The notes beneath the pieces were generated by a model, which saw only the letters and a program-made list of their open reading frames with translations, searched no databases and was not told where the DNA came from. Source: Candidatus Latescibacterota bacterium (GTDB taxonomy: Bacteria > Latescibacterota > UBA2968). Taken from it: 64,000 nucleotides of DNA. Both the position numbers and the translations under genes were made by a program. The stretch spans positions 256,001 through 320,000 of the forward strand of contig OZ220741.1 in assembly GCA_965116885.1 (NCBI GenBank), written 5' to 3'. Positions 1 through 64,000 of the stretch are shown in pieces (position 1 is the first letter of the stretch; every line of letters begins with the position of its first letter).

Positions 1-1999
1 TGGTGCTGAACCAGCGTTGGTCCTTTCTGTATTGCCTGTCGATATCGTCTTTGAGAAATCGGTATTCTAATTTGGTTCGAGGGACAAGTTGTTGCCATTC
101 TTTTTCGAGAATGGCAATGGTCCCGGGGATATTGTCAGGAGAAATTTTGACGAGTAAATAGCCATCTATCTCAGGGTCTAAAATAATTGCAGCAGGTGCG
201 ACGGTATGATGCAAAGACCGAAAATGAAAATCTTTGACAACGCCAATAACCGTTGGAGACCCCTTGCTTTTCCAGCTTGAGAGCGTCTGTCCTGCACCAT
301 TTTTCCAGCCTAAATGTTTGACAAACGCCTCATTGACAATGAGCGCGTTGGTTTTGTCTCTTGTCCTTGAGAAATCCCTCCCTTCAAGCAACTTGAGATT
401 CATCATTTTGACAAAATCATATCCTACATAGATTAATTCTGTTGTAAAACGCTCTCCTTCAATGTCAAAAGTGCGGCGACTCCGAGTCCTATTGCTCAAA
501 ACATGTCCAACCGTGGTAGTACCAATAATCTGAGGGTAGGTAGCAATTTTGTCTTTATAAGCATCTATTGAAGTGGGCGAAATTTTTTGTAGATCAAAAG
601 TTGAAATTACTACGACGTTATCTATATAGAGTCCCAGATCCTTATTTTTCAGGAAGTCGATTTGCCTTGTCATCGTGAATGCACCAATGAGTAGCATCGT
701 CGAAAGTGCAAATTGAAGAATGAGCAGTATCCGGATTAAAATTGTAGGTTTTAAGGATGCTATTCTCGCACTCAAAATTTCAATGGTTTGAAAACGCGAT
801 AATACCAGGGCAGGATAAAAGCCAGAGACCATCCCTATGGTTAGGGTCAGAGCCAATACATATAGCACGGTGGTTAGATCAACGTATTTTAAGGCAAGCT
901 CTTTGCCCATCAGCGCGTTAAACATTGGCAACATCAATTCGACGAGCGCGAGGCCCAATATCAGAGCAAGGAAGGATAGAATAATGGATTCACCGAGATA
1001 TTGGCCGATTAATTGCTGCCGATGCGCGCCAAATAACTTGCGAATGCCGACTTCTTTGCTCCGCGTTGAAGAGATACCTATGGTCAGGACGGAAAAATTG
1101 GTGCCTGCTACGAGGATGATGATCAATGCAATGCCAGTAAGTACATAAGAATAGATGGGATTGCTGACTGGCTCAGGTCCTCGGACACTTTGATCGAAGT
1201 GTATCTCTTTGAGCGGTTGTAAGAAGAATTGGAGTGGCCTGGGATACCCGGCCTGGTCTGCCAGGGTCTTGCCAACCTCTGGGAGGCGATCTTTTACTTG
1301 CTGAAGCGCCATTGCTTTGGGGAGCATGACAAAAGTGCTGATGCCGCCTGTAAAATGCCATGTGTCGGGATGTGCTTCCGAGGCAGCTTCAAAGGGAAGA
1401 AGGCCATCGAATCGCAGACTGGAATTTTTGGGAATATCTTTTAGAATACCGGAAACAATATGGTCTTTGCCCTTTGGTGCCGGACTTCCACCTATAGACA
1501 TCCACTGTGTTGGACGTAAGGTAATCATCTGTCCTATGGGATTGGTGTTGGGAAATAATTTCTGAGCCGTTTCTTGTGTGATGAGAATTGATTGTACGTC
1601 ATGTAGCGCGGCAGTGCCACTAACAAGCGGAAATGAAAAGATGTCTAAAAATTCGGGGTCAACATATCTTAATTCAAGTGAAAAGGAATTTTCTCCTTTT
1701 ACGGCGTTTCCCCGACTGCGATAGGCGCGAACGATTTTTAAGCCAGCAAATTCATTTGCAAAAGCAGGTCCCAAAGGCCCCGGTGTGATGGCATTGATGC
1801 GGTTTCTGGATTTCAGGCAAATTCTGTAGATATGATCCATATTTTCGTGAAATCGGTCGTAGGTCCATTCGTTATGCACGAATAATAGTCCGAGAATGCC
1901 AAATGCCAGCGCGATGGATACACCAATGATATTGATCAAGGTAGTTAATTTATGTTTGAAAAGGCTCCTGAGTGCCAGCACGATGTAATTACGGATCAT
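1..1999 (-). CDS. ABC transporter permease, MacB/FtsX family (3' end runs off window)
   Basis: Not in ORF track (no stop in window). ATG at 1999 after GGAGG; translates MIRNYIVLALRSLFKHKLTTLINIIGVSIALAFGILGLLFVHNEWTYDRFHEN; same frame gives RSKEVGIRKLFGA near 1050 and FLKDDIDRQYRKDQRW near base 30. Confidence 0.9.
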   Translation of the reverse strand, partial: MIRNYIVLALRSLFKHKLTTLINIIGVSIALAFGILGLLFVHNEWTYDRFHENMDHIYRICLKSRNRINAITPGPLGPAFANEFAGLKIVRAYRSRGNAVKGENSFSLELRYVDPEFLDIFSFPLVSGTAALHDVQSILITQETAQKLFPNTNPIGQMITLRPTQWMSIGGSPAPKGKDHIVSGILKDIPKNSSLRFDGLLPFEAASEAHPDTWHFTGGISTFVMLPKAMALQQVKDRLPEVGKTLADQAGYPRPLQFFLQPLKEIHFDQSVRGPEPVSNPIYSYVLTGIALIIILVAGTNFSVLTIGISSTRSKEVGIRKLFGAHRQQLIGQYLGESIILSFLALILGLALVELMLPMFNALMGKELALKYVDLTTVLYVLALTLTIGMVSGFYPALVLSRFQTIEILSARIASLKPTILIRILLILQFALSTMLLIGAFTMTRQIDFLKNKDLGLYIDNVVVISTFDLQKISPTSIDAYKDKIATYPQIIGTTTVGHVLSNRTRSRRTFDIEGERFTTELIYVGYDFVKMMNLKLLEGRDFSRTRDKTNALIVNEAFVKHLGWKNGAGQTLSSWKSKGSPTVIGVVKDFHFRSLHHTVAPAAIILDPEIDGYLLVKISPDNIPGTIAILEKEWQQLVPRTKLEYRFLKDDIDRQYRKDQRWFST

Positions 2000-2263
2000 A
2001 AATATGCCTCCGGTTGATGGGGTTCCCTGCCAGAAAGCAGAGAACCCTTTATAGATCATCCGAAGATAATGCTATTCACATTTAGAATAGGCAAGCAATA
2101 TTCTCCTTTGAAAGAGAAGTCCGGTGCTTCAGATCGCCAGGGTAATGAATCAATTGATGTCCACTGGATGAGCGCAGATTGTGGTTTATCAATAGAAAAG
2201 ACCAAGGCTATGCACACAATGCCAAATGCACAACCTGTCATCCGAGGCCATTTCAATAAGAAT

Positions 2264-2467
2264 TCAAACAATCTCATAAACTTGCCCTTCAGAAAACGCC
2301 AGTGCCAAGCGGATAGAACTCGAACCACTTCCAAATTCGAGAATCCTTTCTACTGTGGGCATCTGAAGAAACGTGGTTGCGATTCTCTCAAATGCTGTCT
2401 CACCAATGCTCCAGTCTGTGTCCAGATGAAGCCGATCCGGTATTTTGAAGTCTAAAATTTTATGCAT
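2264..2467 (-). pseudogene. N-terminal fragment of a class I SAM-dependent methyltransferase
   Basis: 67 aa with SAM motif I-like RILEFGSGSSSIRLA, then a stop shortly after; far too short for the fold. Confidence 0.55.
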
Positions 2468-2484
2468 TCCTTACTTCTCTTGAT

Positions 2485-2718
2485 TTAATAGCCGTCATGT
2501 GCAAATACGTACACATACCAGGAGGCCTGTTCTGGTCCTATCCCATCAGGAGGAGCTTCACAACCCCAAATTTCAGCGAGTCGAGCCTCTTCTTCCTGGG
2601 CTTCTCTTTTAGAATTATAATGACCAACAATTCTCCAGTTTCTGAATGAGCGGTATCTGGATCGCCAATGTCGCTTTCGCTCGTCGGGATCCATAGTAAT
2701 GCCAACTCTACAGGCCAT
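2485..2718 (-). CDS. small hypothetical protein, GIY-YIG-like N-terminal motif
   Basis: 77 aa ORF starting 17 nt after the rSAM stop; CRVGITMDPDERKRHW and AQEEEARL resemble GIY-YIG elements. Confidence 0.65.
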   Translation of the reverse strand: MACRVGITMDPDERKRHWRSRYRSFRNWRIVGHYNSKREAQEEEARLAEIWGCEAPPDGIGPEQASWYVYVFAHDGY

Positions 2719-2735
2719 CTTTATCTCTTTATGAT

Positions 2736-4172
2736 TTACGAGGTTATTTCCAGACTATATCGTCGCTGCAACAAAGACGCATCGGCTTCTGCAATCTCCA
2801 TACACATTTCCATCGCCAATTCATAGCGATAGCGCGTCTGTTCACAAGAAACTGGATTTGGATACATCGGATCACCCGTTGTCGTCCGCGCCTCCCAAAG
2901 ACACCCGCCACCACACAGGTTGCGCGCCCAGCACGTCTTGCACTCAGGACGATTATTCACATTGAACTGCGCGTCAAAATGCTGCTGCTTTGCGCGGTCA
3001 ATACCCGCAAACACATTCCCCATCTTAAACTCGGGTGCATCGGCCAAACTCGAACAAAAATAAATCGACCCATCTGCTGCAATCGCCAAATACTGCTTAC
3101 CACCGAGGCATCCATGACAAGATTTCTTGCGCGTCAAAAGTTTTTGAATCCGTGGATCAAACTCTTCATCTTCACCCTTTTCGCCACTTAAAATAGCTTT
3201 GAGCGCACGCTGGCTCCGCTTGTAAATTTGCTGCTTCAAAACAGGTATGTGTTCTTCCCCAATCGCATAAGGCGCATCGGGGGAGACAACAGCCAGGTCA
3301 ACAAGCGCGTTATCAGTACCCAGAGAACGCAACGCATCGGCAATCTGATCTTCATCCATATCATAAGCTGTCATAACAGCCTGCAAATACACGCGCTCAG
3401 GTGCCTCAGCAGTCAGTTTCTTTACATTCTTTGCCACAACATCATAAGTCCCAGAACCATTGTGAAACTTGCGAATGCGATCCTGTGTTTTACGCCCCCC
3501 ATCCAGGCTGACCTTAATCTGAAACTTTTCATCAACCAAAAACTGCTTCATCTCGTCGGTCAACAGCGTGCCATTGGTCACAATGCCAAAACCAACCTGC
3601 ACACCCAATCGCGCTCCCAGGGATTTGGCAAACGGGACAAGCTCTCTCATCAATGGAAAATTCAGAAGCGGTTCCCCGCCAAAAAAATCAATCTGGCACC
3701 GCCCAAACCCCTGAGCTTCAGTGACAATCCAGCGTATGGCTTGCTCGGCAACTTTGGGTTGCATCAGCATGGCCTTACCGCCATAATCCCCGCCATGAGC
3801 AAAGCAATAAGCACATTGAATATTGCACGTATGGGAAACGTGCAAGGACACCTGCAAACGGTCTGTCTGCGACACGCCACAGGCAGCTACCCCTTCTGTT
3901 GTCGGTACATTAGCTACTACAGGTAGTGCACCATCCGAAATCAAACCCACCTGCGCCAATTCGCCGATAGCCTGAGCAATTTCTTCTGCCTCGTATTGAT
4001 CAACCAATACTTGAACAACCTGTGAAGCCGACAAGCCCTCACAACACTCTAAAATCGCCTCGAAAAGGGTATCCAGTTCAAAAAACAGACCTGTCTCAAC
4101 CTGATAGACAATCGGCTGTTTTTGCTCCTCGGTTTCAAAAAGATGCATGTCACATTTCTGAATGCACAGCAT
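2736..4172 (-). CDS. radical SAM/SPASM peptide maturase with N-terminal RRE (CteB/PapB/QhpD-like)
   Basis: HVSHTCNIQCAYCFAHGGDYGG (CxxxCxxC), FFGGEPLLNF, SPASM CLGG..GSIYFC..CKTCWARNLCGGGC..C, ~80 aa PqqD-like N-terminus; ATG 4172 after GAGGAG. Confidence 0.93.
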   Translation of the reverse strand: MLCIQKCDMHLFETEEQKQPIVYQVETGLFFELDTLFEAILECCEGLSASQVVQVLVDQYEAEEIAQAIGELAQVGLISDGALPVVANVPTTEGVAACGVSQTDRLQVSLHVSHTCNIQCAYCFAHGGDYGGKAMLMQPKVAEQAIRWIVTEAQGFGRCQIDFFGGEPLLNFPLMRELVPFAKSLGARLGVQVGFGIVTNGTLLTDEMKQFLVDEKFQIKVSLDGGRKTQDRIRKFHNGSGTYDVVAKNVKKLTAEAPERVYLQAVMTAYDMDEDQIADALRSLGTDNALVDLAVVSPDAPYAIGEEHIPVLKQQIYKRSQRALKAILSGEKGEDEEFDPRIQKLLTRKKSCHGCLGGKQYLAIAADGSIYFCSSLADAPEFKMGNVFAGIDRAKQQHFDAQFNVNNRPECKTCWARNLCGGGCLWEARTTTGDPMYPNPVSCEQTRYRYELAMEMCMEIAEADASLLQRRYSLEITS

Positions 4173-4196
4173 AGCACACACTCCTCAAAACCGAAA

Positions 4197-4391
4197 TCAC
4201 TTATCCTGATCATCAGCTTGATCAAAATCGTCCCAATCGTCATCGTCATCGGGAAAGGGTAAGAGAGGAACGCAGAAGACACCGGGGTAACAGCTACCAA
4301 TTTCAAAACTCCTCGTAGCCTGATACATAAGAATACCACCTTCTTCATTCATCGTTCCATTGATCAAGGTCAGCTTGCTCTGGGTCACCAT
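4197..4391 (-). CDS. putative RiPP precursor peptide (64 aa)
   Basis: AAGGAGAGAAAT-ATG; MVTQSKLTLINGTMNEEGGILMYQATRSFEIGSCYPGVFCVPLLPFPDDDDDWDDFDQADDQDK; 24 nt upstream of rSAM start, downstream of a sigma54 promoter. Confidence 0.8.
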   Translation of the reverse strand: MVTQSKLTLINGTMNEEGGILMYQATRSFEIGSCYPGVFCVPLLPFPDDDDDWDDFDQADDQDK

Positions 4392-4447
4392 ATTTCTCTC
4401 CTTAAACAATGCGAAAATCTAATGCCGTTACTGTCCGCCTATCATAC

Positions 4448-4463
4448 TGCAAGTTCCGTGCCA
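4448..4463 (-). promoter_or_regulatory. sigma54 -24/-12 promoter for precursor-rSAM operon
   Basis: Minus strand TGGCACGGAACTTGCA = TGGCAC-N5-TTGCW, 56 nt upstream of the precursor ATG. Confidence 0.88.
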
Positions 4464-4480
4464 AAAATCGTTTCAAAATA

Positions 4481-4511
4481 AAAAAAAGCACTTGAAAATT
4501 CTCAAGTGCTT
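4481..4511 (-). terminator. intrinsic terminator after kinase-bEBP gene
   Basis: Minus strand AAGCACTTGAGAATTTTCAAGTGCTT followed by a T-run. Confidence 0.6.
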
Positions 4512-4554
4512 GAAAAACAAAGAGATAAAATTTAAAAATTATTTTTATTACAAA

Positions 4555-4690
4555 TGCGACATTCAGATACAAATGTATCTAATATGATACAGTCTAACCA
4601 TTCATTTAAATATAATATGCATAACTGATTGATTTATATAAATATAAACGAAATGTAACCCAAATGATATTACTGTTACAAAATGATACA
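4555..4690. promoter_or_regulatory. putative enhancer (UAS) pairs and IHF site
   Basis: TGCGACATTCAGATACA 4555, TGTATCTAATATGATACA 4574, TGTAACCCAAATGATAT 4654, TGTTACAAAATGATACA 4674; minus-strand AATCAATCAGTTA at 4622-4634 fits IHF consensus WATCAANNNNTTR. Confidence 0.6.
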
Positions 4691-4702
4691 CCCGTTCAAC
4701 AT

Positions 4703-7700
4703 CTATCTCAACCCCAAACGATTGATCTTTCTATATAAGCTAATGCGTGCCACCCCCAGTTCTTCGGCCGCATGCGTAATATTACCCTCGCATCTCTCGA
4801 GTGCGTTCCGAATCAACCGTCTCTCATACTCTTGCATAAGATCTTGTAAACGCCCCTGGTATTCAGTAGAGACATCTGACACTTTGTGCCCAACAGCTTC
4901 TGAAAACAAATCGGGTGTAATTGCGCCATCTTCTTCTGCCAAGGCCACAGCAAGCCGAATCTCATTCTCCAACTCGCGCACATTACCAGGCCAATTGTAA
5001 CTTGTGAGCGCCCTGATCGCACCCACTGTCAGCCCTCCAACAGACTTGTTTGCCTCTTCCTTTGCCCGAATGAGCAAATGTTCGGTCAATACTGGTACAT
5101 CTTCAATATGTTCTCGCAAAGGCGGCATATCGATCTGAATCACGTGCAACCGGTAATACAAATCTTCACGGAAAGAACCATTTTCAACTTCTTTTTTTAA
5201 ATCTCGATTGGTCGCTGCAATAATGCGTACATTCACTGTGCGATCCTCTGTTTCTCCCACGCGCCGGATCTCGCCTTCTTGTAATACCCGCAACAAACTC
5301 CTTTGTAACTCTGGCGGGGCATCTCCGATTTCATCTAAAAAAACCGTGCCGCCATCAGCCGCTTCAAAAATCCCCTTATGATCTTCATTGGCACCTGTAA
5401 ACGCGCCTTTTTTGTGCCCAAACAACTCACTCTGCAATAACTCTGGTGAAAGTGCGGCACAATTTTCCGACAAAAATCGCCGGTCTTTGCGTGTGCTATT
5501 GTAGTGTATGGCACGCGCAGCCAATTCTTTACCCGTACCTGTCTCGCCCTGCACAAGCACGGGAATATCACTCTTTGCAGCGCGTTCTATAAGTTGATAG
5601 ATCGCCTGCATCGCATCGCTTTGTCCGACCATGTCGCCAAGCTGGTGCCGTCTTTCGACCTCTTGCTGCAAATATTGTGCCTTCTCTTCCAATTGTTCGT
5701 ACATCTTCGCATTAGCCAGTGCCACCCCCACCAGATTTGCAAATGCCTGTAAAAACGTCTGATCGGCTTCAGAAAATGCGTTGCTGATACCGCGATGATC
5801 CACATATAGCGCACCCATCACACCTTCCTTAACATGAAACAGAGGCACGCACAATACAGACCGAATGTCGTAGTCTATCACACTCTGATAGCGATTGAGC
5901 CTTTCGTCTGACTGTGCATCAAAGCTCAAAACGGGTTTATTGGTTTCAATAACCCCACGAATAATACCCCGACTCAGTGTTTCTGCATCATCTGCTTCTA
6001 CATTGTGGTGGCGCAGGGCATCAACCACAAAGCCTTTTTGGGTCTTATTTTTAATCGCAACAACTACCCGCTCTGCTGGATAAACAACCAACAAATTACC
6101 CAAAGTTCGATCCAATAACACCTTGACATCGCGCTCTGTTGTCAATTCCTGGCTCACATAGTAAAGCAAGCGCAAGCGATCAACAGACAATGTATCAACT
6201 GAAATCTCAGAACTAAGCGCGGCATCATCGCCGCGAGAAGATTTGCCCAATTGATCTAATAACACCTGTGTTTTCTCGAAAAAATAGGACATTTCCATTT
6301 CTCCAAACGCCTGTTTTGCCACTTCGAGATGTGCCTTAGCTCTTGGTACATCATCGCGCTTGAGATAAAACTCTCCTGCCATCAGCAATGCACGCGCCCA
6401 GTGATCGCCTTTGGATTCTCTTCGGCATTCAATCGCCTGCTCAAAAGCCTCTACTGCCTCAGCAGTCCGCCCTGCCTGGGCGAAAGCAACACCAATACCA
6501 GAATAAACCAGGGGCAATATGCCCGTGTACATACCCGATGTTTGTTGCGTACCTTCACTGGCTTTTTCTGCCCATTCAAGTGCAGTTTCCACATCTCCTA
6601 TTCTCACAGCAGCCGTTGCCGCAATCGCATAAGCGCGATAGACATAATCTTTTCGCGGTATTTCCAAAAAACGCTCTGCCGAGGTCTCAGCATATTCCAA
6701 TGCCTCGGCAAAATCACCGTGTTCCAGTGCCAATTCCCCCAAATAAAGAAAACTCACTGCCTCACCATACACAAGTCCTTGCTTCTGCCACTCACCAATG
6801 ACTTCATGGCAAACGGCTTCCGCACGGTTGAGGTCGCCCAGATAAAAATAAACTCTTGTAAGTAAATTAAGTGCCCAAAGGCGATAGTGCTCCAGACCAA
6901 GTTGCCTAAAGGTCTTTACAGCAGTTTCCAAATACCCTTTAGCTATCTCAAATTGAAATCCCACCAATGCAACCATACCTTCTCGCCCTTGTATAAAAAC
7001 TTCATTTTGTGAATCTCCCAGACTACGGCGTTTCTCTATTTCCCGACGCATATACGCAATCGCTTCTTCGTGCTGTCCAGACACATCGCACAACTGAGCC
7101 AAACTACCCAACGCCTGAATTTCGCCCTCGACATCACCCAGACCACTATAAAGTTGTAATGCCTCCAGCATATATTCTTTTGCAATTTCTCCATGTTGAA
7201 GTACAATGTGAATACCACCTTCATTCCACAAAATACGCGCCTTCAAATCGTTCCGGTCATCGGGCAATAACGCCTTTGCCTCGTCTAAAAGTTCCAGTGC
7301 TCTATTATGCTGGCTACAATTGCGCAGTGCATCTGCATAATCGCACAAAAATTCGATCACATCTGCCCGCGATTCAAAAGCGTCATCCGCTGTCCAGTCC
7401 CGTACAGCCTCAAATCGCATCAATGCTTGGCGACAGGCGTGTTGTTCCAGTGCTTTTTTACCTGATAGGCGCATATATTTCACAGCCTTATCTCGTTCTT
7501 TTGCCGCCGCAAAATGATCCGCCAATTCTTCTGTCAATTCTTCTGCATCTTCCGTCTCTTCCAGAGCATTGCCAATTTCACGATGCAACAGACGCCGCCG
7601 CACAGCTTGCATACGATTGTAAATTGCACGACGACACAAACCCTGTGCAAAGCGATACCGCTCTTCATCGCCATAAGTAATTAACAGCCCTTCTGCAATC

Positions 7701-9508
7701 AGGCTATCAAGCACATCCAGCAGTTCCAACTCATCGCCGCGCCAAACCGCAGCCAATAATTCAAAAGAAAAATCACTCAAAAAAACACAGGCGTATTCCA
7801 TTACCTGGCGTTGCACCGCAGAAAGGGCAGTTATGCGCCTGTACAAAACCTCTGAAATGTCATTGGATAACAGGGTCTCGGGAAACTCTCCCCACTGCCA
7901 ATTGCCGTACACATTTTGCCGAACCACATCGGCATGCACCAACGTCCTCACAGCCTCCACGACAAACAGGGATTGTCCACCTGTTTCTTGGAACAGAGTT
8001 TGCAATGCATCAGAAGGTATGGACCGCTCCCCCAACATCGACGCCGCTAAATACCCCACTTCTTCTTGAGGTAGATTTTCCAACTGAATATGAGTCGCCT
8101 CGGCAAATTCATTGCCGTGTATAAACTTTTCAACTTCCTCTGGAAGCAGCTCCAGGTTAGACCATCGGCAAGTCAGGCATAACAAAAATGGACAGGGTTC
8201 TGGATCGCGCAACACATACTGCAAAAATTCCAGGGTCAATTCATCAAGCCATTGAACATCTTCCAAACACAACACAATGGGCTGTTTCTGACGCAGACGC
8301 TTTAATAACTGCAACCAGCGCTCCATAACAGAAAACTTGTCCGTCTCTAATAAATCGGGCAATCCCGCCATCAAATCCGTCGTCTTTACCTGCTGAAAAG
8401 CATCGATCAACGCACCGTATATTTGTCCACCCTCTTCCTGCCCTGCACCTTTCAAACACAGAAAGTCATGGATCAGCGCATCGCCCAAGAGTTCTTCAAT
8501 CAGTCTCGTTTTACCCACTCCAGACTCACCGGAGATCAAAACTACGCGCTGTTTGCCAGCATGTACATCCTGCAAGATCGCACCCAGTATCTTCATTTCA
8601 GATTCCCGCCCAACAAATTGCGGCCGCATAACTTTTCTATGCACATCGCGCTGCTCTTCATTCGGAAGCACCAACTCCGATGGTAAGGCACGCACCAGTT
8701 CCTCTGCCGACTGGTAACGATCAACACGCTCCTTTGCCAGCAACTTCAACACAATTTGTTTCATCTGTTCGGGAACCGCGATATTGACCTGGCCTATTGG
8801 TAGCGGTGACTCTCGAATATGCTTCATAATAACAGATATTGGGTTTTGTCCAGAAAAGGGCGGTGTGTCCGTGAGGACCTCGTATAAAATTACGCCCAAT
8901 GAGTACAGATCTGACCGATGATCCACCCACAAACCCTTACCTTGCTCTGGCGACATATACTCCGCGGTACCAATCGTTGCGCCTGTCTGCGTAATGGAGG
9001 CACTATGTAGATGCCTGAATTTCGCCAACCCCAGATCCAGGATCGTGGTCTCAATCCCCTCTTTTGTCTCCACAACCATAATATTGGATGGCTTGAGATC
9101 GCGATGCACCGCACCCTGCGCGTGGATATAAGCCAACCCCTCGGCAATTTGTTGTATCAAATCAAAAAAGTGAGAAGTTCGAAATTGCCCTAAAAATGCC
9201 TGATCGGCAATTATTTTTTCCAATGTCTTTCCGGGCAAATATTCCATTGTAAAATAGGGACGCTCCTCGGCAAAGCCCCAGGTGTATGTGCGAACCAGAC
9301 GCGGGTGCTGGAATCGGTTCAACACCTGAAATTCTCTGTGAAAACGGCGGCGCACAGCCTGCTCATCCATCATTTCATTCAAAATTTTGAGCGCACACTC
9401 CTCGTCTTGCTCCAGGTCCAGAACCCGATAGACTTCACCCATGCCCCCGGATCCCAGATGTGTCTGGATTTGATATTTGTTGTCGAGAATGGTACCGATT
9501 TCAAACAT
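4703..9508 (-). CDS. Ser/Thr kinase - STAND/AAA ATPase - TPR - GAF - sigma54 activator - Fis HTH fusion (1601 aa)
   Basis: GSGGMGEVY, ALK, HRDLKPSN, DLG, GTAEYMSPE; FVGRESE..GESGVGKT..LEDVQWLD; helical repeats; GAF RSVLCVPL..GALYVD; GETGTGKE, ELFGHKKGAFTGA, FLDEIG, WPGNVREL, C-terminal HTH; likely start MFEIG at 9508. Confidence 0.95.
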   Translation of the reverse strand: MFEIGTILDNKYQIQTHLGSGGMGEVYRVLDLEQDEECALKILNEMMDEQAVRRRFHREFQVLNRFQHPRLVRTYTWGFAEERPYFTMEYLPGKTLEKIIADQAFLGQFRTSHFFDLIQQIAEGLAYIHAQGAVHRDLKPSNIMVVETKEGIETTILDLGLAKFRHLHSASITQTGATIGTAEYMSPEQGKGLWVDHRSDLYSLGVILYEVLTDTPPFSGQNPISVIMKHIRESPLPIGQVNIAVPEQMKQIVLKLLAKERVDRYQSAEELVRALPSELVLPNEEQRDVHRKVMRPQFVGRESEMKILGAILQDVHAGKQRVVLISGESGVGKTRLIEELLGDALIHDFLCLKGAGQEEGGQIYGALIDAFQQVKTTDLMAGLPDLLETDKFSVMERWLQLLKRLRQKQPIVLCLEDVQWLDELTLEFLQYVLRDPEPCPFLLCLTCRWSNLELLPEEVEKFIHGNEFAEATHIQLENLPQEEVGYLAASMLGERSIPSDALQTLFQETGGQSLFVVEAVRTLVHADVVRQNVYGNWQWGEFPETLLSNDISEVLYRRITALSAVQRQVMEYACVFLSDFSFELLAAVWRGDELELLDVLDSLIAEGLLITYGDEERYRFAQGLCRRAIYNRMQAVRRRLLHREIGNALEETEDAEELTEELADHFAAAKERDKAVKYMRLSGKKALEQHACRQALMRFEAVRDWTADDAFESRADVIEFLCDYADALRNCSQHNRALELLDEAKALLPDDRNDLKARILWNEGGIHIVLQHGEIAKEYMLEALQLYSGLGDVEGEIQALGSLAQLCDVSGQHEEAIAYMRREIEKRRSLGDSQNEVFIQGREGMVALVGFQFEIAKGYLETAVKTFRQLGLEHYRLWALNLLTRVYFYLGDLNRAEAVCHEVIGEWQKQGLVYGEAVSFLYLGELALEHGDFAEALEYAETSAERFLEIPRKDYVYRAYAIAATAAVRIGDVETALEWAEKASEGTQQTSGMYTGILPLVYSGIGVAFAQAGRTAEAVEAFEQAIECRRESKGDHWARALLMAGEFYLKRDDVPRAKAHLEVAKQAFGEMEMSYFFEKTQVLLDQLGKSSRGDDAALSSEISVDTLSVDRLRLLYYVSQELTTERDVKVLLDRTLGNLLVVYPAERVVVAIKNKTQKGFVVDALRHHNVEADDAETLSRGIIRGVIETNKPVLSFDAQSDERLNRYQSVIDYDIRSVLCVPLFHVKEGVMGALYVDHRGISNAFSEADQTFLQAFANLVGVALANAKMYEQLEEKAQYLQQEVERRHQLGDMVGQSDAMQAIYQLIERAAKSDIPVLVQGETGTGKELAARAIHYNSTRKDRRFLSENCAALSPELLQSELFGHKKGAFTGANEDHKGIFEAADGGTVFLDEIGDAPPELQRSLLRVLQEGEIRRVGETEDRTVNVRIIAATNRDLKKEVENGSFREDLYYRLHVIQIDMPPLREHIEDVPVLTEHLLIRAKEEANKSVGGLTVGAIRALTSYNWPGNVRELENEIRLAVALAEEDGAITPDLFSEAVGHKVSDVSTEYQGRLQDLMQEYERRLIRNALERCEGNITHAAEELGVARISLYRKINRLGLR

Positions 9509-9661
9509 AAAAGCAACCACCGTCAGAAGCGGTGTACAACTGGTCAATTTCCAGACCAGTTCATCAGGATATGCAAGATTAAATGCATGACAAGATATAG
9601 CGTTGTTGCGTAAGGTCAAATATATATTTGGGGAATCACCGTCGAAAACATTAGCAGTATA

Positions 9662-9700
9662 AACCAAAAAACCACGCCCAAAGGACGTGGTTTTTTGGTT
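9662..9700. terminator. intrinsic terminator after GWxTD gene (symmetrical)
   Basis: AACCAAAAAACCACG-cccaaagga-CGTGGTTTTTTGGTT inverted repeat. Confidence 0.7.
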
Positions 9701-9770
9701 ATAGACTTGACTCGTTTTAGTCGATAACAGAAATAAATCCACTGGTCGAGACAAAAGTCGAGAAGGTCAT

Positions 9771-12251
9771 TTACTCTACAATCCGAAAATAGACGTATTT
9801 TCTATCCGTCTGCTCAGTTCGCTTGTCCTTCGCCAATACCGTCAATTGATAAATCCCTTCAGGCACCTGGTTCACATCGATCTGCAAATACGTGAAATCA
9901 TCTTCTCGATTGCCTTCGTAATTTGCCGTCACTGTGCGCGTCAAATCGCCATCTTTTGATCGCTCGATCTTCAAGCCCTCAGCGGCGATATGATGAACCT
10001 GCCCACCACTCGTATAAACCCTCGTCTCGCCCCATATATCGCTATCTGCGAATACGCTACTGCCCTCCTCACTATCCGCTGACCAACTGGCCTGCAACTC
10101 CTCGGCAACTATATGATCTATTTGTCCACTCTGCAGATCAATCTCAGTTCTACCCATCGTCTCAATCAGATCTTGAGACGCGAATAATGTGGGCGATAGC
10201 GTATCTATCTCTGGCTTGCCAATGGTGTAGGAGATCTCATACTGCGTGCTGCCAAAATTGTCGCGTTTGAGATCATACAGTTCCAGATAGATAAAGACCG
10301 GTTCAGATGGTGAAAATGTGCGGACGGGATTGGGTGTGATGTGCAGATCATCACGGCTTTCTGGCAATGCTTCCTTCGCTTGAATATCACTGCCGACCAA
10401 CAGATCACTCAGATGAAAGGTCTCATCGCCATAGACATACTGCTTCTCATCGCGTGCTATACCAATGAACCCAGATGTCTGATCCATAAATTCTACTGAA
10501 AAATGATAGCGTCCCTGGGGTACAGACACCTGGCGCGAGACCAACAGGTGATCGTTGCGATGCTTCGCGGCTGCGTTTTGTGCAGGTTTCTGTGGCGGTA
10601 ATGCGAAGGTCCTGGATAGGCGATCATTATACATATCATTCCACTGTTCATCAAAGAAGAAGACGCCATCCCAAAAACTCACCTTGCCCGTTTCAAAATT
10701 TTCTGCTAATCGGTCTTTCGGAATCATATAGCTGAGTTCGACCCGCACGCTGTCTCGTTCTTCAAAGGCGGCGATCTGATGGGGAAGGGTGTATTTGCGA
10801 TCGAGGTAAGGATCGACAAACCGTTGCTCTGTTTTTTTGAATACATTATATGAGGCTTCCCGAAGTGTACGAGGCACAGGAGCAAAGGCTCGTCTCAGCG
10901 TAAATTTAGGATCCCTATCCGCGAGCACCCCAAACTCAGGAAGCTTAGCCCCGAAGTCGTATTGACGGAAAACACTTGCTCCTACAGGTAGGCGCTGGTT
11001 GACACCATACCATGAACCGCCGCAAAAATACCAGCTATCATCCGTAGTGCCACAAAATTTGAACTGAAAGTCTTCGTAATACCAGAATTCCATCATTGCA
11101 GCATCCAGGACCTCTTCAGAATCCCATGTCCCTTTATTGGTTGTCACGCGACGTCTATATCTTCCAAATTTGATATAAGTCTTCCCCATATCCGTCTGCC
11201 AGCCTTCAACATCATCTGAAAATCGCCTGAACCGCAAATTCGAATACGCCATACGACCAAAGTGCTCCATCTTTCTTTCATTAAAATCAGATAAATAGAG
11301 TGGGTCCTGGTGCTTCCAAAACATCTCGCGTTCCAATAGCGCATCTATCGTCTGCGTCGTATCGCGGGGTGCATGATCTTCTTCGGGCACAAGCAGGTCG
11401 ATAGATTCGAGTAACTCGCGTTCTTCAATACTTATCAAGTCAAGGGCGCGTTGATAGTATTCATGCGATTCATCGAATTCGCCAATCTGATAGGCAGCAA
11501 GGCCACAGAATAATAGTGCATTTTTGTCATCTGGGTTGTGCGCGTACAAGTCTTGCATCAAGGTTTGAAACGCATACCAGTCCTCATCTTCAAAGTAGAG
11601 TATGCCCAAAAAATAATAAGGTTGCTGGTTAGCTCCATCCAATTGGATGCTTTTTCGCAGGACCTGCACTGCTTCTTGTTTGGATTCCTCGGCAAAGGTC
11701 TTGAAATCTTTTATCCTATGATTCATTGCCATTTTATCGAAATCTCTGAATATAAGGGATCTCATGTCCATCTCTTGTGATGGCGCTCTTCTATCTTTCT
11801 GTGACAGGAAATCATACACCCAAAACATACCTATACTATTGAGGACATCCGTATTGTTGGGATGCTTTTTCATCACGTTCTTGAATTGGTTCAATGCCCG
11901 AAATCGAAAGCTCTGTGCCCACCAGATTTTCCCGCGTGTCAGCCGATATTCAGCATTGTCGGGATCACTTGCGATTGCCTGCTGTATCATCCGCATTGCA
12001 CGCTGTCGGCCATTCACGCTGTGGTCCAACAGATGCAGTTTGGCCAATTCGTTGTATGCAGGGGCATAATTTCTGTCTTTGGAAATAATCTCCTCGAAAG
12101 CTTTGATGCTTTCCTTCCGACTCACCTGACCAACTTGCTCCAGTGCATCCTGAAACAGCGCATCTATTGTGGTTTCGCCTCTGGACAAGCCAGAACCAAA
12201 GATGCAAAACAACAGTGTAAAACCCGTATAAATTACTGATCCCGCTTTCAT
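9771..12251 (-). CDS. secreted TPR + GWxTD domain protein (826 aa)
   Basis: Signal peptide-like MKAGSVIYTGFTLLFCIFGSGLSRG after GGAG; TPR helices; FWKHQDP..NERKMEHFGRMAYSNLRF..EGWQTDMGKTYIKFG; beta-rich C-terminus. Confidence 0.9.
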   Translation of the reverse strand: MKAGSVIYTGFTLLFCIFGSGLSRGETTIDALFQDALEQVGQVSRKESIKAFEEIISKDRNYAPAYNELAKLHLLDHSVNGRQRAMRMIQQAIASDPDNAEYRLTRGKIWWAQSFRFRALNQFKNVMKKHPNNTDVLNSIGMFWVYDFLSQKDRRAPSQEMDMRSLIFRDFDKMAMNHRIKDFKTFAEESKQEAVQVLRKSIQLDGANQQPYYFLGILYFEDEDWYAFQTLMQDLYAHNPDDKNALLFCGLAAYQIGEFDESHEYYQRALDLISIEERELLESIDLLVPEEDHAPRDTTQTIDALLEREMFWKHQDPLYLSDFNERKMEHFGRMAYSNLRFRRFSDDVEGWQTDMGKTYIKFGRYRRRVTTNKGTWDSEEVLDAAMMEFWYYEDFQFKFCGTTDDSWYFCGGSWYGVNQRLPVGASVFRQYDFGAKLPEFGVLADRDPKFTLRRAFAPVPRTLREASYNVFKKTEQRFVDPYLDRKYTLPHQIAAFEERDSVRVELSYMIPKDRLAENFETGKVSFWDGVFFFDEQWNDMYNDRLSRTFALPPQKPAQNAAAKHRNDHLLVSRQVSVPQGRYHFSVEFMDQTSGFIGIARDEKQYVYGDETFHLSDLLVGSDIQAKEALPESRDDLHITPNPVRTFSPSEPVFIYLELYDLKRDNFGSTQYEISYTIGKPEIDTLSPTLFASQDLIETMGRTEIDLQSGQIDHIVAEELQASWSADSEEGSSVFADSDIWGETRVYTSGGQVHHIAAEGLKIERSKDGDLTRTVTANYEGNREDDFTYLQIDVNQVPEGIYQLTVLAKDKRTEQTDRKYVYFRIVE

Positions 12252-12351
12252 GTTTTTCTCCGTATCTACCGTGAACCCTGCGAAATGTGATAAAAGCAAT
12301 CGAAATTGCAACTTGAGAGATCACCGCGGCTTTGTGTACGCAAAAATATAA

Positions 12352-12367
12352 AGCAATTTCCGTGCCA
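12352..12367 (-). promoter_or_regulatory. sigma54 -24/-12 promoter for GWxTD gene
   Basis: Minus strand TGGCACGGAAATTGCT, preceded by TTT as in the 4448 copy. Confidence 0.88.
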
Positions 12368-12386
12368 AAATATTCTTCTCTATATT

Positions 12387-12470
12387 TTACAATTAGTTAC
12401 AAAAATTTGTGCCATGAACGCAGTTTAATAAGTGTCCGATTTTGATACAGTGGTGTCCGAAAATGAACAC
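12387..12470. promoter_or_regulatory. putative IHF-like site and tandem UAS
   Basis: TTACAATTAGTTA at 12387 (imperfect IHF); TGTCCGATTTTGATACA 12433 and TGTCCGAAAATGAACAC 12454, 21-bp period. Confidence 0.55.
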
Positions 12471-12474
12471 TTAA

Positions 12475-12512
12475 TAAAAAAATAGGCACATTGTTTTATT
12501 TCAATGTGCCTA
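12475..12512 (-). terminator. intrinsic terminator after TRAP permease
   Basis: TAGGCACATTG / CAATGTGCCTA 11-bp stem with T-run on minus strand. Confidence 0.7.
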
Positions 12513-12595
12513 CTGTATCTTCCTTAGAACCATCGTTTACCACAACGAATGCTCAAATGTGCTGGGCTTGCTTATAAAGTCGCGCAACATCAATT

Positions 12596-14491
12596 CTAAT
12601 TGAGATGGATAGACCTGGCATGTTTTTGCACCAACATCAAAACGAGAAAAATCGCCGCCCCAACAGCATGACATACCAGCAAAGGCCAAAGCAACAGCAC
12701 CGCTGCCGCCAGGAATAAGACGCGGTATAGAACACCCAGCGACACCATGTGAAAACCCTCAGAAGCCGCTGCAAAAGACAGCAGCCCCAGAAGCGTAGCT
12801 ATCACAGTCTCAATAACGCGCCAGGTCTCCCCTTCAAAAAGGATAGGCGTATAGCAAAAAAGCAAGGGAATAAAATAAATACCCTTGGCAATGCGCCACG
12901 ACTCAAAACCCGTACGCAGCGGATTCGCCCCCGCAATACCCGCGGCGGAATACGCAGCCAGACAAACCGGCGGCGTGACATTGGCATCTTGCGAATACCA
13001 AAAAATCAGCAAATGCGCCGCAATCAGACTCACCCCCAGATTGGTCAGCGCGGGCGCAGCCAGCACTGCCAGCACGATATAAGAAGCCGTCACCGGCAAG
13101 CCCATGCCCAAAATCAGAGACGCAACGGCAATGAGCACAACAGTAATAAGCACACTGCTTCCGGCAATCGCCGAAATAAGCAAAGAAAATTTGATCCCAA
13201 CGCCCACCATCAGCACCACACCCACAATAATACCAGCGCACAAAAGAATAATACCCGTTGTAATCATATTGTGAGCACCCAGCGCAAGGGCATCGACAAT
13301 ATCTCGAATATTCATGCGCGTGTTCTTATTCAACCAACTCGTCACAACAATACTTGCAGTTCCCGTTGCCGCTGCAAACGTGGGTGTAAAACCGTAGATC
13401 AGTGTGCCCACCAGCACCCCAATAGGAATCGCAAAATGCCAGCCTTCGCGGATCGTATCGCGGATATCCGGAAGTTCCGAAGCAGGCAAAGGCACAATCC
13501 CCCGTTTTCGCGCGCGAAAATGAATAAAAAAAGTAACACTCAAAAAATAGATAAGCGCGGGGATAAAGGACACGGCGACAATAGTCAGATAGGGAATTTG
13601 CGTCCACTGACTCATAATAAACGCGCCCGCGCCCATAATCGGTGGCATGAGTTGACCGCCCGTAGATGCCGCCGCCTCGACCGCACCTGAAAACGTAGGC
13701 GAAAAACCCGTGCGCTTCATCATCGGGATCGTGAGCGAACCCGACCCCACCGTATTCGCCACAGCACTCCCCGAAATTGAACCGAGCATACCACTGGCAA
13801 AAACCGCCATCTTTGCCGGTCCCCCCACCGTGCGCCCGAGCAACGCGAGCGCCAGACGAATCATAAAATCGCCCGCACCCGAACGCAGGAGAAACGCGCC
13901 AAAAAGCACAAAAAGCGCGACAAAAGTAGATGAAATCGTCGCAATCGTACCAAAAATACCATCGGGTGCGAAATACATGCGATACAACAAGCGCGGCAAT
14001 GACACACCGGGAAACGCCCATATACCCGAAATATATTGCCCCCAAAAAAGCGCGTAAGTGAGAAATACGAGCGCGAGCAACGGAATAAAAAAACCAGTCG
14101 TACGACGGGTAATCTCGAGCAAAAGGAGAATCGCAATACCCGCAAAAACGAGATCAGCCGTATTCGGCACCTCATTGCGGGCGTGCAACGCATCCTCAAA
14201 AAACACGAGATAAAGGGCGACGGCAACAGATAGGATGGCGAAAAAATAATCGAGAATCAGCGTGCGCGAGGCATAGCGCGAAGAAATGGGATAAAGCAGA
14301 TATCCCAAAAAAAGAATGAAGGCATAATGGGTGGCATTGCGCTGCAATTCGGGCAAAACGCCCAGCGTATTGCTCCACAGGTGAAACAGAGACAGACACA
14401 CCCCCACAACAACGACCAGCACCTGATGCCTGCCAGTAAGCACGCGATGGGGCGTACTCACTTCGCCGCCCTGTTCAAATTCCGAATTCAA
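12596..14491 (-). CDS. TRAP transporter fused permease (TAXI-type DctQM)
   Basis: Polytopic; GGPAKMAVFASG..GSAVAN, EAAASTGGQLMPPIMGAGAFIM, LGMGLPVTASYI, VTPPVCLAAY. Confidence 0.95.
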   Translation of the reverse strand: MNSEFEQGGEVSTPHRVLTGRHQVLVVVVGVCLSLFHLWSNTLGVLPELQRNATHYAFILFLGYLLYPISSRYASRTLILDYFFAILSVAVALYLVFFEDALHARNEVPNTADLVFAGIAILLLLEITRRTTGFFIPLLALVFLTYALFWGQYISGIWAFPGVSLPRLLYRMYFAPDGIFGTIATISSTFVALFVLFGAFLLRSGAGDFMIRLALALLGRTVGGPAKMAVFASGMLGSISGSAVANTVGSGSLTIPMMKRTGFSPTFSGAVEAAASTGGQLMPPIMGAGAFIMSQWTQIPYLTIVAVSFIPALIYFLSVTFFIHFRARKRGIVPLPASELPDIRDTIREGWHFAIPIGVLVGTLIYGFTPTFAAATGTASIVVTSWLNKNTRMNIRDIVDALALGAHNMITTGIILLCAGIIVGVVLMVGVGIKFSLLISAIAGSSVLITVVLIAVASLILGMGLPVTASYIVLAVLAAPALTNLGVSLIAAHLLIFWYSQDANVTPPVCLAAYSAAGIAGANPLRTGFESWRIAKGIYFIPLLFCYTPILFEGETWRVIETVIATLLGLLSFAAASEGFHMVSLGVLYRVLFLAAAVLLLWPLLVCHAVGAAIFLVLMLVQKHARSIHLN

Positions 14492-14493
14492 AC

Positions 14494-15543
14494 CTATTCC
14501 CCTATCAGAGACGGCGCAATATCGATACCCTTCTCGCGATAATAGCGCGCGGCACCCGCATGCAGGGGAACAGCCAGGCCCATCGTCGCTTTATCGAGAG
14601 ACATTGCGAGCGTGGCCTTGTGGATATTTTGAATCTCCTCTAAATTTTCATAAATAGTTTTTGTAATCTCATAGACCACGTCCTCGGGCAAATCTGCTCT
14701 ACACGCCAAAAAATTGGGTTGTGCAATCGTCTCAATCGCTTCGGACTGCCCGGGATACGTATTGGCCGGAATAATATAGCGCGTCCACATGGGAAACGCA
14801 TTTTGGACCGCCGCGAGATGATCATCGCTAAAAGCAAGCACAGAAACCCCGTCTGCACCGAGCTGGGCAAAAGCCTGCGTCACAGCAGCCACGGGCGGAC
14901 CAGCCGAAAGCGTCGCCCCTGCAATACGGCCGTCAATCATAGCCTGAGCAGACGGACTATAACCCAAATACTCAGACGTAAAATCCTCATCCGGAGAAAT
15001 ATTAAGCGCTGCGAGAATAGTTCGCGTCGCGCCTTCTGTACCACTGCCGCGTTTGCCAATAACGTATTTGCGGCCGAGTTTTCTCAAGTCCTCAACAGTA
15101 CCTGTTTTGGCATCAGACGCCCGAAGTATAAAATGCTCGACATTCTCCCAGAGCAGGGTAATAGACCGGAGATCTCTAACCGCTTGCCCCTCATAAGTAC
15201 TCTCTCCGCGATAAGCCATCGCACCGTACAAACCCAGCAAAATCGCCAGATGTGCCTCTCGATTGACCAGCATCTGAATATTCTCGGCCGACCCTGCAGA
15301 ATTGATAGCTGCGACCACAATCCCGGGCTGTAGCTTCTGTGTAATCGTCGTACTCAGCGCAACACCCACCGGATAATACGTACCGCCGGGCGTGGCTGTC
15401 GCAATAATCAAATTCTGCGTCTGCATACCCTCCTGCGGTGCTCCACAGGAGATACAGAATATAAAGGCGAAAAGCAACCACCGATGAACACGGATAAACA
15501 CAGATGAAAGGAAAGGATGCAAAAAGGAAGATATACGCGACAT
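14494..15543 (-). CDS. TAXI family TRAP solute-binding lipoprotein
   Basis: IATATPGGTYYPVG, SAGSAENI, GSGTE, VPLHAGAARYYRE; lipobox-like CISC; start uncertain (15543 or 15555). Confidence 0.92.
   Translation of the reverse strand: MSRISSFLHPFLSSVFIRVHRWLLFAFIFCISCGAPQEGMQTQNLIIATATPGGTYYPVGVALSTTITQKLQPGIVVAAINSAGSAENIQMLVNREAHLAILLGLYGAMAYRGESTYEGQAVRDLRSITLLWENVEHFILRASDAKTGTVEDLRKLGRKYVIGKRGSGTEGATRTILAALNISPDEDFTSEYLGYSPSAQAMIDGRIAGATLSAGPPVAAVTQAFAQLGADGVSVLAFSDDHLAAVQNAFPMWTRYIIPANTYPGQSEAIETIAQPNFLACRADLPEDVVYEITKTIYENLEEIQNIHKATLAMSLDKATMGLAVPLHAGAARYYREKGIDIAPSLIGE
15477..15511 (+). repeat. 10-nt-period tandem repeat element (CAGATGAACG type)
   Basis: accaccgatgaacacggataaacacagatgaaagg; related to copies at 54652 and 59193. 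Confidence 0.6.
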
Positions 15544-15682
15544 AAAAAACCTCATATCAAAAAAGTGAACAGATATTTATCAGCCTAATTATACCCGCCC
15601 ACCTATATGCGTCAAGGGAAAACACCTTTGCGCCTTGACAACCTCTGTTGCGATTTCTATACTTCCCCTGAGGAATAGACCT

Positions 15683-16666
15683 ATGGACAACACGCGCACA
15701 ATTCTCTTTTGCACACTCGCATCCGTCCTGCTCTTGTCTGGCTGTGCCGAGTATCGGGCGTATCGCCATTTAGACCGCGCAGTTGCTCTCGAAGCCAATC
15801 GGGATTACGAAACCGCGCTCGCGATATTTCAGGCTGCTGTGGATATATGCCCTGAAGACGTAGTTTTGCGGCGGTGGTTGGGCAGGGCATATTTGAGACG
15901 CAACCAATACGACGCAGCGCGAGCCGAGTTCGAAACGGCGCTCGGATTGGCACCTGATTATATGCGCTTGTACCGCGATCTTGCAATCGTCAACGAAGCA
16001 CTCGAGAGACCAGAAGTTGCGATCGCGTGGCTGGAAAAAGCCGTATCACAGGTACCCGAGCATCGGGAATCTTACCGCGATCTCGTCAGTCTCTATCTGT
16101 CCCACGACCGGTTGAGCGAAGCGCAATCCCTTTTGGAAACAGTTGTCGAACAGTGGCCAAAAACGATATGGGCACATTTTCAACTGGGCGGTCTCTATAT
16201 GGTGTTAAAATGGCCCGAACGCGCTGAAGAAGCTTATGTACAGGTACTGAACATCGAGCCAAAAAACGACAATGAAGCAGAAATACGAGCACGCACCCAC
16301 GGCGAATTGGGCAATGTTTATTACGAGCGCAAAAACTATGAGCGCGCCGAGGAATTTTACAAAAAAGCACTGGAAATCAACCCTCTTGACGACAGCAGCC
16401 TGAACAATCTCGCCTGGATATACGCCATTCAGGGCATTCACCTGCGCGAAGGTATTCGCCTGTCGCGGCGGTCTTTGCGCCTGCGTCCACACACCCCATC
16501 CTACCTGGACACACTGGCCGAACTGCATTACCGGATGGGCAATACCGAACGCGCCATTTTCATCATCCGCCAAGCCATTGCATTGGATCCGGATAACCCG
16601 GAGATGCGCGCCCATCTACATCGGCAACTCGCCAAATTTATTTCCGGCGGCCGGGGAAAGGTATAA
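15683..16666 (+). CDS. TPR-repeat lipoprotein
   Basis: GAGGA RBS; MDNTRTILFCTLASVLLLSGC lipobox; multiple TPRs, LNNLAW..YLDTLA. Confidence 0.85.
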   Translation: MDNTRTILFCTLASVLLLSGCAEYRAYRHLDRAVALEANRDYETALAIFQAAVDICPEDVVLRRWLGRAYLRRNQYDAARAEFETALGLAPDYMRLYRDLAIVNEALERPEVAIAWLEKAVSQVPEHRESYRDLVSLYLSHDRLSEAQSLLETVVEQWPKTIWAHFQLGGLYMVLKWPERAEEAYVQVLNIEPKNDNEAEIRARTHGELGNVYYERKNYERAEEFYKKALEINPLDDSSLNNLAWIYAIQGIHLREGIRLSRRSLRLRPHTPSYLDTLAELHYRMGNTERAIFIIRQAIALDPDNPEMRAHLHRQLAKFISGGRGKV

Positions 16667-16729
16667 TGAATTAAAAATTGGGAAGCAAGGCGGAATAACC
16701 ACTAACCATTAATCATTAACCACTGACTT

Positions 16730-18567
<1,838 letters not shown>

Positions 18568-18655
18568 AAAGCGCGAATAGACGGAGCGGTGTACAACTGG
18601 CCGCCTCTCAGGCCAGTTCATAGACGAATAGACGAACCCCGCCCTACCATCCAAC

Positions 18656-18682
18656 GGGCGGGCACAGGGGCACCGCCCCTAC
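18656..18682 (-). repeat. REP-like palindrome (GTAG foot), type C
   Basis: GGGCGGGCACAGGGGCACCGCCCCTAC, identical at 56131, 60063 and 62879. Confidence 0.85.
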
Positions 18683-18707
18683 ATTGATTCGCTGAAAGGC
18701 ACAAAAA

Positions 18708-19433
18708 GTGAGTGATTTGCTACAAATCGCATCGCCAATTTTACCCGAAGAGACCCGCGCTCGCTTAAACGCAGTGTACGCACAGGTTCCCGCTGTATCT
18801 TGTGCCGGTTGCGATGCCCCGGGAAGCTGCTGCGAACTGACAGATGCCGAATACAACGACAATTTTGCAACCATGTATCCGCTTTACGCCGTCGAATACA
18901 TCAACATCATAGATTACGTGCGCTCGCACTTTGATCCCCAAAAACAGCGCGAATTGCTAAACACAGTCGAAGAACGCCCGCGCCGTTGTCCGTTCTTAAC
19001 ACCCGAAGGCGGCTGCTCGATCCACCCAGCGCGCCCCCTGACATGTCGCACCTACGGTATTTTGAACCAGGTCTCGCAGGTCAACGCCACGGCTGAATCC
19101 GCACGCGACCAGGTACCCTATCAATGGATATCATCCTTCTTATCCACAGAGCGATACACAGTATGTCCAAAAACAAAATTACAAGAAACCGACAAAGTCA
19201 ATGCACACATGAAAGCAATGGTATCCATGGAATACGAGCGCGAATTGATCTATCTGTCTGACACACTCAACTGGCTGGACGCAGACCGTCGCAAACTATT
19301 CCAGCAAATAACAAAAAAAACCCACCCCACGCGGTGGACGTGGGGTGGGTTTAACGCACTCGCCCAAAAACCATTGAAATGGGTAAAACACCACTTTGCA
19401 AATCTCTGGAAATCATCTTTTTTAGGGGAGTAA
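18708..19433 (+). CDS. YkgJ-family cysteine cluster protein
   Basis: CAGCDAPGSCC and CPFL..GCSIHPARPLTCRTY. Confidence 0.85.
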   Translation: MSDLLQIASPILPEETRARLNAVYAQVPAVSCAGCDAPGSCCELTDAEYNDNFATMYPLYAVEYINIIDYVRSHFDPQKQRELLNTVEERPRRCPFLTPEGGCSIHPARPLTCRTYGILNQVSQVNATAESARDQVPYQWISSFLSTERYTVCPKTKLQETDKVNAHMKAMVSMEYERELIYLSDTLNWLDADRRKLFQQITKKTHPTRWTWGGFNALAQKPLKWVKHHFANLWKSSFLGE

Positions 19434-19443
19434 AAGGAAACAC

Positions 19444-20391
19444 CTAATACCCCTTCTCCTTATCCACCACATTCTGCAGCGCCTCACCCCTCACATACCT
19501 GTGTAAATTATCCACAAACCGCACCATAGCGCGCCTCCGAATATGTTGTGAAGACCCCGCGCTATGCGATGTCAAAATCACATTGGGTTCGGTCCACAGC
19601 GGACTATCTTCCGGACAGGGTTCCGTATAAGTCACATCCAGCCCAATACCCGCCAGTTTGCCCGACCGCAACGCCGCGACCATAGCCTCCTCATCCACCA
19701 CCTTTCCCCGACTCACATTGACGAGCAAACTACCCTCCATCAACCGGTCAAACATGTCACCCGACAGCATCTTATGCGTTTCCGCCGTACTGGGACAACA
19801 CACCATAACCACATTGGACTGCGACATAAGTTCAGGTAAATAATCCATCTTTTCCAACCGATCCACAGAATCCGGACACGCCATATCCTCGGGATCGACC
19901 GCAATAACCCGAAACTCAAACGCCTTTGCGCGGTCTGCAATCGCCCGTCCAATGCCGCCCAATCCAATAATACCCATCGTCATCCCCGCCAGTTCCAAAC
20001 ACGGCACGCGCTCCCAGTGCTTGCGCTTCATAAACTCCAACTGCGTATGAATCTGTCGCGTCAACGCCAGCAAAAGAGCAAACCCATGCTCTGCAATCTG
20101 CGGACCGAACAATCCCCCCGCATTGGTCAAAACCATATCGCTATTCTTAAATTTTTCATACAAATGCCCTTCGGCCCCCGCATGGGGCTGCTGAACCCAC
20201 TTCAACGCATCTGCGTGATCAAAATCGGATTCCGGAAGCCGTCCAAAAAGCACTTCCACACCCGACAAATAATCGGCCTGCTTTTCCCCCTCCGGCAAAA
20301 AAATCACCTCAACCTCAGAAGGCGCACCTTCTAACAACGCCTCAACATCCTCTGAATACCGACTGCCAATCAACGTGCGAACCATGCTCAT
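19444..20391 (-). CDS. D-2-hydroxyacid dehydrogenase
   Basis: GIIGLGGIG, LVNVSRGKVVDE, GLDV..EP, TSHSAG; AAGGAG RBS before ATG 20391. Confidence 0.93.
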   Translation of the reverse strand: MSMVRTLIGSRYSEDVEALLEGAPSEVEVIFLPEGEKQADYLSGVEVLFGRLPESDFDHADALKWVQQPHAGAEGHLYEKFKNSDMVLTNAGGLFGPQIAEHGFALLLALTRQIHTQLEFMKRKHWERVPCLELAGMTMGIIGLGGIGRAIADRAKAFEFRVIAVDPEDMACPDSVDRLEKMDYLPELMSQSNVVMVCCPSTAETHKMLSGDMFDRLMEGSLLVNVSRGKVVDEEAMVAALRSGKLAGIGLDVTYTEPCPEDSPLWTEPNVILTSHSAGSSQHIRRRAMVRFVDNLHRYVRGEALQNVVDKEKGY

Positions 20392-20408
20392 AGTCTCCTT
20401 GCAATCAC

Positions 20409-20432
20409 GGGCGAGGCATGCCTCGCCCCTAC
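20409..20432 (-). repeat. REP-like palindrome variant
   Basis: GGGCGAGGCATGCCTCGCCCCTAC. Confidence 0.7.
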
Positions 20433-20474
20433 GGTTGTGCTGAATGCTTGTTTTGTTGACCTTCTCATGGTACA

Positions 20475-20512
20475 AAAAGAAAACGCCACCGCAAAGTATT
20501 TCCGGTGGCGTT
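20475..20512 (-). terminator. intrinsic terminator after ankyrin gene
   Basis: Minus strand AACGCCACCG..CGGTGGCGTTTTCTTTT. Confidence 0.7.
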
Positions 20513-20529
20513 CTGGATAATATCTATTA

Positions 20530-22218
20530 TCAAAGATACCGTTTGATGAGATCGGCAATATCCCCATACCCTTTTTTCTCTGCCCAAGCGAGTGGCGTTG
20601 CCCAATCAGCACCCGCCAGTGTGGGATCGGCACCGCGCTCGAGATAGAGACGCGCGAGATCGTACTTGCCCCATCGCGCAGCCCAGCCAAGCGGTGAAGA
20701 TTGCAAAAGCTCATCAATCACATCGAGATCTGCACCATAGTCGAGGAGAATTGTCGCAAAAGCGACGCGCTCGGCTTCGGTCATAATCACCTCTCCCCAC
20801 ACAACGCCACACGCCGCCAGGTGATGCGCAAGGCGATACCCGAAACGCCCGACCAGATTGGGACTGACGCCATGGTCGAGAATCATGCGAAAAATCTCGG
20901 GATAGACCGTGCGATCAAAATCCCGGAACTTGCGATGAGGGTGCGTGCGCCACAGGCGAATTGGCTGCTCGAGCAAGCCAAACCAGCGACCGTCATCGGG
21001 AGCCCACTCGAGTTGACGCAAACACATCCCCACAATATTGGGATCGCCCCCACAGCCCGCAGCCCACAAAAGCCTCTCTGCAAGAGAAGAATCATTGTGA
21101 AGCGCAACCGCAGCGGCAGACGTCTCGCCCTCAAGACCAGCAGTGATGTGATCCAAAACCCCACCGTATCTAAACAGCAACCCCTTCATCTTATCGTCGC
21201 GATTATTATACGCAGCCGCTATGGGATTGCCACTCGCGTAAATACTCGCATTGGGATCGGCACCGCGCTCGAGCAAAAGCTCGACAATCTCATACTGCGA
21301 GTGCCCCGCCGCATGAGCCAGCGGTTGGCCCCATGAATAGGGCTTAGACTCATAGTGATGAAGTTGATATCTGTCGTCGGGATCGAGACCCAGATCCAGC
21401 AGCAAACGCACCATATCGAGATTGTCACTTTGCACAGCAATCTGCAAAAGACCGTCTCGCTCGCTATCATTGGACTGAAAGCGTTCGGGATGTTGTCTCT
21501 TATACTCTTGAACAAAACCAAGATCCCCAAGCGCGACAGCAGACTCAAGCGATTGCTCGCAACCGGCCTGAAGGAGAATACCCGCACAAATCAAACACCC
21601 CTCATTGAGCGGCCTGTTGCGACCGCGAATATTGTGAACAGCACCGTCGAGAGGCGATTGACCCTCGGGCGTGAGATGCGTGATATCCGCACCGCGCTTG
21701 AGCAGATATTGAACAAGCTCATAATTTCCAAGAGATGCACCCGTGTGAATCACACTACCGCCATTGCGATGGCAGGCGTTGATCAAATCGGGATTCTTAT
21801 AGAGAATTTCCACGGTCTCCATCATCCGCCCCTCACGAATAGCCTCAAAAAGCGCGTCATTCTCCTCCGTAATGGTAATATTCTCGCAAGCCGCGAGTTT
21901 GCGTTTCTCATCTTCCTCTCGCAAAATCTCAACAATATCATCCATGCCGCGTTCATCCGCTATAGTAAACGCATCCGTGGCATCGCGGTGAGGATAAATA
22001 CCCGACGTGTGATCTGCACCCGCCTCCATAAGAACGCGCACCGCATCTGCGTGCTGATTCATAACCGCGTAGTGAATGGCGAGATGCTCATTGTTTTCGG
22101 CCATATGCACATTGACCAGATCGGGTTGCACATCGAGAATCTGACGAATCTTGGCGACATCGCCCTCACTTGCGGCTTCGCATAAATCCGCGACTTGATA
22201 AGTTCCATTTGTATCCAT
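20530..22218 (-). CDS. ankyrin repeat protein
   Basis: Repeated ankyrin units: AIHYAVMN..VRVLMEAGAD, LLERGADPN, SPLGWAARWG, TPLAWAEKKG. Confidence 0.93.
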   Translation of the reverse strand: MDTNGTYQVADLCEAASEGDVAKIRQILDVQPDLVNVHMAENNEHLAIHYAVMNQHADAVRVLMEAGADHTSGIYPHRDATDAFTIADERGMDDIVEILREEDEKRKLAACENITITEENDALFEAIREGRMMETVEILYKNPDLINACHRNGGSVIHTGASLGNYELVQYLLKRGADITHLTPEGQSPLDGAVHNIRGRNRPLNEGCLICAGILLQAGCEQSLESAVALGDLGFVQEYKRQHPERFQSNDSERDGLLQIAVQSDNLDMVRLLLDLGLDPDDRYQLHHYESKPYSWGQPLAHAAGHSQYEIVELLLERGADPNASIYASGNPIAAAYNNRDDKMKGLLFRYGGVLDHITAGLEGETSAAAVALHNDSSLAERLLWAAGCGGDPNIVGMCLRQLEWAPDDGRWFGLLEQPIRLWRTHPHRKFRDFDRTVYPEIFRMILDHGVSPNLVGRFGYRLAHHLAACGVVWGEVIMTEAERVAFATILLDYGADLDVIDELLQSSPLGWAARWGKYDLARLYLERGADPTLAGADWATPLAWAEKKGYGDIADLIKRYL

Positions 22219-22360
22219 ATTGGTTCCTTTCCCGAATGTCAGTACACAATATCTTCACATCTTCTATGATGAAAATTATAGTGAACATTTGTATATCTGT
22301 CAAGAGCAGTTCTGCATCACTGATTGTATTGGCACATAATGGATTTCAACCTTTTTTTGC

Positions 22361-24733
22361 TTATTCACATCGCAATATATCAACGGGATTGGTACGCGCT
22401 GTTTTCCAGGCGAGGCATCCTGCTGTTAAAACAGCAATAAAAAGCAGAACTGCTATACTCAAAAGAAACGGCCAAACCGCGAGATCAATCTGATAGGCAA
22501 AATTCTGCAACCAGTCCCGCATCAAAAAATATCCAACCGGACACGCAATTGTGCCCGCGAACACAGCGAGCCTGGCAAAATCCTGGCTAATCAAAACGAC
22601 GAGATGGGATACCGGAGCACCCAGCACCTTGCGAATACCAATTTCTCGGGCACGCTGTTCAGCGGCAAAAGCCGCCAGACCCGCCAGACCCAGACAGGCC
22701 AGCACAATGGCGACAATTGCAGACCGCGTAAAAATATGCCCCTGGCGTTGTTCCCGTCGGTATTTGGAATCGATATAATCGTCGATAAAAAAGAATTCAA
22801 AAGGCCGCGTCGGGATAAAATGCATCCAGGTCTCTTCGACAAAAGCCATCGTCTTCCGAATACGGTCGGGTTTAATCTTGAGATGCAAGTACTTCAAATC
22901 CGCACCCGCCGCAGACAAAACCACAGGCCCCAGAGGCTCTCTGAGAGAACGCACATGAAAATCTCCCATCACGCCAATAACCTGCGCGGGTCTCTCCCCA
23001 ATCATCAGCATACACCCCAGAGGATCTGCCCAACCAAATCGCTTTACAGCAGTCTCATTTACCACCACCTGCATCGCGGCCGCGTCCTCTGTCACCTGCT
23101 CCGCATAAGCCTGTGAAAAACTTCGACCCACGAGCATCGGAATATTGTAACACGTAAGAAAATTCTCATTCGCCCGAAAAACGCGCACTTCAACCTCTCG
23201 ATCAGGCCTTTCAACATCCGACGCAAAACGTCGGCTCGGCCAACTGTGTCCGGGCAGATCCAAGCTCGTACCCGCTACAATAATATCGGGATGCTGAAGA
23301 AATCGCTGTTTGACCGCATTATATTGACCATTCAAGTGGATCTGCTCCGCATCCGGACCAAAAATTTTCACCACGACAATCTCATCGCGATCAAAACCCA
23401 GGTATTTGCCCTGCACCAGATCCATCTGCTGATAGACCACGAGCGTAGATGCAATGAGAATAGCAGACACCGCAAATTGCACCACCACGAGACCTTTGCG
23501 CAGCCAGAGATCTCCTGGAAGCCTGTTGCGCAACCCCTTCAGCGCATCGACGGGCTGCTGCGCCGAAAGATAAAAAGCGGGATAACTTCCCGAAACCAGA
23601 GCAGTAACCAGCGCAATGCCCCCAATCCACAAAACATGATCAGAAATATTAAAAACAAGTGGTTGATCCATCAGACCTGAAAATTGCGGCAAAAGCAACA
23701 CCGTCAATCCAAAAGATATGGGCAACGCAACCCCCGTAAACAACACAGACTCGCACAAAAACTGCCCCATAATATGTTGCCGGCGCGCCCCCACAACCAT
23801 TCGCAGACCAATTTCGCGGGCGCGAATAGCTGAACGCGCAGTAGCCAGATTCATAAAATTGATACAGGCGATGAGCAAAATACCCACGCCCAGAACAGAC
23901 AGGGGATAGAGATCGCGAACATCCCGATACGGCATCCCTCCATCACCCGTAAAACCCGCCAGATCAATCCTGGAATACAGATGGATGCGCGGCAGAGCCT
24001 GGAGATGATAAGTCGCCTCCGATTCAGAGGGAAAGCGGACAGCAAGCGCATGCTCAAGAGCCTCAACATCTGCATCGGGACGCAAACGCACGTAAATCGG
24101 CGCAGCGCGTATCGCCCAGTTATCGGACGCAAAAAAAGTCACACTATCAAACTCCAACCGCGTATTGGTGGGGCGATCTTTCATCACGGCAACAACCGTA
24201 AATACCTGCTGAAATGTCTCGCGCTGCACCTCAACGGTGCGACCAATGGGGTCTGCATTACCATAGAGCTTATCGGCAACGCCCTGCGTTAAAACAATGG
24301 ACGCATCTCGGCGTTTGAGCGCAGTAGTATCCCCTCGAATAATATCCAGACCAAAGAAATCCACAACATCTCCATCAACCGGACAAAGGCGCTGTTGAAA
24401 CAATCGGTCCTCCGCGCGAAACCAGGACGTAATGCGGCGGAACTGAACAACCGCCTCGACCTCGGGATATTCATCGCGCAAATGCACGGCAATCTCTGAA
24501 GAAAGAGCGCCGCGCCATTCGACTTGCCCCCGCGCATCTATATCCCTCTTCATAATTCGATAAACCCGGTCAGCGTGGGGTCGAAAGGCATCGTAGCTCA
24601 TCTCGTAGCGTATAGAAAGCATAATGAGCACAGCACACGTCAATCCAATAGCCAGACTACTCAGGCTAATAATCGCATAGAACTTGTGACGCATCGCGTT
24701 GCGAATCGCAACTGTCAGAAAATTGTAGAACAT
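22361..24733 (-). CDS. ABC transporter permease, MacB/FtsX family
   Basis: MFYNFLTVAIRN, IACINFMNLATARS..REIGLRMVVGA, QRAREIGIRKVLGA, NPVDILRCE. Confidence 0.93.
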   Translation of the reverse strand: MFYNFLTVAIRNAMRHKFYAIISLSSLAIGLTCAVLIMLSIRYEMSYDAFRPHADRVYRIMKRDIDARGQVEWRGALSSEIAVHLRDEYPEVEAVVQFRRITSWFRAEDRLFQQRLCPVDGDVVDFFGLDIIRGDTTALKRRDASIVLTQGVADKLYGNADPIGRTVEVQRETFQQVFTVVAVMKDRPTNTRLEFDSVTFFASDNWAIRAAPIYVRLRPDADVEALEHALAVRFPSESEATYHLQALPRIHLYSRIDLAGFTGDGGMPYRDVRDLYPLSVLGVGILLIACINFMNLATARSAIRAREIGLRMVVGARRQHIMGQFLCESVLFTGVALPISFGLTVLLLPQFSGLMDQPLVFNISDHVLWIGGIALVTALVSGSYPAFYLSAQQPVDALKGLRNRLPGDLWLRKGLVVVQFAVSAILIASTLVVYQQMDLVQGKYLGFDRDEIVVVKIFGPDAEQIHLNGQYNAVKQRFLQHPDIIVAGTSLDLPGHSWPSRRFASDVERPDREVEVRVFRANENFLTCYNIPMLVGRSFSQAYAEQVTEDAAAMQVVVNETAVKRFGWADPLGCMLMIGERPAQVIGVMGDFHVRSLREPLGPVVLSAAGADLKYLHLKIKPDRIRKTMAFVEETWMHFIPTRPFEFFFIDDYIDSKYRREQRQGHIFTRSAIVAIVLACLGLAGLAAFAAEQRAREIGIRKVLGAPVSHLVVLISQDFARLAVFAGTIACPVGYFLMRDWLQNFAYQIDLAVWPFLLSIAVLLFIAVLTAGCLAWKTARTNPVDILRCE

Positions 24734-24739
24734 GGAAAC

Positions 24740-25588
24740 TCAGGGAAAGCGACCAGCGTGTTGATAGACGCGGTCGCCGTGTGCCATAAGCATCTCGTTT
24801 TCTTCAGGATTGGGCGCCCGCCAATCATCCAACAGTGAAAAATCGTGCTCAAGCTCCGCGCGGTCATTGGGCGCTGCAATCGCAATGGCGACAGAGGGAT
24901 AGGCCAGCGCAAAGCGGTACCACTCTCTTGCGGGTGGCGGTATAAAATTGGGCGGATCATCCGGCGTGGACTTCATCAAAGCGCCCCAGCGCAGGCAGGT
25001 ATAAACAACCACCGGAATACTGATCGGATCGGTCAAAGGGAACACATCCTCTTCTGCCCCGCGGTGGGCGGCATTGTAGCGGAGCATAAGCATATCCAGA
25101 GGACGGGACGCAACCTGTTCAGGCGCTCTGAGTTCACCCGTAGCAATGCACGCGGCCATATTGCGCTGGTGGCTGGTAAGGCCCAGAAAGCGCACTTTAC
25201 CCTGCTCGCGGGCGCGAGACATAGCTTCATAAGCACCCCCTTCAGACGCGATATCGCACCATTCACCTTCGCTCTCCACATAGTAAAACGTCACAACATC
25301 TATGTAATCCGTATTCAGCTCACACAACGCATCTTCAAGCTCCCGTTCAGCGCCTGAAGCAGTACGGGACTTGATCTGCCATGCCAGTACAATCTCCTCC
25401 CGTTCTGCACCCATACCCGCAACAGCGCTGCTCAAACCATCGGGACGACCGCACCAATTGAGATAGTTGACACCGCGTTCAACCGCATAACGGACATCGG
25501 CGGGGGACAAATGCGTATTGCCCCTCGTCGCCAAACCAAAGCGACAAAGAGGCGGCGTATTCTGATCAAATTGAAAAGTGCGTCGCAT
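24740..25588 (-). CDS. aldo/keto reductase family protein
   Basis: LNTDYIDV, GKVRFLGLTSH, MLRYNAAHRGAE. Confidence 0.8.
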   Translation of the reverse strand: MRRTFQFDQNTPPLCRFGLATRGNTHLSPADVRYAVERGVNYLNWCGRPDGLSSAVAGMGAEREEIVLAWQIKSRTASGAERELEDALCELNTDYIDVVTFYYVESEGEWCDIASEGGAYEAMSRAREQGKVRFLGLTSHQRNMAACIATGELRAPEQVASRPLDMLMLRYNAAHRGAEEDVFPLTDPISIPVVVYTCLRWGALMKSTPDDPPNFIPPPAREWYRFALAYPSVAIAIAAPNDRAELEHDFSLLDDWRAPNPEENEMLMAHGDRVYQHAGRFP

Positions 25589-25758
25589 GGATTTCTCCCG
25601 AGATTGTTTAACGCAAATACACTGAACATATGGATAGTCTAATTTTGGTAAATGTCAAGGACAACACATAGATTTTAACGATGCAATTTGACATCAAGTG
25701 TAAGTTGGCTATACTTGAAAAGAAATTATTTTTCTTTTCTTATTACGAGCCATATTAT

Positions 25759-26019
25759 ATGCCAGAGATTTGTAGATTCTATGGAATCAGGATCGAGATG
25801 TTCTTTCTCGATCACGGAGTTCCACATTTTCATGTCCGCTATGGTGAATATACGGCAAAAATTGCCATTGAATCTCTGCAAATCATTCGAGGCGTATTGC
25901 CCAGAAGAGCATATCGTCTTGCCAAAGAATGGGCGATTCTCCATCGAGATGAACTCATGAGAAATTGGCAGCGCACGCAGGCAGGGCAGTCAGCATTTCC
26001 TATTGATCCATTGACTTAA
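25759..26019 (+). CDS. DUF4160 family protein (TA-like)
   Basis: MPEICRFYGIRIEMF..DHGVPHFHVRYG..EWAILHRDELMRNW. Confidence 0.88.
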   Translation: MPEICRFYGIRIEMFFLDHGVPHFHVRYGEYTAKIAIESLQIIRGVLPRRAYRLAKEWAILHRDELMRNWQRTQAGQSAFPIDPLT

Positions 26020-26024
26020 AGGAG

Positions 26025-26348
26025 ATGATCATGTCTGATTCTGAAGAAATTATTCGCGTCGGTCAAGAGATACCCGAGGTCGCTTCTGTAAAAACGCGAA
26101 TGCCTTATACACTAATTGTAACCTTTGGGGATGGCACTTGTCGGGAAACCCTGTTGAATCCCGATGACCTGGTTGGCCTCATGGCCTCCTTAAAAGATCC
26201 TGATTACTTTGCTCGGGCATTTGTAGATACTCGCACCAGGACCGTTGCCTGGCCTAATGGGATCGATTTAGACCCTTGTGTGCTCTATGAGCCATCCTTG
26301 CGAACAAAAGTGAAACGAAAGCATATTGACAAAACACAATCCCTATGA
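26025..26348 (+). CDS. DUF2442 family protein (TA-like partner)
   Basis: YTLIVTFGDG..LKDPDYF..TVAWPNGIDLDPCVLYE. Confidence 0.85.
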   Translation: MIMSDSEEIIRVGQEIPEVASVKTRMPYTLIVTFGDGTCRETLLNPDDLVGLMASLKDPDYFARAFVDTRTRTVAWPNGIDLDPCVLYEPSLRTKVKRKHIDKTQSL

Positions 26349-27561
26349 AGCATTTCATATCAGGGAATTTCGGTTATACGCGCTGGGCTGGTTTGCCGCA
26401 TTGGTCGGCACACAAATTCAGAGTGCAGCCATAGGATGGGAAATGTATGCCCGCACCGGGCAAGCACTCGCGCTCGGCCTGGTAGGTCTGGCAATCGCAT
26501 TGCCCACAATGATCCTCGCACTCCCCGCGGGCTATCTCGCCGACCGCTTTAACCGGCGCACGGTCATGATGTTGAGCTTGACGGGCACGACATTAACCTC
26601 TCTGGGCCTTGCCACAGTATCCTGGAAACAGGGACCAATTGCCCTGATGTACGCCTTGCTCGTCGTCGATGCTGCAATAACCGTACTCGGTGCACCAGCA
26701 CGGCGGGCAATTGTACCCCAACTGGTACCGCGCGGGATATTTCCCAATGCCGTGGCGTGGAGTATGAGCTTGATGCAAATGGCGTGGGTAGTGGGACCCA
26801 TGATCGGAGGCCTTATCGCAGCAGTTTACGTACCTGCAGCGTACCTCGCAAGTGCCGGATGTACGGGATGGTTTCTATTGATACTATCCCGATTGCGCGT
26901 ACCGCCCGTAGAACGCGATAAAAACGCAGCGCGGATTTCACCGCTACAAAATCTGATGGGCGGGTTAGTATTTTTGAAGAACAACCGCTTGCTATTGTCG
27001 CTCATGGCACTGGACATGTTTGCCGTGCTCCTGGGCGGCGCCGTGTATTTATTACCAATTTACGCACAGGACATCTTAAATGTGGGATCCGAGGGATTTG
27101 GAATATTGCGATCAGCACCTGCGGTGGGAGCCCTGATAATGGCACTCACACTGGCACACCTGCCCCCGATGAAAAAAGCTGGCAGAAATCTGCTCCTCAC
27201 CGTAGCTGGATTTGGCATCGCAACCATTGTATTCGGAATATCGGAAAACTTCTGGTTGTCATTTGCGATGCTCGTATTGACCGGGGCATTTGACAACGTA
27301 AGCATGGTCATTCGACACACACTCGTACAGTTAATCACCCCCGATGCAATGCGCGGCAGGGTATCGGCTGTAAACGGGGTATTTGTGAGCGCGTCAAATG
27401 AACTGGGGGGCCTCGAATCTGGAGGTGTAGCGGAATTGTATGGACCTGTATTCTCAGTCGTAAGCGGCGGCATCGGAACACTATTAGTCACAGGTATAAC
27501 AGCAATAGCTTCCCCGAGCTTGAGAAAAGTAGGCGCACTGGATGAAGTGGAAGAAGGATAG
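26326..27561 (+). CDS. MFS transporter (EntS/DHA3-like)
   Basis: 12 TM pattern; AGYLADRFNRR, LDMFAVLLGGA, PDAMRGRVSAVN..SNELG. Confidence 0.92.
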   Translation: MTKHNPYEAFHIREFRLYALGWFAALVGTQIQSAAIGWEMYARTGQALALGLVGLAIALPTMILALPAGYLADRFNRRTVMMLSLTGTTLTSLGLATVSWKQGPIALMYALLVVDAAITVLGAPARRAIVPQLVPRGIFPNAVAWSMSLMQMAWVVGPMIGGLIAAVYVPAAYLASAGCTGWFLLILSRLRVPPVERDKNAARISPLQNLMGGLVFLKNNRLLLSLMALDMFAVLLGGAVYLLPIYAQDILNVGSEGFGILRSAPAVGALIMALTLAHLPPMKKAGRNLLLTVAGFGIATIVFGISENFWLSFAMLVLTGAFDNVSMVIRHTLVQLITPDAMRGRVSAVNGVFVSASNELGGLESGGVAELYGPVFSVVSGGIGTLLVTGITAIASPSLRKVGALDEVEEG

Positions 27562-27606
27562 TGTTAAAGGAGGGATGTTGCTCAGACCTGGACCACAACC
27601 GCTGAT

Positions 27607-28545
27607 TTAGCCCCGCTTGATAACAACATAACTGATATCGTCATCGGGTGTGTTGAAAGCGATGAGGTCCTCTTTGATCGCGTAGAAAATTTCTTTGGCA
27701 GTCAGATCTCTGATCTCGTGAAGTTTTTGTTCGAGATAATGCGGCGCGTAAAACTCGCCATTTCGGTGATGTTCAACCAGACCATCCGTAAAAAGAATAA
27801 GAATATCGCCCGTGCCCATTAAATCCCATTCGTTAAGTTCGTACTCTTCCTTAAAACCGAGCACACTCTCATTGATATTGCGATCGATATCGCGTCCCGA
27901 GGGAAGCGTACCAATAGGTGGAGAGGCAATCATCCGATCTTCGGGCACATCTACAATACCTTTGTACTTGCGCGAATACACCAGCGGCATGGGATGCCCT
28001 GCCGACAGAAACTGGAAATGCCCTTCCTCAGATATCTCCCCGTAAATCATCGTAATAAATTTGCTGAGACTCGACGAATTGTAAAACCGCGTATTGAGAT
28101 TTTCAAACAACTTGGCCGTAATATTGCCATAATAATCCATCTCGTAAATCGCACCCATCAGAAAAGCCTGATGGAGCATCGCCGCAAGAAGCGCGTCCGT
28201 AATCTGATGCCCTGAAACATCGGCCACTGCCACACCGGCCTTAAAGCGACATTCCTCCAGCTTTTTGACAACATCATCCTGCCCGCGACCGCGGGCTTTT
28301 TCTATACGCGCATCGAGATCATAGCGCTTCTTAAAATCGACATAAACAATATGGTCGCCACCCACAATACCGTTGAGCGGAATGGTCTCACCGTAAATAT
28401 CAACCCCATCGAGCGCGGGTATTTCCCCCGGCAATGGTGTGACGTAGCGGGCAATATCCTGAAAATTATTCAACTCTCCCATGAGCATCTTCATGGAGTC
28501 ATTCACTTGCTGGAGACCCGTTTCGTCTATCTCATCAAAAGCCAT
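27607..28545 (-). CDS. stand-alone PP2C/SpoIIE-type Ser/Thr phosphatase
   Basis: VGGDH, VADVSGH, SAGHP, LFTDGL, DDISYVVI. Confidence 0.88.
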   Translation of the reverse strand: MAFDEIDETGLQQVNDSMKMLMGELNNFQDIARYVTPLPGEIPALDGVDIYGETIPLNGIVGGDHIVYVDFKKRYDLDARIEKARGRGQDDVVKKLEECRFKAGVAVADVSGHQITDALLAAMLHQAFLMGAIYEMDYYGNITAKLFENLNTRFYNSSSLSKFITMIYGEISEEGHFQFLSAGHPMPLVYSRKYKGIVDVPEDRMIASPPIGTLPSGRDIDRNINESVLGFKEEYELNEWDLMGTGDILILFTDGLVEHHRNGEFYAPHYLEQKLHEIRDLTAKEIFYAIKEDLIAFNTPDDDISYVVIKRG

Positions 28546-28609
28546 GCATCCTCCGAAAAATATCGAGCCAAACACAACGCTTGAAAAGTAACCATTTGCC
28601 ACCCTCAAA

Positions 28610-30805
28610 TCAAGTCAGGCAATCCTCATCCGACAAAATCTTGTACGACGACATAAACGGCACATAAAAAGAGGCAAACGACTTGGGACCCGAACCATCG
28701 AAAAGCACGGTATCACCAACGATATCCTTGACAATGCGCTTGCCACTACGATTACCACCCGGACGCATGGATTTCATCATGCGCTCGGCCTGTTCCAAAA
28801 AGCGTTTATCGCCCGAATGCTCATACGCATGACACAGCGCTTCCATTTCCCGAGGACCGCCCGCCCTCCGCTGGAGACTGGGCAATTCCTTGTAAAAAAA
28901 GCGACCATCGGGCATCACACAGTGATCGAGCAAATCGCCCATCTCCGCCACAATCAGTGGTGGAATCCGATCATCTCCCGTCGCAGTATAATACCGATGC
29001 AGTGCATTGATCGCTATGGAAATCATAAAAGGAACGCGCACCAGCGTATGCGCGGTATAAGGCGCGAGAAAAGCCCCCCACTTTTCTTTCCACTCGATAA
29101 ATTGCTCGGCAATCCTGCGACACGCATCGAGGTATTTTTCTTCCCTTGTCTCGATATACACGGCAATCAAACCGCGCATCGCCCAGCCAGTCTCGCGGGC
29201 TTGCTGCCCCCCGGCGCGAGAAAATTTGGGCGACTCGAGATGGCGGATCATATTATCCGCAATGGAAATCGCCTTTTCGCGAGCCTCCCGTTTGCCGGTC
29301 ATGTGATAATAATCCAGCAACCCCTCGGTCCACTCGTGCGAAGGCGTTACACCGCCCGTCACATGCCCCGCCGTATGAATGGGTTGCCCACCCATCTTGA
29401 GTGGATCATCGCTATAATGGCAAAAATCCACATCAATCCAGTGCTGTGCAGCCACACACGCCGCATCTCTAAACCGGCGCTCGCCCGTCTTCGCATAGAG
29501 CAAAAACATCGCATGTGGAAAATCGTATTCATTATTGGTCCACACCAGTTCCCCTTTGCCGCGCCCCTGCTGCGTGTACCCGTGATCCGGACCATCGCCC
29601 CAGTGCATCATCCCAAGACCCTGATTGCGCCCATCCGCCATATTGATAATACTGGCTTCAATATCCCAATTTTTATTCGTGGGAAAGAGATTCTCCCACA
29701 CATTGGCTTCGCGATACCAGGACTCGGGCAGAATACCGATATCCGGATATTGAAATTGGAGCGACTGCACAACCACATCGTCCAGAGACATAGCAGAAGT
29801 GTGAAAATAAAATTGCATGCGATGGGTCTTGGCTACGCCCTGCAAAACCTTGACGGGATCCTGACTCGCGGGATAAATATCCAGATCAATACCATCTTCG
29901 CCAACTGCAATCCCCTTGGGAAAATTTTGATGCGCTTGAAAAGGCGTAATACAAACGCCCTTTTCAGCATCGCACCAGTCTGCCCAGAAATCTCCGTAAA
30001 ACGTATCAAGTACGTGTTCAACAGACTGAAAAAGAATCGTCTCAGCATCCAGAAGACGCGCATTTGCCCCCTCTGTAAGATCGGTGCGATAATAACCCTC
30101 TCCAGTAGCGCATCGCACATCGCCCGCACCCGACGCGGCGAACTTCAGCGCAATCTCTGACACATCAACACTCGCCACCTTCTCTCGATTGATAAACTGA
30201 TAATCCAGACGAATAAAGGGTTTTCCCGCCCATGCCTCGACAAGAACGCGCACATCGAACAGTGTGCCCGCATCGACAACATGCTTACCCGCACACTCAA
30301 CCAGACTTCGCACGGGACCTGACTCCAAAACAGTAATGGTATCGATATTGGCGAGATACGATCCACCTTCTGCATCGGTTATACCAAAAGAAGCATTAGC
30401 ACCAAACCATTCAATATCATTTACGCGAATCGCCTTAAAAAGATCTGTCCCAAGTCCAACATCAACAGAAAGAACACCTGTATCAACAGTATAGCAATCG
30501 CCCCGTTTCGTCACCGTGGTCCTCTGTTCCAGATCAGGCGAAACAATACTCCCATCAGTCGCAAAAGTGAGATCGTGTGCGCGGTTGCCGGGAAGATCAG
30601 CCAGAAAATGCGCCATAAGCCACTTGATCGACCCATCGTCCCAGCGCGCTGTAACATCAGTCTGAACCGCTATATCTGTTCCATCATTACAAATACCAAA
30701 TTGCCCAGAGTCGGTGAACCGTCCCTGGGCAAATGGAATACCGAGCGAAACGGGTTCGCCAATGCGGTCGTACATCGAAAGTTTGTCAAAATGAATCGTG
30801 GACAC
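28610..30805 (-). CDS. PcRGLX/YetA-like (PL26-like) polysaccharide lyase/hydrolase
   Basis: GTG start after GGAGG; EPVSLGIPF..ARWDDGSIKW N-terminal barrel; HWGD, WTNNEYD, HWIDVD, SHEWTEGLLDYYHMTG helical barrel. Confidence 0.65.
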   Translation of the reverse strand: MSTIHFDKLSMYDRIGEPVSLGIPFAQGRFTDSGQFGICNDGTDIAVQTDVTARWDDGSIKWLMAHFLADLPGNRAHDLTFATDGSIVSPDLEQRTTVTKRGDCYTVDTGVLSVDVGLGTDLFKAIRVNDIEWFGANASFGITDAEGGSYLANIDTITVLESGPVRSLVECAGKHVVDAGTLFDVRVLVEAWAGKPFIRLDYQFINREKVASVDVSEIALKFAASGAGDVRCATGEGYYRTDLTEGANARLLDAETILFQSVEHVLDTFYGDFWADWCDAEKGVCITPFQAHQNFPKGIAVGEDGIDLDIYPASQDPVKVLQGVAKTHRMQFYFHTSAMSLDDVVVQSLQFQYPDIGILPESWYREANVWENLFPTNKNWDIEASIINMADGRNQGLGMMHWGDGPDHGYTQQGRGKGELVWTNNEYDFPHAMFLLYAKTGERRFRDAACVAAQHWIDVDFCHYSDDPLKMGGQPIHTAGHVTGGVTPSHEWTEGLLDYYHMTGKREAREKAISIADNMIRHLESPKFSRAGGQQARETGWAMRGLIAVYIETREEKYLDACRRIAEQFIEWKEKWGAFLAPYTAHTLVRVPFMISIAINALHRYYTATGDDRIPPLIVAEMGDLLDHCVMPDGRFFYKELPSLQRRAGGPREMEALCHAYEHSGDKRFLEQAERMMKSMRPGGNRSGKRIVKDIVGDTVLFDGSGPKSFASFYVPFMSSYKILSDEDCLT

Positions 30806-30989
30806 AATTCCTCCCTTGAGATCATCATACCAATCTGCTTTCCACCGAATATATTTTAAATCTCGACCCCATGCAACAACGCGATAAACTTGACAGCTTG
30901 ACGGAGTATCGTTTTGTCTTATATTATCGCCACGCAGTTGGATTTTGAAGTCTCTATCTCCTCCACAATCCAATAGAAAGGATTACACT

Positions 30990-31622
30990 ATGTCATTGCA
31001 GTTAGGCGATGTTGCCCCCGACTTTACAGCAGAAACCACGGAAGGCACCATCAATTTTCACGAATGGTTGGGTGATGGCTGGGGCATTCTGTTTTCCCAT
31101 CCCGCCGACTTTACGCCGGTATGCACCACCGAATTGGGCGCCATGGCAAATATCAAAGAGGAATTTGACAAGCGCGGCGTCAAAGTCTTGGCCATCAGCG
31201 TTGATCCCCTCGAATCGCATGAAGGCTGGATTAGCGACATCAACGAAACGCAAAATGCAACCGTCAATTATCCCATGATCGCCGACCCCGACCGCCAGGT
31301 AGCCGACCTCTACGAAATGATCCATCCCAATGCAGATAACACCCTGACCGTGCGATCGGTATTTGTAATTGGACCCGACAAAACAATCAAACTGATGCTC
31401 ACCTACCCGGCATCTACGGGCCGCAACTTCGACGAAATCCTGCGCGTAGTCGATTCTCTACAACTGACAGCCAAACACAGTTTGGCCACGCCCGTGAACT
31501 GGCGACCCGGCGAAGACGTGATCATCTCACCCACAGTTACAGACGAAGAAGCCGACGAACGCTTCCCCGGATACACCGCGGTGAAACCCTATTTGCGCGT
31601 CATACAGCAACCCGCTGAGTAA
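30990..31622 (+). CDS. 1-Cys peroxiredoxin (Prx6)
   Basis: FSHPADFTPVCTTELG, YPASTGRNFDEILR. Confidence 0.95.
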   Translation: MSLQLGDVAPDFTAETTEGTINFHEWLGDGWGILFSHPADFTPVCTTELGAMANIKEEFDKRGVKVLAISVDPLESHEGWISDINETQNATVNYPMIADPDRQVADLYEMIHPNADNTLTVRSVFVIGPDKTIKLMLTYPASTGRNFDEILRVVDSLQLTAKHSLATPVNWRPGEDVIISPTVTDEEADERFPGYTAVKPYLRVIQQPAE

Positions 31623-31645
31623 ACGACCATTCATCGGTAAAAAGC

Positions 31646-31679
31646 AAAAGGTCTGTGACACTTGTCACAGACCTTTTTT
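31646..31679. terminator. bidirectional intrinsic terminator
   Basis: AAAAGGTCTGTGACA-ct-TGTCACAGACCTTTT between convergent genes. Confidence 0.8.
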
Positions 31680-31696
31680 ATTTTTCTCATACCAAC

Positions 31697-34144
31697 CTAT
31701 TCATGCCGCAACGCTTCCACCGGATTGGACAGCGCCGCGCGAAGGGCGTGAAAACTCACAGTAAACAACGCAATCGCCAGGGCAACCGCGCCACTCAACA
31801 CAAATATCCACCACGAAAGATCCGTGCGATATTCAAAGCCGTCCAGCCAACTTCGCATCGCAAAATACGCAACCGGCCAGGCAAACAGATTTGCAATCAA
31901 AACCATAATCGCAAATGTCCTGGAAACCAAAATCACAATATTTGACACACTCGCACCCAAAACCTTTCGCACCCCGATCTCTTTCACCCGCTGCTCAACC
32001 GTAAATGCCGCAAGGCCAAACAGCCCCATACACGCGAGCAAAATCGCCATCCCCGAAGAGAGCAATGTCAGCGTCTGTGCCCGTTGTTCTGCATAGTACA
32101 TGAATTCAAACTGCTGATCCCACATCAGATAGTCAAAAGGCTGATCTGCAGAAGCGAACTGCTTCCATGTCTTTTCAAAAAAAGCGAGCGTCTCTTCCAT
32201 GCCCTCGGCTTTGACGCGCGCGCCCAGATTGTAAAATTGCTGGTGCCGAAGCGTCAGTGCAACAGGACCAATTTTTTCGTGCAACGAACTGTAGTGAAAG
32301 TCCCGCACAACGCCAATCACCGTCCCCTTCCGATTCCTCACCCGATCAACCCACTCAAAAGACTTGCCAACAGGATCATCCCAACCGAGCCGAGCTACCG
32401 CCGTTTCATTGATAATAAACGCTTTTGACGTATCTGTGGGAAATGCAATCGGATCAAATTTTCGTCCTTCCACCAGTTCGATTTGAAACACATCGAGATA
32501 ATCTTCATCGACCTCCAGAAGCGGCATGCGCCAGTCCGTACCCTCGTGCCCCTCTGCCCGAATGGTTCGGGTAATACCCCCGCCCCATCCAATCCACCAG
32601 CGATACGCCGTCACCTCAAGCACATTCGGATGGGCGCGAAAAGCCTCTTTCACCGTGGCATAACGGGCGGCGAGCTTTTGCCCCGGGTCTGATTTTGTTT
32701 CTTGATCAAGCACAAAGATGGGCATAAGCACCATCTGCTCCAGATTAAAACCCAGGTTCTTGTTTCTCATATAATCGAGTTGCCGATAGATCACCCCCGT
32801 ACTCGCGATCAGAATAATTGAAATCGCAAATTGCACCACCACCAACCCCTTCCGAATCCACTGCCCCCGAGAACCCGCGCGAAATGCCCCCTTTAGCGTT
32901 TCTGTGGGTTCATACGCAGAAAGAAAAAATGCGGGATAAACGCCAGCCAACAGCCCGACGAATACGGAGATACCAATCAAAGAAGTTACAAGCAACGGAT
33001 CGCTCAACAAATTCAACTCAATCTGCTTGAAGAAAAAGGCATTGAACTCGGGAAGCACGAGTTTGACGGCAACAAGCGCGAGAATAAGCGCGACCATTGC
33101 CGTGAGAACAGACTCGCCCAAAAACTGACCCATCAGTTGTGAGCGATACGCTCCCGACACCTTTCGCAAACCCACCTCGTGTGCCCTGCGAGCCGATTGC
33201 GCCGTCGTCAAATTTGTGAAATTAATACATCCAATCGCAAGCACCAGAACCGCAATGGCCCCAAATTGATACACGCGTTCAATATCGCCGTACCAATCCA
33301 GACCGTAATCCTGTCTCGAATAGAGATAAATGCGTTTGAGAGGCTGGAGATGATACGCATTTGTGCGTGCGATCTCTGCCCCCATATAGCGATCAATCAA
33401 TTCGGGAAATTTTGCGGACAGCGCCTTTGGATCCGCCCCTTCTCGCAGCAGAAAATACGTATTGACGGGACGCCAACCATCGGTTGGGATCCAATCTTCC
33501 CAGACAATTTTCGCACCTGGGGACGTGAATCCGCCTGTTGAAAAATAATCGATTTCACCGAAGCCGAGTGTAGAATTGAGAGGCACATCTTTTAATATTG
33601 CCGTGATGGTGCGCTCGCCTCCGTGGTGATTGCTCTCAGCGGTGATGGTCTTGCCAATCGGATCTTCGTCTCCAAACAACCGCTTTGCCGCCGATTCTGT
33701 TATGGCAATCGCATTGGGATTGGGAAATGCCGTTTCGAGATTGCCGCGCACAAATGGGAAATCGAAAATTTCAAACATCTCGGGATCGGCAACACAGAGA
33801 CCCAGCTCAAACTTTTTTTCGTCCAAACGCACATCTACGGACGACCACGTTATCACGCGCACGGCTTTCTCTACTTCGGGAAAATCCCGCTCAAGTGTCC
33901 GTGCCAGCGCGCCCGACGTAAATGGCAAATAATCCGATTGTCCCCCAGATCGGGTCTCCCGGATCACGCGATAGATCCGATCTCCTTTTGCATGCCAGGC
34001 GTCAAAACTCAACTCATCCTGAATATAGAGCACGATCAAAAAACACGTCCCCAGACCAATGGCAAGCCCCAGAATATTAATAGCACTAAAGGATTTTTGC
34101 CGATTGAGATTTCTCAGCGCGATAATCAGGTAATTTCTAAACAC
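31697..34144 (-). CDS. ABC transporter permease, MacB/FtsX family
   Basis: FRNYLIIALRNL, GCINFTNL..EVGLRKVSGA, QRVKEIGVRKVLGA, NPVEALRHE. Confidence 0.95.
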   Translation of the reverse strand: MFRNYLIIALRNLNRQKSFSAINILGLAIGLGTCFLIVLYIQDELSFDAWHAKGDRIYRVIRETRSGGQSDYLPFTSGALARTLERDFPEVEKAVRVITWSSVDVRLDEKKFELGLCVADPEMFEIFDFPFVRGNLETAFPNPNAIAITESAAKRLFGDEDPIGKTITAESNHHGGERTITAILKDVPLNSTLGFGEIDYFSTGGFTSPGAKIVWEDWIPTDGWRPVNTYFLLREGADPKALSAKFPELIDRYMGAEIARTNAYHLQPLKRIYLYSRQDYGLDWYGDIERVYQFGAIAVLVLAIGCINFTNLTTAQSARRAHEVGLRKVSGAYRSQLMGQFLGESVLTAMVALILALVAVKLVLPEFNAFFFKQIELNLLSDPLLVTSLIGISVFVGLLAGVYPAFFLSAYEPTETLKGAFRAGSRGQWIRKGLVVVQFAISIILIASTGVIYRQLDYMRNKNLGFNLEQMVLMPIFVLDQETKSDPGQKLAARYATVKEAFRAHPNVLEVTAYRWWIGWGGGITRTIRAEGHEGTDWRMPLLEVDEDYLDVFQIELVEGRKFDPIAFPTDTSKAFIINETAVARLGWDDPVGKSFEWVDRVRNRKGTVIGVVRDFHYSSLHEKIGPVALTLRHQQFYNLGARVKAEGMEETLAFFEKTWKQFASADQPFDYLMWDQQFEFMYYAEQRAQTLTLLSSGMAILLACMGLFGLAAFTVEQRVKEIGVRKVLGASVSNIVILVSRTFAIMVLIANLFAWPVAYFAMRSWLDGFEYRTDLSWWIFVLSGAVALAIALFTVSFHALRAALSNPVEALRHE

Positions 34145-34356
34145 AACAACTCGCCTCCGAAATAAAAAGTAAATTCATCACGTACGAGTGTAGCCACGAT
34201 CTTCAAAACCGTCAAGGTTTAGCATATAATTTCCAATGAAAAACCATCACCCATTGGACACACCTTGATCGCAGATGGTTTCTCTTTTCACACAGATACA
34301 TTATATTGACCGAGTTATATCCCCATTTCCCCACACACTCCCTACCTGATCGCGAC

Positions 34357-35202
34357 ATGAAGGCCTTTACTCGCACAACCCTCTATCTCCTCATTCTCTC
34401 TACCTCCTTGCCCGGATGCAAGGACAAACCCACTGCCCCGCCGGAAGAACCAGAGTCGCCACCGCATGTTGTATCGCAGACACAAACAGGCATCCAGATC
34501 ACAACCCATGTGGGCACGACGCACACCCTCATTTTAATACCCGAAGGTCCGTTCGAAATGGGCGCCAACAACGGCATCCGCAACGAAGGTCCGGAACACA
34601 CCGTCCATCTCAAAGCCTATTACATAGACCACACAGAAGTTAGCAATGCCCAATGGAATCCCTACGCCATTGCCGAGCGTCAACTGCCCAACTTTGACTC
34701 GCCCGAACATCCCGTTGTCAATATCAACTGGTTTCAAGCCGGCGAATACTGCGCATGGCTCGGCGGACGCTTGCCCACCGAAGCCGAATGGGAAAAAGCA
34801 GCGCGCGGAACCGACAGGCGCATATATCCCTGGGGCGCTGCCCCGGACCCCAACCGCGCCAACTACCTCAACAGCGGCGACCCCTTTGACAACGGCACAG
34901 CACCTGTTGCATATTATCGGGAAGGCAATCGCGACGGGCGCAGCCCTTATGGCGTATTGGACATGGCCGGCAATGTTTGGGAATGGACACAAGACGAATA
35001 CGATAGCGCGTTCTATCAGCGCAGCCCACGCGATAACCCCGTCAATTACGAACTCAGAACCCATTTCTTGCACCTCGAACGCGTCGTGCGAGGTGGATCC
35101 TGGTTCAGCACTGCCTTTCTGATACGCACAACAGCGCGCGACGCTCGAACATCCAATCTTCAAACCGATACACTTGGATTTCGGTGTGTGGTGGATCGGT
35201 AA
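34357..35202 (+). CDS. FGE-sulfatase (SUMF1/PvdO-like) domain lipoprotein
   Basis: LPGC lipobox; PEGPFEMG, RLPTEAEWEKAARG, DMAGNVWEW, RGGSW, GFRC; lacks catalytic CxxxxC. Confidence 0.9.
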   Translation: MKAFTRTTLYLLILSTSLPGCKDKPTAPPEEPESPPHVVSQTQTGIQITTHVGTTHTLILIPEGPFEMGANNGIRNEGPEHTVHLKAYYIDHTEVSNAQWNPYAIAERQLPNFDSPEHPVVNINWFQAGEYCAWLGGRLPTEAEWEKAARGTDRRIYPWGAAPDPNRANYLNSGDPFDNGTAPVAYYREGNRDGRSPYGVLDMAGNVWEWTQDEYDSAFYQRSPRDNPVNYELRTHFLHLERVVRGGSWFSTAFLIRTTARDARTSNLQTDTLGFRCVVDR

Positions 35203-35628
35203 TTTTGAGTGGGAATAATATTGTGTTGCTTATCGAAAGTGTTGGTGATGATTCCACCTTTTTTATCTTTGTTCTGCCTTCGGCGACTTCATTTTTTTGC
35301 GCGCCCAAAAAAATAAAGGAAAAAAAGGGCGCCCCTGCGGGGGGCTTGCACAGCGCAAATCGTTTTTGAAATCTCACAAAGAACAGCGGCCTTCAAAGTT
35401 AGATGGACAATAGATAGTCTGGTGCGAGACGGACTCGCGCGCTGTGCACAATGGCTTTGATTGATGGCGTTTTTTGAAGGTGTGTTTTGTAATGCTTTAT
35501 CTGAAGTACTGCGTAACATCAGTTATAAATACATAAGGACACGCATTCATATATCGAGTGCATGTCCTTTGTACTTTTCGACAAAGATCAAAGGCCGAGG
35601 ATTTTGAGAAGCCTTTTCAGTTCATTTT

Positions 35629-36828
35629 TTAGCCAATCTTTGGAATACCACCGAGCATCCCCGCACGGTATTTGGGATAGAGACGCGTATCTCGGCGGAG
35701 ACCCTGCACATCTTGTGCGCCATGCACGCGAGTTGCGCCACTACTGTCCTTCTCTACAATAAAAATCTCCTCCTTTTCCAGATTGTCGAGCAAGCCGACA
35801 TTGTGAGAGGAGACAAAAAGCTGTGCGCCTGAAGGATTGACCTCTTGAGAACGGAACCAGCCAAGAATTTCGCCAGCGATATCCACATGAAGATCGCCAT
35901 CTATCTCGTCGAGGACAGCGGGAACGCCGTTGCGGAGCGCGCCACCGATCCGAGGCAACAGATGGAATAGGCGTTTCGTTCCACTGGATTCTAAACTCAG
36001 GGGGATTGACGTATCAAGCCCGTGATGGTCAAAGAACGCTTCCTTTGTCCCAGATTGGTCAGAAATAGTTATATCCTGAATTCCCAAATCACTGGATCGG
36101 ATATGATTTCTAATCCAGGACTCCATATCGGGATCGTCCTCGAATATATCCATCACACTTTCGGTCGAAGGTGCCCATCTCTCACGAAGCATGATATTGG
36201 ATGACCAAAAAAAATCTTCCATCCATTTTGTAATATGCATCGCCAGGGGCACATTGAGCAAAGCGAGCGTGGCAATCACCGATGTGTCTTTTCGAACAAT
36301 ATCCTGGAGCATATCACCCTTAAGTTTAAGACCTAATTCGTTAGAAACGTATACAGGTTTTCCCGGGACACCGCGCTCGAAAAGACGTCTGGGGCGACCC
36401 TTTGGAAAGTGAGACAAAGCTTCGTAAGAGAAGAAAGGATCATTACCACCGCCTGCCACCTCCAACTCGTACCGGAACAACTGATGGTCTTCGCCCAGCC
36501 AATTCGCTTCGAACTCCATGCAAAACCGCGTCGGTTGGTTTCTGGTTTCTTCAGAAAAAAAGGGGAAAAAGGTCTTGAGCGATCTGTGTCTATCAGTGGG
36601 CAATCCTAATAAGGCGGTAAGAGCAGTAGCGATCAGCGCACTGAGCAACGTTGTCTTACCTGATCCATTGGGACCTATAAGCACGACCACAGAAGGCAGC
36701 CGGATATCCGGCTTTGCTGTGCTCCTTCGGAACCGCGGCAGGTCGGGGGCAGTGCCCGGAATACGCAAGTCGAGAACGACTTCTTCGCGGATCGAATGGA
36801 AGTTGGATATGGAAAATTTGTAAATCAT
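35629..36828 (-). CDS. AAA_21 family ATPase (RloA/AbiLi-like)
   Basis: ISNFHSI, GPNGSGKT, ESSGTKR, LDEID..LH, QLFVSSHN, YRAGMLGGIP. Confidence 0.88.
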   Translation of the reverse strand: MIYKFSISNFHSIREEVVLDLRIPGTAPDLPRFRRSTAKPDIRLPSVVVLIGPNGSGKTTLLSALIATALTALLGLPTDRHRSLKTFFPFFSEETRNQPTRFCMEFEANWLGEDHQLFRYELEVAGGGNDPFFSYEALSHFPKGRPRRLFERGVPGKPVYVSNELGLKLKGDMLQDIVRKDTSVIATLALLNVPLAMHITKWMEDFFWSSNIMLRERWAPSTESVMDIFEDDPDMESWIRNHIRSSDLGIQDITISDQSGTKEAFFDHHGLDTSIPLSLESSGTKRLFHLLPRIGGALRNGVPAVLDEIDGDLHVDIAGEILGWFRSQEVNPSGAQLFVSSHNVGLLDNLEKEEIFIVEKDSSGATRVHGAQDVQGLRRDTRLYPKYRAGMLGGIPKIG

Positions 36829-36947
36829 ATTGAAATAATAACAATTTTTTGTCGAGATAGCAATATAATAGTCAAAAAATAATGGGACAATCAGTACCAT
36901 GCCCATGTGGACTGAATGCCCCTTTTCGTGTATAAAGCTATTTTTGA

Positions 36948-37253
36948 CTATTCTACAATATCCAAAAGAATCTGGAAATATGCTCTTACCTCTGCCGGAA
37001 CCTCTTTAACCCAGGTGTCAAGAAATATGTCATAATAGTCATTGATTTCTTCTGAGTTACCCGTGACCGAGAATAATACCTCAATAAAGACATCTTCAGA
37101 TTCATCATCTTCTTGAAGACAGAATTCTCTACCCTGTAAATTTGGGAAATGGCCCTCAAGAAGCCCGGGTATCTTTGAATACCATTCTGCTATGCCTTTT
37201 TCTTGACAAAAAGTTTCTATATCGTCAATTGTAGCTTCAATGGTTTGTAGCAT
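36948..37253 (-). CDS. acidic hypothetical protein (101 aa)
   Basis: ATG 37253, 4 nt after the Abi gene stop; fills the gap in an AT-rich cluster. Confidence 0.65.
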   Translation of the reverse strand: MLQTIEATIDDIETFCQEKGIAEWYSKIPGLLEGHFPNLQGREFCLQEDDESEDVFIEVLFSVTGNSEEINDYYDIFLDTWVKEVPAEVRAYFQILLDIVE

Positions 37254-37257
37254 TTTT

Positions 37258-38067
37258 TTATTTAGATTCGCCATAAGCACTTGAGGCGTAGAGTTGCCGA
37301 TGTTCTTCATCTATAAGCACTTTTGAAGGCATATCCTCAAAAAGGGCATATTTCTCAACTAAATCCTTGAATTTGGCTCCTCGATCACTCAGACCATGAT
37401 AAAAGAGAAGGCCCAATTCATTGCTTGATAGTTGTGCACGGATAAAATTAGCGTAGCGTTTCTTTTCTTTAAATTCTTTCTCATCAAAAAATTCGTGTTC
37501 ATGAACAAATTTGACGACATTGTACAAATGCTGAACGTAATGACCAACATAAGGCTGGAATACAGAAAGGAATTCTTCTTCATAGGTATCATTAAAAACT
37601 TCTGTTTTAGGGCGATTCTCGTCTCTGGCTTTTTCAAGACTGCTTTTCAGATCGCCGAGTAGGGGACGAAAGCATTCCCGTCCGGATTGAGGGTCTTTTG
37701 GCATCTCCATTGAATTGACAATCTCACCGTGCATACCAAGAAGTTGAAAGAAGGAACTCTCAAAATTCTGCTTCTGAAGCGTTTCCTTTTGCCCCCTGAT
37801 TTCAGTCCGTGTAGCCTCCAATTCCTCCCGTTGAAGCTCAAGTTCCTTCTTCTGAAGTAGTATTGCACAAATGACACCCGCAAAGGCCAGTCCAGAGAAC
37901 AGTGCATTGACGACTCCGAACGAGTCCCCAAATTGCCCTCTCTTATCAGTAACCCACCAAGGAAACAATTCAATAAGAGACAGGAACCAAAAGATTACCA
38001 CAAATGAAAGTATCAACCAAAAAGGCCACCAGCGAGCCTTCTCGGGATCATCGACAGTCTTGCTCAT
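37258..38067 (-). CDS. putative phage abortive infection protein (putAbiC-like), 2 TM + coiled coil
   Basis: GQFGDSFG..ALFSGLAF, QNFESSFFQLL, GHY..LYNVVKF, YANFIRAQLSSNEL..LFY. Confidence 0.85.
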   Translation of the reverse strand: MSKTVDDPEKARWWPFWLILSFVVIFWFLSLIELFPWWVTDKRGQFGDSFGVVNALFSGLAFAGVICAILLQKKELELQREELEATRTEIRGQKETLQKQNFESSFFQLLGMHGEIVNSMEMPKDPQSGRECFRPLLGDLKSSLEKARDENRPKTEVFNDTYEEEFLSVFQPYVGHYVQHLYNVVKFVHEHEFFDEKEFKEKKRYANFIRAQLSSNELGLLFYHGLSDRGAKFKDLVEKYALFEDMPSKVLIDEEHRQLYASSAYGESK

Positions 38068-38287
38068 ACTACAATCCTTTATCCTATATTTCACACATCA
38101 ATTTGCCAACCGCTATATAAACATAGCGATTCTCTGTATATCTTTCAAGGGGCTATATTGCGTTCCGCTCGATAGGTCTGTAAAACTACCGCATCCGAAA
38201 CAATTTTCATCGCATAAATCCACGTAGTTAATTATACTACTTCTCAATAACATCAGCGGGTTTTGGTATATCTGAGGAGACAATCTC

Positions 38288-39691
38288 ATGGCATCAGACA
38301 TAAACTACGCAAGCTGGCCCCGGCATGTGGCGCGTCACATCGATGTGGGTGATCAGAAGCAACTCTTTCTGGACGACGGGTTTCTGGTAGAACGCGCCGA
38401 AGGGATTCGGTATGTCATGCACCAGCCGGTCAAACATTTGCAAAACCCGCTGCTCGTACCCGACATGCCATGGGAATTGCAGGTACAGCTCTACGGCTCC
38501 GTCCTGTGGGATGAAGAAGACCAGATCTACAAAATGTGGTACACAAATCGGACTTACAAATACGGCAAAGACAGCGCAGTACTCATGGCTTATGCCACCT
38601 CTGAAGACGGGCTCAAATGGACAAAGCCCACCCTCAACATCCTGCCCCATGAGGGATCTGCCAAAAACAATCTCCTGCTGGATCCCGGACCCGGAGGCAG
38701 CGGCGGCGTATGCGTCTTAAAAACCCCCGAAGAAAAGAACAAAAAATACAAAATGCTCTACAAAACCATCGAAGAAGGCGGCGGACTAAAAGTTGCATTC
38801 TCGCCAGACGGGATCCACTGGACAAAACACCCCAAAACCGTCCTACCCGGCGTCTTTGACACATTCAACGTCGCAGTACAGGACGGTGACAAATACGTCG
38901 CATACGTACGCATAAACCAGAGACCGCGAAAGCGACACCGCGCATTGGGACGCATCGAATCCGAAGACTTCATCCACTGGACCACACCCACAATCGTCCT
39001 GAAACCAGATGAGCACGACCCCGAAGACACAGACATCTACACATCCGCTGCATTTAAATACCCACAAGCGGACTACGCCTATATTATGATGCCCAGCCTT
39101 TTTGATTGGCGAACCGGAAAACTTCAGGTACAATTGGCCACGAGTCGGGACAATGCAAATTGGAATCGGGCGGGGAACCGCGAGGTCTTCATCCCACTGG
39201 GAGAACCAGACAGTTATGAATCGGAAGAAATCATGGTCGGCGCGCCATCAGTCGTAAAAGACCAAATCTACATCTACTATCACGGCAGCAACCGGCCACA
39301 CTGGAATGGGATGGGACGTCCGTTTAAAGAAAAAAGCGGCATAGGTCTGGCAACACTGCGCCTGGATGGATTCATCTCGATTGACGCAGGCGAAAAACCG
39401 AGCGGCGGCACAATCACAACCGTACCCATACAATTCTCGGGCACCCACCTGGAAATAAACGCAGATGCAACCTGGGGGGAAATACGCGTCGAAATTTTAA
39501 ACGACGAAAATGAAGTAATCGAAGGATTTGATCGCCTATCGTGTCAACCTGTAATCGGCGACTCCGTGCGCCATCGCGTCTCATGGTCGGGCGGCGATGT
39601 ACGCACTTTGATCGGAACAACCGTAAAACTGCGATTTCATATCCTCTGCGCCCGGCTGTACGCCTTTCAATTTAGCACAAAACACCCCTGA
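38288..39691 (+). CDS. five-bladed beta-propeller glycoside hydrolase-like protein
   Basis: KQLFLDD, YKMWY, AYATSEDGLKWTKP, SPDGIHW, GLATLRLDGFISI. Confidence 0.7.
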   Translation: MASDINYASWPRHVARHIDVGDQKQLFLDDGFLVERAEGIRYVMHQPVKHLQNPLLVPDMPWELQVQLYGSVLWDEEDQIYKMWYTNRTYKYGKDSAVLMAYATSEDGLKWTKPTLNILPHEGSAKNNLLLDPGPGGSGGVCVLKTPEEKNKKYKMLYKTIEEGGGLKVAFSPDGIHWTKHPKTVLPGVFDTFNVAVQDGDKYVAYVRINQRPRKRHRALGRIESEDFIHWTTPTIVLKPDEHDPEDTDIYTSAAFKYPQADYAYIMMPSLFDWRTGKLQVQLATSRDNANWNRAGNREVFIPLGEPDSYESEEIMVGAPSVVKDQIYIYYHGSNRPHWNGMGRPFKEKSGIGLATLRLDGFISIDAGEKPSGGTITTVPIQFSGTHLEINADATWGEIRVEILNDENEVIEGFDRLSCQPVIGDSVRHRVSWSGGDVRTLIGTTVKLRFHILCARLYAFQFSTKHP

Positions 39692-39705
39692 CCCAAGGAG
39701 ACCCC

Positions 39706-40611
39706 ATGCCTTCACACTTTGTCTTTGTCACAGACAGCCATCACCACGCCGCAGCCGCAGAAGACTTCGGCGCGCCCAAAATGCTGACGCGCAGCCATGA
39801 AATACACCATGCAATGGTACCCGCCATCAACGCCTGCAAAGCGGACTTCATCGTACACGGCGGCGACGTGGTCTGCGGCGGTGGGGCATTTGAAATGCCC
39901 TTTGATATCTACTTGCAAACCATAGACGAAGCCAAAAACGCGTTTGACGGCCTTCACGCGCCCACATACTACGTCCCGGGCAATCACGACTGCGATGCCC
40001 AGGAAGGGAGCTTTGAAGCTTTTGCCAGACAATTTCCAATCCCCGAAACCCTGGACATCGTCGAAGCCGCACCGCGCCTGCGCCTGGCGCTCGCCAACGT
40101 ATATCCCGTCAGCCCACTGGAAGACAGTTTGGGCACTTGGACAGAAGCACACGACCGCATCTTGCGCGAAGCCGCTGCAAAAGCTTACGACGACCGCTGC
40201 GCCCTCATCCTGTTCATTCACCCCTGGGTCTTCCCCCAATATGAAGCACAGGCCGACTTCGTACCGGGTGGCATTGTAGGCAACGCCGAGCAAATCATGG
40301 AAGCCGTAAAAAACCTGCCCGCTGTCATAGCCATCTTCACCGGACACAGACACATCAACCGCATCCGCATGTATCGCGACTTCCTCATCGTTGACACCGC
40401 CTGCCTGATTGGTTTCCCACTGGGCTTCCGCGAAGTCTGGCTCACAGAAGACGGCTATTTCAAAACGCGCTTCCGCACACTGGACCTGCCCGACCTGATG
40501 CAGGCTTCCTTTGACCGCTCCCCCGTAAAAACAAATCAAATGTGGCAAGGAGAAATCCACGACCGCGACACGGAAATCTTAACCCCGCGGCTAAAAGCAC
40601 TCTGGGAATAA
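39706..40611 (+). CDS. calcineurin-like metallophosphoesterase
   Basis: TDSH, HGGD, PGNHD, TGHRH. Confidence 0.88.
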   Translation: MPSHFVFVTDSHHHAAAAEDFGAPKMLTRSHEIHHAMVPAINACKADFIVHGGDVVCGGGAFEMPFDIYLQTIDEAKNAFDGLHAPTYYVPGNHDCDAQEGSFEAFARQFPIPETLDIVEAAPRLRLALANVYPVSPLEDSLGTWTEAHDRILREAAAKAYDDRCALILFIHPWVFPQYEAQADFVPGGIVGNAEQIMEAVKNLPAVIAIFTGHRHINRIRMYRDFLIVDTACLIGFPLGFREVWLTEDGYFKTRFRTLDLPDLMQASFDRSPVKTNQMWQGEIHDRDTEILTPRLKALWE

Positions 40612-40612
40612 A

Positions 40613-41398
40613 CTATCGCCCCTGAAAATCCGGCTTGCGCTTCTCCATAAATGCTGCGCGGCCCTCTTTGTAATCCTCACTTCCAAAACACGCATCGATA
40701 ACCCGCTGGCACAAATCGAGATCGCGCTCATCCGCATCTTTGCCAATCTCTGCAATAATCTGCTTGGTCGCACGAATCGTCAGCGGTGCATTGCCCGCAA
40801 TGGTCTCCGCATAATCATCCACATAAGCGTCTAACGCATCCCGCGACAAAACCCGGTTAATCAGACCCATGTGATACGCCTCAGAAGCATTGAACCGACG
40901 CGCCGTAAACAAAATCTCGCACGCATTGGCCGGCCCCACAAGCCCCACAAGCGGTTTGAGCGCACCATATCCATACCCCAGGCCCAGCTTTGCAGCGGGA
41001 ATGGCAAAAGACGAATCATCGGACGCAATCCGCAAATCGCAACACAGCGCAGTAGCAAGCCCTCCACCAATACAATACCCCGCAATTTTGGCAATCGTGG
41101 GCTTGAGCACCTGCGCGAGCTTCTCATAAGCGCGTCCCATAGTCGCATTATACACCTCCACCGCATCTGCCGTCCCGCGTTGCGCTTCAAACTGCGAAAT
41201 ATCTGCCCCCGCAGAAAACGCCCTGCCGCCCTCACCCGAAAGCACAATAACGCGAACCGCATCGTCCGATTCAAAATCGTCAATCGCCCGCTCCATACCC
41301 TGCCACATCTCATAAGAAATGGCATTGTGTTTCTCCGGCTGATTCAGGCGAATATGTCCAACACCGCCGTCTTTCTGCACAATAATTTTATCTGTCAT
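40613..41398 (-). CDS. enoyl-CoA hydratase/isomerase
   Basis: AFSAGADI, GYCIGGG, SEDYKEGRAAFMEKRKPDF. Confidence 0.93.
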   Translation of the reverse strand: MTDKIIVQKDGGVGHIRLNQPEKHNAISYEMWQGMERAIDDFESDDAVRVIVLSGEGGRAFSAGADISQFEAQRGTADAVEVYNATMGRAYEKLAQVLKPTIAKIAGYCIGGGLATALCCDLRIASDDSSFAIPAAKLGLGYGYGALKPLVGLVGPANACEILFTARRFNASEAYHMGLINRVLSRDALDAYVDDYAETIAGNAPLTIRATKQIIAEIGKDADERDLDLCQRVIDACFGSEDYKEGRAAFMEKRKPDFQGR

Positions 41399-41418
41399 TG
41401 AACTCCCCACAGAGAACA

Positions 41419-42606
41419 TCAAACGACATTCTCCTCTTTCATAGTCGCAATTTCACCTTCCGAAAACCCAAACTCGCTCAAAATCTCATCCGTATGCTCA
41501 CCCCGTTCGGGCGATGCCCTGTAAGGCAGATCTCGTGCATTACTCAAATTAGTCGCATTCCTCACCACATCGTAATCCCCCATAACGCGGTTAGTCACCG
41601 AACGCGACATCTTCAAATGCGTAACCTGCGGATCGGACCACATCTCATCCATCTTATAAATCGGCCCACACGGCACACCCGCGGCATTCAGTGCATCAAT
41701 CCAATAGGCACTATCTTGCGTCGCAAAATACTTTTGCAAACTCTCATTCAGCACATCCCGATTTCTCAACCGCACGCCGCCATTGGAAAACCTCTCATCC
41801 CTGTACAAATCTCCAGCACCCAGCACATCGCACAAACGCTGCCACATAAGCTCTCCACTACAGGCAATATTGATATACCCATCGCGGGTTTGAAACACAC
41901 CCGTCGGAATACTCGTGGGATGATTATTACCCGCCTGTTCGGGCACCTCATTTGCAATCAACCAGCGCGCCGCCTGAAAATCCAGCATCGCAATCTGAGC
42001 TTCCAGCAATGACGTATGCACCCACTGACCCTCCCCGGTCTCCTCGCGCTGAAGCAAAGCCGTGAGAATACCAATAGCGGTGTACAAACCAGAAGCGAGA
42101 TCTGCAATCGGCACCCCAACGCGCACCGGCCCCTGCCCCGGCAAACCCGTAATCCACATCAACCCTCCCATACCCTGTGCAATCTGATCAAAACCCGGTC
42201 GCAATCTGTACGGACCCTCCTGCCCAAACCCCGAAATACTCGCGTACACAATACCCGGATTTTCCCTCTTACACCTCTCATACCCAATATCGAGGCGATC
42301 TTTAACATCCGGCCGAAAATTCTCCACAACCACATCCGCGCGCTTAACCATGCGGAAAAACGCCTCGCGCCCCGCATCGGCTTTGAGATTTAAAGTCATC
42401 CCGCGTTTGTTCCGGTGCAAATTCTGAAAATCCGGCCCGTGACGCGGTCCCCCCATGGTCTTTGCCTCGTCGATATTTTCAGGCGGCTCAATCTTGATAA
42501 TATTCGCCCCCCAATCCGCGAGCTGACGCACCGCAGTGGGACCCGCACGCACGCGGGTCAAATCGAGCACAGTAAAACGGGCGAGAGGGGCATGTCCATT
42601 TTTCAT
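41419..42606 (-). CDS. CaiB/BaiF family III CoA transferase
   Basis: VLDLTRVRAGP, HRNKRG, VVVENFRP, SGFGQEGPY..GFDQIAQG. Confidence 0.95.
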   Translation of the reverse strand: MKNGHAPLARFTVLDLTRVRAGPTAVRQLADWGANIIKIEPPENIDEAKTMGGPRHGPDFQNLHRNKRGMTLNLKADAGREAFFRMVKRADVVVENFRPDVKDRLDIGYERCKRENPGIVYASISGFGQEGPYRLRPGFDQIAQGMGGLMWITGLPGQGPVRVGVPIADLASGLYTAIGILTALLQREETGEGQWVHTSLLEAQIAMLDFQAARWLIANEVPEQAGNNHPTSIPTGVFQTRDGYINIACSGELMWQRLCDVLGAGDLYRDERFSNGGVRLRNRDVLNESLQKYFATQDSAYWIDALNAAGVPCGPIYKMDEMWSDPQVTHLKMSRSVTNRVMGDYDVVRNATNLSNARDLPYRASPERGEHTDEILSEFGFSEGEIATMKEENVV

Positions 42607-42621
42607 AACACAAGTAACTCC

Positions 42622-43428
42622 TCAATAACTTACGCCCTGCACACCCGGTGGCATCTTAGGCGGCAAGGGCTGAACAATTTTGCGACGTTCGGGCGTCAAA
42701 CGCGCAATCAACTCGGGCGAAGGCTGATAGCCGTATCGGTCATTGCCCCAGTGCGGACCATAGCGAATAATAGCAACGCGTCGTTCCCCCGGGCGCGTGC
42801 GCTCTGACGAACCGTGCGCCATACAATCCACAAAAAAAATCGCATCCCCCGCATTGAGCTGAATCTGAACAGCAGCTTCAACGCGATCCAGCGAATGCCC
42901 ACTACCCGTACCCCTGGGATCATTAAACGCAGGATGAAGCAAATTGGACTTATGCGAACCGGGAATCGCCATCGTCGCCCCATCGCCATCTCCAATATCA
43001 TTCAAGGCCAGCAAAATATTGATCTGTCCACACCGAAACTGATTGTTGTGAAAGCGAAACTGCGTGCGGATACGCCGCTTATGCGCACCCGAATGAATGC
43101 GCGTCGCTCCGCCCCGAGACCGAATATCGATAAATGACTCATCGATAAAAAGACCATCATCCCCACCGACAAAGCGCCTCATGTGATGAACCCACGGTGG
43201 ATGATCAATCAGGCGTTCAAAAGCTTCACCCATCTCAAAAATATTGTGCAAATGTCGTGCGCCCCCGCTCCGATGAACCCACCCCCGCCATCCATCGGGT
43301 TCGAGGTCGTCATACGTATCGATAATCTCATTGAGTTCGACGAGATGCTCGGCATCCACGGCATTTTTCAGCACAATATACCCGCGCAAATCAAAAAGGT
43401 ACTCTTCCATTTCAGTCGGTCGCATCAT
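42622..43428 (-). CDS. PhyH-family Fe(II)/2OG oxygenase with HxG motif
   Basis: YLFDLRGYIVLKNA, IHSGA, GATMAIPGSHK, AHGS, R. Confidence 0.85.
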   Translation of the reverse strand: MMRPTEMEEYLFDLRGYIVLKNAVDAEHLVELNEIIDTYDDLEPDGWRGWVHRSGGARHLHNIFEMGEAFERLIDHPPWVHHMRRFVGGDDGLFIDESFIDIRSRGGATRIHSGAHKRRIRTQFRFHNNQFRCGQINILLALNDIGDGDGATMAIPGSHKSNLLHPAFNDPRGTGSGHSLDRVEAAVQIQLNAGDAIFFVDCMAHGSSERTRPGERRVAIIRYGPHWGNDRYGYQPSPELIARLTPERRKIVQPLPPKMPPGVQGVSY

Positions 43429-44101
43429 TTCCCCCAAGAATATTGCACAACTCCGACAAACTACTGATCTCATAATCAGGCTCCGGAATACCATCCCGCC
43501 GCACAGCCCCATCCCGGTTGAGCCATGCAATAGAGATACCAGCCCGCCTTGCACCCACAATATCGTCCTCCTGAGAATCGCCGACATACAGAGTCTGGTC
43601 GGGATCGGCGCTGAGAGCCTCAAAAGCACAAAAGAAAATATCGGGATTCGGCTTATAACACCGCGCGGACTCCGAACTGATCACAACCGGAAAACTCAGA
43701 TCATTAGCACGCAAAGCAGACATGAGATGCCCGTGATCCGCATTGGAAATCACACCCGTTTTCACATCGGACAGTGCATCAATAGCCGGTATCACATCGC
43801 AAAACAAGGGCACACGGCCAAAAGCATCAAAAAGACCTGCCGTATAAGACTCGGGATTCGCCCGCACATTCAAATCGGCAAACGTCTTCTCCAGGCCAAT
43901 AATATGCGCGTCCCAAAACGAAATAAAATCTCCCTCTCTCAACAGAGGAAAAAAGTAGCGATCCCAGTGATCGAGAAACGCCTCTTTACTCATATCGATC
44001 TGCAAATCATCCACAATAATCTGACACGTCTCGTACAGCGCATCAAAAGCTGTGTCAAAAAGCGTCCCATACCCATCAAAAAAAATCGTCCTGTACATCA
44101 C
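43412..44101 (-). CDS. HAD-superfamily hydrolase (haloacid dehalogenase-like)
   Basis: FFDGYGTLFD, ISNAD, YKPNP, YVGDSQEDDIVGA. Confidence 0.9.
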   Translation of the reverse strand: MMYRTIFFDGYGTLFDTAFDALYETCQIIVDDLQIDMSKEAFLDHWDRYFFPLLREGDFISFWDAHIIGLEKTFADLNVRANPESYTAGLFDAFGRVPLFCDVIPAIDALSDVKTGVISNADHGHLMSALRANDLSFPVVISSESARCYKPNPDIFFCAFEALSADPDQTLYVGDSQEDDIVGARRAGISIAWLNRDGAVRRDGIPEPDYEISSLSELCNILGGNDATD

Positions 44102-44844
44102 CGATAATCCTCCGCATCCCCCTCGGGTTCAAAACCGAGCACATCGCGCGCATGTGTCATATCCCGATAGCTGTATTTGTTATTCGAAACCACATAAAAA
44201 ATATCAAACTTGAGATCATCGGATACCTCAATGCACGACTCGACCATACCAGCAATCGTACTTTGACTGCACCACACAGAATAACCCCGCGTCCCATTGG
44301 GCCGATCCTCGGCATTCACCGCACCAATACGCAGACAAATAACAGACAGATCCGTACTATCGGCATAATGCCGCGCCAAAGCCTCGCCCCAGACCTTCGT
44401 ACACCCGTAAATCCCACGCGGACGCGTGGGCGTCTGGTGTGAAAACTTATCCCATGTCTCGGGCACCTCGTCGTATCGCCCCGACACAATTGCACCATAA
44501 GGCAAATCGTTCTCCCAACCCGCTGTCACCGACCCGCTACTGGCAAAAATAACGCGCTTGACCCCGGCGCGGAGCGCCGCTTCAAAAACATTATAAGTCC
44601 CCACAATATTGTGCGCGACAAACCCCTCAAAATCGCTTCTAATCGCAGCAGCCAGATGCACAACCGTATCAACCCCCTCAAACGCCGGACAAATCGCGTC
44701 AAAATCCGAAATATCAGCACGCCGGCAATCCACGCCAGCCACATCGCGGCGATTCAGCGCGCGAAGCTCATACTTGCCCTCAAGCCGCTCGCGAACAGCC
44801 CCGCCAATAAGCCCACTCATACCTGTAATGAGAATTTTTTTCAT
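44098..44844 (-). CDS. NAD-dependent epimerase/dehydrogenase (uronate dehydrogenase-like)
   Basis: ITGMSGLIG, VVHLAA, FASS, YGCTKVWGE, CLRIG. Confidence 0.88.
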   Translation of the reverse strand: MKKILITGMSGLIGGAVRERLEGKYELRALNRRDVAGVDCRRADISDFDAICPAFEGVDTVVHLAAAIRSDFEGFVAHNIVGTYNVFEAALRAGVKRVIFASSGSVTAGWENDLPYGAIVSGRYDEVPETWDKFSHQTPTRPRGIYGCTKVWGEALARHYADSTDLSVICLRIGAVNAEDRPNGTRGYSVWCSQSTIAGMVESCIEVSDDLKFDIFYVVSNNKYSYRDMTHARDVLGFEPEGDAEDYR

Positions 44845-44890
44845 GTGTTATCTCCCTGAACGTTTCACTTCTCTGTAAAACCACATCAGC

Positions 44891-44966
44891 GGGCGACCAC
44901 AGGGGGTCGCCCCTACAAACACCGGATTAACAATATTGTCGTAGGGGACGGCCCCTGTGCCGTCCC
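44891..44966. repeat. REP doublet: type A (44891-44916) plus inverted type B (44941-44966)
   Basis: GGGCGACCACAGGGGGTCGCCCCTAC and GTAGGGGACGGCCCCTGTGCCGTCCC. Confidence 0.85.
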
Positions 44967-45076
44967 CAGCAATCAGCCCTTATCGCATCCTCAATCAGAA
45001 TACATTGAGAATCGGAATTTATCAAGACTGATTTTGCTTGTGGTTCTCTCTTCTTATGCCCGAAGCCAAATCTACG

Positions 45077-45139
45077 GAAGCCATCAGTAAAGCCCCAATA
45101 GAAAAAGCCCAACGATTTGAAAAGGCCGTTGGGCTTTAA
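45077..45139 (-). terminator. terminator-containing ~63-bp repeat, copy 1
   Basis: AAAGCCCAACG..CGTTGGGCTTT hairpin; flank homologous to 46357-46419. Confidence 0.7.
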
Positions 45140-45173
45140 AAAAATAAGATCCGATTGAACGGTTTGCTGGCTG

Positions 45174-45446
45174 TCAAACCGGGCTGTGATGTTCTGTTTG
45201 AGACACTACAGGAACAACCTCTCGAATGGCATCCCAATCAATCACAGCAACCCACAGATTTTCTTTTTGGGAGAATCTAACCACACCATCCACTTCTAAA
45301 TCTTCGCTATAAAGGATCAGCGATTGTCCTTCTTTCAAAAAAATTTTCTGACATGCAAGGTCTTCTACAGTCCCAGCGCAGTTCAAACGCAACCTGCCTT
45401 GTGCATCCGCGTTATGAAAGTCTGCGAACACTCTTGGTTTTTTCAT
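45174..45446 (-). CDS. hypothetical protein (90 aa)
   Basis: GGAG RBS; globular-looking ORF MKKPRVFADFHNAD..WVAVIDW followed by terminator. Confidence 0.7.
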   Translation of the reverse strand: MKKPRVFADFHNADAQGRLRLNCAGTVEDLACQKIFLKEGQSLILYSEDLEVDGVVRFSQKENLWVAVIDWDAIREVVPVVSQTEHHSPV

Positions 45447-45495
45447 TTTTACTTCTCCCGTGCAGGATTTGGAATTGAAGGAGATATAGCCCCTA

Positions 45496-45645
45496 TCAAG
45501 TATCTGTCAACACCTGACGCTCTAAAACTCGCACCTCTGCTTCCCGGAGATCCAGATCGCGTACATGGATCACATCAATACCAAAGGTATCATGAATCCA
45601 GGGCGCAAGTTGGGGTGAGATATGAGCATCGAGCCACAGGATCAT
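45496..45645 (-). pseudogene. truncated DUF5615/PIN-like toxin fused in frame to a HigA C-terminal tail (49 aa)
   Basis: ATG overlaps DUF433 stop (ATGA); MILWLDAHISPQLAPWIHDTFGIDVIHVRDLDLREAE then VRVLERQVLTDT*. Confidence 0.8.
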
Positions 45646-45866
45646 GCAGCGAGAACCGGATGGTTAAGCCGATCACTGGCAAATCGCAAACAGGCGCGAA
45701 TGTCCTCAGGTTCAAGGTCTGGATGCTCTGATAGAATTTGTTCACGGGTCAAGTCGTGAGAGAGCAAATCCAGCACATCCGTGACGCGAATCCGCATACC
45801 CCGAATACAGGGTCGTCCCCCGCACTGATTGGGATTGACCGTGATACGATCTGTTAGAGTAGCCAT
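45642..45866 (-). CDS. DUF433 family antitoxin
   Basis: RITVNPNQCGGRPCIRGMRIRVTDVLDLL..PDLEPEDIRACL. Confidence 0.93.
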   Translation of the reverse strand: MATLTDRITVNPNQCGGRPCIRGMRIRVTDVLDLLSHDLTREQILSEHPDLEPEDIRACLRFASDRLNHPVLAA

Positions 45867-45930
45867 AGCTGTCCTTTCTTACACAAAATCTTTGTCCAGC
45901 ACCGCTGACACAGAGGAAATATAGTCCCTA

Positions 45931-46242
45931 TCAGACATCCGTCAACACCTGATGCTCTAAAACTCGCACCTCAGCCTCCAATCGCTCACCGAGGCGATCT
46001 TTCTCCAACTCTAAATTGTAGCGTGTCTGAAGATTGAGCCAGAACCGATCTGTGGTTCCAAAGTAGCGCGCCAGCCGAAGCGCAGTGTCTGCCGAAATAG
46101 CACGCTTGCCGTGAACAATCTCGTTAATCCAGCGAGGGGGAACTGAGATGTCTTTTGCCAAACGATACTGACTAATACTCAGAGGCTCGAGAAACTCCTC
46201 AAGCAAGATCTCTCCCGGATGAATTGGGGACATTGTAGGCAT
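45931..46242 (-). CDS. higA: HigA family antitoxin
   Basis: PIHPGEILLEEFL, ISQYRLAKDI, ADTALRLARYFGTT..FWLNLQ; AGGAGG RBS. Confidence 0.95.
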   Translation of the reverse strand: MPTMSPIHPGEILLEEFLEPLSISQYRLAKDISVPPRWINEIVHGKRAISADTALRLARYFGTTDRFWLNLQTRYNLELEKDRLGERLEAEVRVLEHQVLTDV

Positions 46243-46251
46243 AGAAACCTC

Positions 46252-46296
46252 CTAATGGTAAATGTCAAATGTTATCACAATGACGAAGCAGATGAT
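46252..46296 (-). pseudogene. possible eroded higB 3' remnant
   Basis: Translates IICFVIVITFDIYH* immediately before the higA RBS; HigB ends are typically RICF...DYH*. Confidence 0.4.
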
Positions 46297-46356
46297 TTTT
46301 TTTCCTCGTTAAAGAAAGCCCGTCAGTCAATTATGAGCAACACTAAAAGCACTTGT

Positions 46357-46419
46357 GAAGCCGCCAGTAAGACTCGAATAAAAAAGCCCAACGGTTTGGA
46401 AGACGCCGTTGGACTTCAA
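46357..46419 (-). terminator. terminator-containing ~63-bp repeat, copy 2
   Basis: gaagccgccagtaagactcgaataaaaaagcccaacggtttggaagacgccgttggacttcaa. Confidence 0.7.
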
Positions 46420-46517
46420 GTAGCTTGAAGGAGGTCAAAAGGATCAATCTTCGGGTTCGGCGGGATTGTCTTTTGGGGCAAGGATTTTCCAACTACTGGG
46501 ATATTTTATGCTTTCTC

Positions 46518-47696
46518 TTACTGGCTTAAATGTTCTTTGCAAGACTCTCTGAGTGACCAGAAGGATTCCTCCTCCGCAACAAGTTTTATCAATTCACTTG
46601 CTGCTCCATAGAATCTATCCTCTTGATCTTCGCAAGATTCCGTTCCACAAAAGACATCCAGCATGGGCTTCCGTATGTGAATTGGGTGATATTTATTTTT
46701 TTTTGGTGCTTCGAAATCTTTCAAGTGATCGTAAAACTGCCATCCATCGTTCAACTGTTCTACTTTTTTTGGCAGCAATTCTTCCACCAACTTTTTATAG
46801 CTCTTTTCTTCGGTATAAAAATCATGTAGTGATTCGGAAAAACTAATAATCAAACAGAAATCAGGTCCCTTAACAGGGTCAATTGGCTCTGTTTTATGAT
46901 CTTCGCCATCTACCAAAATACCGACAAATATGCCTCCAGGACCGAGAGGTCCGTCTAAAGATAATAGTTCTAACCCTATCCTTCCATAATAATTATATTT
47001 TCCCCTTTGGAAGAGAATAGATAAATTGTAATCTTCTTTTATCATTTCTTTCCATTCTTTCTTATACTCCTCTCGTCCCTTCACTCTCCTTATGAGGTCG
47101 CTTATATTTTTTTCAAGATCCTTTGTTTCATAATGATATCGTATTGATGTATGAGATATTGGTGCTGGTGGACCTAATCCCTCACTTTTTAGCAGCTGCT
47201 GAAAGTCCCTAAAAAGGAGTTCGTTATTATCTCTTTTCTCCCAATCTGATATTAAATTGTATATATCACTCCAGCATAATGGGAGGTCGGGATCTTGTTC
47301 GTGTTGCTGTTGAGTCGCAGTAATTAGAACGATGCGATATTCGTCGAAGTTCCGTTTGGCGTATTCTTTGTAATTCGCAAGCTGATTTTCGTGAAGATGA
47401 CGCCACATCTTATGTTCAAAGATAATCGCTTTGTTCTCATCTTTAAAATGACAAACCATATCAGGGTATTTGCCGTCAAAACTTTCCTGAGTGAGCCACT
47501 CACAGTCATAGTTTTTAATGCTCCATTCCCTTCCTCTTTCCTTTAGTTCTTCTTCCAAATTTTGTAAAAAAAACTCTCTAAAATCGGGATAATTGTTCAG
47601 AATCCATGCAAAACCTTCGGTGATGAAGTTTTCCAAAGGATCTTGGTTCTCTTTTCGAGAATACCTTCTTAGTGCTTCAAATAAGCCAGTCGCCAT
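46518..47696 (-). CDS. PD-(D/E)XK nuclease family protein
   Basis: ENFITEGFAWIL, YPDM..IFEHK..NQLANY; AT-rich. Confidence 0.8.
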   Translation of the reverse strand: MATGLFEALRRYSRKENQDPLENFITEGFAWILNNYPDFREFFLQNLEEELKERGREWSIKNYDCEWLTQESFDGKYPDMVCHFKDENKAIIFEHKMWRHLHENQLANYKEYAKRNFDEYRIVLITATQQQHEQDPDLPLCWSDIYNLISDWEKRDNNELLFRDFQQLLKSEGLGPPAPISHTSIRYHYETKDLEKNISDLIRRVKGREEYKKEWKEMIKEDYNLSILFQRGKYNYYGRIGLELLSLDGPLGPGGIFVGILVDGEDHKTEPIDPVKGPDFCLIISFSESLHDFYTEEKSYKKLVEELLPKKVEQLNDGWQFYDHLKDFEAPKKNKYHPIHIRKPMLDVFCGTESCEDQEDRFYGAASELIKLVAEEESFWSLRESCKEHLSQ

Positions 47697-47761
47697 TTTC
47701 CTCTACCTTTATATTTTTTTCGCAGTTGAACAATACATCAACCAGTTATCAAAAAATCACA

Positions 47762-47850
47762 CCCTACCGAGCGTCTGTCAACACCTGACACCCTAAAACT
47801 CGCGCCTCAGCCTCCAATCACTCACCGAGGCGATTCTTGTCCAACTCCAA
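47762..47850 (-). pseudogene. degenerate copy of higA 3' end
   Basis: LELDKNRLGE*LEAEARVLGCQVLTDAR* versus HigA LELEKDRLGERLEAEVRVLEHQVLTDV*. Confidence 0.85.
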
Positions 47851-47852
47851 AG

Positions 47853-50800
47853 CTATAGTTGGATTTTTATCTCTTGCAGTTTCTGCTTCTGTTCAGATGA
47901 TATGTCTTGTTTAAGAAGCTTATCAATGAGTTCCTTCAGCCCTGAAAACCATATAGAGTCCTGCAAATTGCGTTTAGATAAATAAATCAACAATTTCGCT
48001 ACTCCATCTGGATAACGCTGCCATAGATCGCTTTCATTTATTTCGTATAACACCCGACAATTTTGTAACGGGATATCCGTGGGCATTTGGACTGCTAAAT
48101 CAACGGCTTCGGGAAATACCGCGGTCAAGTGCAGTAGCCAATTAAGCATATTTTCGAGTTCGCCAGACTCAAGAGCCGGCGGTGGCACAGAGTCTAAACG
48201 ATTCTGCCAATAGTGCTTGAGCCAACGTTGCCACAACTCCTGTTGTGTAGCTTCATCCATATCCTGCAAATGATAACCCAGATTTAACGTAAAGGCCTGC
48301 CTGACCTCTTGACTACTATATTGAAAAAGTTTGGGAATCCACTGAGCAATAGGGCCTTCAACGAAATGTGTGAGCATTTTGGTGTAGCATTCGATAAACT
48401 GGTCGCGTTGATCAAACAGGTCGCTGTCAATCCGCTCAATAGCTTTGAGAAAAAGATCAGCCATAACCTCAGCTACAGCCGAGTTAAGGTGTCCCCAAGC
48501 CAGAAAACCATCCCAAGCTGCTTGGAAATCATTATTGTCCGGATCAAAAAGCGGGAGCAGATTTTCTCGTGTCCATTCCTCATCAACAGCCAGGAGAAAG
48601 GCAAAGTAACTCGCAAGAATTGTCCGTCCAAGCCTACCCGATAGCTTCTGGTCCTGTACGATGTCCGACAGTGCCTGACGATATTCATCACTCAGGACCG
48701 TTGGCTCGGGATCTTGTTGCTTGCGCCAGAGCGAAAACCCCGACAGCCAAAATTGGGCAAGGATTCCCGCAGAGTGGTTATCCTTTTCCTCAATCACTTC
48801 TTCTCGTTCGAGACGACGCCACAAAGCCCTAGCGATCTTATTAGCCTGTGGAAGCAAGTTCAAGGCATAAGAGGTACCACCATCCTTTATCAGCATGTAA
48901 AGTGCATTGGCAATTATATGGCTATATTCGGGGTACAACTCGGTCTTGCCGAGCCAATGGAGTACTTTACTGTGTTTGTCTTCATCCAACTCCATTTCTG
49001 ACCAGGATCGTATCAAGACCGACCAGAGATCAACATCCCACTCTCCAGACCTGGCCAATGCGTCTGCCAAATCAAGACCCCAGTCAAAATCCTGTTTTAC
49101 TGCTTCTGCAATATTAACCAGGAGTTCTCTACGGTTAGGACCACCCCATTCTGAGCCCTGGAATGACAACAAATCATCAAGCCAATCTGCGGCTGATTTT
49201 TCCAGTAATTCTTCAATAGTCCATGGACTTTCATACGTGATAGAGCTACTCCAATGTGTCAAGTCTGGGTGTTCGCTTGGCTCAAATTGAGGATAAGCCG
49301 CTAACACTTTGTCCAAGGCTTGTTTAGCCAGGGCACAATTGGAATCTGATTTATGGAGCCAATCAAACCATGTAAAATGATGATAGGCTGTGAATTCTCT
49401 TCTCCGTTTGGGATCTTCATCGTTCCTCCAGCGATAATCCCACACAGCCTTAATGAGGACCTCTCGATATTGCGAACTGGCATCGGGATAGACTTTCCTT
49501 ATTGCTCGGAATATTTCTTGACGAGTACGTAAATCGTGAAGTCCTATATGTGTTAGAAGCCAATCTATTTTGTTGTCTGCAGTCATGTCTTTGCATTTGG
49601 ATATCCCATACACCGCCAATCGGCGCAACAGTGGCGCATCTGAACCCGCGAGCCGACCACACCAATATGCCGCCGTTTCTACCTGTTCCGAAGCCAGACA
49701 TTTGAGACAGTCGCGGGCTACATCAATTAACACATCAATCGCTTTATGAATCACGTCCTGATCGTGCGGCTCAATGGCCGAGCGAGTATAGCTCTCGCTT
49801 TCCCACTCACGATTTGCCTTTTGCCAGGCATGTGATGTGAGATACCGTTTTTCCAAATGCTTGATAACCCGCTCAAGTAAAGGTTCGGCTACTTGAGATA
49901 ATTTTGGCTTCAGACCACCCGTCCACAGTCTTCCTAATCCGAAGTGGCCACCTATCAGCGGTAATTCCACATCCACAGGAGTACTCTCACTACCCTCATC
50001 ATCACTATTCCGGCTGATACCTTCCTTTAGCCGTAGGCGGCTACTCGCCATCGCATCAAAAACCTGCAGCAGACTATCTAACATTCCGTGCTTAATACAA
50101 CATTCTCCGATCTGACGCAGTAGATCGTCGGTGTTTTCATGTATCGGAGCGGTGTCAAGCAAAAGAGAAATCCAGCGAGATAAAATGTCCTTATCCAAAG
50201 AAGTTTTCTCTTTTACGATAGACCAACCCAAATCACTCCAGAAATACGGATTCAGACGCATATTGTGCTTGCTAATCAGCAGGAACAGCTTATCTGCCTG
50301 GTTGCATGCAAAGTTCTTTGCCAACCACCATGACAAGGCTCGATCCCGCTCGCTGAGTGTGCCGTCCCCAAATAATGCATTTAGAATTCCTCGCTCATCG
50401 AGCCAATCAATCCATTTCGGGTCTGAAGCCGCTTTTGTGAAGAATCGGATCTTTGTTACATCCCCAAGTGCATACTCAATGAGATCCGCTTTTGTCCTGT
50501 CAAAGGGTGGCGGTTTTTCCGCGATCGCAGTAATCTTGCAGTGCCATTCGAGAACACTACGTTGGACAAGATCGGATAGACCACAAACACCCTCGTAGAG
50601 TGCGCCATGATCGTTCTCGTTTGGCTGCGGATAGCTGATCGGTTCAATTCCGCGTACACGCCAACGGTCTGCGTCATCGCTCTTTTCACCGATTAAAGCA
50701 AAGCGCGGTGGAACCTCGCCTCCAGGCAAAGCACGCGCCAGATAGTTCAAGATTACATCCTTGTGGCTATAGCCGACGAAAAGCACTGTGAAAGAATGAA

Positions 50801-51398
50801 ATAAATCGACGAGAAAACGCCGTGCCCATTCCTCAGTCAGATAGGCGCGACCAAAATCAGCGTCCGTAATCACCATCTCGTCAGAATGGCTGACTGCGCC
50901 GTGGACGTGGACGATGCCGTTGAAGCGATACCCCAAGGGCAATGCCGGAGCCCGGAACACATCGGGCTGGTTACTGGTGAAAACATCCTTTGCAGCCTGC
51001 TCAAACAAAAGGTCAAAATTGGTGGTAACGACGCGAACTTGCTCGGCGTTGGAATAAAGCCGTAGAAGATTCCGGTGTAATTCCGTAGCTTCTCGATCTT
51101 GGGGTAATAATCGTGCGGCACGGGCATGAATTTTTACCTGCGCCCGCTGCAATTCTCCGAGGAAATGGTCTATCGGCTCTTCTTCTTGCTCTTTTAAAAT
51201 TTTGCAGGTTTCTTCCGTCGGCTCTTTCTTCTGCAAAGTTTTTCCGGTTCCTTGCGCTATCATATCCGCTAAAGCTTTGAAGCTCGGAAGGCAAGCAGGC
51301 TCACCCATCGAAACGCCAGCTCCAGCGAAAACCACGAGTTTGCCATCGCGCAAAGCGTTTAATAGAGGTTTTGGAAAATCAATATTTGCAATTTTCAT
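47853..51398 (-). CDS. SIR2-domain defence protein with long helical C-terminus (DUF4020/Dsr1-like)
   Basis: VFAGAGVS, VTTNFDLL, HVHG, LFVGYS; C-terminal WQRWLKHYWQNRL..WLLHL..FPEAV. Confidence 0.85.
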   Translation of the reverse strand: MKIANIDFPKPLLNALRDGKLVVFAGAGVSMGEPACLPSFKALADMIAQGTGKTLQKKEPTEETCKILKEQEEEPIDHFLGELQRAQVKIHARAARLLPQDREATELHRNLLRLYSNAEQVRVVTTNFDLLFEQAAKDVFTSNQPDVFRAPALPLGYRFNGIVHVHGAVSHSDEMVITDADFGRAYLTEEWARRFLVDLFHSFTVLFVGYSHKDVILNYLARALPGGEVPPRFALIGEKSDDADRWRVRGIEPISYPQPNENDHGALYEGVCGLSDLVQRSVLEWHCKITAIAEKPPPFDRTKADLIEYALGDVTKIRFFTKAASDPKWIDWLDERGILNALFGDGTLSERDRALSWWLAKNFACNQADKLFLLISKHNMRLNPYFWSDLGWSIVKEKTSLDKDILSRWISLLLDTAPIHENTDDLLRQIGECCIKHGMLDSLLQVFDAMASSRLRLKEGISRNSDDEGSESTPVDVELPLIGGHFGLGRLWTGGLKPKLSQVAEPLLERVIKHLEKRYLTSHAWQKANREWESESYTRSAIEPHDQDVIHKAIDVLIDVARDCLKCLASEQVETAAYWCGRLAGSDAPLLRRLAVYGISKCKDMTADNKIDWLLTHIGLHDLRTRQEIFRAIRKVYPDASSQYREVLIKAVWDYRWRNDEDPKRRREFTAYHHFTWFDWLHKSDSNCALAKQALDKVLAAYPQFEPSEHPDLTHWSSSITYESPWTIEELLEKSAADWLDDLLSFQGSEWGGPNRRELLVNIAEAVKQDFDWGLDLADALARSGEWDVDLWSVLIRSWSEMELDEDKHSKVLHWLGKTELYPEYSHIIANALYMLIKDGGTSYALNLLPQANKIARALWRRLEREEVIEEKDNHSAGILAQFWLSGFSLWRKQQDPEPTVLSDEYRQALSDIVQDQKLSGRLGRTILASYFAFLLAVDEEWTRENLLPLFDPDNNDFQAAWDGFLAWGHLNSAVAEVMADLFLKAIERIDSDLFDQRDQFIECYTKMLTHFVEGPIAQWIPKLFQYSSQEVRQAFTLNLGYHLQDMDEATQQELWQRWLKHYWQNRLDSVPPPALESGELENMLNWLLHLTAVFPEAVDLAVQMPTDIPLQNCRVLYEINESDLWQRYPDGVAKLLIYLSKRNLQDSIWFSGLKELIDKLLKQDISSEQKQKLQEIKIQL

Positions 51399-51408
51399 GT
51401 TTGCTCAA

Positions 51409-52005
51409 CTATGCGGTATTGAGAATACTCTCAACCAATTTGTAAACTGTTGTACTACCGGGTTGACGCGGCCAATCCGCGCAGGGAGGATTATCGCGAA
51501 GTTTGGCTCGACGGACAGCGTTTTGGATCATATCGGGCGTGATCTTTCGGATATCAATATTCTTATCGTAGTCGGGAAGATGTCTCTTCAGCCGTGTGGA
51601 ACATTCGCGTGATGAACCGATCTGGGTACCATCTTCAAAATGGAGTAACAGCCAATACTCAAACCTGGGATTACTAAGGGCGAACCCGTAATTATCCTCA
51701 CCCTGAGACCATGTGTGGAGTTGCACCAACTCTTCATCCTTCCATTGGTCCTTATCTACCACCAGCCAGGCCTCATCCGAGGCCAACAAAATTTCCTGTC
51801 TGAGGCGGTCTTCCATACGCTTCAGGACCTGGATTGGGCTGTGATGTTTGCTTCTTAAGCACTTTACATGGACAACCGAATCACGGTCATTGAAAATGGC
51901 GAAATACTGGGGTTCGGTCTTAACCCCCTCTGTCGCTATAAGAAACAGCTTCCGGTAACGTCGCTTGCCAGGTGGTCTGCGAAATCTACGTCTTCTCGAC
52001 GGCAT
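51409..52005 (-). CDS. RloB family protein
   Basis: [43 protein letters not shown]. Confidence 0.92.
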
Positions 52006-53350
52006 CAGTCCTTTCCTCTATTTGCTCCGTGGAATGAGGATTTGTGAATGACCATCCCGGCACGATGTGAGGGATTCCCCCCATCCGTCCCTGCAAATAA
52101 CTTTTCCGAATATCCTTATCATAACGAACATCTTTGTATTCGCTAAAAGAAAATAGACTCGACACGCCGAACCCGTCTCTTTCCATTGCCCACATTTCGT
52201 CCCGACGCAACAACTGCTGCTCCATCAGCATGACATTATGGGTTGTCAACAGCAATTGCGTTCGAGTCTCTTCAGAACAACTATTCAGGTACATCTCAAG
52301 CAGTTGGCGAATTAGCAAGGGATGCAGACTGCGGTCAATTTCATCAATAATATAGACTCTCTGCGACACTTGCGTCGAAAGATCAAGAAAGGCGGGCAGG
52401 AGCTCAATAATCCGTTGTGTACCATCCGATTCTTGATAAATCTCAAATCTGGCTTCTGTGCCATCAGATTTCGGGTGAAACGAGACAAGTCTCTTTGCGA
52501 TTAGCTCTCCATCTCTGCGGGTAATCACGATGCGATTGGTCTGCGGTTCCATCAGCAACCGAACAGCCATGCCTTCTTTGACCTCTTCCTGAAGCTCGGT
52601 CTTTAATGGTTCGGGAATCGATATATTTTCTAATGGAATTTCTTCACTGCCAAGATGGGAAATTCCGGTATCGAGCCGTGGCAACATCTCGTTCATTGCC
52701 GTGTAAAGTGGATGTCCCTCATCGAGAAATATCTCGAAAAGATCAAACCGCGAGTCGGGTGCCACCAGTACAAGCGTATTCTCAAACCAGTCATAGACCG
52801 GCCTGAAATCGTTGATATTTTGGGATACGGAGTTGGTCAAGAAAAGCTGATTGTCCCGGGTTCCCCTGAAAACGAATGGGAAAAAATCGTCTTTGGAGAG
52901 CGATTTGTCAAAGCTGAGTTCGCCGTCTCGTCGATCATAGAGCACTTTTTCACTCGTACTTGTGATCTTAACCAGTCTTTCTTCCAGTACCGCCTTTTGG
53001 GACACTGCAAAGCTAAAATCGTAGATGGTCTCATCAATCAGCAACTCAAAAGCAAAGCGCGAAGGCCGACTTCTCCCCTCGGCATCCAACCGAAATGTCT
53101 CAATTGGAATCAGGCTATCGGGTCTGGTACCTTTAATAACCAGCGTCTTGGCAAAATTTAGAGCCTTAAAAAAATTAGTCTTGCCCGATGCATTGCCGCC
53201 ATAAATCGCCGCGATCGGAAGAACTCGCGTTTGGTACTTTCTGAGCTTTGGAACGCGTTCTCCATGCTGACGCTCTCGGCTGGCAACCATCGAAAAGGTC
53301 GTTGGGTCGCGGAAAGACATCCAGTTTTCAACTGAGAAACTGATTATCAT
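51986..53350 (-). CDS. AAA_21 family ATPase (RloA/AbiLi-like)
   Basis: [55 protein letters not shown]. Confidence 0.92.
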
Positions 53351-53365
53351 CTCACCACCTCCTAA

Positions 53366-53390
53366 TATGATATTTTCGGTTTATATCATA
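53366..53390. promoter_or_regulatory. operator-like inverted repeat upstream of the ATPase
   Basis: TATGATAT-N9-ATATCATA just upstream of the GGAGG RBS. Confidence 0.4.
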
Positions 53391-53503
53391 CTAAATTTAG
53401 AGAATTTTAGCTAAAAAACAAGTCTAAAAGAGAAAAAATCTCTTTAAATATCTTTTCTTATCAATAATCATTGGGGATAACATCAGAAATAGGTACAAAA
53501 ACA

Positions 53504-53575
53504 GGGCGACCACAAGGGTCGCCCCTACAACAAATACTGAATCGCAGACGGGACGGCACAGGGGCCGTCCCCTAC
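53504..53575. repeat. REP doublet: type A (53504-53528) plus type B (53550-53575), same orientation
   Basis: GGGCGACCACAAGGGTCGCCCCTAC and GGGACGGCACAGGGGCCGTCCCCTAC. Confidence 0.85.
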
Positions 53576-53634
53576 AACACCATATCCTGCTCCTGCATAG
53601 TTTAAGCAGAGGCCATGATAACAACCAAAATCTT

Positions 53635-53666
53635 CTGGATTGCGGCTAGAAACATGCCGCAATGAC
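53635..53666. repeat. second palindromic repeat family
   Basis: CTGGATTGCGGCtagaaacatGCCGCAATGAC; related copy at 62911. Confidence 0.65.
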
Positions 53667-53700
53667 GGCGCTATTGATAGGACTGATCATATTTCTCCCT

Positions 53701-54621
53701 TCACACTTCCAACCCCACACCAAACTCTCTCTCAAACTCTCCCCAGAGATCGAGATCGACATCGGCAGTAGCATCGGAGAGCACCTCGTCGAGTTCGCGG
53801 GGAGACGCTGGTCCCACAAGAAGCATGCCATTGCCATTTAAGGGCGCTGCCAGACAAAATTGCAGAGCGAAGCGGCGAATACTAATCCCCCGTGCATTGC
53901 ACCACTCCCACATCGCAACAGCGCGCTCTGCCTGCCCTGGATAGCGGCGGCCAGACAACTCGGCATCGGGTCTGGGACCTGCCAGCAAGCCCATCCCCTG
54001 CACACTCGCCAGAATAAGACCCACATCGCGTTCAAGCGCGAGAGGAATCGTCGTCTCAGCAGCCGTCTGACTCAGCAGCGTATAATCGAGAAACGTAATC
54101 ACAATATCGCAAACCCCTGTCTCAATCGCATAGCGGTGAAAATCGTGCGAACGACAGCCAATACCCGTATAACCGATCAGCCCCTCGTCTCTCATCTTCA
54201 AAAGCTCATCCGAAGCATACCCCGGTGAATACACCTCTTCTATATCCCTCGGATCGTGGATAAGCAACGCATCGATATAATCCGTCTTTAGTTGTCTCAG
54301 ACTATTCTCAACCGTCCACCGGATCGACTTCGCCGAAAAATCGTGCCGCCGATCCCGATGGGTACCCGCCTTAGTCTGCAAATAAACCTTCTCCCGGTAT
54401 CCCCCTTGAAGCGCGAGACCCACGCGCCGCTCGCTCTCGCCTCCGCCATAAGCAGCAGACGTATCGATAAAATTAATCCCCCGATCAATCGCCTCTCGCA
54501 CAGTCGCAATCCCCTCATCATCAGACACGCGCTGCGGACTGCCGAGAAAAGCACAGCCAAGACCAATCGCTTTGGGTTTAAGTTCCGTGCGACCAAGACG
54601 TCGCGTTTCGAGTTCAGGCAT
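53701..54621 (-). CDS. aldo/keto reductase
   Basis: RRLGRTEL..IGLG, GINFIDTSAAYG, SLRQLKTDYIDALLIHD. Confidence 0.92.
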   Translation of the reverse strand: MPELETRRLGRTELKPKAIGLGCAFLGSPQRVSDDEGIATVREAIDRGINFIDTSAAYGGGESERRVGLALQGGYREKVYLQTKAGTHRDRRHDFSAKSIRWTVENSLRQLKTDYIDALLIHDPRDIEEVYSPGYASDELLKMRDEGLIGYTGIGCRSHDFHRYAIETGVCDIVITFLDYTLLSQTAAETTIPLALERDVGLILASVQGMGLLAGPRPDAELSGRRYPGQAERAVAMWEWCNARGISIRRFALQFCLAAPLNGNGMLLVGPASPRELDEVLSDATADVDLDLWGEFEREFGVGLEV

Positions 54622-54651
54622 AGCATCTCCCCATTTATTTTCCGTTTACAA

Positions 54652-54680
54652 ATCTGCGTTCATCTGCGTTCATCTGCGGA
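54652..54680 (-). repeat. 10-nt-period tandem repeat element
   Basis: Minus strand tccgcagatgaacgcagatgaacgcagat; supplies the lyase stop codon. Confidence 0.7.
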
Positions 54681-56108
54681 TCTGCTTTTCACATAGCGCG
54701 CCAGCAAGCTCAGATTCCGAATAAACGTGCGGCACGAAAGAATCTCCGCCTCAATGCGCTCGCGTCTATTCTCTGGATTCCTCAACGATCCCTGCTCGAC
54801 CCAGCGCCCCCGGTCATCGAGCGCATCAATCACTTCTCTCACGCGATCAACACCCGGGCAGGTAACGCCCCCGCGCTCAGACAAAATCTTCTCCCGCCCC
54901 TCTGCCCTGATGCGATTGTACAACGCCTCAACCCGCTCAATCCGACTCCCACTCACCTTAAACGCATAATGCGTAGGCAAATCCGAATCGTCATACGTAA
55001 GCACATAATCGCGGGTAAAAAACAGCGGCCGATTGGTCTGAAGCTCGTAAAACCGCGCCAGGCGACCATCGGGTAGAAGCGAGCGTTTTGCCCAATCCAG
55101 CGCGCCGGGAACCGGATCCAAAAAACGCGCCTCTCCGGTCGCCAAATACAAATCCAAAAGCACCTGCAAAACCCCAAAACTCTCGCCACCCGTAACAGAA
55201 GGCGGCTCAAAACGGCGCGCCCAGGTCGGCTCCATATCCAAATTGTACTGCTGCGCCCACGCGGGCTGTGGCTCGGGCATCTGCGCCAAAATAATAAAAT
55301 CGCCACCCCGTTTCGCCGCATCGAGATAGCGGTCATCCCCATAAACACCGTACGCCTCGACCATCGCCTCGATCACATCGGCAATCGCATTATCATTAAA
55401 CGTATAATAATCCAAATACCGCGTATTGGGATAGGTCCGCGACCACGTTTCGGGATAACGCGCCTTCTTCACCGGAAACCTTTCTGGATCGGGAAAAACC
55501 TCAAACCGCTGCGGCCACGCGCCATTTGGATACTGCGCCTTGAGAAGCGCATCGAGACCAAATAGCACCGCCGCGTGAACCTCCTCATCCTCAAAACTTT
55601 GCACCTTATCGACCCGCATCAACAACTGCAACGCACTCTGCGTATTATTGTCGTCGAGCGTCGTGCGATTGCGGCGGTCCCCCGTATCGACATCGCCCCG
55701 CTCGACATCTCGCCGAAAGTGCCAGCGCTTGCTTCCCTCCGCATCAAAATCAATCCGGTAATCCCAACCACCAGAAGCGAGTTGCCCCCAAACAAGCGCG
55801 CGCGCCGCCTCAACAGCACCATTCAAAAACAGCGTATCGCCCGTAGCCTCATACGCCTCCAAAAACGCCATACCCACAGCAGGCGTACCCGGCGGCTGCA
55901 CCCAAATCGCTGAAGGCGACGCCGTACCCTCGCCCTCGCGCATAGAAAAATCGGTCTTATACCGCCACAAATAACCGCCATGAGTCGCAACATCGGTGCG
56001 AAAATAGCGCGTCGCCACAACCATCGCATCAATCGCGGTCCGATGGAGATTTTCATCCGCACTGAGCGGTGCTGTAATCATCATAAGCAGAACAAAAAAC
56101 CTTTTCAT
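54660..56108 (-). CDS. secreted pectate lyase, PL10 family
   Basis: Signal peptide; TLDDNNT, QYPNGAWPQ, TFNDNA, WAQQY..PTWARRFEPP. Confidence 0.85.
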   Translation of the reverse strand: MKRFFVLLMMITAPLSADENLHRTAIDAMVVATRYFRTDVATHGGYLWRYKTDFSMREGEGTASPSAIWVQPPGTPAVGMAFLEAYEATGDTLFLNGAVEAARALVWGQLASGGWDYRIDFDAEGSKRWHFRRDVERGDVDTGDRRNRTTLDDNNTQSALQLLMRVDKVQSFEDEEVHAAVLFGLDALLKAQYPNGAWPQRFEVFPDPERFPVKKARYPETWSRTYPNTRYLDYYTFNDNAIADVIEAMVEAYGVYGDDRYLDAAKRGGDFIILAQMPEPQPAWAQQYNLDMEPTWARRFEPPSVTGGESFGVLQVLLDLYLATGEARFLDPVPGALDWAKRSLLPDGRLARFYELQTNRPLFFTRDYVLTYDDSDLPTHYAFKVSGSRIERVEALYNRIRAEGREKILSERGGVTCPGVDRVREVIDALDDRGRWVEQGSLRNPENRRERIEAEILSCRTFIRNLSLLARYVKSRSADERR

Positions 56109-56130
56109 TTCGAACTCCGAAAAGAAGCGC

Positions 56131-56157
56131 GGGCGGGCACAGGGGCACCGCCCCTAC
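56131..56157 (-). repeat. REP-like palindrome type C
   Basis: Identical 27-mer. Confidence 0.85.
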
Positions 56158-56275
56158 ATATACTAAACCACCATCCATCAACCGCTGCAAGCTATCCCAT
56201 TCACATCCTGCGGTCAACCGCAAAATGTCCACATCAGTTGCGCTTTTCATATTTAGCTTGTAAATTTCATTCACA

Positions 56276-56923
56276 ATGGACATCCTCTACCTCGACAATC
56301 ACCTGCTGGTCGTACGCAAACCCGCTGGCCTACTCGTACAGGGCAACCACACCGGCGACAAAAACTTGCTGGACATGGGCAAAGCCTATCTCAAAGTCAA
56401 ATTCAACAAACCCGGCAACGTATTTCTCGGACTCGTACACCGACTGGACCGCCCCGTATCGGGCGTAGTAGTCTTTGCGCGCACATCGACCTCAGCGCGC
56501 CGCTTATCGCAACAATTTCGGGAGCGAACCGTTGAAAAACACTATATTGCCCTCGTCCACGGCAAAACCCCCGAAAAGGGCCATCTCGTAAACCACATCG
56601 CGCGGCGACAAACAAAAAGCCGCATCGTAAACGCCCCTCACGGACAACGCGCAGAACTCACCTACGAACGACTGGCATATCGCAACGGCATATCCTCGGT
56701 GCGCGTGGACCTCGCCACCGGGCGCCATCATCAAATACGCGTACAATTCGCAGACATAGGCCACCCTGTATTGGGCGATTACAAGTACGGATCGCGCAAA
56801 CCATTCCCCAACCGCGCCATCGCCCTCCACGCACAGAGCCTGACCATAATACACCCGACAAAAAAGGAACGCATGACCTTTGAAACCCGGCCGGAAACAT
56901 TTTGGCCTAAATCTTTTGTATAG
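56276..56923 (+). CDS. RluA-family pseudouridine synthase
   Basis: KPAGL, VHRLDRPVSG, TGRHHQIR, GHPVLGDYKYG, LHA. Confidence 0.95.
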   Translation: MDILYLDNHLLVVRKPAGLLVQGNHTGDKNLLDMGKAYLKVKFNKPGNVFLGLVHRLDRPVSGVVVFARTSTSARRLSQQFRERTVEKHYIALVHGKTPEKGHLVNHIARRQTKSRIVNAPHGQRAELTYERLAYRNGISSVRVDLATGRHHQIRVQFADIGHPVLGDYKYGSRKPFPNRAIALHAQSLTIIHPTKKERMTFETRPETFWPKSFV

Positions 56924-56932
56924 CTCCTGCTC

Positions 56933-57838
56933 ATGACCAAACAAATAACCTATCGCAATCGCAAAACGGACGAAATGATCTCCGAACCGCTCATATTGCC
57001 CCGCGTTCAATATGCTGTTGCGCGATCTCGCGTGGCAATATTTGTTTACAACATATTCCTGAACACATACCCATTTTGCTGGCTACTCGGCAAATGGATG
57101 GACCTATCGGGATCGCGAAAAAAAATCCAGGCATTTGTACAAAAATACGACATCAACCTCAACGAAATCGAATTGCCCCTGGACCAGTACAAAAACCTAA
57201 ACGCCTTTTTCTCCCGCAAACTCCAACCCGACGCACGCCCCTTTATCGCCGACCCCCGCATCTTCTGTTCACCCGCCGATGGAAAAGTTCTCGCATATCC
57301 CAAACTGGATGCACAAACCCGCCTCCCCGTCAAAGGATCCCATGTCGATATTGCGCATCTCCTATCATCAAAAGAATCCGCAATCCCCTATAGAAATGGT
57401 GCTGCGCTCGTCATTCGATTGGCCCCGGCAGACTACCACCGCTACCATTTCCCCGTTGCCGGCATCGCAACAGCATCTGCCAAAATCTCTGGACGCTATT
57501 ATCTCGTCAACCCCATTGCCCTCGACGTAAAACCCGACTTATTTGCCCACAACAAGCGCGAAGTGACATACCTCGAAACCGAACACTTTGGTCGCATCAT
57601 GATCATGGAAGTAGCGGGCTGGGGCGTGGGGCGCATCGTCCAAACCTATCAACCGGGCAATGTAGAACGTGGGCAGGAAAAGGGCTACTTCCAATTTGGA
57701 GGATCTACCCTGGTACTCCTGTTCGAGCCTGGACGCATTATATTTGATAATGACCTCATCCGCGACACACAAGCAGGCATCGAAGTCCAGGTCCTCACAG
57801 GATCACAACTCGGTGTACAAACCATATCCAAAAATTAA
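56933..57838 (+). CDS. psd: phosphatidylserine decarboxylase
   Basis: FFSRKL, SPADG, RLAPADYHRYHFP, GYFQFGGST self-cleavage site. Confidence 0.92.
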   Translation: MTKQITYRNRKTDEMISEPLILPRVQYAVARSRVAIFVYNIFLNTYPFCWLLGKWMDLSGSRKKIQAFVQKYDINLNEIELPLDQYKNLNAFFSRKLQPDARPFIADPRIFCSPADGKVLAYPKLDAQTRLPVKGSHVDIAHLLSSKESAIPYRNGAALVIRLAPADYHRYHFPVAGIATASAKISGRYYLVNPIALDVKPDLFAHNKREVTYLETEHFGRIMIMEVAGWGVGRIVQTYQPGNVERGQEKGYFQFGGSTLVLLFEPGRIIFDNDLIRDTQAGIEVQVLTGSQLGVQTISKN

Positions 57839-57859
57839 ACCATAAAACCAAAAATACCT

Positions 57860-59224
57860 ATGCCAACAATCAACCTCATCACCCTGGGCTGTCCCAAAAA
57901 CACCGTCGATTCCGAGCGCATGCACCACCTGCTCAAACTCAACGGCTACGACCTCTCGGACCACGCTGAAGACGCCGACATCATCGTCGTCAACACCTGC
58001 GGATTCATCGAACCAGCCAAAGAAGAATCAATAGCAACAGTAATGGACGCCGCAGAATACAAAAAAAACGGACGCTGTCGCGGCGTCATCGTCACGGGCT
58101 GCCTGGCCGAGCGATACCGAACAGAATTGGAAACCGAACTCGTCGAAGCAGACATGATCGTGGGCCTTGCCGGAGAACGCGAAATCGTCGCACACTGCGA
58201 TCATTTATTAGGCACATCGCGCATACACACCATTCGAGACGCAGAGGCGCGCCATCTACTCACCCCAAAACACTGGGCGTACTTGCGAATCTCGGACGGA
58301 TGCGACAGAACATGTGCATTTTGCGCCATCCCGAGTTTTCGCGGAAAAAACAAAAGCGAAAACCTGGACCGCCTCATCGCCGAAGCCTATCGCATGGTCG
58401 GCAACGGCGTGCGCGAAATCGCCCTCATCGCCCAGGACACCATGCGATATGGCGCAGACCTGTACGGCAAACCCCGGCTGACAGACCTGATAGAAAAACT
58501 CATCCAAATCGAGAAACTCGACTGGGTGCGAATGTTATACGCCTATCCAACCGGTTGGCGCGATGAGTTAGTCAACCTCCTGGCGACCGAAGAAAAATTG
58601 TGCGCCTACATCGACCTGCCCATCCAGCACGCATCAGACCCCATACTAAAAACCATGAACCGGGGCACCACAAAAGCGGGCATTCGCAAACTCGTCCACA
58701 CCTTGCGCGAACGCATACCCAATTTGACCATCCGATCATCAATCATCACCGGATTTCCCGGCGAACGCGATGAACACTTTGCAGAACTCATGGACTTCGT
58801 CGATGAAATGCAATTCAACCGCCTCGTCGGATTCACCTATTCGCACGAAGAAGGCACGCAAGCAGGCGCATTGAAAGACGACGTACCCGAAGACATCAAG
58901 CGCGAACGGTTGAACGACCTCATGGCATTGCAGGCGCAAATATCGGGCGAATTAAACGCTGCGCACATAGGACGCACCTTCAAAGTACTCGTAGATGAAG
59001 CCTCAGACGACCCGGCATATCACTACATCGGCCGCACGCGAATGGACGCCCCGGAAATCGACGGCGCCGTATTCTTCACGGGTCCCGCAAACATCGGAGA
59101 CTTTGTCGAAGTAGAAATCACCGATGCAACCGAACACGACCTCATCGGACATGTCGTAAAAACTGACGCCCTATTGGAAATTGAGTCTTATAATCCGCAG
59201 ATGGACGCAGATGGACGCAGATGA
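57860..59224 (+). CDS. rimO: ribosomal protein S12 methylthiotransferase
   Basis: LGCPKNTVDSE, NTCGFI..AKEESI, GCDRTCAFCAIP, DAPEIDG. Confidence 0.97.
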   Translation: MPTINLITLGCPKNTVDSERMHHLLKLNGYDLSDHAEDADIIVVNTCGFIEPAKEESIATVMDAAEYKKNGRCRGVIVTGCLAERYRTELETELVEADMIVGLAGEREIVAHCDHLLGTSRIHTIRDAEARHLLTPKHWAYLRISDGCDRTCAFCAIPSFRGKNKSENLDRLIAEAYRMVGNGVREIALIAQDTMRYGADLYGKPRLTDLIEKLIQIEKLDWVRMLYAYPTGWRDELVNLLATEEKLCAYIDLPIQHASDPILKTMNRGTTKAGIRKLVHTLRERIPNLTIRSSIITGFPGERDEHFAELMDFVDEMQFNRLVGFTYSHEEGTQAGALKDDVPEDIKRERLNDLMALQAQISGELNAAHIGRTFKVLVDEASDDPAYHYIGRTRMDAPEIDGAVFFTGPANIGDFVEVEITDATEHDLIGHVVKTDALLEIESYNPQMDADGRR

Positions 59225-59228
59225 AAGG
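59193..59228 (+). repeat. 10-nt-period tandem repeat element
   Basis: atccgcagatggacgcagatggacgcagatgaaagg; supplies the rimO stop codon. Confidence 0.7.
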
Positions 59229-59280
59229 CAAAAGATAAAGAGGGGCTGGAGGCTGGGGCTGACTGCTAACAGGAGAAATC

Positions 59281-59745
59281 ATGACCATCATCGCTGCAAT
59301 GGACAAAAACCGCGTCATTGGTCGGGACAACAAAATGCCCTGGCACATCTCTGAAGAATCGAAGCACTTTCGGCGTACAACAACCGGACATACCTTATTG
59401 GTAGGGCGCAAAACATATCAATCCTGGGGTGGCAAACCCCTGCCGGATCGCCTGCATGTCATTGTAAGCCGAACCATGCCCGACACAAAAGGCGTAGATG
59501 TGTGCAGATCGCTCGAAGAAGCCATAGAAAAAGCTAAGTCTTATGGCCGCGAAGTATTCATCTGCGGCGGCGGCCAAATTTATCGCGCCACACTATCAAA
59601 AGCAGATCGGATGATCCTATCGTACATCGACGCAGAATACTCAGGCGATGAATACTTCCCCGAATTTGACGAAGATGAATGGATCATTTTAAAAGAAGAG
59701 GTGTATGATCAATTCACAGCCGTATATTATGAACGCGGAGAATAA
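59281..59745 (+). CDS. folA: dihydrofolate reductase
   Basis: IIAAMDKNRVIG..MPW, GRKT, KPLPDR, CGGGQIY, GDEYFP. Confidence 0.96.
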   Translation: MTIIAAMDKNRVIGRDNKMPWHISEESKHFRRTTTGHTLLVGRKTYQSWGGKPLPDRLHVIVSRTMPDTKGVDVCRSLEEAIEKAKSYGREVFICGGGQIYRATLSKADRMILSYIDAEYSGDEYFPEFDEDEWIILKEEVYDQFTAVYYERGE

Positions 59746-59809
59746 GGTCTTCTTTGGGTTTCTGTAGGCGTTTGAGCAGAGGACAAGCGTATTCATCTGG
59801 AGAATTGAT

Positions 59810-60003
59810 ATGCTCAGCGGATTTTTTGATGAACAGTTTGTGCCGAATACGAATAAAGACACACTAAGGCGAGATCTCTATCAGCGATTTATCCCCAAAG
59901 GCTTCCCCGATCAGGAAGTCGAAGATCTGCTACTTAATATGAATTGTTCGGCGAAGAATTGCGCTTGACGATCTTTGCCGCCAAATCTCTACAAGAAGTT
60001 TAG
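59810..60003 (+). pseudogene. possible frameshifted gene fragment
   Basis: GGAG RBS, 52-aa ORF to 59968; a second frame continues ELFGEELRLTIFAAKSLQEV* to 60003. Confidence 0.3.
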
Positions 60004-60062
60004 GCATCGCCATTGCTCAAAAACATGCCACGATGACAGACACAGGACCTGCCACCACAAGC

Positions 60063-60089
60063 GGGCGGGCACAGGGGCACCGCCCCTAC
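60063..60089 (-). repeat. REP-like palindrome type C
   Basis: Identical 27-mer. Confidence 0.85.
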
Positions 60090-60167
60090 GACAATCTTCT
60101 CTCCCAATAGTCTAATCTCTTACTTCTCCCCCCTTTTATTATTATATTTTTTCTACTGGGGGCCTTT

Positions 60168-61007
60168 ATGTACACATATCTCGACCAACTGCAACACGTA
60201 TTGGACCACGGCGTAAAAAAGGGAGACCGCACGGGAGTGGGCACAATCTCGTGTTTTGGCCTGCATGCGCGCTACGCAATGGCAGATGGATTTCCCGCTG
60301 TTACCACCAAGCGACTGGTGTGGAAATCAATCCTATCGGAACTCCTGTGGTTTATATCCGGATCCGACAACATCTACGACTTAAAAACCTATTTGAAAAG
60401 CAACCGGCTATGGGATGGCAATTATGAGGACTACTTGAACCGCCTGGGAAGAGATAAAAACGACGGCAACATGGGACGTATTTACGGTGTACAGTGGCGG
60501 CAATGGAAAGGCGCCAACGGGAAAGTAGTAGATCAGCTTCAAAATGCGATTGATTTAATCCGAGAAAACCCCGAATCCCGACGCATCATGGTCAATGCCT
60601 GGAACGCAGCGGAAATAGGCACTCGAGACGTAGCCCTGCCCCCGTGTCACAACTTCTTCCAATTTTACGTCGCAGAAGGCAAACTATCCTTACAAATGTA
60701 TCAGCGATCCTGCGACATGTTCTTAGGCGTACCGCTCAACATCGCGTCCTATTCCGTATTATTGCACATGGTCGCAAAAATCACGGGCCTCACACCCTGC
60801 GAATTTATCCATGTCCTCGGCGACGCGCACATCTACTTAAACCACCTCGACGCAGTAAAAAAACAACTATCTCGCAAGCCATATCCCCTGCCCGAATTGC
60901 GGATAAAAGACCGCGGGCAAACCGAAATTGACCATTTTGAAATGGACGACTTTGAACTCATCAACTATCAGCATCACGACACCATCCGCGCGGAAATGGC
61001 GGTTTAA
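60168..61007 (+). CDS. thyA: thymidylate synthase
   Basis: DRTGVGT, ELLWFI, YGVQWR, ALPPCH, YQRSCD..LGVP, GDAHIY. Confidence 0.98.
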   Translation: MYTYLDQLQHVLDHGVKKGDRTGVGTISCFGLHARYAMADGFPAVTTKRLVWKSILSELLWFISGSDNIYDLKTYLKSNRLWDGNYEDYLNRLGRDKNDGNMGRIYGVQWRQWKGANGKVVDQLQNAIDLIRENPESRRIMVNAWNAAEIGTRDVALPPCHNFFQFYVAEGKLSLQMYQRSCDMFLGVPLNIASYSVLLHMVAKITGLTPCEFIHVLGDAHIYLNHLDAVKKQLSRKPYPLPELRIKDRGQTEIDHFEMDDFELINYQHHDTIRAEMAV

Positions 61008-61019
61008 GACGGCCACCCA

Positions 61020-61157
61020 TTATTCTTTTTTATCGCGTATTGCGCGGATCATCTGCCACAAGATATGTCCAATGCCGACCAAAATAAAAACGGACGTGAG
61101 AACCAGAAAAATTTGGACGCCTAAAGGCAGGTTGTCAAATGGAATGATCGGATGCAT
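61020..61157 (-). CDS. putative small single-pass membrane protein (45 aa)
   Basis: MHPIIPFDNLPLGVQIFLVLTSVFILVGIGHILWQMIRAIRDKKE*; below ORF-track cutoff. Confidence 0.55.
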   Translation of the reverse strand: MHPIIPFDNLPLGVQIFLVLTSVFILVGIGHILWQMIRAIRDKKE

Positions 61158-61217
61158 GATAGGTAAACCAGTTATTATCGCTTTTGCCGAACGTCGTCTG
61201 AACAGGACTCGAATATC

Positions 61218-61931
61218 GTGAAAACGTTACTCTTAATCTGTGTCGAAAGTAAATTACAAGTTTCTCGCCAATTTATCAACGCGGCAACCGACGCCAAAAT
61301 CGCCGATCAAGTAGTAGCCACTTCCTTTGATAAATTGGAAGAAAGCGTGCGTACCGCTGAAGGAATTGATCAAATTATCGTCTTCCCCGCCCTGATCGCC
61401 CTGCCCGATGCAATGCGCGAAAACTTATTGCAACGCATCGCATCTCTCCAAAATGAAAACCCACAAACACGCATCCTGATGACCAGCCCATTGGGCGGTG
61501 ATCCCCGCTTATTCGACATGATCCAGGACCGCATGACAGCCGCCCTGAAAAGTACGCAAAACACCCCCATATTGACAATAGAAACACCGAATACGTCTCG
61601 AACCCTCGACTTTGAAAACTTCGCCACACTACCAGATCAGATCGCAGATATAAGCACACTCGTCCCCGACCGTCAGGGACAGGGCGTTTGGGTACGCGAA
61701 GTATTGGACCACACACCCAATGCCGACGCAATCTTTTACGCAGACGCCGACCGTTTTTCAGCCACAGTCGATCTCGCCCTCGTCCGGGAGCAAGGATTGT
61801 TAATCTACGGACTGGAAGGACAGCCCTTACCCGCCAGTTATGGCGGACCTTTGCGTCTAATCATTCCCGGACACGACGACCGCTGTGCAAATGTAAAAGG
61901 CGTAGCGCGGGTCGAAATCGCATTGAAATAG
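61218..61931 (+). CDS. degenerate CbiX-like domain fused to molybdopterin-oxidoreductase-like domain
   Basis: N-terminus ends PLGGDPRL; C-terminus GQPLPASYGGPLRLIIPG..NVKGVARVE. Confidence 0.6.
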   Translation: MKTLLLICVESKLQVSRQFINAATDAKIADQVVATSFDKLEESVRTAEGIDQIIVFPALIALPDAMRENLLQRIASLQNENPQTRILMTSPLGGDPRLFDMIQDRMTAALKSTQNTPILTIETPNTSRTLDFENFATLPDQIADISTLVPDRQGQGVWVREVLDHTPNADAIFYADADRFSATVDLALVREQGLLIYGLEGQPLPASYGGPLRLIIPGHDDRCANVKGVARVEIALK

Positions 61932-61981
61932 CGAAAATAACGATGCGTCAACCCGCCATTTTCACCAGGAGAAAACACACC

Positions 61982-62872
61982 ATGTCATTGACACAAAATC
62001 AAATTAACCAGTATCGCGATCGGGGATTTTTGATTGCGGAAAATGTATTAGATGACGCGGCCTTTGAGCCGATTGAACACGCTTATGACGTATTGATCAA
62101 TCAAAAGGCACAAGAACTATTGGAAGAAGGGGCGATCTCATCCGTACATGCAGACAAGTCCTTCAGCCATCGCTTAGCCGCGATTGCACGGGAATTAGAC
62201 GATGAAGGATATGACGCACTGCGCAGTTTTGCGGGTGGATTCGATATCATGCGCGCGCGTGTGAAACCGATGTTCGACATCTTCTTCAACGAACAATTAT
62301 TATCCGCCGTTGAAAGCCTCATAGGACCAGAAATAACCCTGAGCCCCATTCAGCACTTCCGGCCCTACTTGCCCGCGCGAGAAACACAACCCGGACAGGT
62401 ACCCTGGCACCAGGACCAGGGCGTAACAAAAGAAGAAGCGGACATCTCGGAAATCATAACCTGCTGGATACCACTCGTAGATGTCACCCCAGAACGCGGG
62501 TGCTTACAAGTATTGCCGGGCGTAGTACCCCTGGGACTGCTGGAACACCAGCGCGAAGGCGGCACCATGATCAAACCCATGTACATGCCGGAAATAGAAT
62601 CCGTAAACTGCATCATGAAACGCGGAGACGTACTCATGATGAGTGCGTACACCCCGCATAGAGGGCAACCAAACCACTCCAATCTGGTGCGCTGGAGCAT
62701 GGACCTGCGATTCCAAAAAACGGGCACACCTACGGGACGTCCATTCTGGCCCGAATTTATCGTCCAGAGCAAAGAAAATCCCGCATCTGTACAAAACAGC
62801 TTTGACGAATGGTGTACGCGGTGGATAACGGACCTGCGCGAGAGCAAAGGCACCCATCTACATCGGGTATGA
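61982..62872 (+). CDS. PhyH-family Fe(II)/2OG dioxygenase
   Basis: AGGAG RBS; PWHQDQG, CWIPL..RGCLQVLPG, TPHRG..RWSMDLRF. Confidence 0.92.
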   Translation: MSLTQNQINQYRDRGFLIAENVLDDAAFEPIEHAYDVLINQKAQELLEEGAISSVHADKSFSHRLAAIARELDDEGYDALRSFAGGFDIMRARVKPMFDIFFNEQLLSAVESLIGPEITLSPIQHFRPYLPARETQPGQVPWHQDQGVTKEEADISEIITCWIPLVDVTPERGCLQVLPGVVPLGLLEHQREGGTMIKPMYMPEIESVNCIMKRGDVLMMSAYTPHRGQPNHSNLVRWSMDLRFQKTGTPTGRPFWPEFIVQSKENPASVQNSFDEWCTRWITDLRESKGTHLHRV

Positions 62873-62878
62873 CGTAGC

Positions 62879-62943
62879 GGGCGGGCACAGGGGCACCGCC
62901 CCTACAAACACTGGATCGCGGCTCAAAACCATGCCGCGATGAT
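62879..62943. repeat. REP type C (62879-62905) plus second-family palindrome (62911-62943)
   Basis: 27-mer followed by CTGGATCGCGGCtcaaaaccatGCCGCGATGAT. Confidence 0.8.
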
Positions 62944-62965
62944 AGGGGACACAGAGACCTACCCC

Positions 62966-63769
62966 TCATTCAAACGGAATATCATCCGCATTAAAAACCT
63001 GCGTGCGTTTCATCATGCGGCGTTCCGATGGAGGAAAGGGCTCGCGGCGATGCATCGTGGGGCGATTATCCCACATCACAAGATCGCCAACCTGCCAGAT
63101 ATGGGTCCATAAAAATTCGGGACGTGCGGCGTGTGCAAAAAGCGCCTTGAGAAGCGCGTCGCTCTCATCGGTGGGCATATCGAGAATATATTTGGTCAGA
63201 TGGGGACCTGCATAAAGCGACTTGCGCCCGGTTTCTGGATGGGTGCGCACGACCGGATGGTCAACGCGTTCGGGTGGGTTTTGTTCCTCAACATAATGGC
63301 GATGCACGGCTCGCAATCCCGTGAGCCGTTTTTTCATATCTTCATCTAACGCTTCATACGCGGCATAACAATTGCACCACTGGGTATTGCCCCCTGCACT
63401 GGGAATCTCAAGCGCGTAGAGAACGGAAATCGTGCCGGGCCGCTTAAGATACGACAAATCGGAGTGAAAGCTAACCTCTCCATCGCCCAGAGCACCGATG
63501 GGCTGGCCGTTCTCTTCAATATTGGAAACAATAAAAATCTCTTTGTGTTCCCGGTCGAGTTGTTTGCGAACGTGTTCTACCGCACGGCCAAAATAATTGG
63601 TAAAACGAATCTGATCTTCCTCGCTCAAATCCTGATCGCGAAAATACACAACACAGTAATCGAGCAACGCCTGGCGAATAGCCTGAACGGTATCATCATC
63701 GAGTCCCTGCGAAAGATCAAGCCCCCGAATTTCAGCGCCCAGTGCGCCGCCAGAAGGTATAACTTGCAT
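62966..63769 (-). CDS. TauD/TfdA family dioxygenase
   Basis: LGAEIRGLDL, FHSDLSY, HPVVRTHPETGRKSL, WDNRPTMHRR. Confidence 0.95.
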   Translation of the reverse strand: MQVIPSGGALGAEIRGLDLSQGLDDDTVQAIRQALLDYCVVYFRDQDLSEEDQIRFTNYFGRAVEHVRKQLDREHKEIFIVSNIEENGQPIGALGDGEVSFHSDLSYLKRPGTISVLYALEIPSAGGNTQWCNCYAAYEALDEDMKKRLTGLRAVHRHYVEEQNPPERVDHPVVRTHPETGRKSLYAGPHLTKYILDMPTDESDALLKALFAHAARPEFLWTHIWQVGDLVMWDNRPTMHRREPFPPSERRMMKRTQVFNADDIPFE

Positions 63770-63782
63770 AGTTCGTACCACC

Positions 63783-64000
63783 TCACCTATCAGGCCATTT
63801 ATACGCGACCTTTGCATTCTTCCAAAAATACTTCTCCAGCACCGCGTCACCCTTTTGAGAAAAATAATCATACACAAGGCGTTGTGCCTCAGCCGGGGTG
63901 CGCTTGCTGCGTTCGAGAACAGGCCAATCACTGCCGTAAATCACGCGATCTTCACCAAAAAGCTGCCAGAGCGCGTCGAGCAAATAGACATAAAAGTCGG
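63783..64000 (-). CDS. amidohydrolase_2 family protein, C-terminal part (5' end outside window)
   Basis: FGEDRVIYGSDWPV..NAKVAY. Confidence 0.8.
   Translation of the reverse strand, partial: DFYVYLLDALWQLFGEDRVIYGSDWPVLERSKRTPAEAQRLVYDYFSQKGDAVLEKYFWKNAKVAYKWPDR

Follow-up and report, generated by a model that had tools for sequence, protein, structure and literature searches.

A three-gene module in Latescibacterota in which a kinase-STAND sigma-54 activator appears to control the one-cysteine peptide and radical-SAM maturase genes encoded behind it

Introduction

The C-terminal third of the activator that is the subject of this report, composed of a GAF domain, a sigma-54 AAA+ domain with the GAFTGA motif, and a Fis-type HTH, resembles the activators NifA and NorR. 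The DNA site of NifA is TGT-N10-ACA. The genes behind the activator resemble the SCIFF/ranthipeptide systems, such as CteA-CteB of Clostridium thermocellum (PDB 5WGG) and ScfA-ScfB, in which a radical-SAM/SPASM enzyme follows a short Cys-bearing precursor. As described in the review PMC8326336, 5wgg_A is the SCIFF thioether synthase CteB with its N-terminal peptide-recognition domain, and the same review tabulates SCIFF-derived ranthipeptides under quorum sensing. Control of secondary-metabolite genes by sigma-54 promoters and a dedicated activator is described for Nla28 of Myxococcus xanthus, a response regulator with a histidine kinase partner whose targets are polyketide and non-ribosomal peptide genes, in PMC7910581; in its text the terms "radical SAM" and "ribosomally" do not occur, and the lone match to "RiPP" is an author name.

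Here we describe a locus that joins these two kinds of component, located in a 64,000-nucleotide stretch of DNA from a Candidatus Latescibacterota bacterium (the window; contig OZ220741.1 of assembly GCA_965116885.1, positions 256,001 to 320,000). In the literature searched, we found no published account of the three-gene unit, no description of a fusion of Ser/Thr kinase, STAND, GAF and sigma-54 activator domains, nothing on GWxTD proteins, and nothing relevant that joins sigma-54 activators with radical SAM enzymes or RiPPs or that concerns Latescibacteria. The text of PMC12316311 mentions neither radical SAM, nor RiPP, nor Latescibacter.

Results

Gene order and conservation of the module

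A first-pass annotation of the window had described four genes, encoding a GWxTD envelope protein, a regulator, a small peptide and a radical-SAM enzyme, in three units parted by terminators. The four genes lie where they were claimed to lie, and the domain calls are upheld by Pfam and NCBIfam searches. All of the features of this locus described below are on the minus strand. Hairpins followed by T-runs part the units at 12512-12476, at 9696-9664 (3' of the GWxTD gene; read from the sequence and absent from the consensus-scan list), and at 4511-4480 (found both by consensus scan and in the sequence, and likely the terminator of the activator gene). The module itself consists of an activator of approximately 1600 aa, palindromic upstream sites, a terminator, a sigma-54 promoter, a 64-aa peptide, and a radical-SAM/SPASM maturase, in that order.

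A search of the host genome revealed three sets of activator, peptide and maturase, with 81% identity among the activators and 93% identity among the maturases. The activator is encoded directly 5' of the peptide and maturase at 20 of 20 loci of the genus (nine genomes), and the same order is found at all six loci of family f2 and at two loci of family f3, which are other Latescibacterota families. The activators of these two families are only 33-60% identical, yet the order of the module has been kept. Together with the co-variation of recognition helix and DNA site described below, this conserved order supports the earlier proposal that the activator controls the adjacent peptide/radical-SAM operon, and the activator appears to switch on only the peptide and maturase encoded right behind it, via the sigma-54 promoter. 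We estimate the probability that these three genes form a functional unit complete in itself, with the GWxTD gene left out, to be about three in four. The analysis shows gene order, motifs, conservation and co-variation, whereas DNA binding, the inducing signal, the cross-link chemistry, and what becomes of the peptide and what it does are inferred.

Contigs from RNA libraries (two runs of one study) match the maturase gene, a weak sign of expression; they stem from a mixture of relatives and give neither start, strand nor level. The peptide and the greater part of the activator receive scant or zero cover from these contigs, but holes in contig data carry no meaning and depth cannot rank the genes.

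Architecture of the activator

The activator gene spans 4703..9508 and encodes approximately 1601 aa, as judged from domain searches and the length of its relatives. The longest open reading frame over-calls the start; ATG 9508 is the most likely start and is preferred because relatives are approximately 1600 aa long. Pfam and NCBIfam searches reveal Pkinase, AAA_16, TPR, GAF, Sigma54_activat (GAFTGA present), and HTH_8 domains. The AAA+ domain matches PF00158 with 249.4 bits, AAA_16 matches PF13191 with 92.3 bits (cut-off 32.6), and TPR_12 scores 70 against a cut-off of 30.1, while TPR_MalT, at 42.7, falls slightly below its cut-off of 45. The protein can be likened to STAND regulators of the MalT/PknK type. 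Two full-length family models match below their cut-offs, namely NifA TIGR01817 (391.7, cut-off 528.85) and the TOMM system kinase/cyclase fusion TIGR03903 (285 bits in three stretches, cut-off 705.75), and no cyclase family is present among the best 25 of 35 Pfam matches. In all 35 activator sequences compared, kinase, STAND P-loop and AAA+ domain keep their catalytic residues, and GAFTGA and Walker A/B vary little or not at all. The best 120 activator homologues listed are all 79-94% identical. Two overlapping sigma-70-like -35/-10 candidates lie 5' of the gene at 9566..9619, found by consensus scan only with 9/12 matches each.

Promoter, terminator and upstream sites of the peptide operon

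The window contains exactly two instances of the pattern TTTTGGCACGGAA(C/A)TTGC(A/T), one at 4448-4466 and one at 12352-12370, both of them on the minus strand, where 0.01 occurrences are expected by chance; the near-identical sigma-54 promoters reported at 4448 and 12352 are thus confirmed. The first, identified by pattern search, is the promoter of the peptide operon (4448..4466), and the core TGGCAC-N5-TTGC is exact at both places (4463-4449 and 12367-12353). Genome-wide, TGGCA[CT]-N5-TTGC is found at 75 sites compared to six in a reversed control, so both cores of the window are near the organism's general sigma-54 consensus. The longer sequence TGGCACGGAANTTGC, with at most one mismatch, is found 19 times in the genome and not at all in the control. 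The genome also encodes rpoN (PF04552, 203.8 bits, above the cut-off; G000:C1:4259585-4260058). In all 23 modules of the genus, (T/A/G)GGCAC-N5-TTGC stands at a constant distance from the activator stop codon (18 with the strict pattern and five with GGGCAC), and it is also present in L246; the f2 modules carry a GG(C/T)A(C/T)-N5-TTGC element in six of six cases. The hairpin and T-run at 4480..4511 lie past the upstream sites and ahead of the promoter, which they would shield from read-through. The hairpin is kept in all modules of the genus, and different hairpins occupy the same place in the other families.

The upstream site cluster (4555..4690) comprises inverted repeats of TGTATC-like half-sites at 4690-4674, 4671-4654, 4591-4574 and 4571-4555. 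Related tandem TGT-N11-ACA sites had been described upstream of both promoters of the window. Each upstream region contains only one TGT-N11-ACA site, at 4690-4674 in the peptide region and at 12449-12433 in the GWxTD region, along with a TGT-N12-ACA (4591-4574) and a TGT-N10-ACA (12469-12454), respectively. The two sets belong to different motif families, TGTATC inverted repeats in the peptide region and a direct repeat ending in CGGACAC in the GWxTD region.

The three post-activator spacers of the host genome are collinear, and each paralogue has a half-site of its own, with the palindromes TGTATC-N6-GATACA, TGCATCC-N4-GGATGCA and TGTAAAC-N4-GTTTACA. The exact first site of the M1 (TGTATC) type is unique in the genome, and a search for further clusters of this type turned up none. 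With at most one mismatch allowed, three of four M2-type palindromes and both M3-type palindromes fall in their own spacer.

Co-variation of recognition helix and DNA site

The type of site tracks the HTH class in 24 modules. All ten modules with the helix TRAGLQKK have two to three TGC-N12-GCA sites and no TGT-N12-ACA site, and all 14 modules with other helices lack a TGC-N12-GCA site. The recognition helix and the three sites behind its own activator gene change together. In a quick tree computed with the HTH region left out, the members of the TRAGLQKK/TGC class all group in one clade, so the count of ten out of ten largely reflects shared ancestry and the co-variation rests on few independent events. 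The diverged helices and site sequences should prevent cross-talk between the two to three modules of a genome.

The GWxTD gene and its dispersed promoter cassette

The gene at 9771..12251 encodes a TPR and GWxTD protein of 826 aa with an N-terminal signal-like segment. Its start is most likely ATG 12251, with the longest open reading frame again over-calling it. The protein matches TIGR04514 with 50.4 bits (cut-off 28), whereas Pfam PF20094 scores only 16.7 against 26.9, and paralogues elsewhere in the host genome are 72, 68 and 57% identical. The first-pass annotation had proposed that the kinase-STAND activator switches on both this protein and the radical-SAM peptide, and that the two products may cooperate. 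The GWxTD gene and the module are indeed adjacent and co-oriented in the window, and both have sigma-54 promoters. Moreover, the site sequences of the two regions are partly alike: TGTATCAAAATCGGACA of the GWxTD region and TGTATCATTTTGTAACA, the first site behind the activator, agree at 11 of 17 bases, with the left half and outer bases in common, a resemblance through which the activator class may cross-bind the sites of the GWxTD region.

Against this proposal stands the nature of the GWxTD promoter region (12352..12512), which is a copy of a dispersed cassette consisting of a hairpin (12512-12476), direct-repeat sites (12469-12453 and 12449-12432; a 17/18-mer ending in CGGACAC), and a sigma-54 promoter (12370-12352). 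Copies of the cassette are found at 12-13 places in the host genome (13 blastn matches), and its two site sequences occur there in exact form 11 and 10 times, compared to 0-2 times for controls, recurring before other genes. Among 14 proteins scanned behind 12 cassette copies, ten are ADOP-like permeases, and the remaining four are a MacB/DarD-like ABC ATPase, a leucine-rich-repeat protein, a ResA-like oxidoreductase and a weak ankyrin-type matcher. The cassette is present in all 21 genomes of the genus, five of which are without the kinase-STAND activator; it must therefore depend on a different activator. A kinase-STAND query against the five maturase-free genomes returned kinase-domain matches only, at 28-35% identity, and none in G090. 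Approximately 26 sigma-54 AAA+ matches were found in the host genome, and none of them adjoins a cassette copy.

Synteny likewise speaks against a single system of activator, peptide and GWxTD protein. No GWxTD gene is near the two other modules of the host genome or near any of 28 modules in other genomes (20 of the genus and eight of f2 and f3), and no activator lies within 1.5 kb at 28 of 29 other GWxTD loci of the genus. In the stretches read ahead of the closest GWxTD orthologues, there is neither a sigma-54 promoter nor the casA 17-mer in exact form. The proximity of the activator class to this GWxTD type, within 0.26 kb in G000, 1 kb in G076 and 21 kb in G089, weighs on the other side. 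The orthologous locus of the sister genome G076, which shares the TRAP-transporter flank at 92% DNA identity, is the one locus that favors joint control: there, DUF218 and GWxTD genes directly follow an activator of this class with its sites and hairpin and a TGGCAC-N5-TTGC promoter. However, this arrangement has no peptide and maturase, and one deletion of some 21 kb from an order like that of G089, in which 21 kb separate the module from DUF218 and GWxTD, would apparently account for it. Joint control of the GWxTD gene by the same sensor is thus not supported, and we regard it as quite unlikely. The GWxTD gene is a neighbor outside of the conserved unit, probably placed there by rearrangement, and it appears to belong to a separate, genome-wide set of sigma-54 genes. 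Two adjacent near-consensus sigma-54 promoters do not make a regulon; the upstream sites decide, and here they split the units.

Neighborhoods and paralogues of the module

Genomes carry two to three modules each, and the paralogues are diversifying at varying locations. Beyond the activator, peptide and maturase, the neighborhoods of the three host copies have no genes in common, nor do they share an exporter or a protease. These features, along with a hypervariable peptide core and a STAND and TPR architecture that bears an N-terminal enzymatic domain, would suit a defense or conflict system, in which a STAND/TPR sensor of the Avs kind would recognize a protein of an invader, the kinase would signal, and a toxic or protective modified peptide would be induced. 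However, PADLOC yielded only generic domain matches (kinase/PD-T4-6, AAA+/RtcR and radical SAM/pVip) and no system-level match, and no mobile-element or defense-island genes were seen around the three host modules, so that a role in defense seems improbable to us.

The peptide and its maturase

The precursor peptide gene (4197..4391, 64 aa) has the sequence AGGAG 8 nt 5' of its ATG. The peptide is laid out as a conserved N-terminal part with KLTLING, one invariant Cys at position 34, five to six hypervariable residues, VPPLPFP, and an Asp-rich tail. The host genome encodes three paralogues, and an equivalent open reading frame is present in every module of the genus. The peptide has no Pfam or NCBIfam match, and a public protein collection contains at least 85 clusters of such peptides, none with a Pfam family and with "hypothetical protein" as the sole name shown. 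Exactly one Cys is present in 72 of the 85 clusters. The Cys is invariant in 78 aligned sequences, in which conserved blocks lie on either side of the hypervariable stretch.

The maturase gene (2736..4172) encodes 478 aa when read from ATG 4172, which GAGGAG precedes by 8 nt; the longest open reading frame begins at GTG 4181. Pfam searches reveal Radical_SAM (PF04055, 56.7 bits), SPASM (PF13186, 22.0 against a cut-off of 21.5), and Fer4_12, and the CxxxCxxC motif (C113, C117 and C120) and the C-terminal SPASM cysteines are invariant in nine sequences. The best NCBIfam matches are the SCIFF, nif11, QhpD and PapB maturases, every one under its cut-off, led by the SCIFF model TIGR03974 with 254.6 against 425. 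The nearest solved relative is 5wgg_A, with an E value of 5.8e-58 over residues 17-451; the N-terminus scores 17.9 bits against PqqD-like PF05402 (cut-off 23.4), and the 5wgg_A alignment, starting from residue 17, spans this region. By analogy with CteB, the maturase would most likely form a thioether cross-link from the invariant Cys of the peptide. It is hardly plausible that the small open reading frame is not the substrate and that the enzyme acts on a small molecule or, like QhpD, on a different protein: while the sub-threshold family matches, QhpD among the best of them, and the low PqqD-like score would allow it, the small open reading frame has a ribosome-binding site, ends 24 nt before the enzyme gene begins, is kept in every module, distant families included, and retains its Cys throughout the alignment.

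Discussion

We propose that the cytoplasmic activator is transcribed alone, probably from a sigma-70-type promoter, and that its HTH would bind the three to four palindromic sites just past its own stop codon. Once its sensor (TPR and/or GAF) is triggered, the activator would remodel sigma-54 RNA polymerase approximately 100-240 bp downstream, and the terminator hairpin, placed past the sites and ahead of the promoter, would make the operon strictly activator-dependent. The operon would yield the one-Cys 64-aa precursor and the CteB/SCIFF-like enzyme, with a thioether cross-link from the Cys as the most likely product. Different recognition helices and sites would keep the two to three modules of each genome apart. 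The GWxTD gene would be driven at this locus by the dispersed cassette, whose copies stand chiefly before genes for ADOP-type ABC permeases and which would be served by another activator.

The precursor layout, with a conserved head, a variable Cys-containing middle and an acidic tail, recalls AgrD. It is possible, though doubtful, that the modules act as private autoinduction circuits of a pherotype-like kind, in each of which the activator's own TPR or GAF domain would sense the cross-linked peptide, sigma-54 would amplify its synthesis, the kinase would broadcast to other targets, and the diverged helices and sites would prevent cross-talk. A complex prediction of the activator's TPR region (residues 560-1115) with the peptide scored 0.01 against a mark of 0.32, a value that speaks neither way.

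The regulator of this peptide natural product is unusual in uniting, within a single chain of 1600 aa, Ser/Thr kinase, STAND switch and GAF domain with a complete sigma-54 activator. The unnamed one-cysteine peptide family, with its clusters from uncultured, apparently sponge-associated Latescibacterota, is a target for co-expression and structural work. Finally, the activator family is a source of natural activator/site pairs (TGTATC, TGCATC and TGTAAA types), apparently mutually insulated, of the kind that is sought in sigma-54 circuit design.

Compared to the SCIFF systems, the module has a maturase that is only about 30% identical to its nearest Clostridia-type relatives, and its precursor has one invariant Cys and no family match, where the SCIFF precursor has six Cys. 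It is also wired to sigma-54 by a kinase-STAND activator, and we found no such wiring described for SCIFF. NifA and NorR are the activator's best NCBIfam matches, and the upstream sites of the module are of the TGT-N(10-12)-ACA kind; unlike NifA and NorR, the activator adds approximately 1100 N-terminal residues (Ser/Thr kinase, STAND NTPase and TPR), and its target is a peptide operon. The TOMM kinase/cyclase fusion TIGR03903 combines, as does the activator described here, a kinase, AAA_16 and TPR beside a modified-peptide cluster. In contrast to that fusion and to the MalT/PknK-type regulators, the Latescibacterota activator shows no cyclase domain among the Pfam matches listed and is fused to a complete sigma-54 activator, which places sensor and output in a single chain.

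Gene order in the window and its relatives

The genes described here are all on the minus strand of the window. In the direction of transcription, sequence reading reveals a hairpin with a T-run (12512-12476), two 17/18-mers in direct repeat (12469-12432), and a sigma-54 promoter (12370-12352), followed by the gene for a TPR and GWxTD protein (12251-9771; TIGR04514 score 50.4 bits, cut-off 28). A second hairpin with a T-run (9696-9664) and sigma-70-like hexamers (9619-9566) precede the gene for the activator, a kinase-AAA_16-TPR-GAF-Sigma54_activat-HTH_8 protein (9508-4703). Behind it lie four palindrome-like sites (4690-4555), a third hairpin with a T-run (4511-4480), the sigma-54 promoter of the peptide operon (4466-4448), a 64-aa precursor peptide ORF with an AGGAG (4391-4197), and, after a 24-nt gap, the gene for a radical-SAM/SPASM enzyme, the maturase (4172-2736).

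The flanks, also on the minus strand, are a TAXI/TRAP transporter pair upstream (12596-15555) and an ADOP-like permease downstream (2-2059; 808 aa in the genome). A 77-aa ORF (2485-2718, minus strand) that starts 17 nt past the maturase stop codon has no family match and is absent in relatives, where contigs from runs X2, X3, and X4 skip 268-276 bases; a 67-aa ORF after it (2264-2467, minus strand) has no Pfam match. A hairpin nearly identical to that at 9664-9696 (CCACGTCC...GCGTGG, then a T-run) sits between a different GWxTD paralogue and the gene that precedes it (G000:C1, the organism's own genome, near 1649.3k), and this hairpin type may be a repeated terminator element.

The first-pass annotation proposed that one activator drives both the GWxTD protein and the peptide. 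This three-part system is not supported; sequence comparison instead gives good support to a two-part core in which a dedicated giant activator would serve its peptide and maturase. The organism's 5.56-Mb genome contains three full copies of this module by tblastn: M1 in the window, M2 (G000:C1:77304-84093), and M3 (G000:C1:1919723-1926524). Pfam scans of the three neighbourhoods found nothing else common to them beyond the module genes. The GWxTD paralogues elsewhere in this genome are 72, 68, and 57% identical, and none adjoins M2 or M3.

Maturase matches at E <= 1e-40 occur in 29 of 168 phylum genomes, the organism's own counted, and in 15 of 20 genomes within the genus. At all 20 genus loci fetched (from 9 genomes), a full-length activator lies directly upstream of the maturase, and the peptide is found at 18 by tblastn and at 20 by ORF reading. 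None of the 20 has a GWxTD match in the upstream DNA, which spans at least 6 kb. The same gene order recurs in 6/6 loci of a second Latescibacterota family (f2) and in two loci of a third (f3), with activators only 33-60% identical. Seven further loci, most of them short contigs, lack a full activator; all that L081 has of an activator is part of the AAA+ domain, and no activator was found in the ~11.6 kb of upstream DNA at L082. As judged by synteny, the conserved unit is the activator, the peptide, and the maturase. We found no published description of this arrangement, nor of GWxTD, in the literature.

Probable pairing of activators with their own promoters

The predicted link between activator and peptide operon, which gene order bears out, extends to the upstream sites. 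The activator-peptide spacers of M1, M2, and M3 are collinear, with sites, AT-rich block, hairpin, and promoter at equal distances, and the promoter is kept at the same position in 23/23 genus and 6/6 f2 modules. The palindromes themselves are copy-specific: TGTATC-N6-GATACA (M1), TGCATCC-N4-GGATGCA (M2), and TGTAAAC-N4-GTTTACA (M3). Among 24 genus modules, the Fis-type HTH helix falls into four classes, each matching a site type. All 10 TRAGLQKK modules have two to three TGC-N12-GCA sites and none has TGT-N12-ACA; the remaining 14 all lack a TGC-N12-GCA site. Since the TRAGLQKK class is a single clade in a quick tree that left out the HTH region, it represents one evolutionary switch, not ten, in which the helix and about six half-sites changed together. 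In 8/10 TRAGLQKK-class modules, the maturase gene is also followed closely by that for a short PspF-like sigma-54 activator of 345 aa, AAA+ and HTH only (L020 14162-15196, G000:C1:84162-85199; matching places in L056, L057, L060, L063, L066, L069, and L072).

With up to one mismatch allowed, M2-type palindromes occur four times genome-wide, three of them inside the M2 spacer, and M3-type palindromes twice, both inside the M3 spacer; the first M1 site, searched exactly, is unique. Because the palindromes are confined mostly to their own spacers, each activator appears to be dedicated to one operon. The activator's catalytic residues are invariant across 35 sequences, down to 41% identity (among them kinase Lys, HRD, and DLG; STAND P-loop; AAA+ Walker A/B and GAFTGA). 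Public names go no further than "protein kinase" or "sigma 54-interacting transcriptional regulator."

A dispersed cassette upstream of the GWxTD gene

The features first reported are partly confirmed. Two occurrences of the 19-base promoter pattern lie in the window, where chance would give 0.01, and rpoN is present in the genome. TGGCA[CT]-N5-TTGC has 75 genomic sites against 6 in a reversed control, and 19 sites lie within one mismatch of TGGCACGGAANTTGC. Both window promoters are near the organism's general sigma-54 consensus; therefore, the likeness of their cores says little, and the information sits in the upstream sites.

The 200 bp upstream of the window GWxTD gene gave 13 blastn hits in the genome. 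The promoter belongs to a dispersed cassette (window 12352-12512) that runs from a hairpin through a pair of exact 17/18-mer direct repeats (20 bp apart) to a sigma-54 promoter and mostly precedes ADOP-like ABC permease genes. Exact copies of the two site sequences number 11 and 10 and always stand in tandem (controls, 0-2). Copies outside the window lie on G000:C1 near 23.9k, 96.8k, 581.1k, 1195.5k, 1208.4k, 1229.5k, 1234.7k, 1995.1k, 2025.9k, 3147.8k, 4854.6k, and 5153.5k, the last with sites and no obvious sigma-54 promoter. Scans covered 14 proteins encoded behind 12 copies other than that in the window. ADOP-like duplicated FtsX permeases make up ten of them, every one under the TIGR03434 cut-off, and the others are a MacB/DarD-like ABC ATPase, a leucine-rich-repeat protein, a ResA-like oxidoreductase, and a protein with weak ankyrin-type matches. 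In one cassette-led operon, the gene in second position encodes a further GWxTD paralogue.

The cassette is present in 21/21 genus genomes, including five that lack the maturase. In four of these five, a kinase-STAND query gave only kinase-domain matches (28-35% identity), and in the fifth, G090, no match to the kinase-STAND part. Since the cassette also occurs in genomes without the kinase-STAND activator, its sites must, on this comparative reasoning, be bound by a different activator common to all genus genomes, and the window GWxTD promoter is, by the same reasoning, part of a separate regulon. The idea that one sensor also switches on the GWxTD gene is thus not sustained. Ten GWxTD orthologue upstream regions contained no sigma-54 promoter, and the exact cassette 17-mer was found at 0/29 other genus GWxTD loci.

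Just before the 1229.5k cassette copy come the ends of a histidine-kinase fragment and of a REC-LytTR response regulator (L135, G000:C1:1228300-1229420). A spacing of about 20 bp between direct repeats is typical for LytTR sites; the promoter of this copy is nonetheless of the sigma-54 type. GWxTD paralogues also form tandem arrays, with five within 23 kb in G089 (G089:C1:244018-266738) and three in a row in G084 (G084:C1:5262888-5270036), both sister genomes.

Rearrangement of the locus

In another genus genome, G076, contig C32 shares the TRAP-transporter flank of the window (92% DNA identity) and carries an M1-class activator trailed by the sites and hairpin seen in the window and by a TGGCAC-N5-TTGC promoter (L246, G076:C32:38000-52794, positions 5664-14154). 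Here, the promoter precedes a DUF218 gene and the GWxTD orthologue (84% DNA identity), and neither peptide nor maturase is present at the locus. Next comes a gene for a BlaI-type repressor, and the contig stops about 640 bp past the GWxTD gene. In G089, the module and the DUF218-GWxTD pair are 21 kb apart, and of that promoter only the -12 half survives upstream of DUF218. The G076 order would follow from a G089-like one by a single deletion. Thus, the adjacency seen in the window is one outcome among several rearrangements of a single variable region, and it may be that in G076 the M1-class activator came to control GWxTD.

The maturase and its peptide

Two RNA-library runs labelled sponge metagenome, both from one study, include contigs that map to the maturase gene; short contig pieces also map to the GWxTD and activator genes. 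These contigs, drawn from a mixture of relatives, show presence in the RNA library, nothing more.

Maturase relatives of at least 43% identity account for 24 of 79 loci, all in records titled Latescibacterota or Latescibacteria except two titled Gemmatimonadota or Gemmatimonas; the 55 others share about 28-35% identity and come mostly from Clostridia. The peptide's relatives form 85 clusters at the 90% level, with no Pfam family, and the one name shown is "hypothetical protein." Exactly one Cys is present in 72 of the 85. Invariant positions are leader residues of KLTLING, Cys34, P42, P45-F46-P47, D50, and D54, and the 5-6 residues following the Cys are hypervariable. The predicted product is most likely a Cys-to-Asp thioether. 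The best family hits of the maturase, to the SCIFF, nif11, QhpD, and PapB maturases, each score below the cut-off. Its best solved relative is 5wgg_A (E 5.8e-58), identified in the review PMC8326336 as CteB, an enzyme that forms thioethers and carries an N-terminal peptide-recognition domain.

Follow-up and report, generated by a model that had tools for sequence, protein, structure and literature searches.

The locus described here lies on the reverse strand of a 64,000-nucleotide stretch of DNA (the window). It comprises a gene for a 64-residue peptide, a radical SAM/SPASM gene directly downstream and the gene for a giant sigma-54 activator upstream, together with the signals and accessory reading frames collected in Table 1. 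The peptide has a conserved leader bearing the motif KLTLING (residues 6-12), followed by Cys34, a variable loop (residues 35-40, ending in Cys40 in the window's copy), an invariant VPxLPFP segment (residues 41-47, here VPLLPFP) and an acidic tail (residues 48-64) that opens with Asp48 and contains 11 Asp in 17 residues. These features are exactly as given in a preliminary description of this DNA, which had also observed, correctly, that both the six-Cys pattern of SCIFF peptides and the CX3D pattern are absent from the sequence.

Table 1. Features of the cassette and its flanks, with positions in the window.
Feature	Positions	Strand	Remarks
Methyltransf_24-like gene remnant	2264..2467	-	first 66 of about 302 residues; accessory
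77-aa accessory ORF	2485..2718	-	begins 17 nt past the radical SAM stop
Radical SAM/SPASM maturase with N-terminal RRE, 481 aa as listed	2736..4181	-	probable ATG at 4172
Precursor peptide gene, 64 aa	4197..4391	-	ATG at 4391; leader, Cys34, loop, VPxLPFP, acidic tail
Precursor Shine-Dalgarno AAGGAGAG	4396..4403	-	4 nt before precursor ATG
Sigma-54 (-24/-12) promoter TGGCACGGAACTTGCA	4448..4463	-	57 nt before precursor ATG
Terminator-like hairpin and T-run	4486..4511	-	between activator gene and sigma-54 promoter
Sigma-54 activator, 1683 aa: Ser/Thr kinase, AAA_16 (STAND), TPR, GAF, sigma-54 AAA+, HTH_8	4703..9754	-	

The probable start codon of the radical SAM gene has GAGGAG 8 nt before it and leaves a gap of 22 nt to the peptide stop codon; intergenic gaps around this gene are 17-22 nt. 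The terminator-like hairpin is also visible upstream of the peptide in related loci, and an Rfam scan of window positions 1-13000 gave no match. A search of 36 other loci recovered the 77-residue accessory frame in 10; Pfam and NCBIfam give it no match, and the clusters of small proteins to which it belongs are unnamed, T5orf172 being a weak lead. The Methyltransf_24-like gene is intact in other cassettes and a remnant in the window's copy.

The precursor gene and its family

Homologues of the 64-codon frame number 85 at E <= 4e-12, counted as clusters at 90% identity. A match to the precursor profile lies directly 5' of the radical SAM gene in 34 loci, a Shine-Dalgarno-like motif occurs within the last 16 nt before the precursor ATG in 33/33 loci, and the pooled dN/dS of the whole precursor is 0.34. 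The frame is therefore a real gene and not a chance one, and the conserved small ORF beside radical SAM homologues, on which the earlier proposal had depended, does exist. Broken down by segment, pooled dN/dS is 0.28 in the leader, 0.12 in VPxLPFP and 0.22 in the tail (0.11 for the radical SAM gene), while the six-residue loop is near-neutral (0.95) and hypervariable right next to Cys34.

Alignment of the 85 homologous precursors, a step the preliminary description had called for, left Cys34 as the sole invariant cysteine (85/85), with exactly one Cys in 72 of the sequences. If the peptide supplies the sulfur, a single, strictly invariant Cys is to be expected. Cys40 occurs in 1/85, and the second Cys of the window's copy thus appears to be an idiosyncrasy.

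Beyond this genus-level family, the precursors of cassettes with radical SAM enzymes 43-54% identical still show the leader motif and, further on, a single conserved Cys that is followed by a Pro-rich stretch; precursor length across cassettes is 58-64 residues. The poly-Asp tail is absent from these cassettes and is genus-specific, so the chemistry in general cannot depend on it. We also considered whether the acidic tail had been relocated to the C-terminus of the radical SAM enzyme in the tail-less subfamilies, and found no systematic tail there (C-termini from 11 loci and 50 clade proteins). One relative's enzyme does end in an acidic stretch.

NCBIfam and Pfam scans of the precursor gave no match. 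A profile of the 85 precursors searched against the PDB (E <= 10) returned nothing convincing, the best hit being SgdX2 at 0.018. Searching 1.84 billion representatives with the precursor profile gave only 14 at E <= 0.001 and no distant family; several of the eight examined among these 14 resemble frame-shifted reads of the same gene.

The maturase and modelled leader docking

The 481-residue frame matches PF04055 (4.3e-15) and PF13186 (2e-4), with a weak PqqD/RRE signal (PF05402, 0.004). It does not attain the curated cut-off for any NCBIfam family: SCIFF maturase (TIGR03974, 254.6 bits vs. 425), nif11 radical SAM (TIGR04064, 251.7 vs. 518.7), QhpD (TIGR03906, 246.9 vs. 453), PapB (NF047865, 223.2 vs. 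340) and anaerobic sulfatase maturase (TIGR03942, 112.9 bits, 1.8e-32, vs. 349.45). Its top five matches (223-255 bits) are all maturases of the thioether or ranthipeptide type, which form thioethers or are presumed to do so. The closest solved structure is CteB (5wgg, E 5.8e-58, with an alignment over residues 23-457 that runs from the RRE to the SPASM domain); the anSME structure 4k36 also matches, at 1.7e-17. The enzyme is thus an RRE-bearing radical SAM/SPASM protein of the CteB/QhpD/PapB branch, which places it in the ranthipeptide class of maturases. This bears out the original assignment of a RiPP-type precursor with a ranthipeptide-type maturase, and no named family fits.

In an alignment of 67 sequences, the CX3CX2C motif (C119/C123/C126) is invariant, as are seven cysteines of the SPASM domain. 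The enzyme falls in a separate clade, however, in which the pocket loop reads Cys-Ser-Ser/Ala where CteB-type enzymes have Cys-His-Gln (Ser377 in 49/49 clade rows, His at that position in 16/18 outgroup rows); because this loop is clade-specific, the reaction could differ from that of CteB-type enzymes. A metagenome scan with the clade alignment (2 of 64 parts) gave, among the matches listed, only generic SCIFF-type maturases, 27-34% identical, and added no members to the clade. Radical SAM relatives 38-58% identical were found in another search. The leaves of the maturase tree are not grouped by downstream gene context, for which gene conversion and low resolution are both possible reasons.

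As in CteB/CteA (thermocellin) and other SCIFF systems, the precursor is encoded directly upstream of its maturase, and the three-cluster cysteine set is common to both. The two nevertheless differ in several respects: the enzyme here shares about 29-32% identity with SCIFF maturases and has Cys-Ser-Ser in place of Cys-His-Gln; its precursor has one conserved Cys, against six in about 45 residues in SCIFF; and the cassette is wired to sigma-54 and a giant activator. In contrast to nif11-like radical SAM peptides, this precursor lacks a Nif11-type leader, to judge from the absence of a Pfam match.

We modelled the precursor with its maturase. The docking score was 0.81, compared with 0.01 for the best of three controls, although it may reflect memory of the solved CteB-peptide complex; a mark of this level is reached by 116/157 solved complexes and 2/215 mismatched pairs. 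The runs share at least 56% of contacts, with partner pLDDT of at least 47; the fold of the peptide itself is of low certainty (pLDDT 47-49), with its residues 35-64 left unplaced. In the model, peptide residues 5-13 contact enzyme residues 31-37 (the RRE strand), and the interface includes Cys34 with enzyme residues 358, 360, 364, 376, 378 and 427. Together with homology to CteB, this suggests that the KLTLING leader would dock as a beta-strand on the N-terminal RRE and that docking would place Cys34 beside the auxiliary-cluster cysteines of the SPASM domain. The model agrees with the RRE-binding motif that had been proposed in the leader.

The peptide could instead be a small acidic protein that is not a substrate at all: it would regulate or chaperone the sensor-regulator next to it, or act as its anti-activator, while the radical SAM enzyme would work on something else. 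It is always accompanied by the activator, its C-terminal two-thirds are conserved in the manner of a folded or binding module, and no conserved protease or exporter was found in the cassette in 34 loci. As to the absence of a protease gene from the window, also part of the first account, a dedicated peptidase was not seen among 37 further window ORFs (E <= 1e-15), but 14 of the 37 have no family match and may still include one. Against a non-substrate role stand the tight pairing with the maturase at a short gap in 34 loci, the modelled leader-RRE pairing (with the same caveat about memory of CteB), the invariant Cys and the hypervariable segment beside it, reminiscent of a RiPP core. We consider this explanation very improbable.

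The expected crosslink

It is likely, in our view, that the locus is one of several copies of a Latescibacterota regulator-precursor-maturase cassette making a single Cys34 thioether macrocycle. The product is best read as a ranthipeptide-like variant that is new and carries a single crosslink from Cys. The precursor, encoded by a small gene that evolves fast, and the radical SAM enzyme that most likely cross-links its single conserved Cys constitute a genuine peptide family of Latescibacterota not described before. The enzyme would abstract a hydrogen from a nearby residue and join the sulfur of Cys34 to that carbon, closing one macrocycle. It is solely from the family membership of the enzyme that we infer a thioether. 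A precedent for a one-Cys, radical SAM-made thioether RiPP, named in PMC10288494, is the single-Cys sactipeptide enteropeptin (KgrA). Its maturase belongs to another family, and its link is to an alpha-carbon.

No acceptor candidate was found to be conserved in all subfamilies. Our leading, still tentative, choice is a residue in the conserved VPxLPFP-Asp segment, in which case the ring would display the variable six-residue loop. Somewhat less probable is the Glu, Thr or Ser that most subfamilies have 3-4 residues to the N-terminal side of the conserved Cys; this would give a small ring like that of NxxcB/NxxcA, where, according to PMC8326336, a single thioether joins one Cys to the residue three positions before it. 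Here, by contrast, there is no Asn at that position, and the NxxcB family is absent among the NCBIfam matches listed. In the family of the window, 12/85 homologues have Lys, Gly or Asn in place of Glu30. Another carbon is a doubtful third option, and other chemistry, or none, takes up the rest of our expectation.

The preliminary description had favoured a Cys-Asp thioether between Cys40 and Asp48 (C40-x6-P-D48), by analogy with QhpC. In a relaxed form of the idea, Cys34 would be linked to one of the tail Asp residues. The QhpD score of the enzyme fits such a link, as do its membership of the same SPASM branch and the Asp-rich peptide; according to PMC8326336, QhpD forms Cys-Asp and Cys-Glu thioethers, and Asp is the acceptor in the products of both QhpD and PapB. 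Within this genus-level family, Asp50 and Asp54 are invariant (85/85), and Asp49, Asp51 and Asp52 nearly so. Position 48, on the other hand, is a gap in 51/85, Asp in 26/85 and Asn in 8/85, and given the single occurrence of Cys40, a C40-D48 link cannot be the chemistry of the family. The likeness to QhpC fared no better: the PDB search with the precursor profile gave no match named as an amine dehydrogenase subunit, and several Cys are present in QhpC where there is one here. The absence of qhpA and qhpB from the window extends to the whole genome (98.4% complete), in which neither QH_alpha nor QH_beta is above cut-off (no match to TIGR03908; best TIGR03907 score 31.4 vs. 223.2 bits). For the relaxed form, related cassettes do without the poly-Asp tail, and a ring from Cys34 to Asp49..54 would span 15-20 residues, more than the rings named in the available part of PMC8326336. 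PapB/PapA (freyrasin), the other ranthipeptide system with an Asp acceptor, is further set apart by repeated C-x3-D/E units that this precursor does not have. On balance, we regard either form of the Cys-Asp link as unlikely.

Chemistry of another kind, namely conversion of Cys34 to formylglycine as by anSME, a C-C or ether crosslink through a conserved Trp, Phe or Pro, or epimerisation, seems to us a little less likely again. The SPASM superfamily is chemically diverse, as PMC10288494 sets out. The anSME family and structure matches point in this direction, together with the clade-specific pocket loop after the auxiliary-cluster Cys and Pro at position 36 in 62/85 homologues, which creates a C-x-P motif. 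The sulfatase motif is C-x-P-x-R, however, and its Arg is missing in the precursor; moreover, the subfamily with radical SAM enzymes 49-54% identical has C-x-W-P instead of C-x-P. The five best-matching families, all thioether-forming or presumed so, score 223-255 bits against 113 for anSME, and a strictly invariant Cys fits the sulfur donor of the thioether we favour.

Regulation, distribution and significance

The sigma-54 motif has two matches in the window, against 0.09 expected. In related loci, GGCAC-N5-TTGC is found in 33/33, 58-80 nt before the precursor ATG, and the correct spacing of the -24 GG and -12 GC, conserved in relatives, marks this as a predicted sigma-54-dependent promoter. 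The genome encodes rpoN (Sigma54_DBD, 203.8 bits), and the adjacent gene specifies an enhancer-binding protein (PF00158, 1.9e-74). An activator homologue lies directly upstream in 32/34 loci; the remaining two contigs stop short of the region in question. Two other cassettes of the same genome have activator paralogues about 81% identical; after a variable N-terminus, the three paralogues are 63-95% identical per 60-residue window, lowest around residues 892-1010 and with no sharp contrast that would single out the sensor region as the site of divergence. Four RNA libraries from three studies held contigs with relatives of the radical SAM gene 85-99% alike and little cover of the peptide gene; these are contigs only, and DNA carry-over is possible.

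Among 20 genomes searched from one Latescibacterota genus, 15 were positive, 14 of them with 2-3 cassette copies and the fifteenth with a single partial match. Relatives also occur in runs labelled sponge and coral metagenomes. We propose that one Latescibacterota lineage carries a three-gene cassette of giant sensor-regulator, short precursor and radical SAM/SPASM maturase. The anatomy of the locus suggests that the regulator would turn on the sigma-54 promoter, driving the peptide-maturase operon. Three points go beyond what had been noted before: the sigma-54 promoter, a giant activator dedicated to the cassette, and a family that is both hypervariable and present in several copies.

More speculatively, and with little confidence, the cassette may be a self-contained signalling or recognition module in which the crosslinked variable-loop peptide is sensed by the TPR/STAND part of the activator, leading to sigma-54 autoinduction, with paralogous cassettes acting as 'pherotypes'. 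A bolder variant would see the invariant Pro-rich motif and acidic tail as a eukaryote-type docking motif directed toward the animal host of these symbionts.

Open-access papers and preprints yielded no description of this peptide family or of a sigma-54-wired radical SAM peptide cassette; published genome surveys of sponge Latescibacterota give only the antiSMASH label 'ranthipeptide', the peptide itself not being considered. Although ranthipeptide-type enzymes are common, known products are few and little of their biology has been worked out. The family provides a minimal substrate (one Cys, with a single crosslink expected), a library of naturally occurring loop variants in its 85 clusters, a distinct active-site signature (Cys-Ser-Ser) and a built-in regulatory hypothesis, in which each cassette would answer to its own sigma-54 activator, equipped with kinase and STAND sensor domains. 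The linkage, once defined, would tell whether the clade-specific pocket alters the acceptor or the chemistry.

Organization and copies of the cassette

In the first 10 kb of the window, on the minus strand, an activator gene, a precursor peptide gene and a radical SAM/SPASM (rSAM) maturase gene are packed with a promoter as one compact unit.

Features of the cassette and of other genes in the window
Feature	Position	Strand	Basis or remark
TPR/GWxTD-like gene, 846 aa	9771-12311	minus	precedes activator gene
Sigma-54 match TGGCACGGAAATTGCT, perfect	12352-12367	minus	41 nt 5' of TPR/GWxTD-like gene
Activator gene, 1683 aa	4703-9754	minus	ORF
Terminator-like hairpin	4486-4511	minus	sequence
Sigma-54 promoter TGGCACGGAACTTGCA, perfect consensus match	4448-4463	minus	motif search
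Strong Shine-Dalgarno sequence		minus	ahead of 64-aa ORF
Precursor peptide ORF, 64 aa	4197-4391	minus	sequence features
rSAM gene	2736-4181 as listed, probable ATG 4172	minus	22 nt past peptide ORF
77-aa ORF	2485-2718	minus	begins 17 nt past rSAM stop
66-residue stump of longer gene	2264-2467	minus	17 nt beyond 77-aa ORF
ADOP-family duplicated FtsX/MacB-type permease genes	2-2059; 22364-24733; 31700-34144	minus	
1181-aa protein	47856-51398	minus	N-terminus matches Dsr1 (NF041818)

The genome carries three such cassettes, with paralogues 93-94% identical in the rSAM, about 81% in the activator and 55-61% over the aligned part of the peptide. An rSAM match at E <= 1e-40 was found in 29 of 168 genomes of the phylum and in 15 of 20 of the window's genus; 14 of these 15 have two or three matches and one has a single partial match. 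A scan of species representatives gave 38 loci, in 32 of which the rSAM is 89-92% identical to that of the window (all but two titled Latescibacterota). In one Latescibacterota genome (locus L034, 1922-3424 and 4010-4547), the rSAM is reduced to its C-terminal third and adjoins a 500-aa ORF that is transposase-like by eye only; this cassette appears to have been destroyed.

Downstream, about 15 of the other 36 loci searched carry a Methyltransf_24-like gene (Pfam E 0.037; Atlas score 0.96) at or close to full length; the window retains only the stump of this gene, and two further loci only fragments. The 77-aa ORF recurs in 10 other loci (69-95% identical) and falls in unnamed small-protein clusters spanning several phyla; RNA-library contigs of relatives join across its site, without the ORF. 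In other cassettes, a short sigma-54 activator and a PHP-UvrD helicase come downstream. No protease or exporter is conserved beside the cassettes across the loci compared, and the FtsX-type permease at the start of the window was not found beside other cassettes. It is one of three such permease genes within 35 kb. Further along, the 1181-aa protein matches the anti-phage sirtuin Dsr1 at E 1.6e-86, scoring 291 bits vs. a cut-off of 1400, and is possibly a defence gene.

A precursor family with one conserved cysteine

The 64-aa ORF is a real peptide gene, paired with the rSAM and bearing one conserved Cys. An ORF matching the precursor profile lies directly 5' of the rSAM in 34 loci. The features first read from the peptide are all present: KLTLING at residues 6-12, C34, C40, VPLLPFP at 41-47 and 11 Asp among the final 17 residues. 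A word-indexed search recovered 85 clusters of homologues (E <= 4.3e-12), nearly all unnamed, in whose alignment M1, L7, L9, N11, G12, C34, P42, P45, F46, P47, D50 and D54 are invariant; 72 of the 85 have a single Cys. Matched exhaustively against 1.84 billion representatives, the profile gave 14 hits at E <= 0.001, and several of the eight inspected look like frame-shifted reads; the family is narrow.

Pooled Nei-Gojobori estimates over 33 loci gave dN/dS values of 0.28 for the leader, 0.45 for residues 21-33, 0.12 for VPxLPFP and 0.22 for the acidic tail, with 0.11 for the rSAM. The six-residue loop that follows the Cys reached 0.95, which we read as about neutral or mixed, not as proven positive selection, because its dS is close to saturated.

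The preliminary description had proposed a QhpC-like thioether between C40 and D48. This link fails on conservation, since C40 occurs only in the window's copy (1/85) and position 48 is Asp in 26, Asn in 8 and a gap in 51 of the 85 precursors. The likeness to QhpC found no support, the precursor profile having no convincing PDB match at E <= 10 (best SgdX2, 0.018). The reported lack of qhpA and qhpB extends to the whole genome, where QH_alpha and QH_beta are absent above cut-off. The observation itself was confirmed and its interpretation supported in part.

More distant rSAMs (43-54% identical, other genera) likewise have a small ORF upstream, with a leader x-L-x-x-I/V-N-G/A, one conserved Cys and then a Pro-rich stretch. 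Aligned by eye on the Cys, the subfamilies share six residues after it, an aliphatic or aromatic residue, and Pro at +9 and +11. Three to four residues before the Cys there is Glu in 73/85 main-family precursors and 3/5 of the next subfamily, and Thr or Ser in the three most distant aligned loci (L062, L064 and L067). A relaxed form of the earlier model, joining Cys34 to an Asp of the tail, is possible for this genus but cannot hold generally; the poly-Asp tail is absent from the small ORFs of the distant cassettes, and no acceptor candidate, upstream or downstream of the Cys, is universal across the subfamilies aligned.

Some other-genera cassettes have a second rSAM/SPASM gene directly downstream, about 24-32% identical to the first (L058, 3093-4418; also L064, L065, L067 and two further places), which suggests that the pathway also exists in a two-enzyme form; among the loci with 43-54% identical rSAMs, the added enzyme is about 26% identical. 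At another distant cassette (L033), a gene read by eye as thioredoxin-like is followed, about 1.4 kb beyond the cassette, by a 76-aa ORF (6893-7123) that is rich in Cys and Asp and has a signal-like N-terminus.

The maturase and its pairing with the peptide

Pfam assigns Radical_SAM, SPASM and a weak PqqD/RRE signal to the rSAM. Its five best NCBIfam scores all fall far under the curated cut-offs: SCIFF maturase (254.6 bits vs. 425), nif11 rSAM (251.7 vs. 518.7), QhpD (246.9 vs. 453), 'not_ScfB' (227.9 vs. 855) and PapB (223.2 vs. 340); the anaerobic sulfatase maturase family gave 112.9 bits. The closest solved structure is CteB (5wgg; E 5.8e-58, query residues 23-457 aligned). In a 67-homologue alignment, the CX3CX2C cysteines 119, 123 and 126 and the seven SPASM cysteines 358, 376, 414, 417, 423, 427 and 446 are invariant. 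The homologues form a tight clade (38-93% identity), separated by a gap from the SCIFF maturases, which are about 30% identical to the rSAM. The few clade members with names are annotated as radical SAM or SPASM proteins and come from MAGs of Latescibacteria or Gemmatimonadota. The pocket residues of the window's enzyme are F127, F167, V201, S225, S377 and S378. Position 377 is Ser in 49/49 clade rows vs. His in 16/18 outgroup rows, and 378 is Ser or Ala in 48/49 vs. Gln or Arg in 16/18, differences that give the clade a pocket signature of its own.

Modeled from an alignment for each chain, the peptide-rSAM complex scored 0.81, the best of three controls reaching 0.01; the mark is reached by 116/157 solved complexes and 2/215 mismatched pairs. 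Contact agreement between runs was at least 56% and partner pLDDT at least 47. In the peptide, residues 5-13 pair with residues 31-37 of the enzyme, residues 20-31 and C34 contact enzyme residues including SPASM cysteines 358, 376 and 427, and residues 35-64 are without placement. As a similar CteB-peptide complex has reportedly been solved, the pass may reflect likeness and not binding by this copy. SCIFF peptides and quorum sensing are reportedly the subject of Chen et al. 2020.

Sigma-54 linkage and probable nature of the product

The window contains two sigma-54 consensus matches vs. 0.09 expected. GGCAC-N5-TTGC lies 58-80 nt 5' of the peptide ATG in 33/33 loci, 16 of which match the full consensus, and a sigma-54-like motif is retained in five distant cassettes. 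The activator (Pkinase, AAA_16, TPR, GAF, Sigma54_activat and HTH_8 by Pfam) sits immediately 5' of the peptide gene, in the same orientation, in 32 of the 34 loci, the remaining two contigs stopping within 700 nt. The genome encodes rpoN. The TPR/GWxTD-like gene, which has the second perfect match, is absent from the genome's two other cassettes.

In the available portions of two surveys of sponge bacteria (PMC12993501, PMC11832590), 'ranthipeptide' is among the antiSMASH cluster types, reported by the former in sponge-associated Latescibacterota MAGs; neither portion describes the peptide itself. Comparator systems were drawn from parts of reviews and primary papers (PMC8326336, PMC10288494, PMC13692751), with PMC12373016 as a further source. 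No account of the precursor family, or of rSAM peptide cassettes wired to sigma-54, turned up in the literature searched. The cassette is best read as ranthipeptide-like, of a kind already known, with a peptide family that is itself undescribed in that literature. It is most likely a sigma-54-controlled, regulator-linked RiPP unit whose peptide acquires one Cys34-derived crosslink. The data establish the peptide gene and its rSAM partner, the single conserved Cys, the branch and cluster ligands of the enzyme, the promoter motif with its link to the activator, and the number of copies and how constraint is distributed; we infer the reaction type and any acceptor. Judged from the enzyme family, the crosslink would most likely be a thioether. 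The neighbouring regulator would activate the unit, and its product may be released and may have a role.
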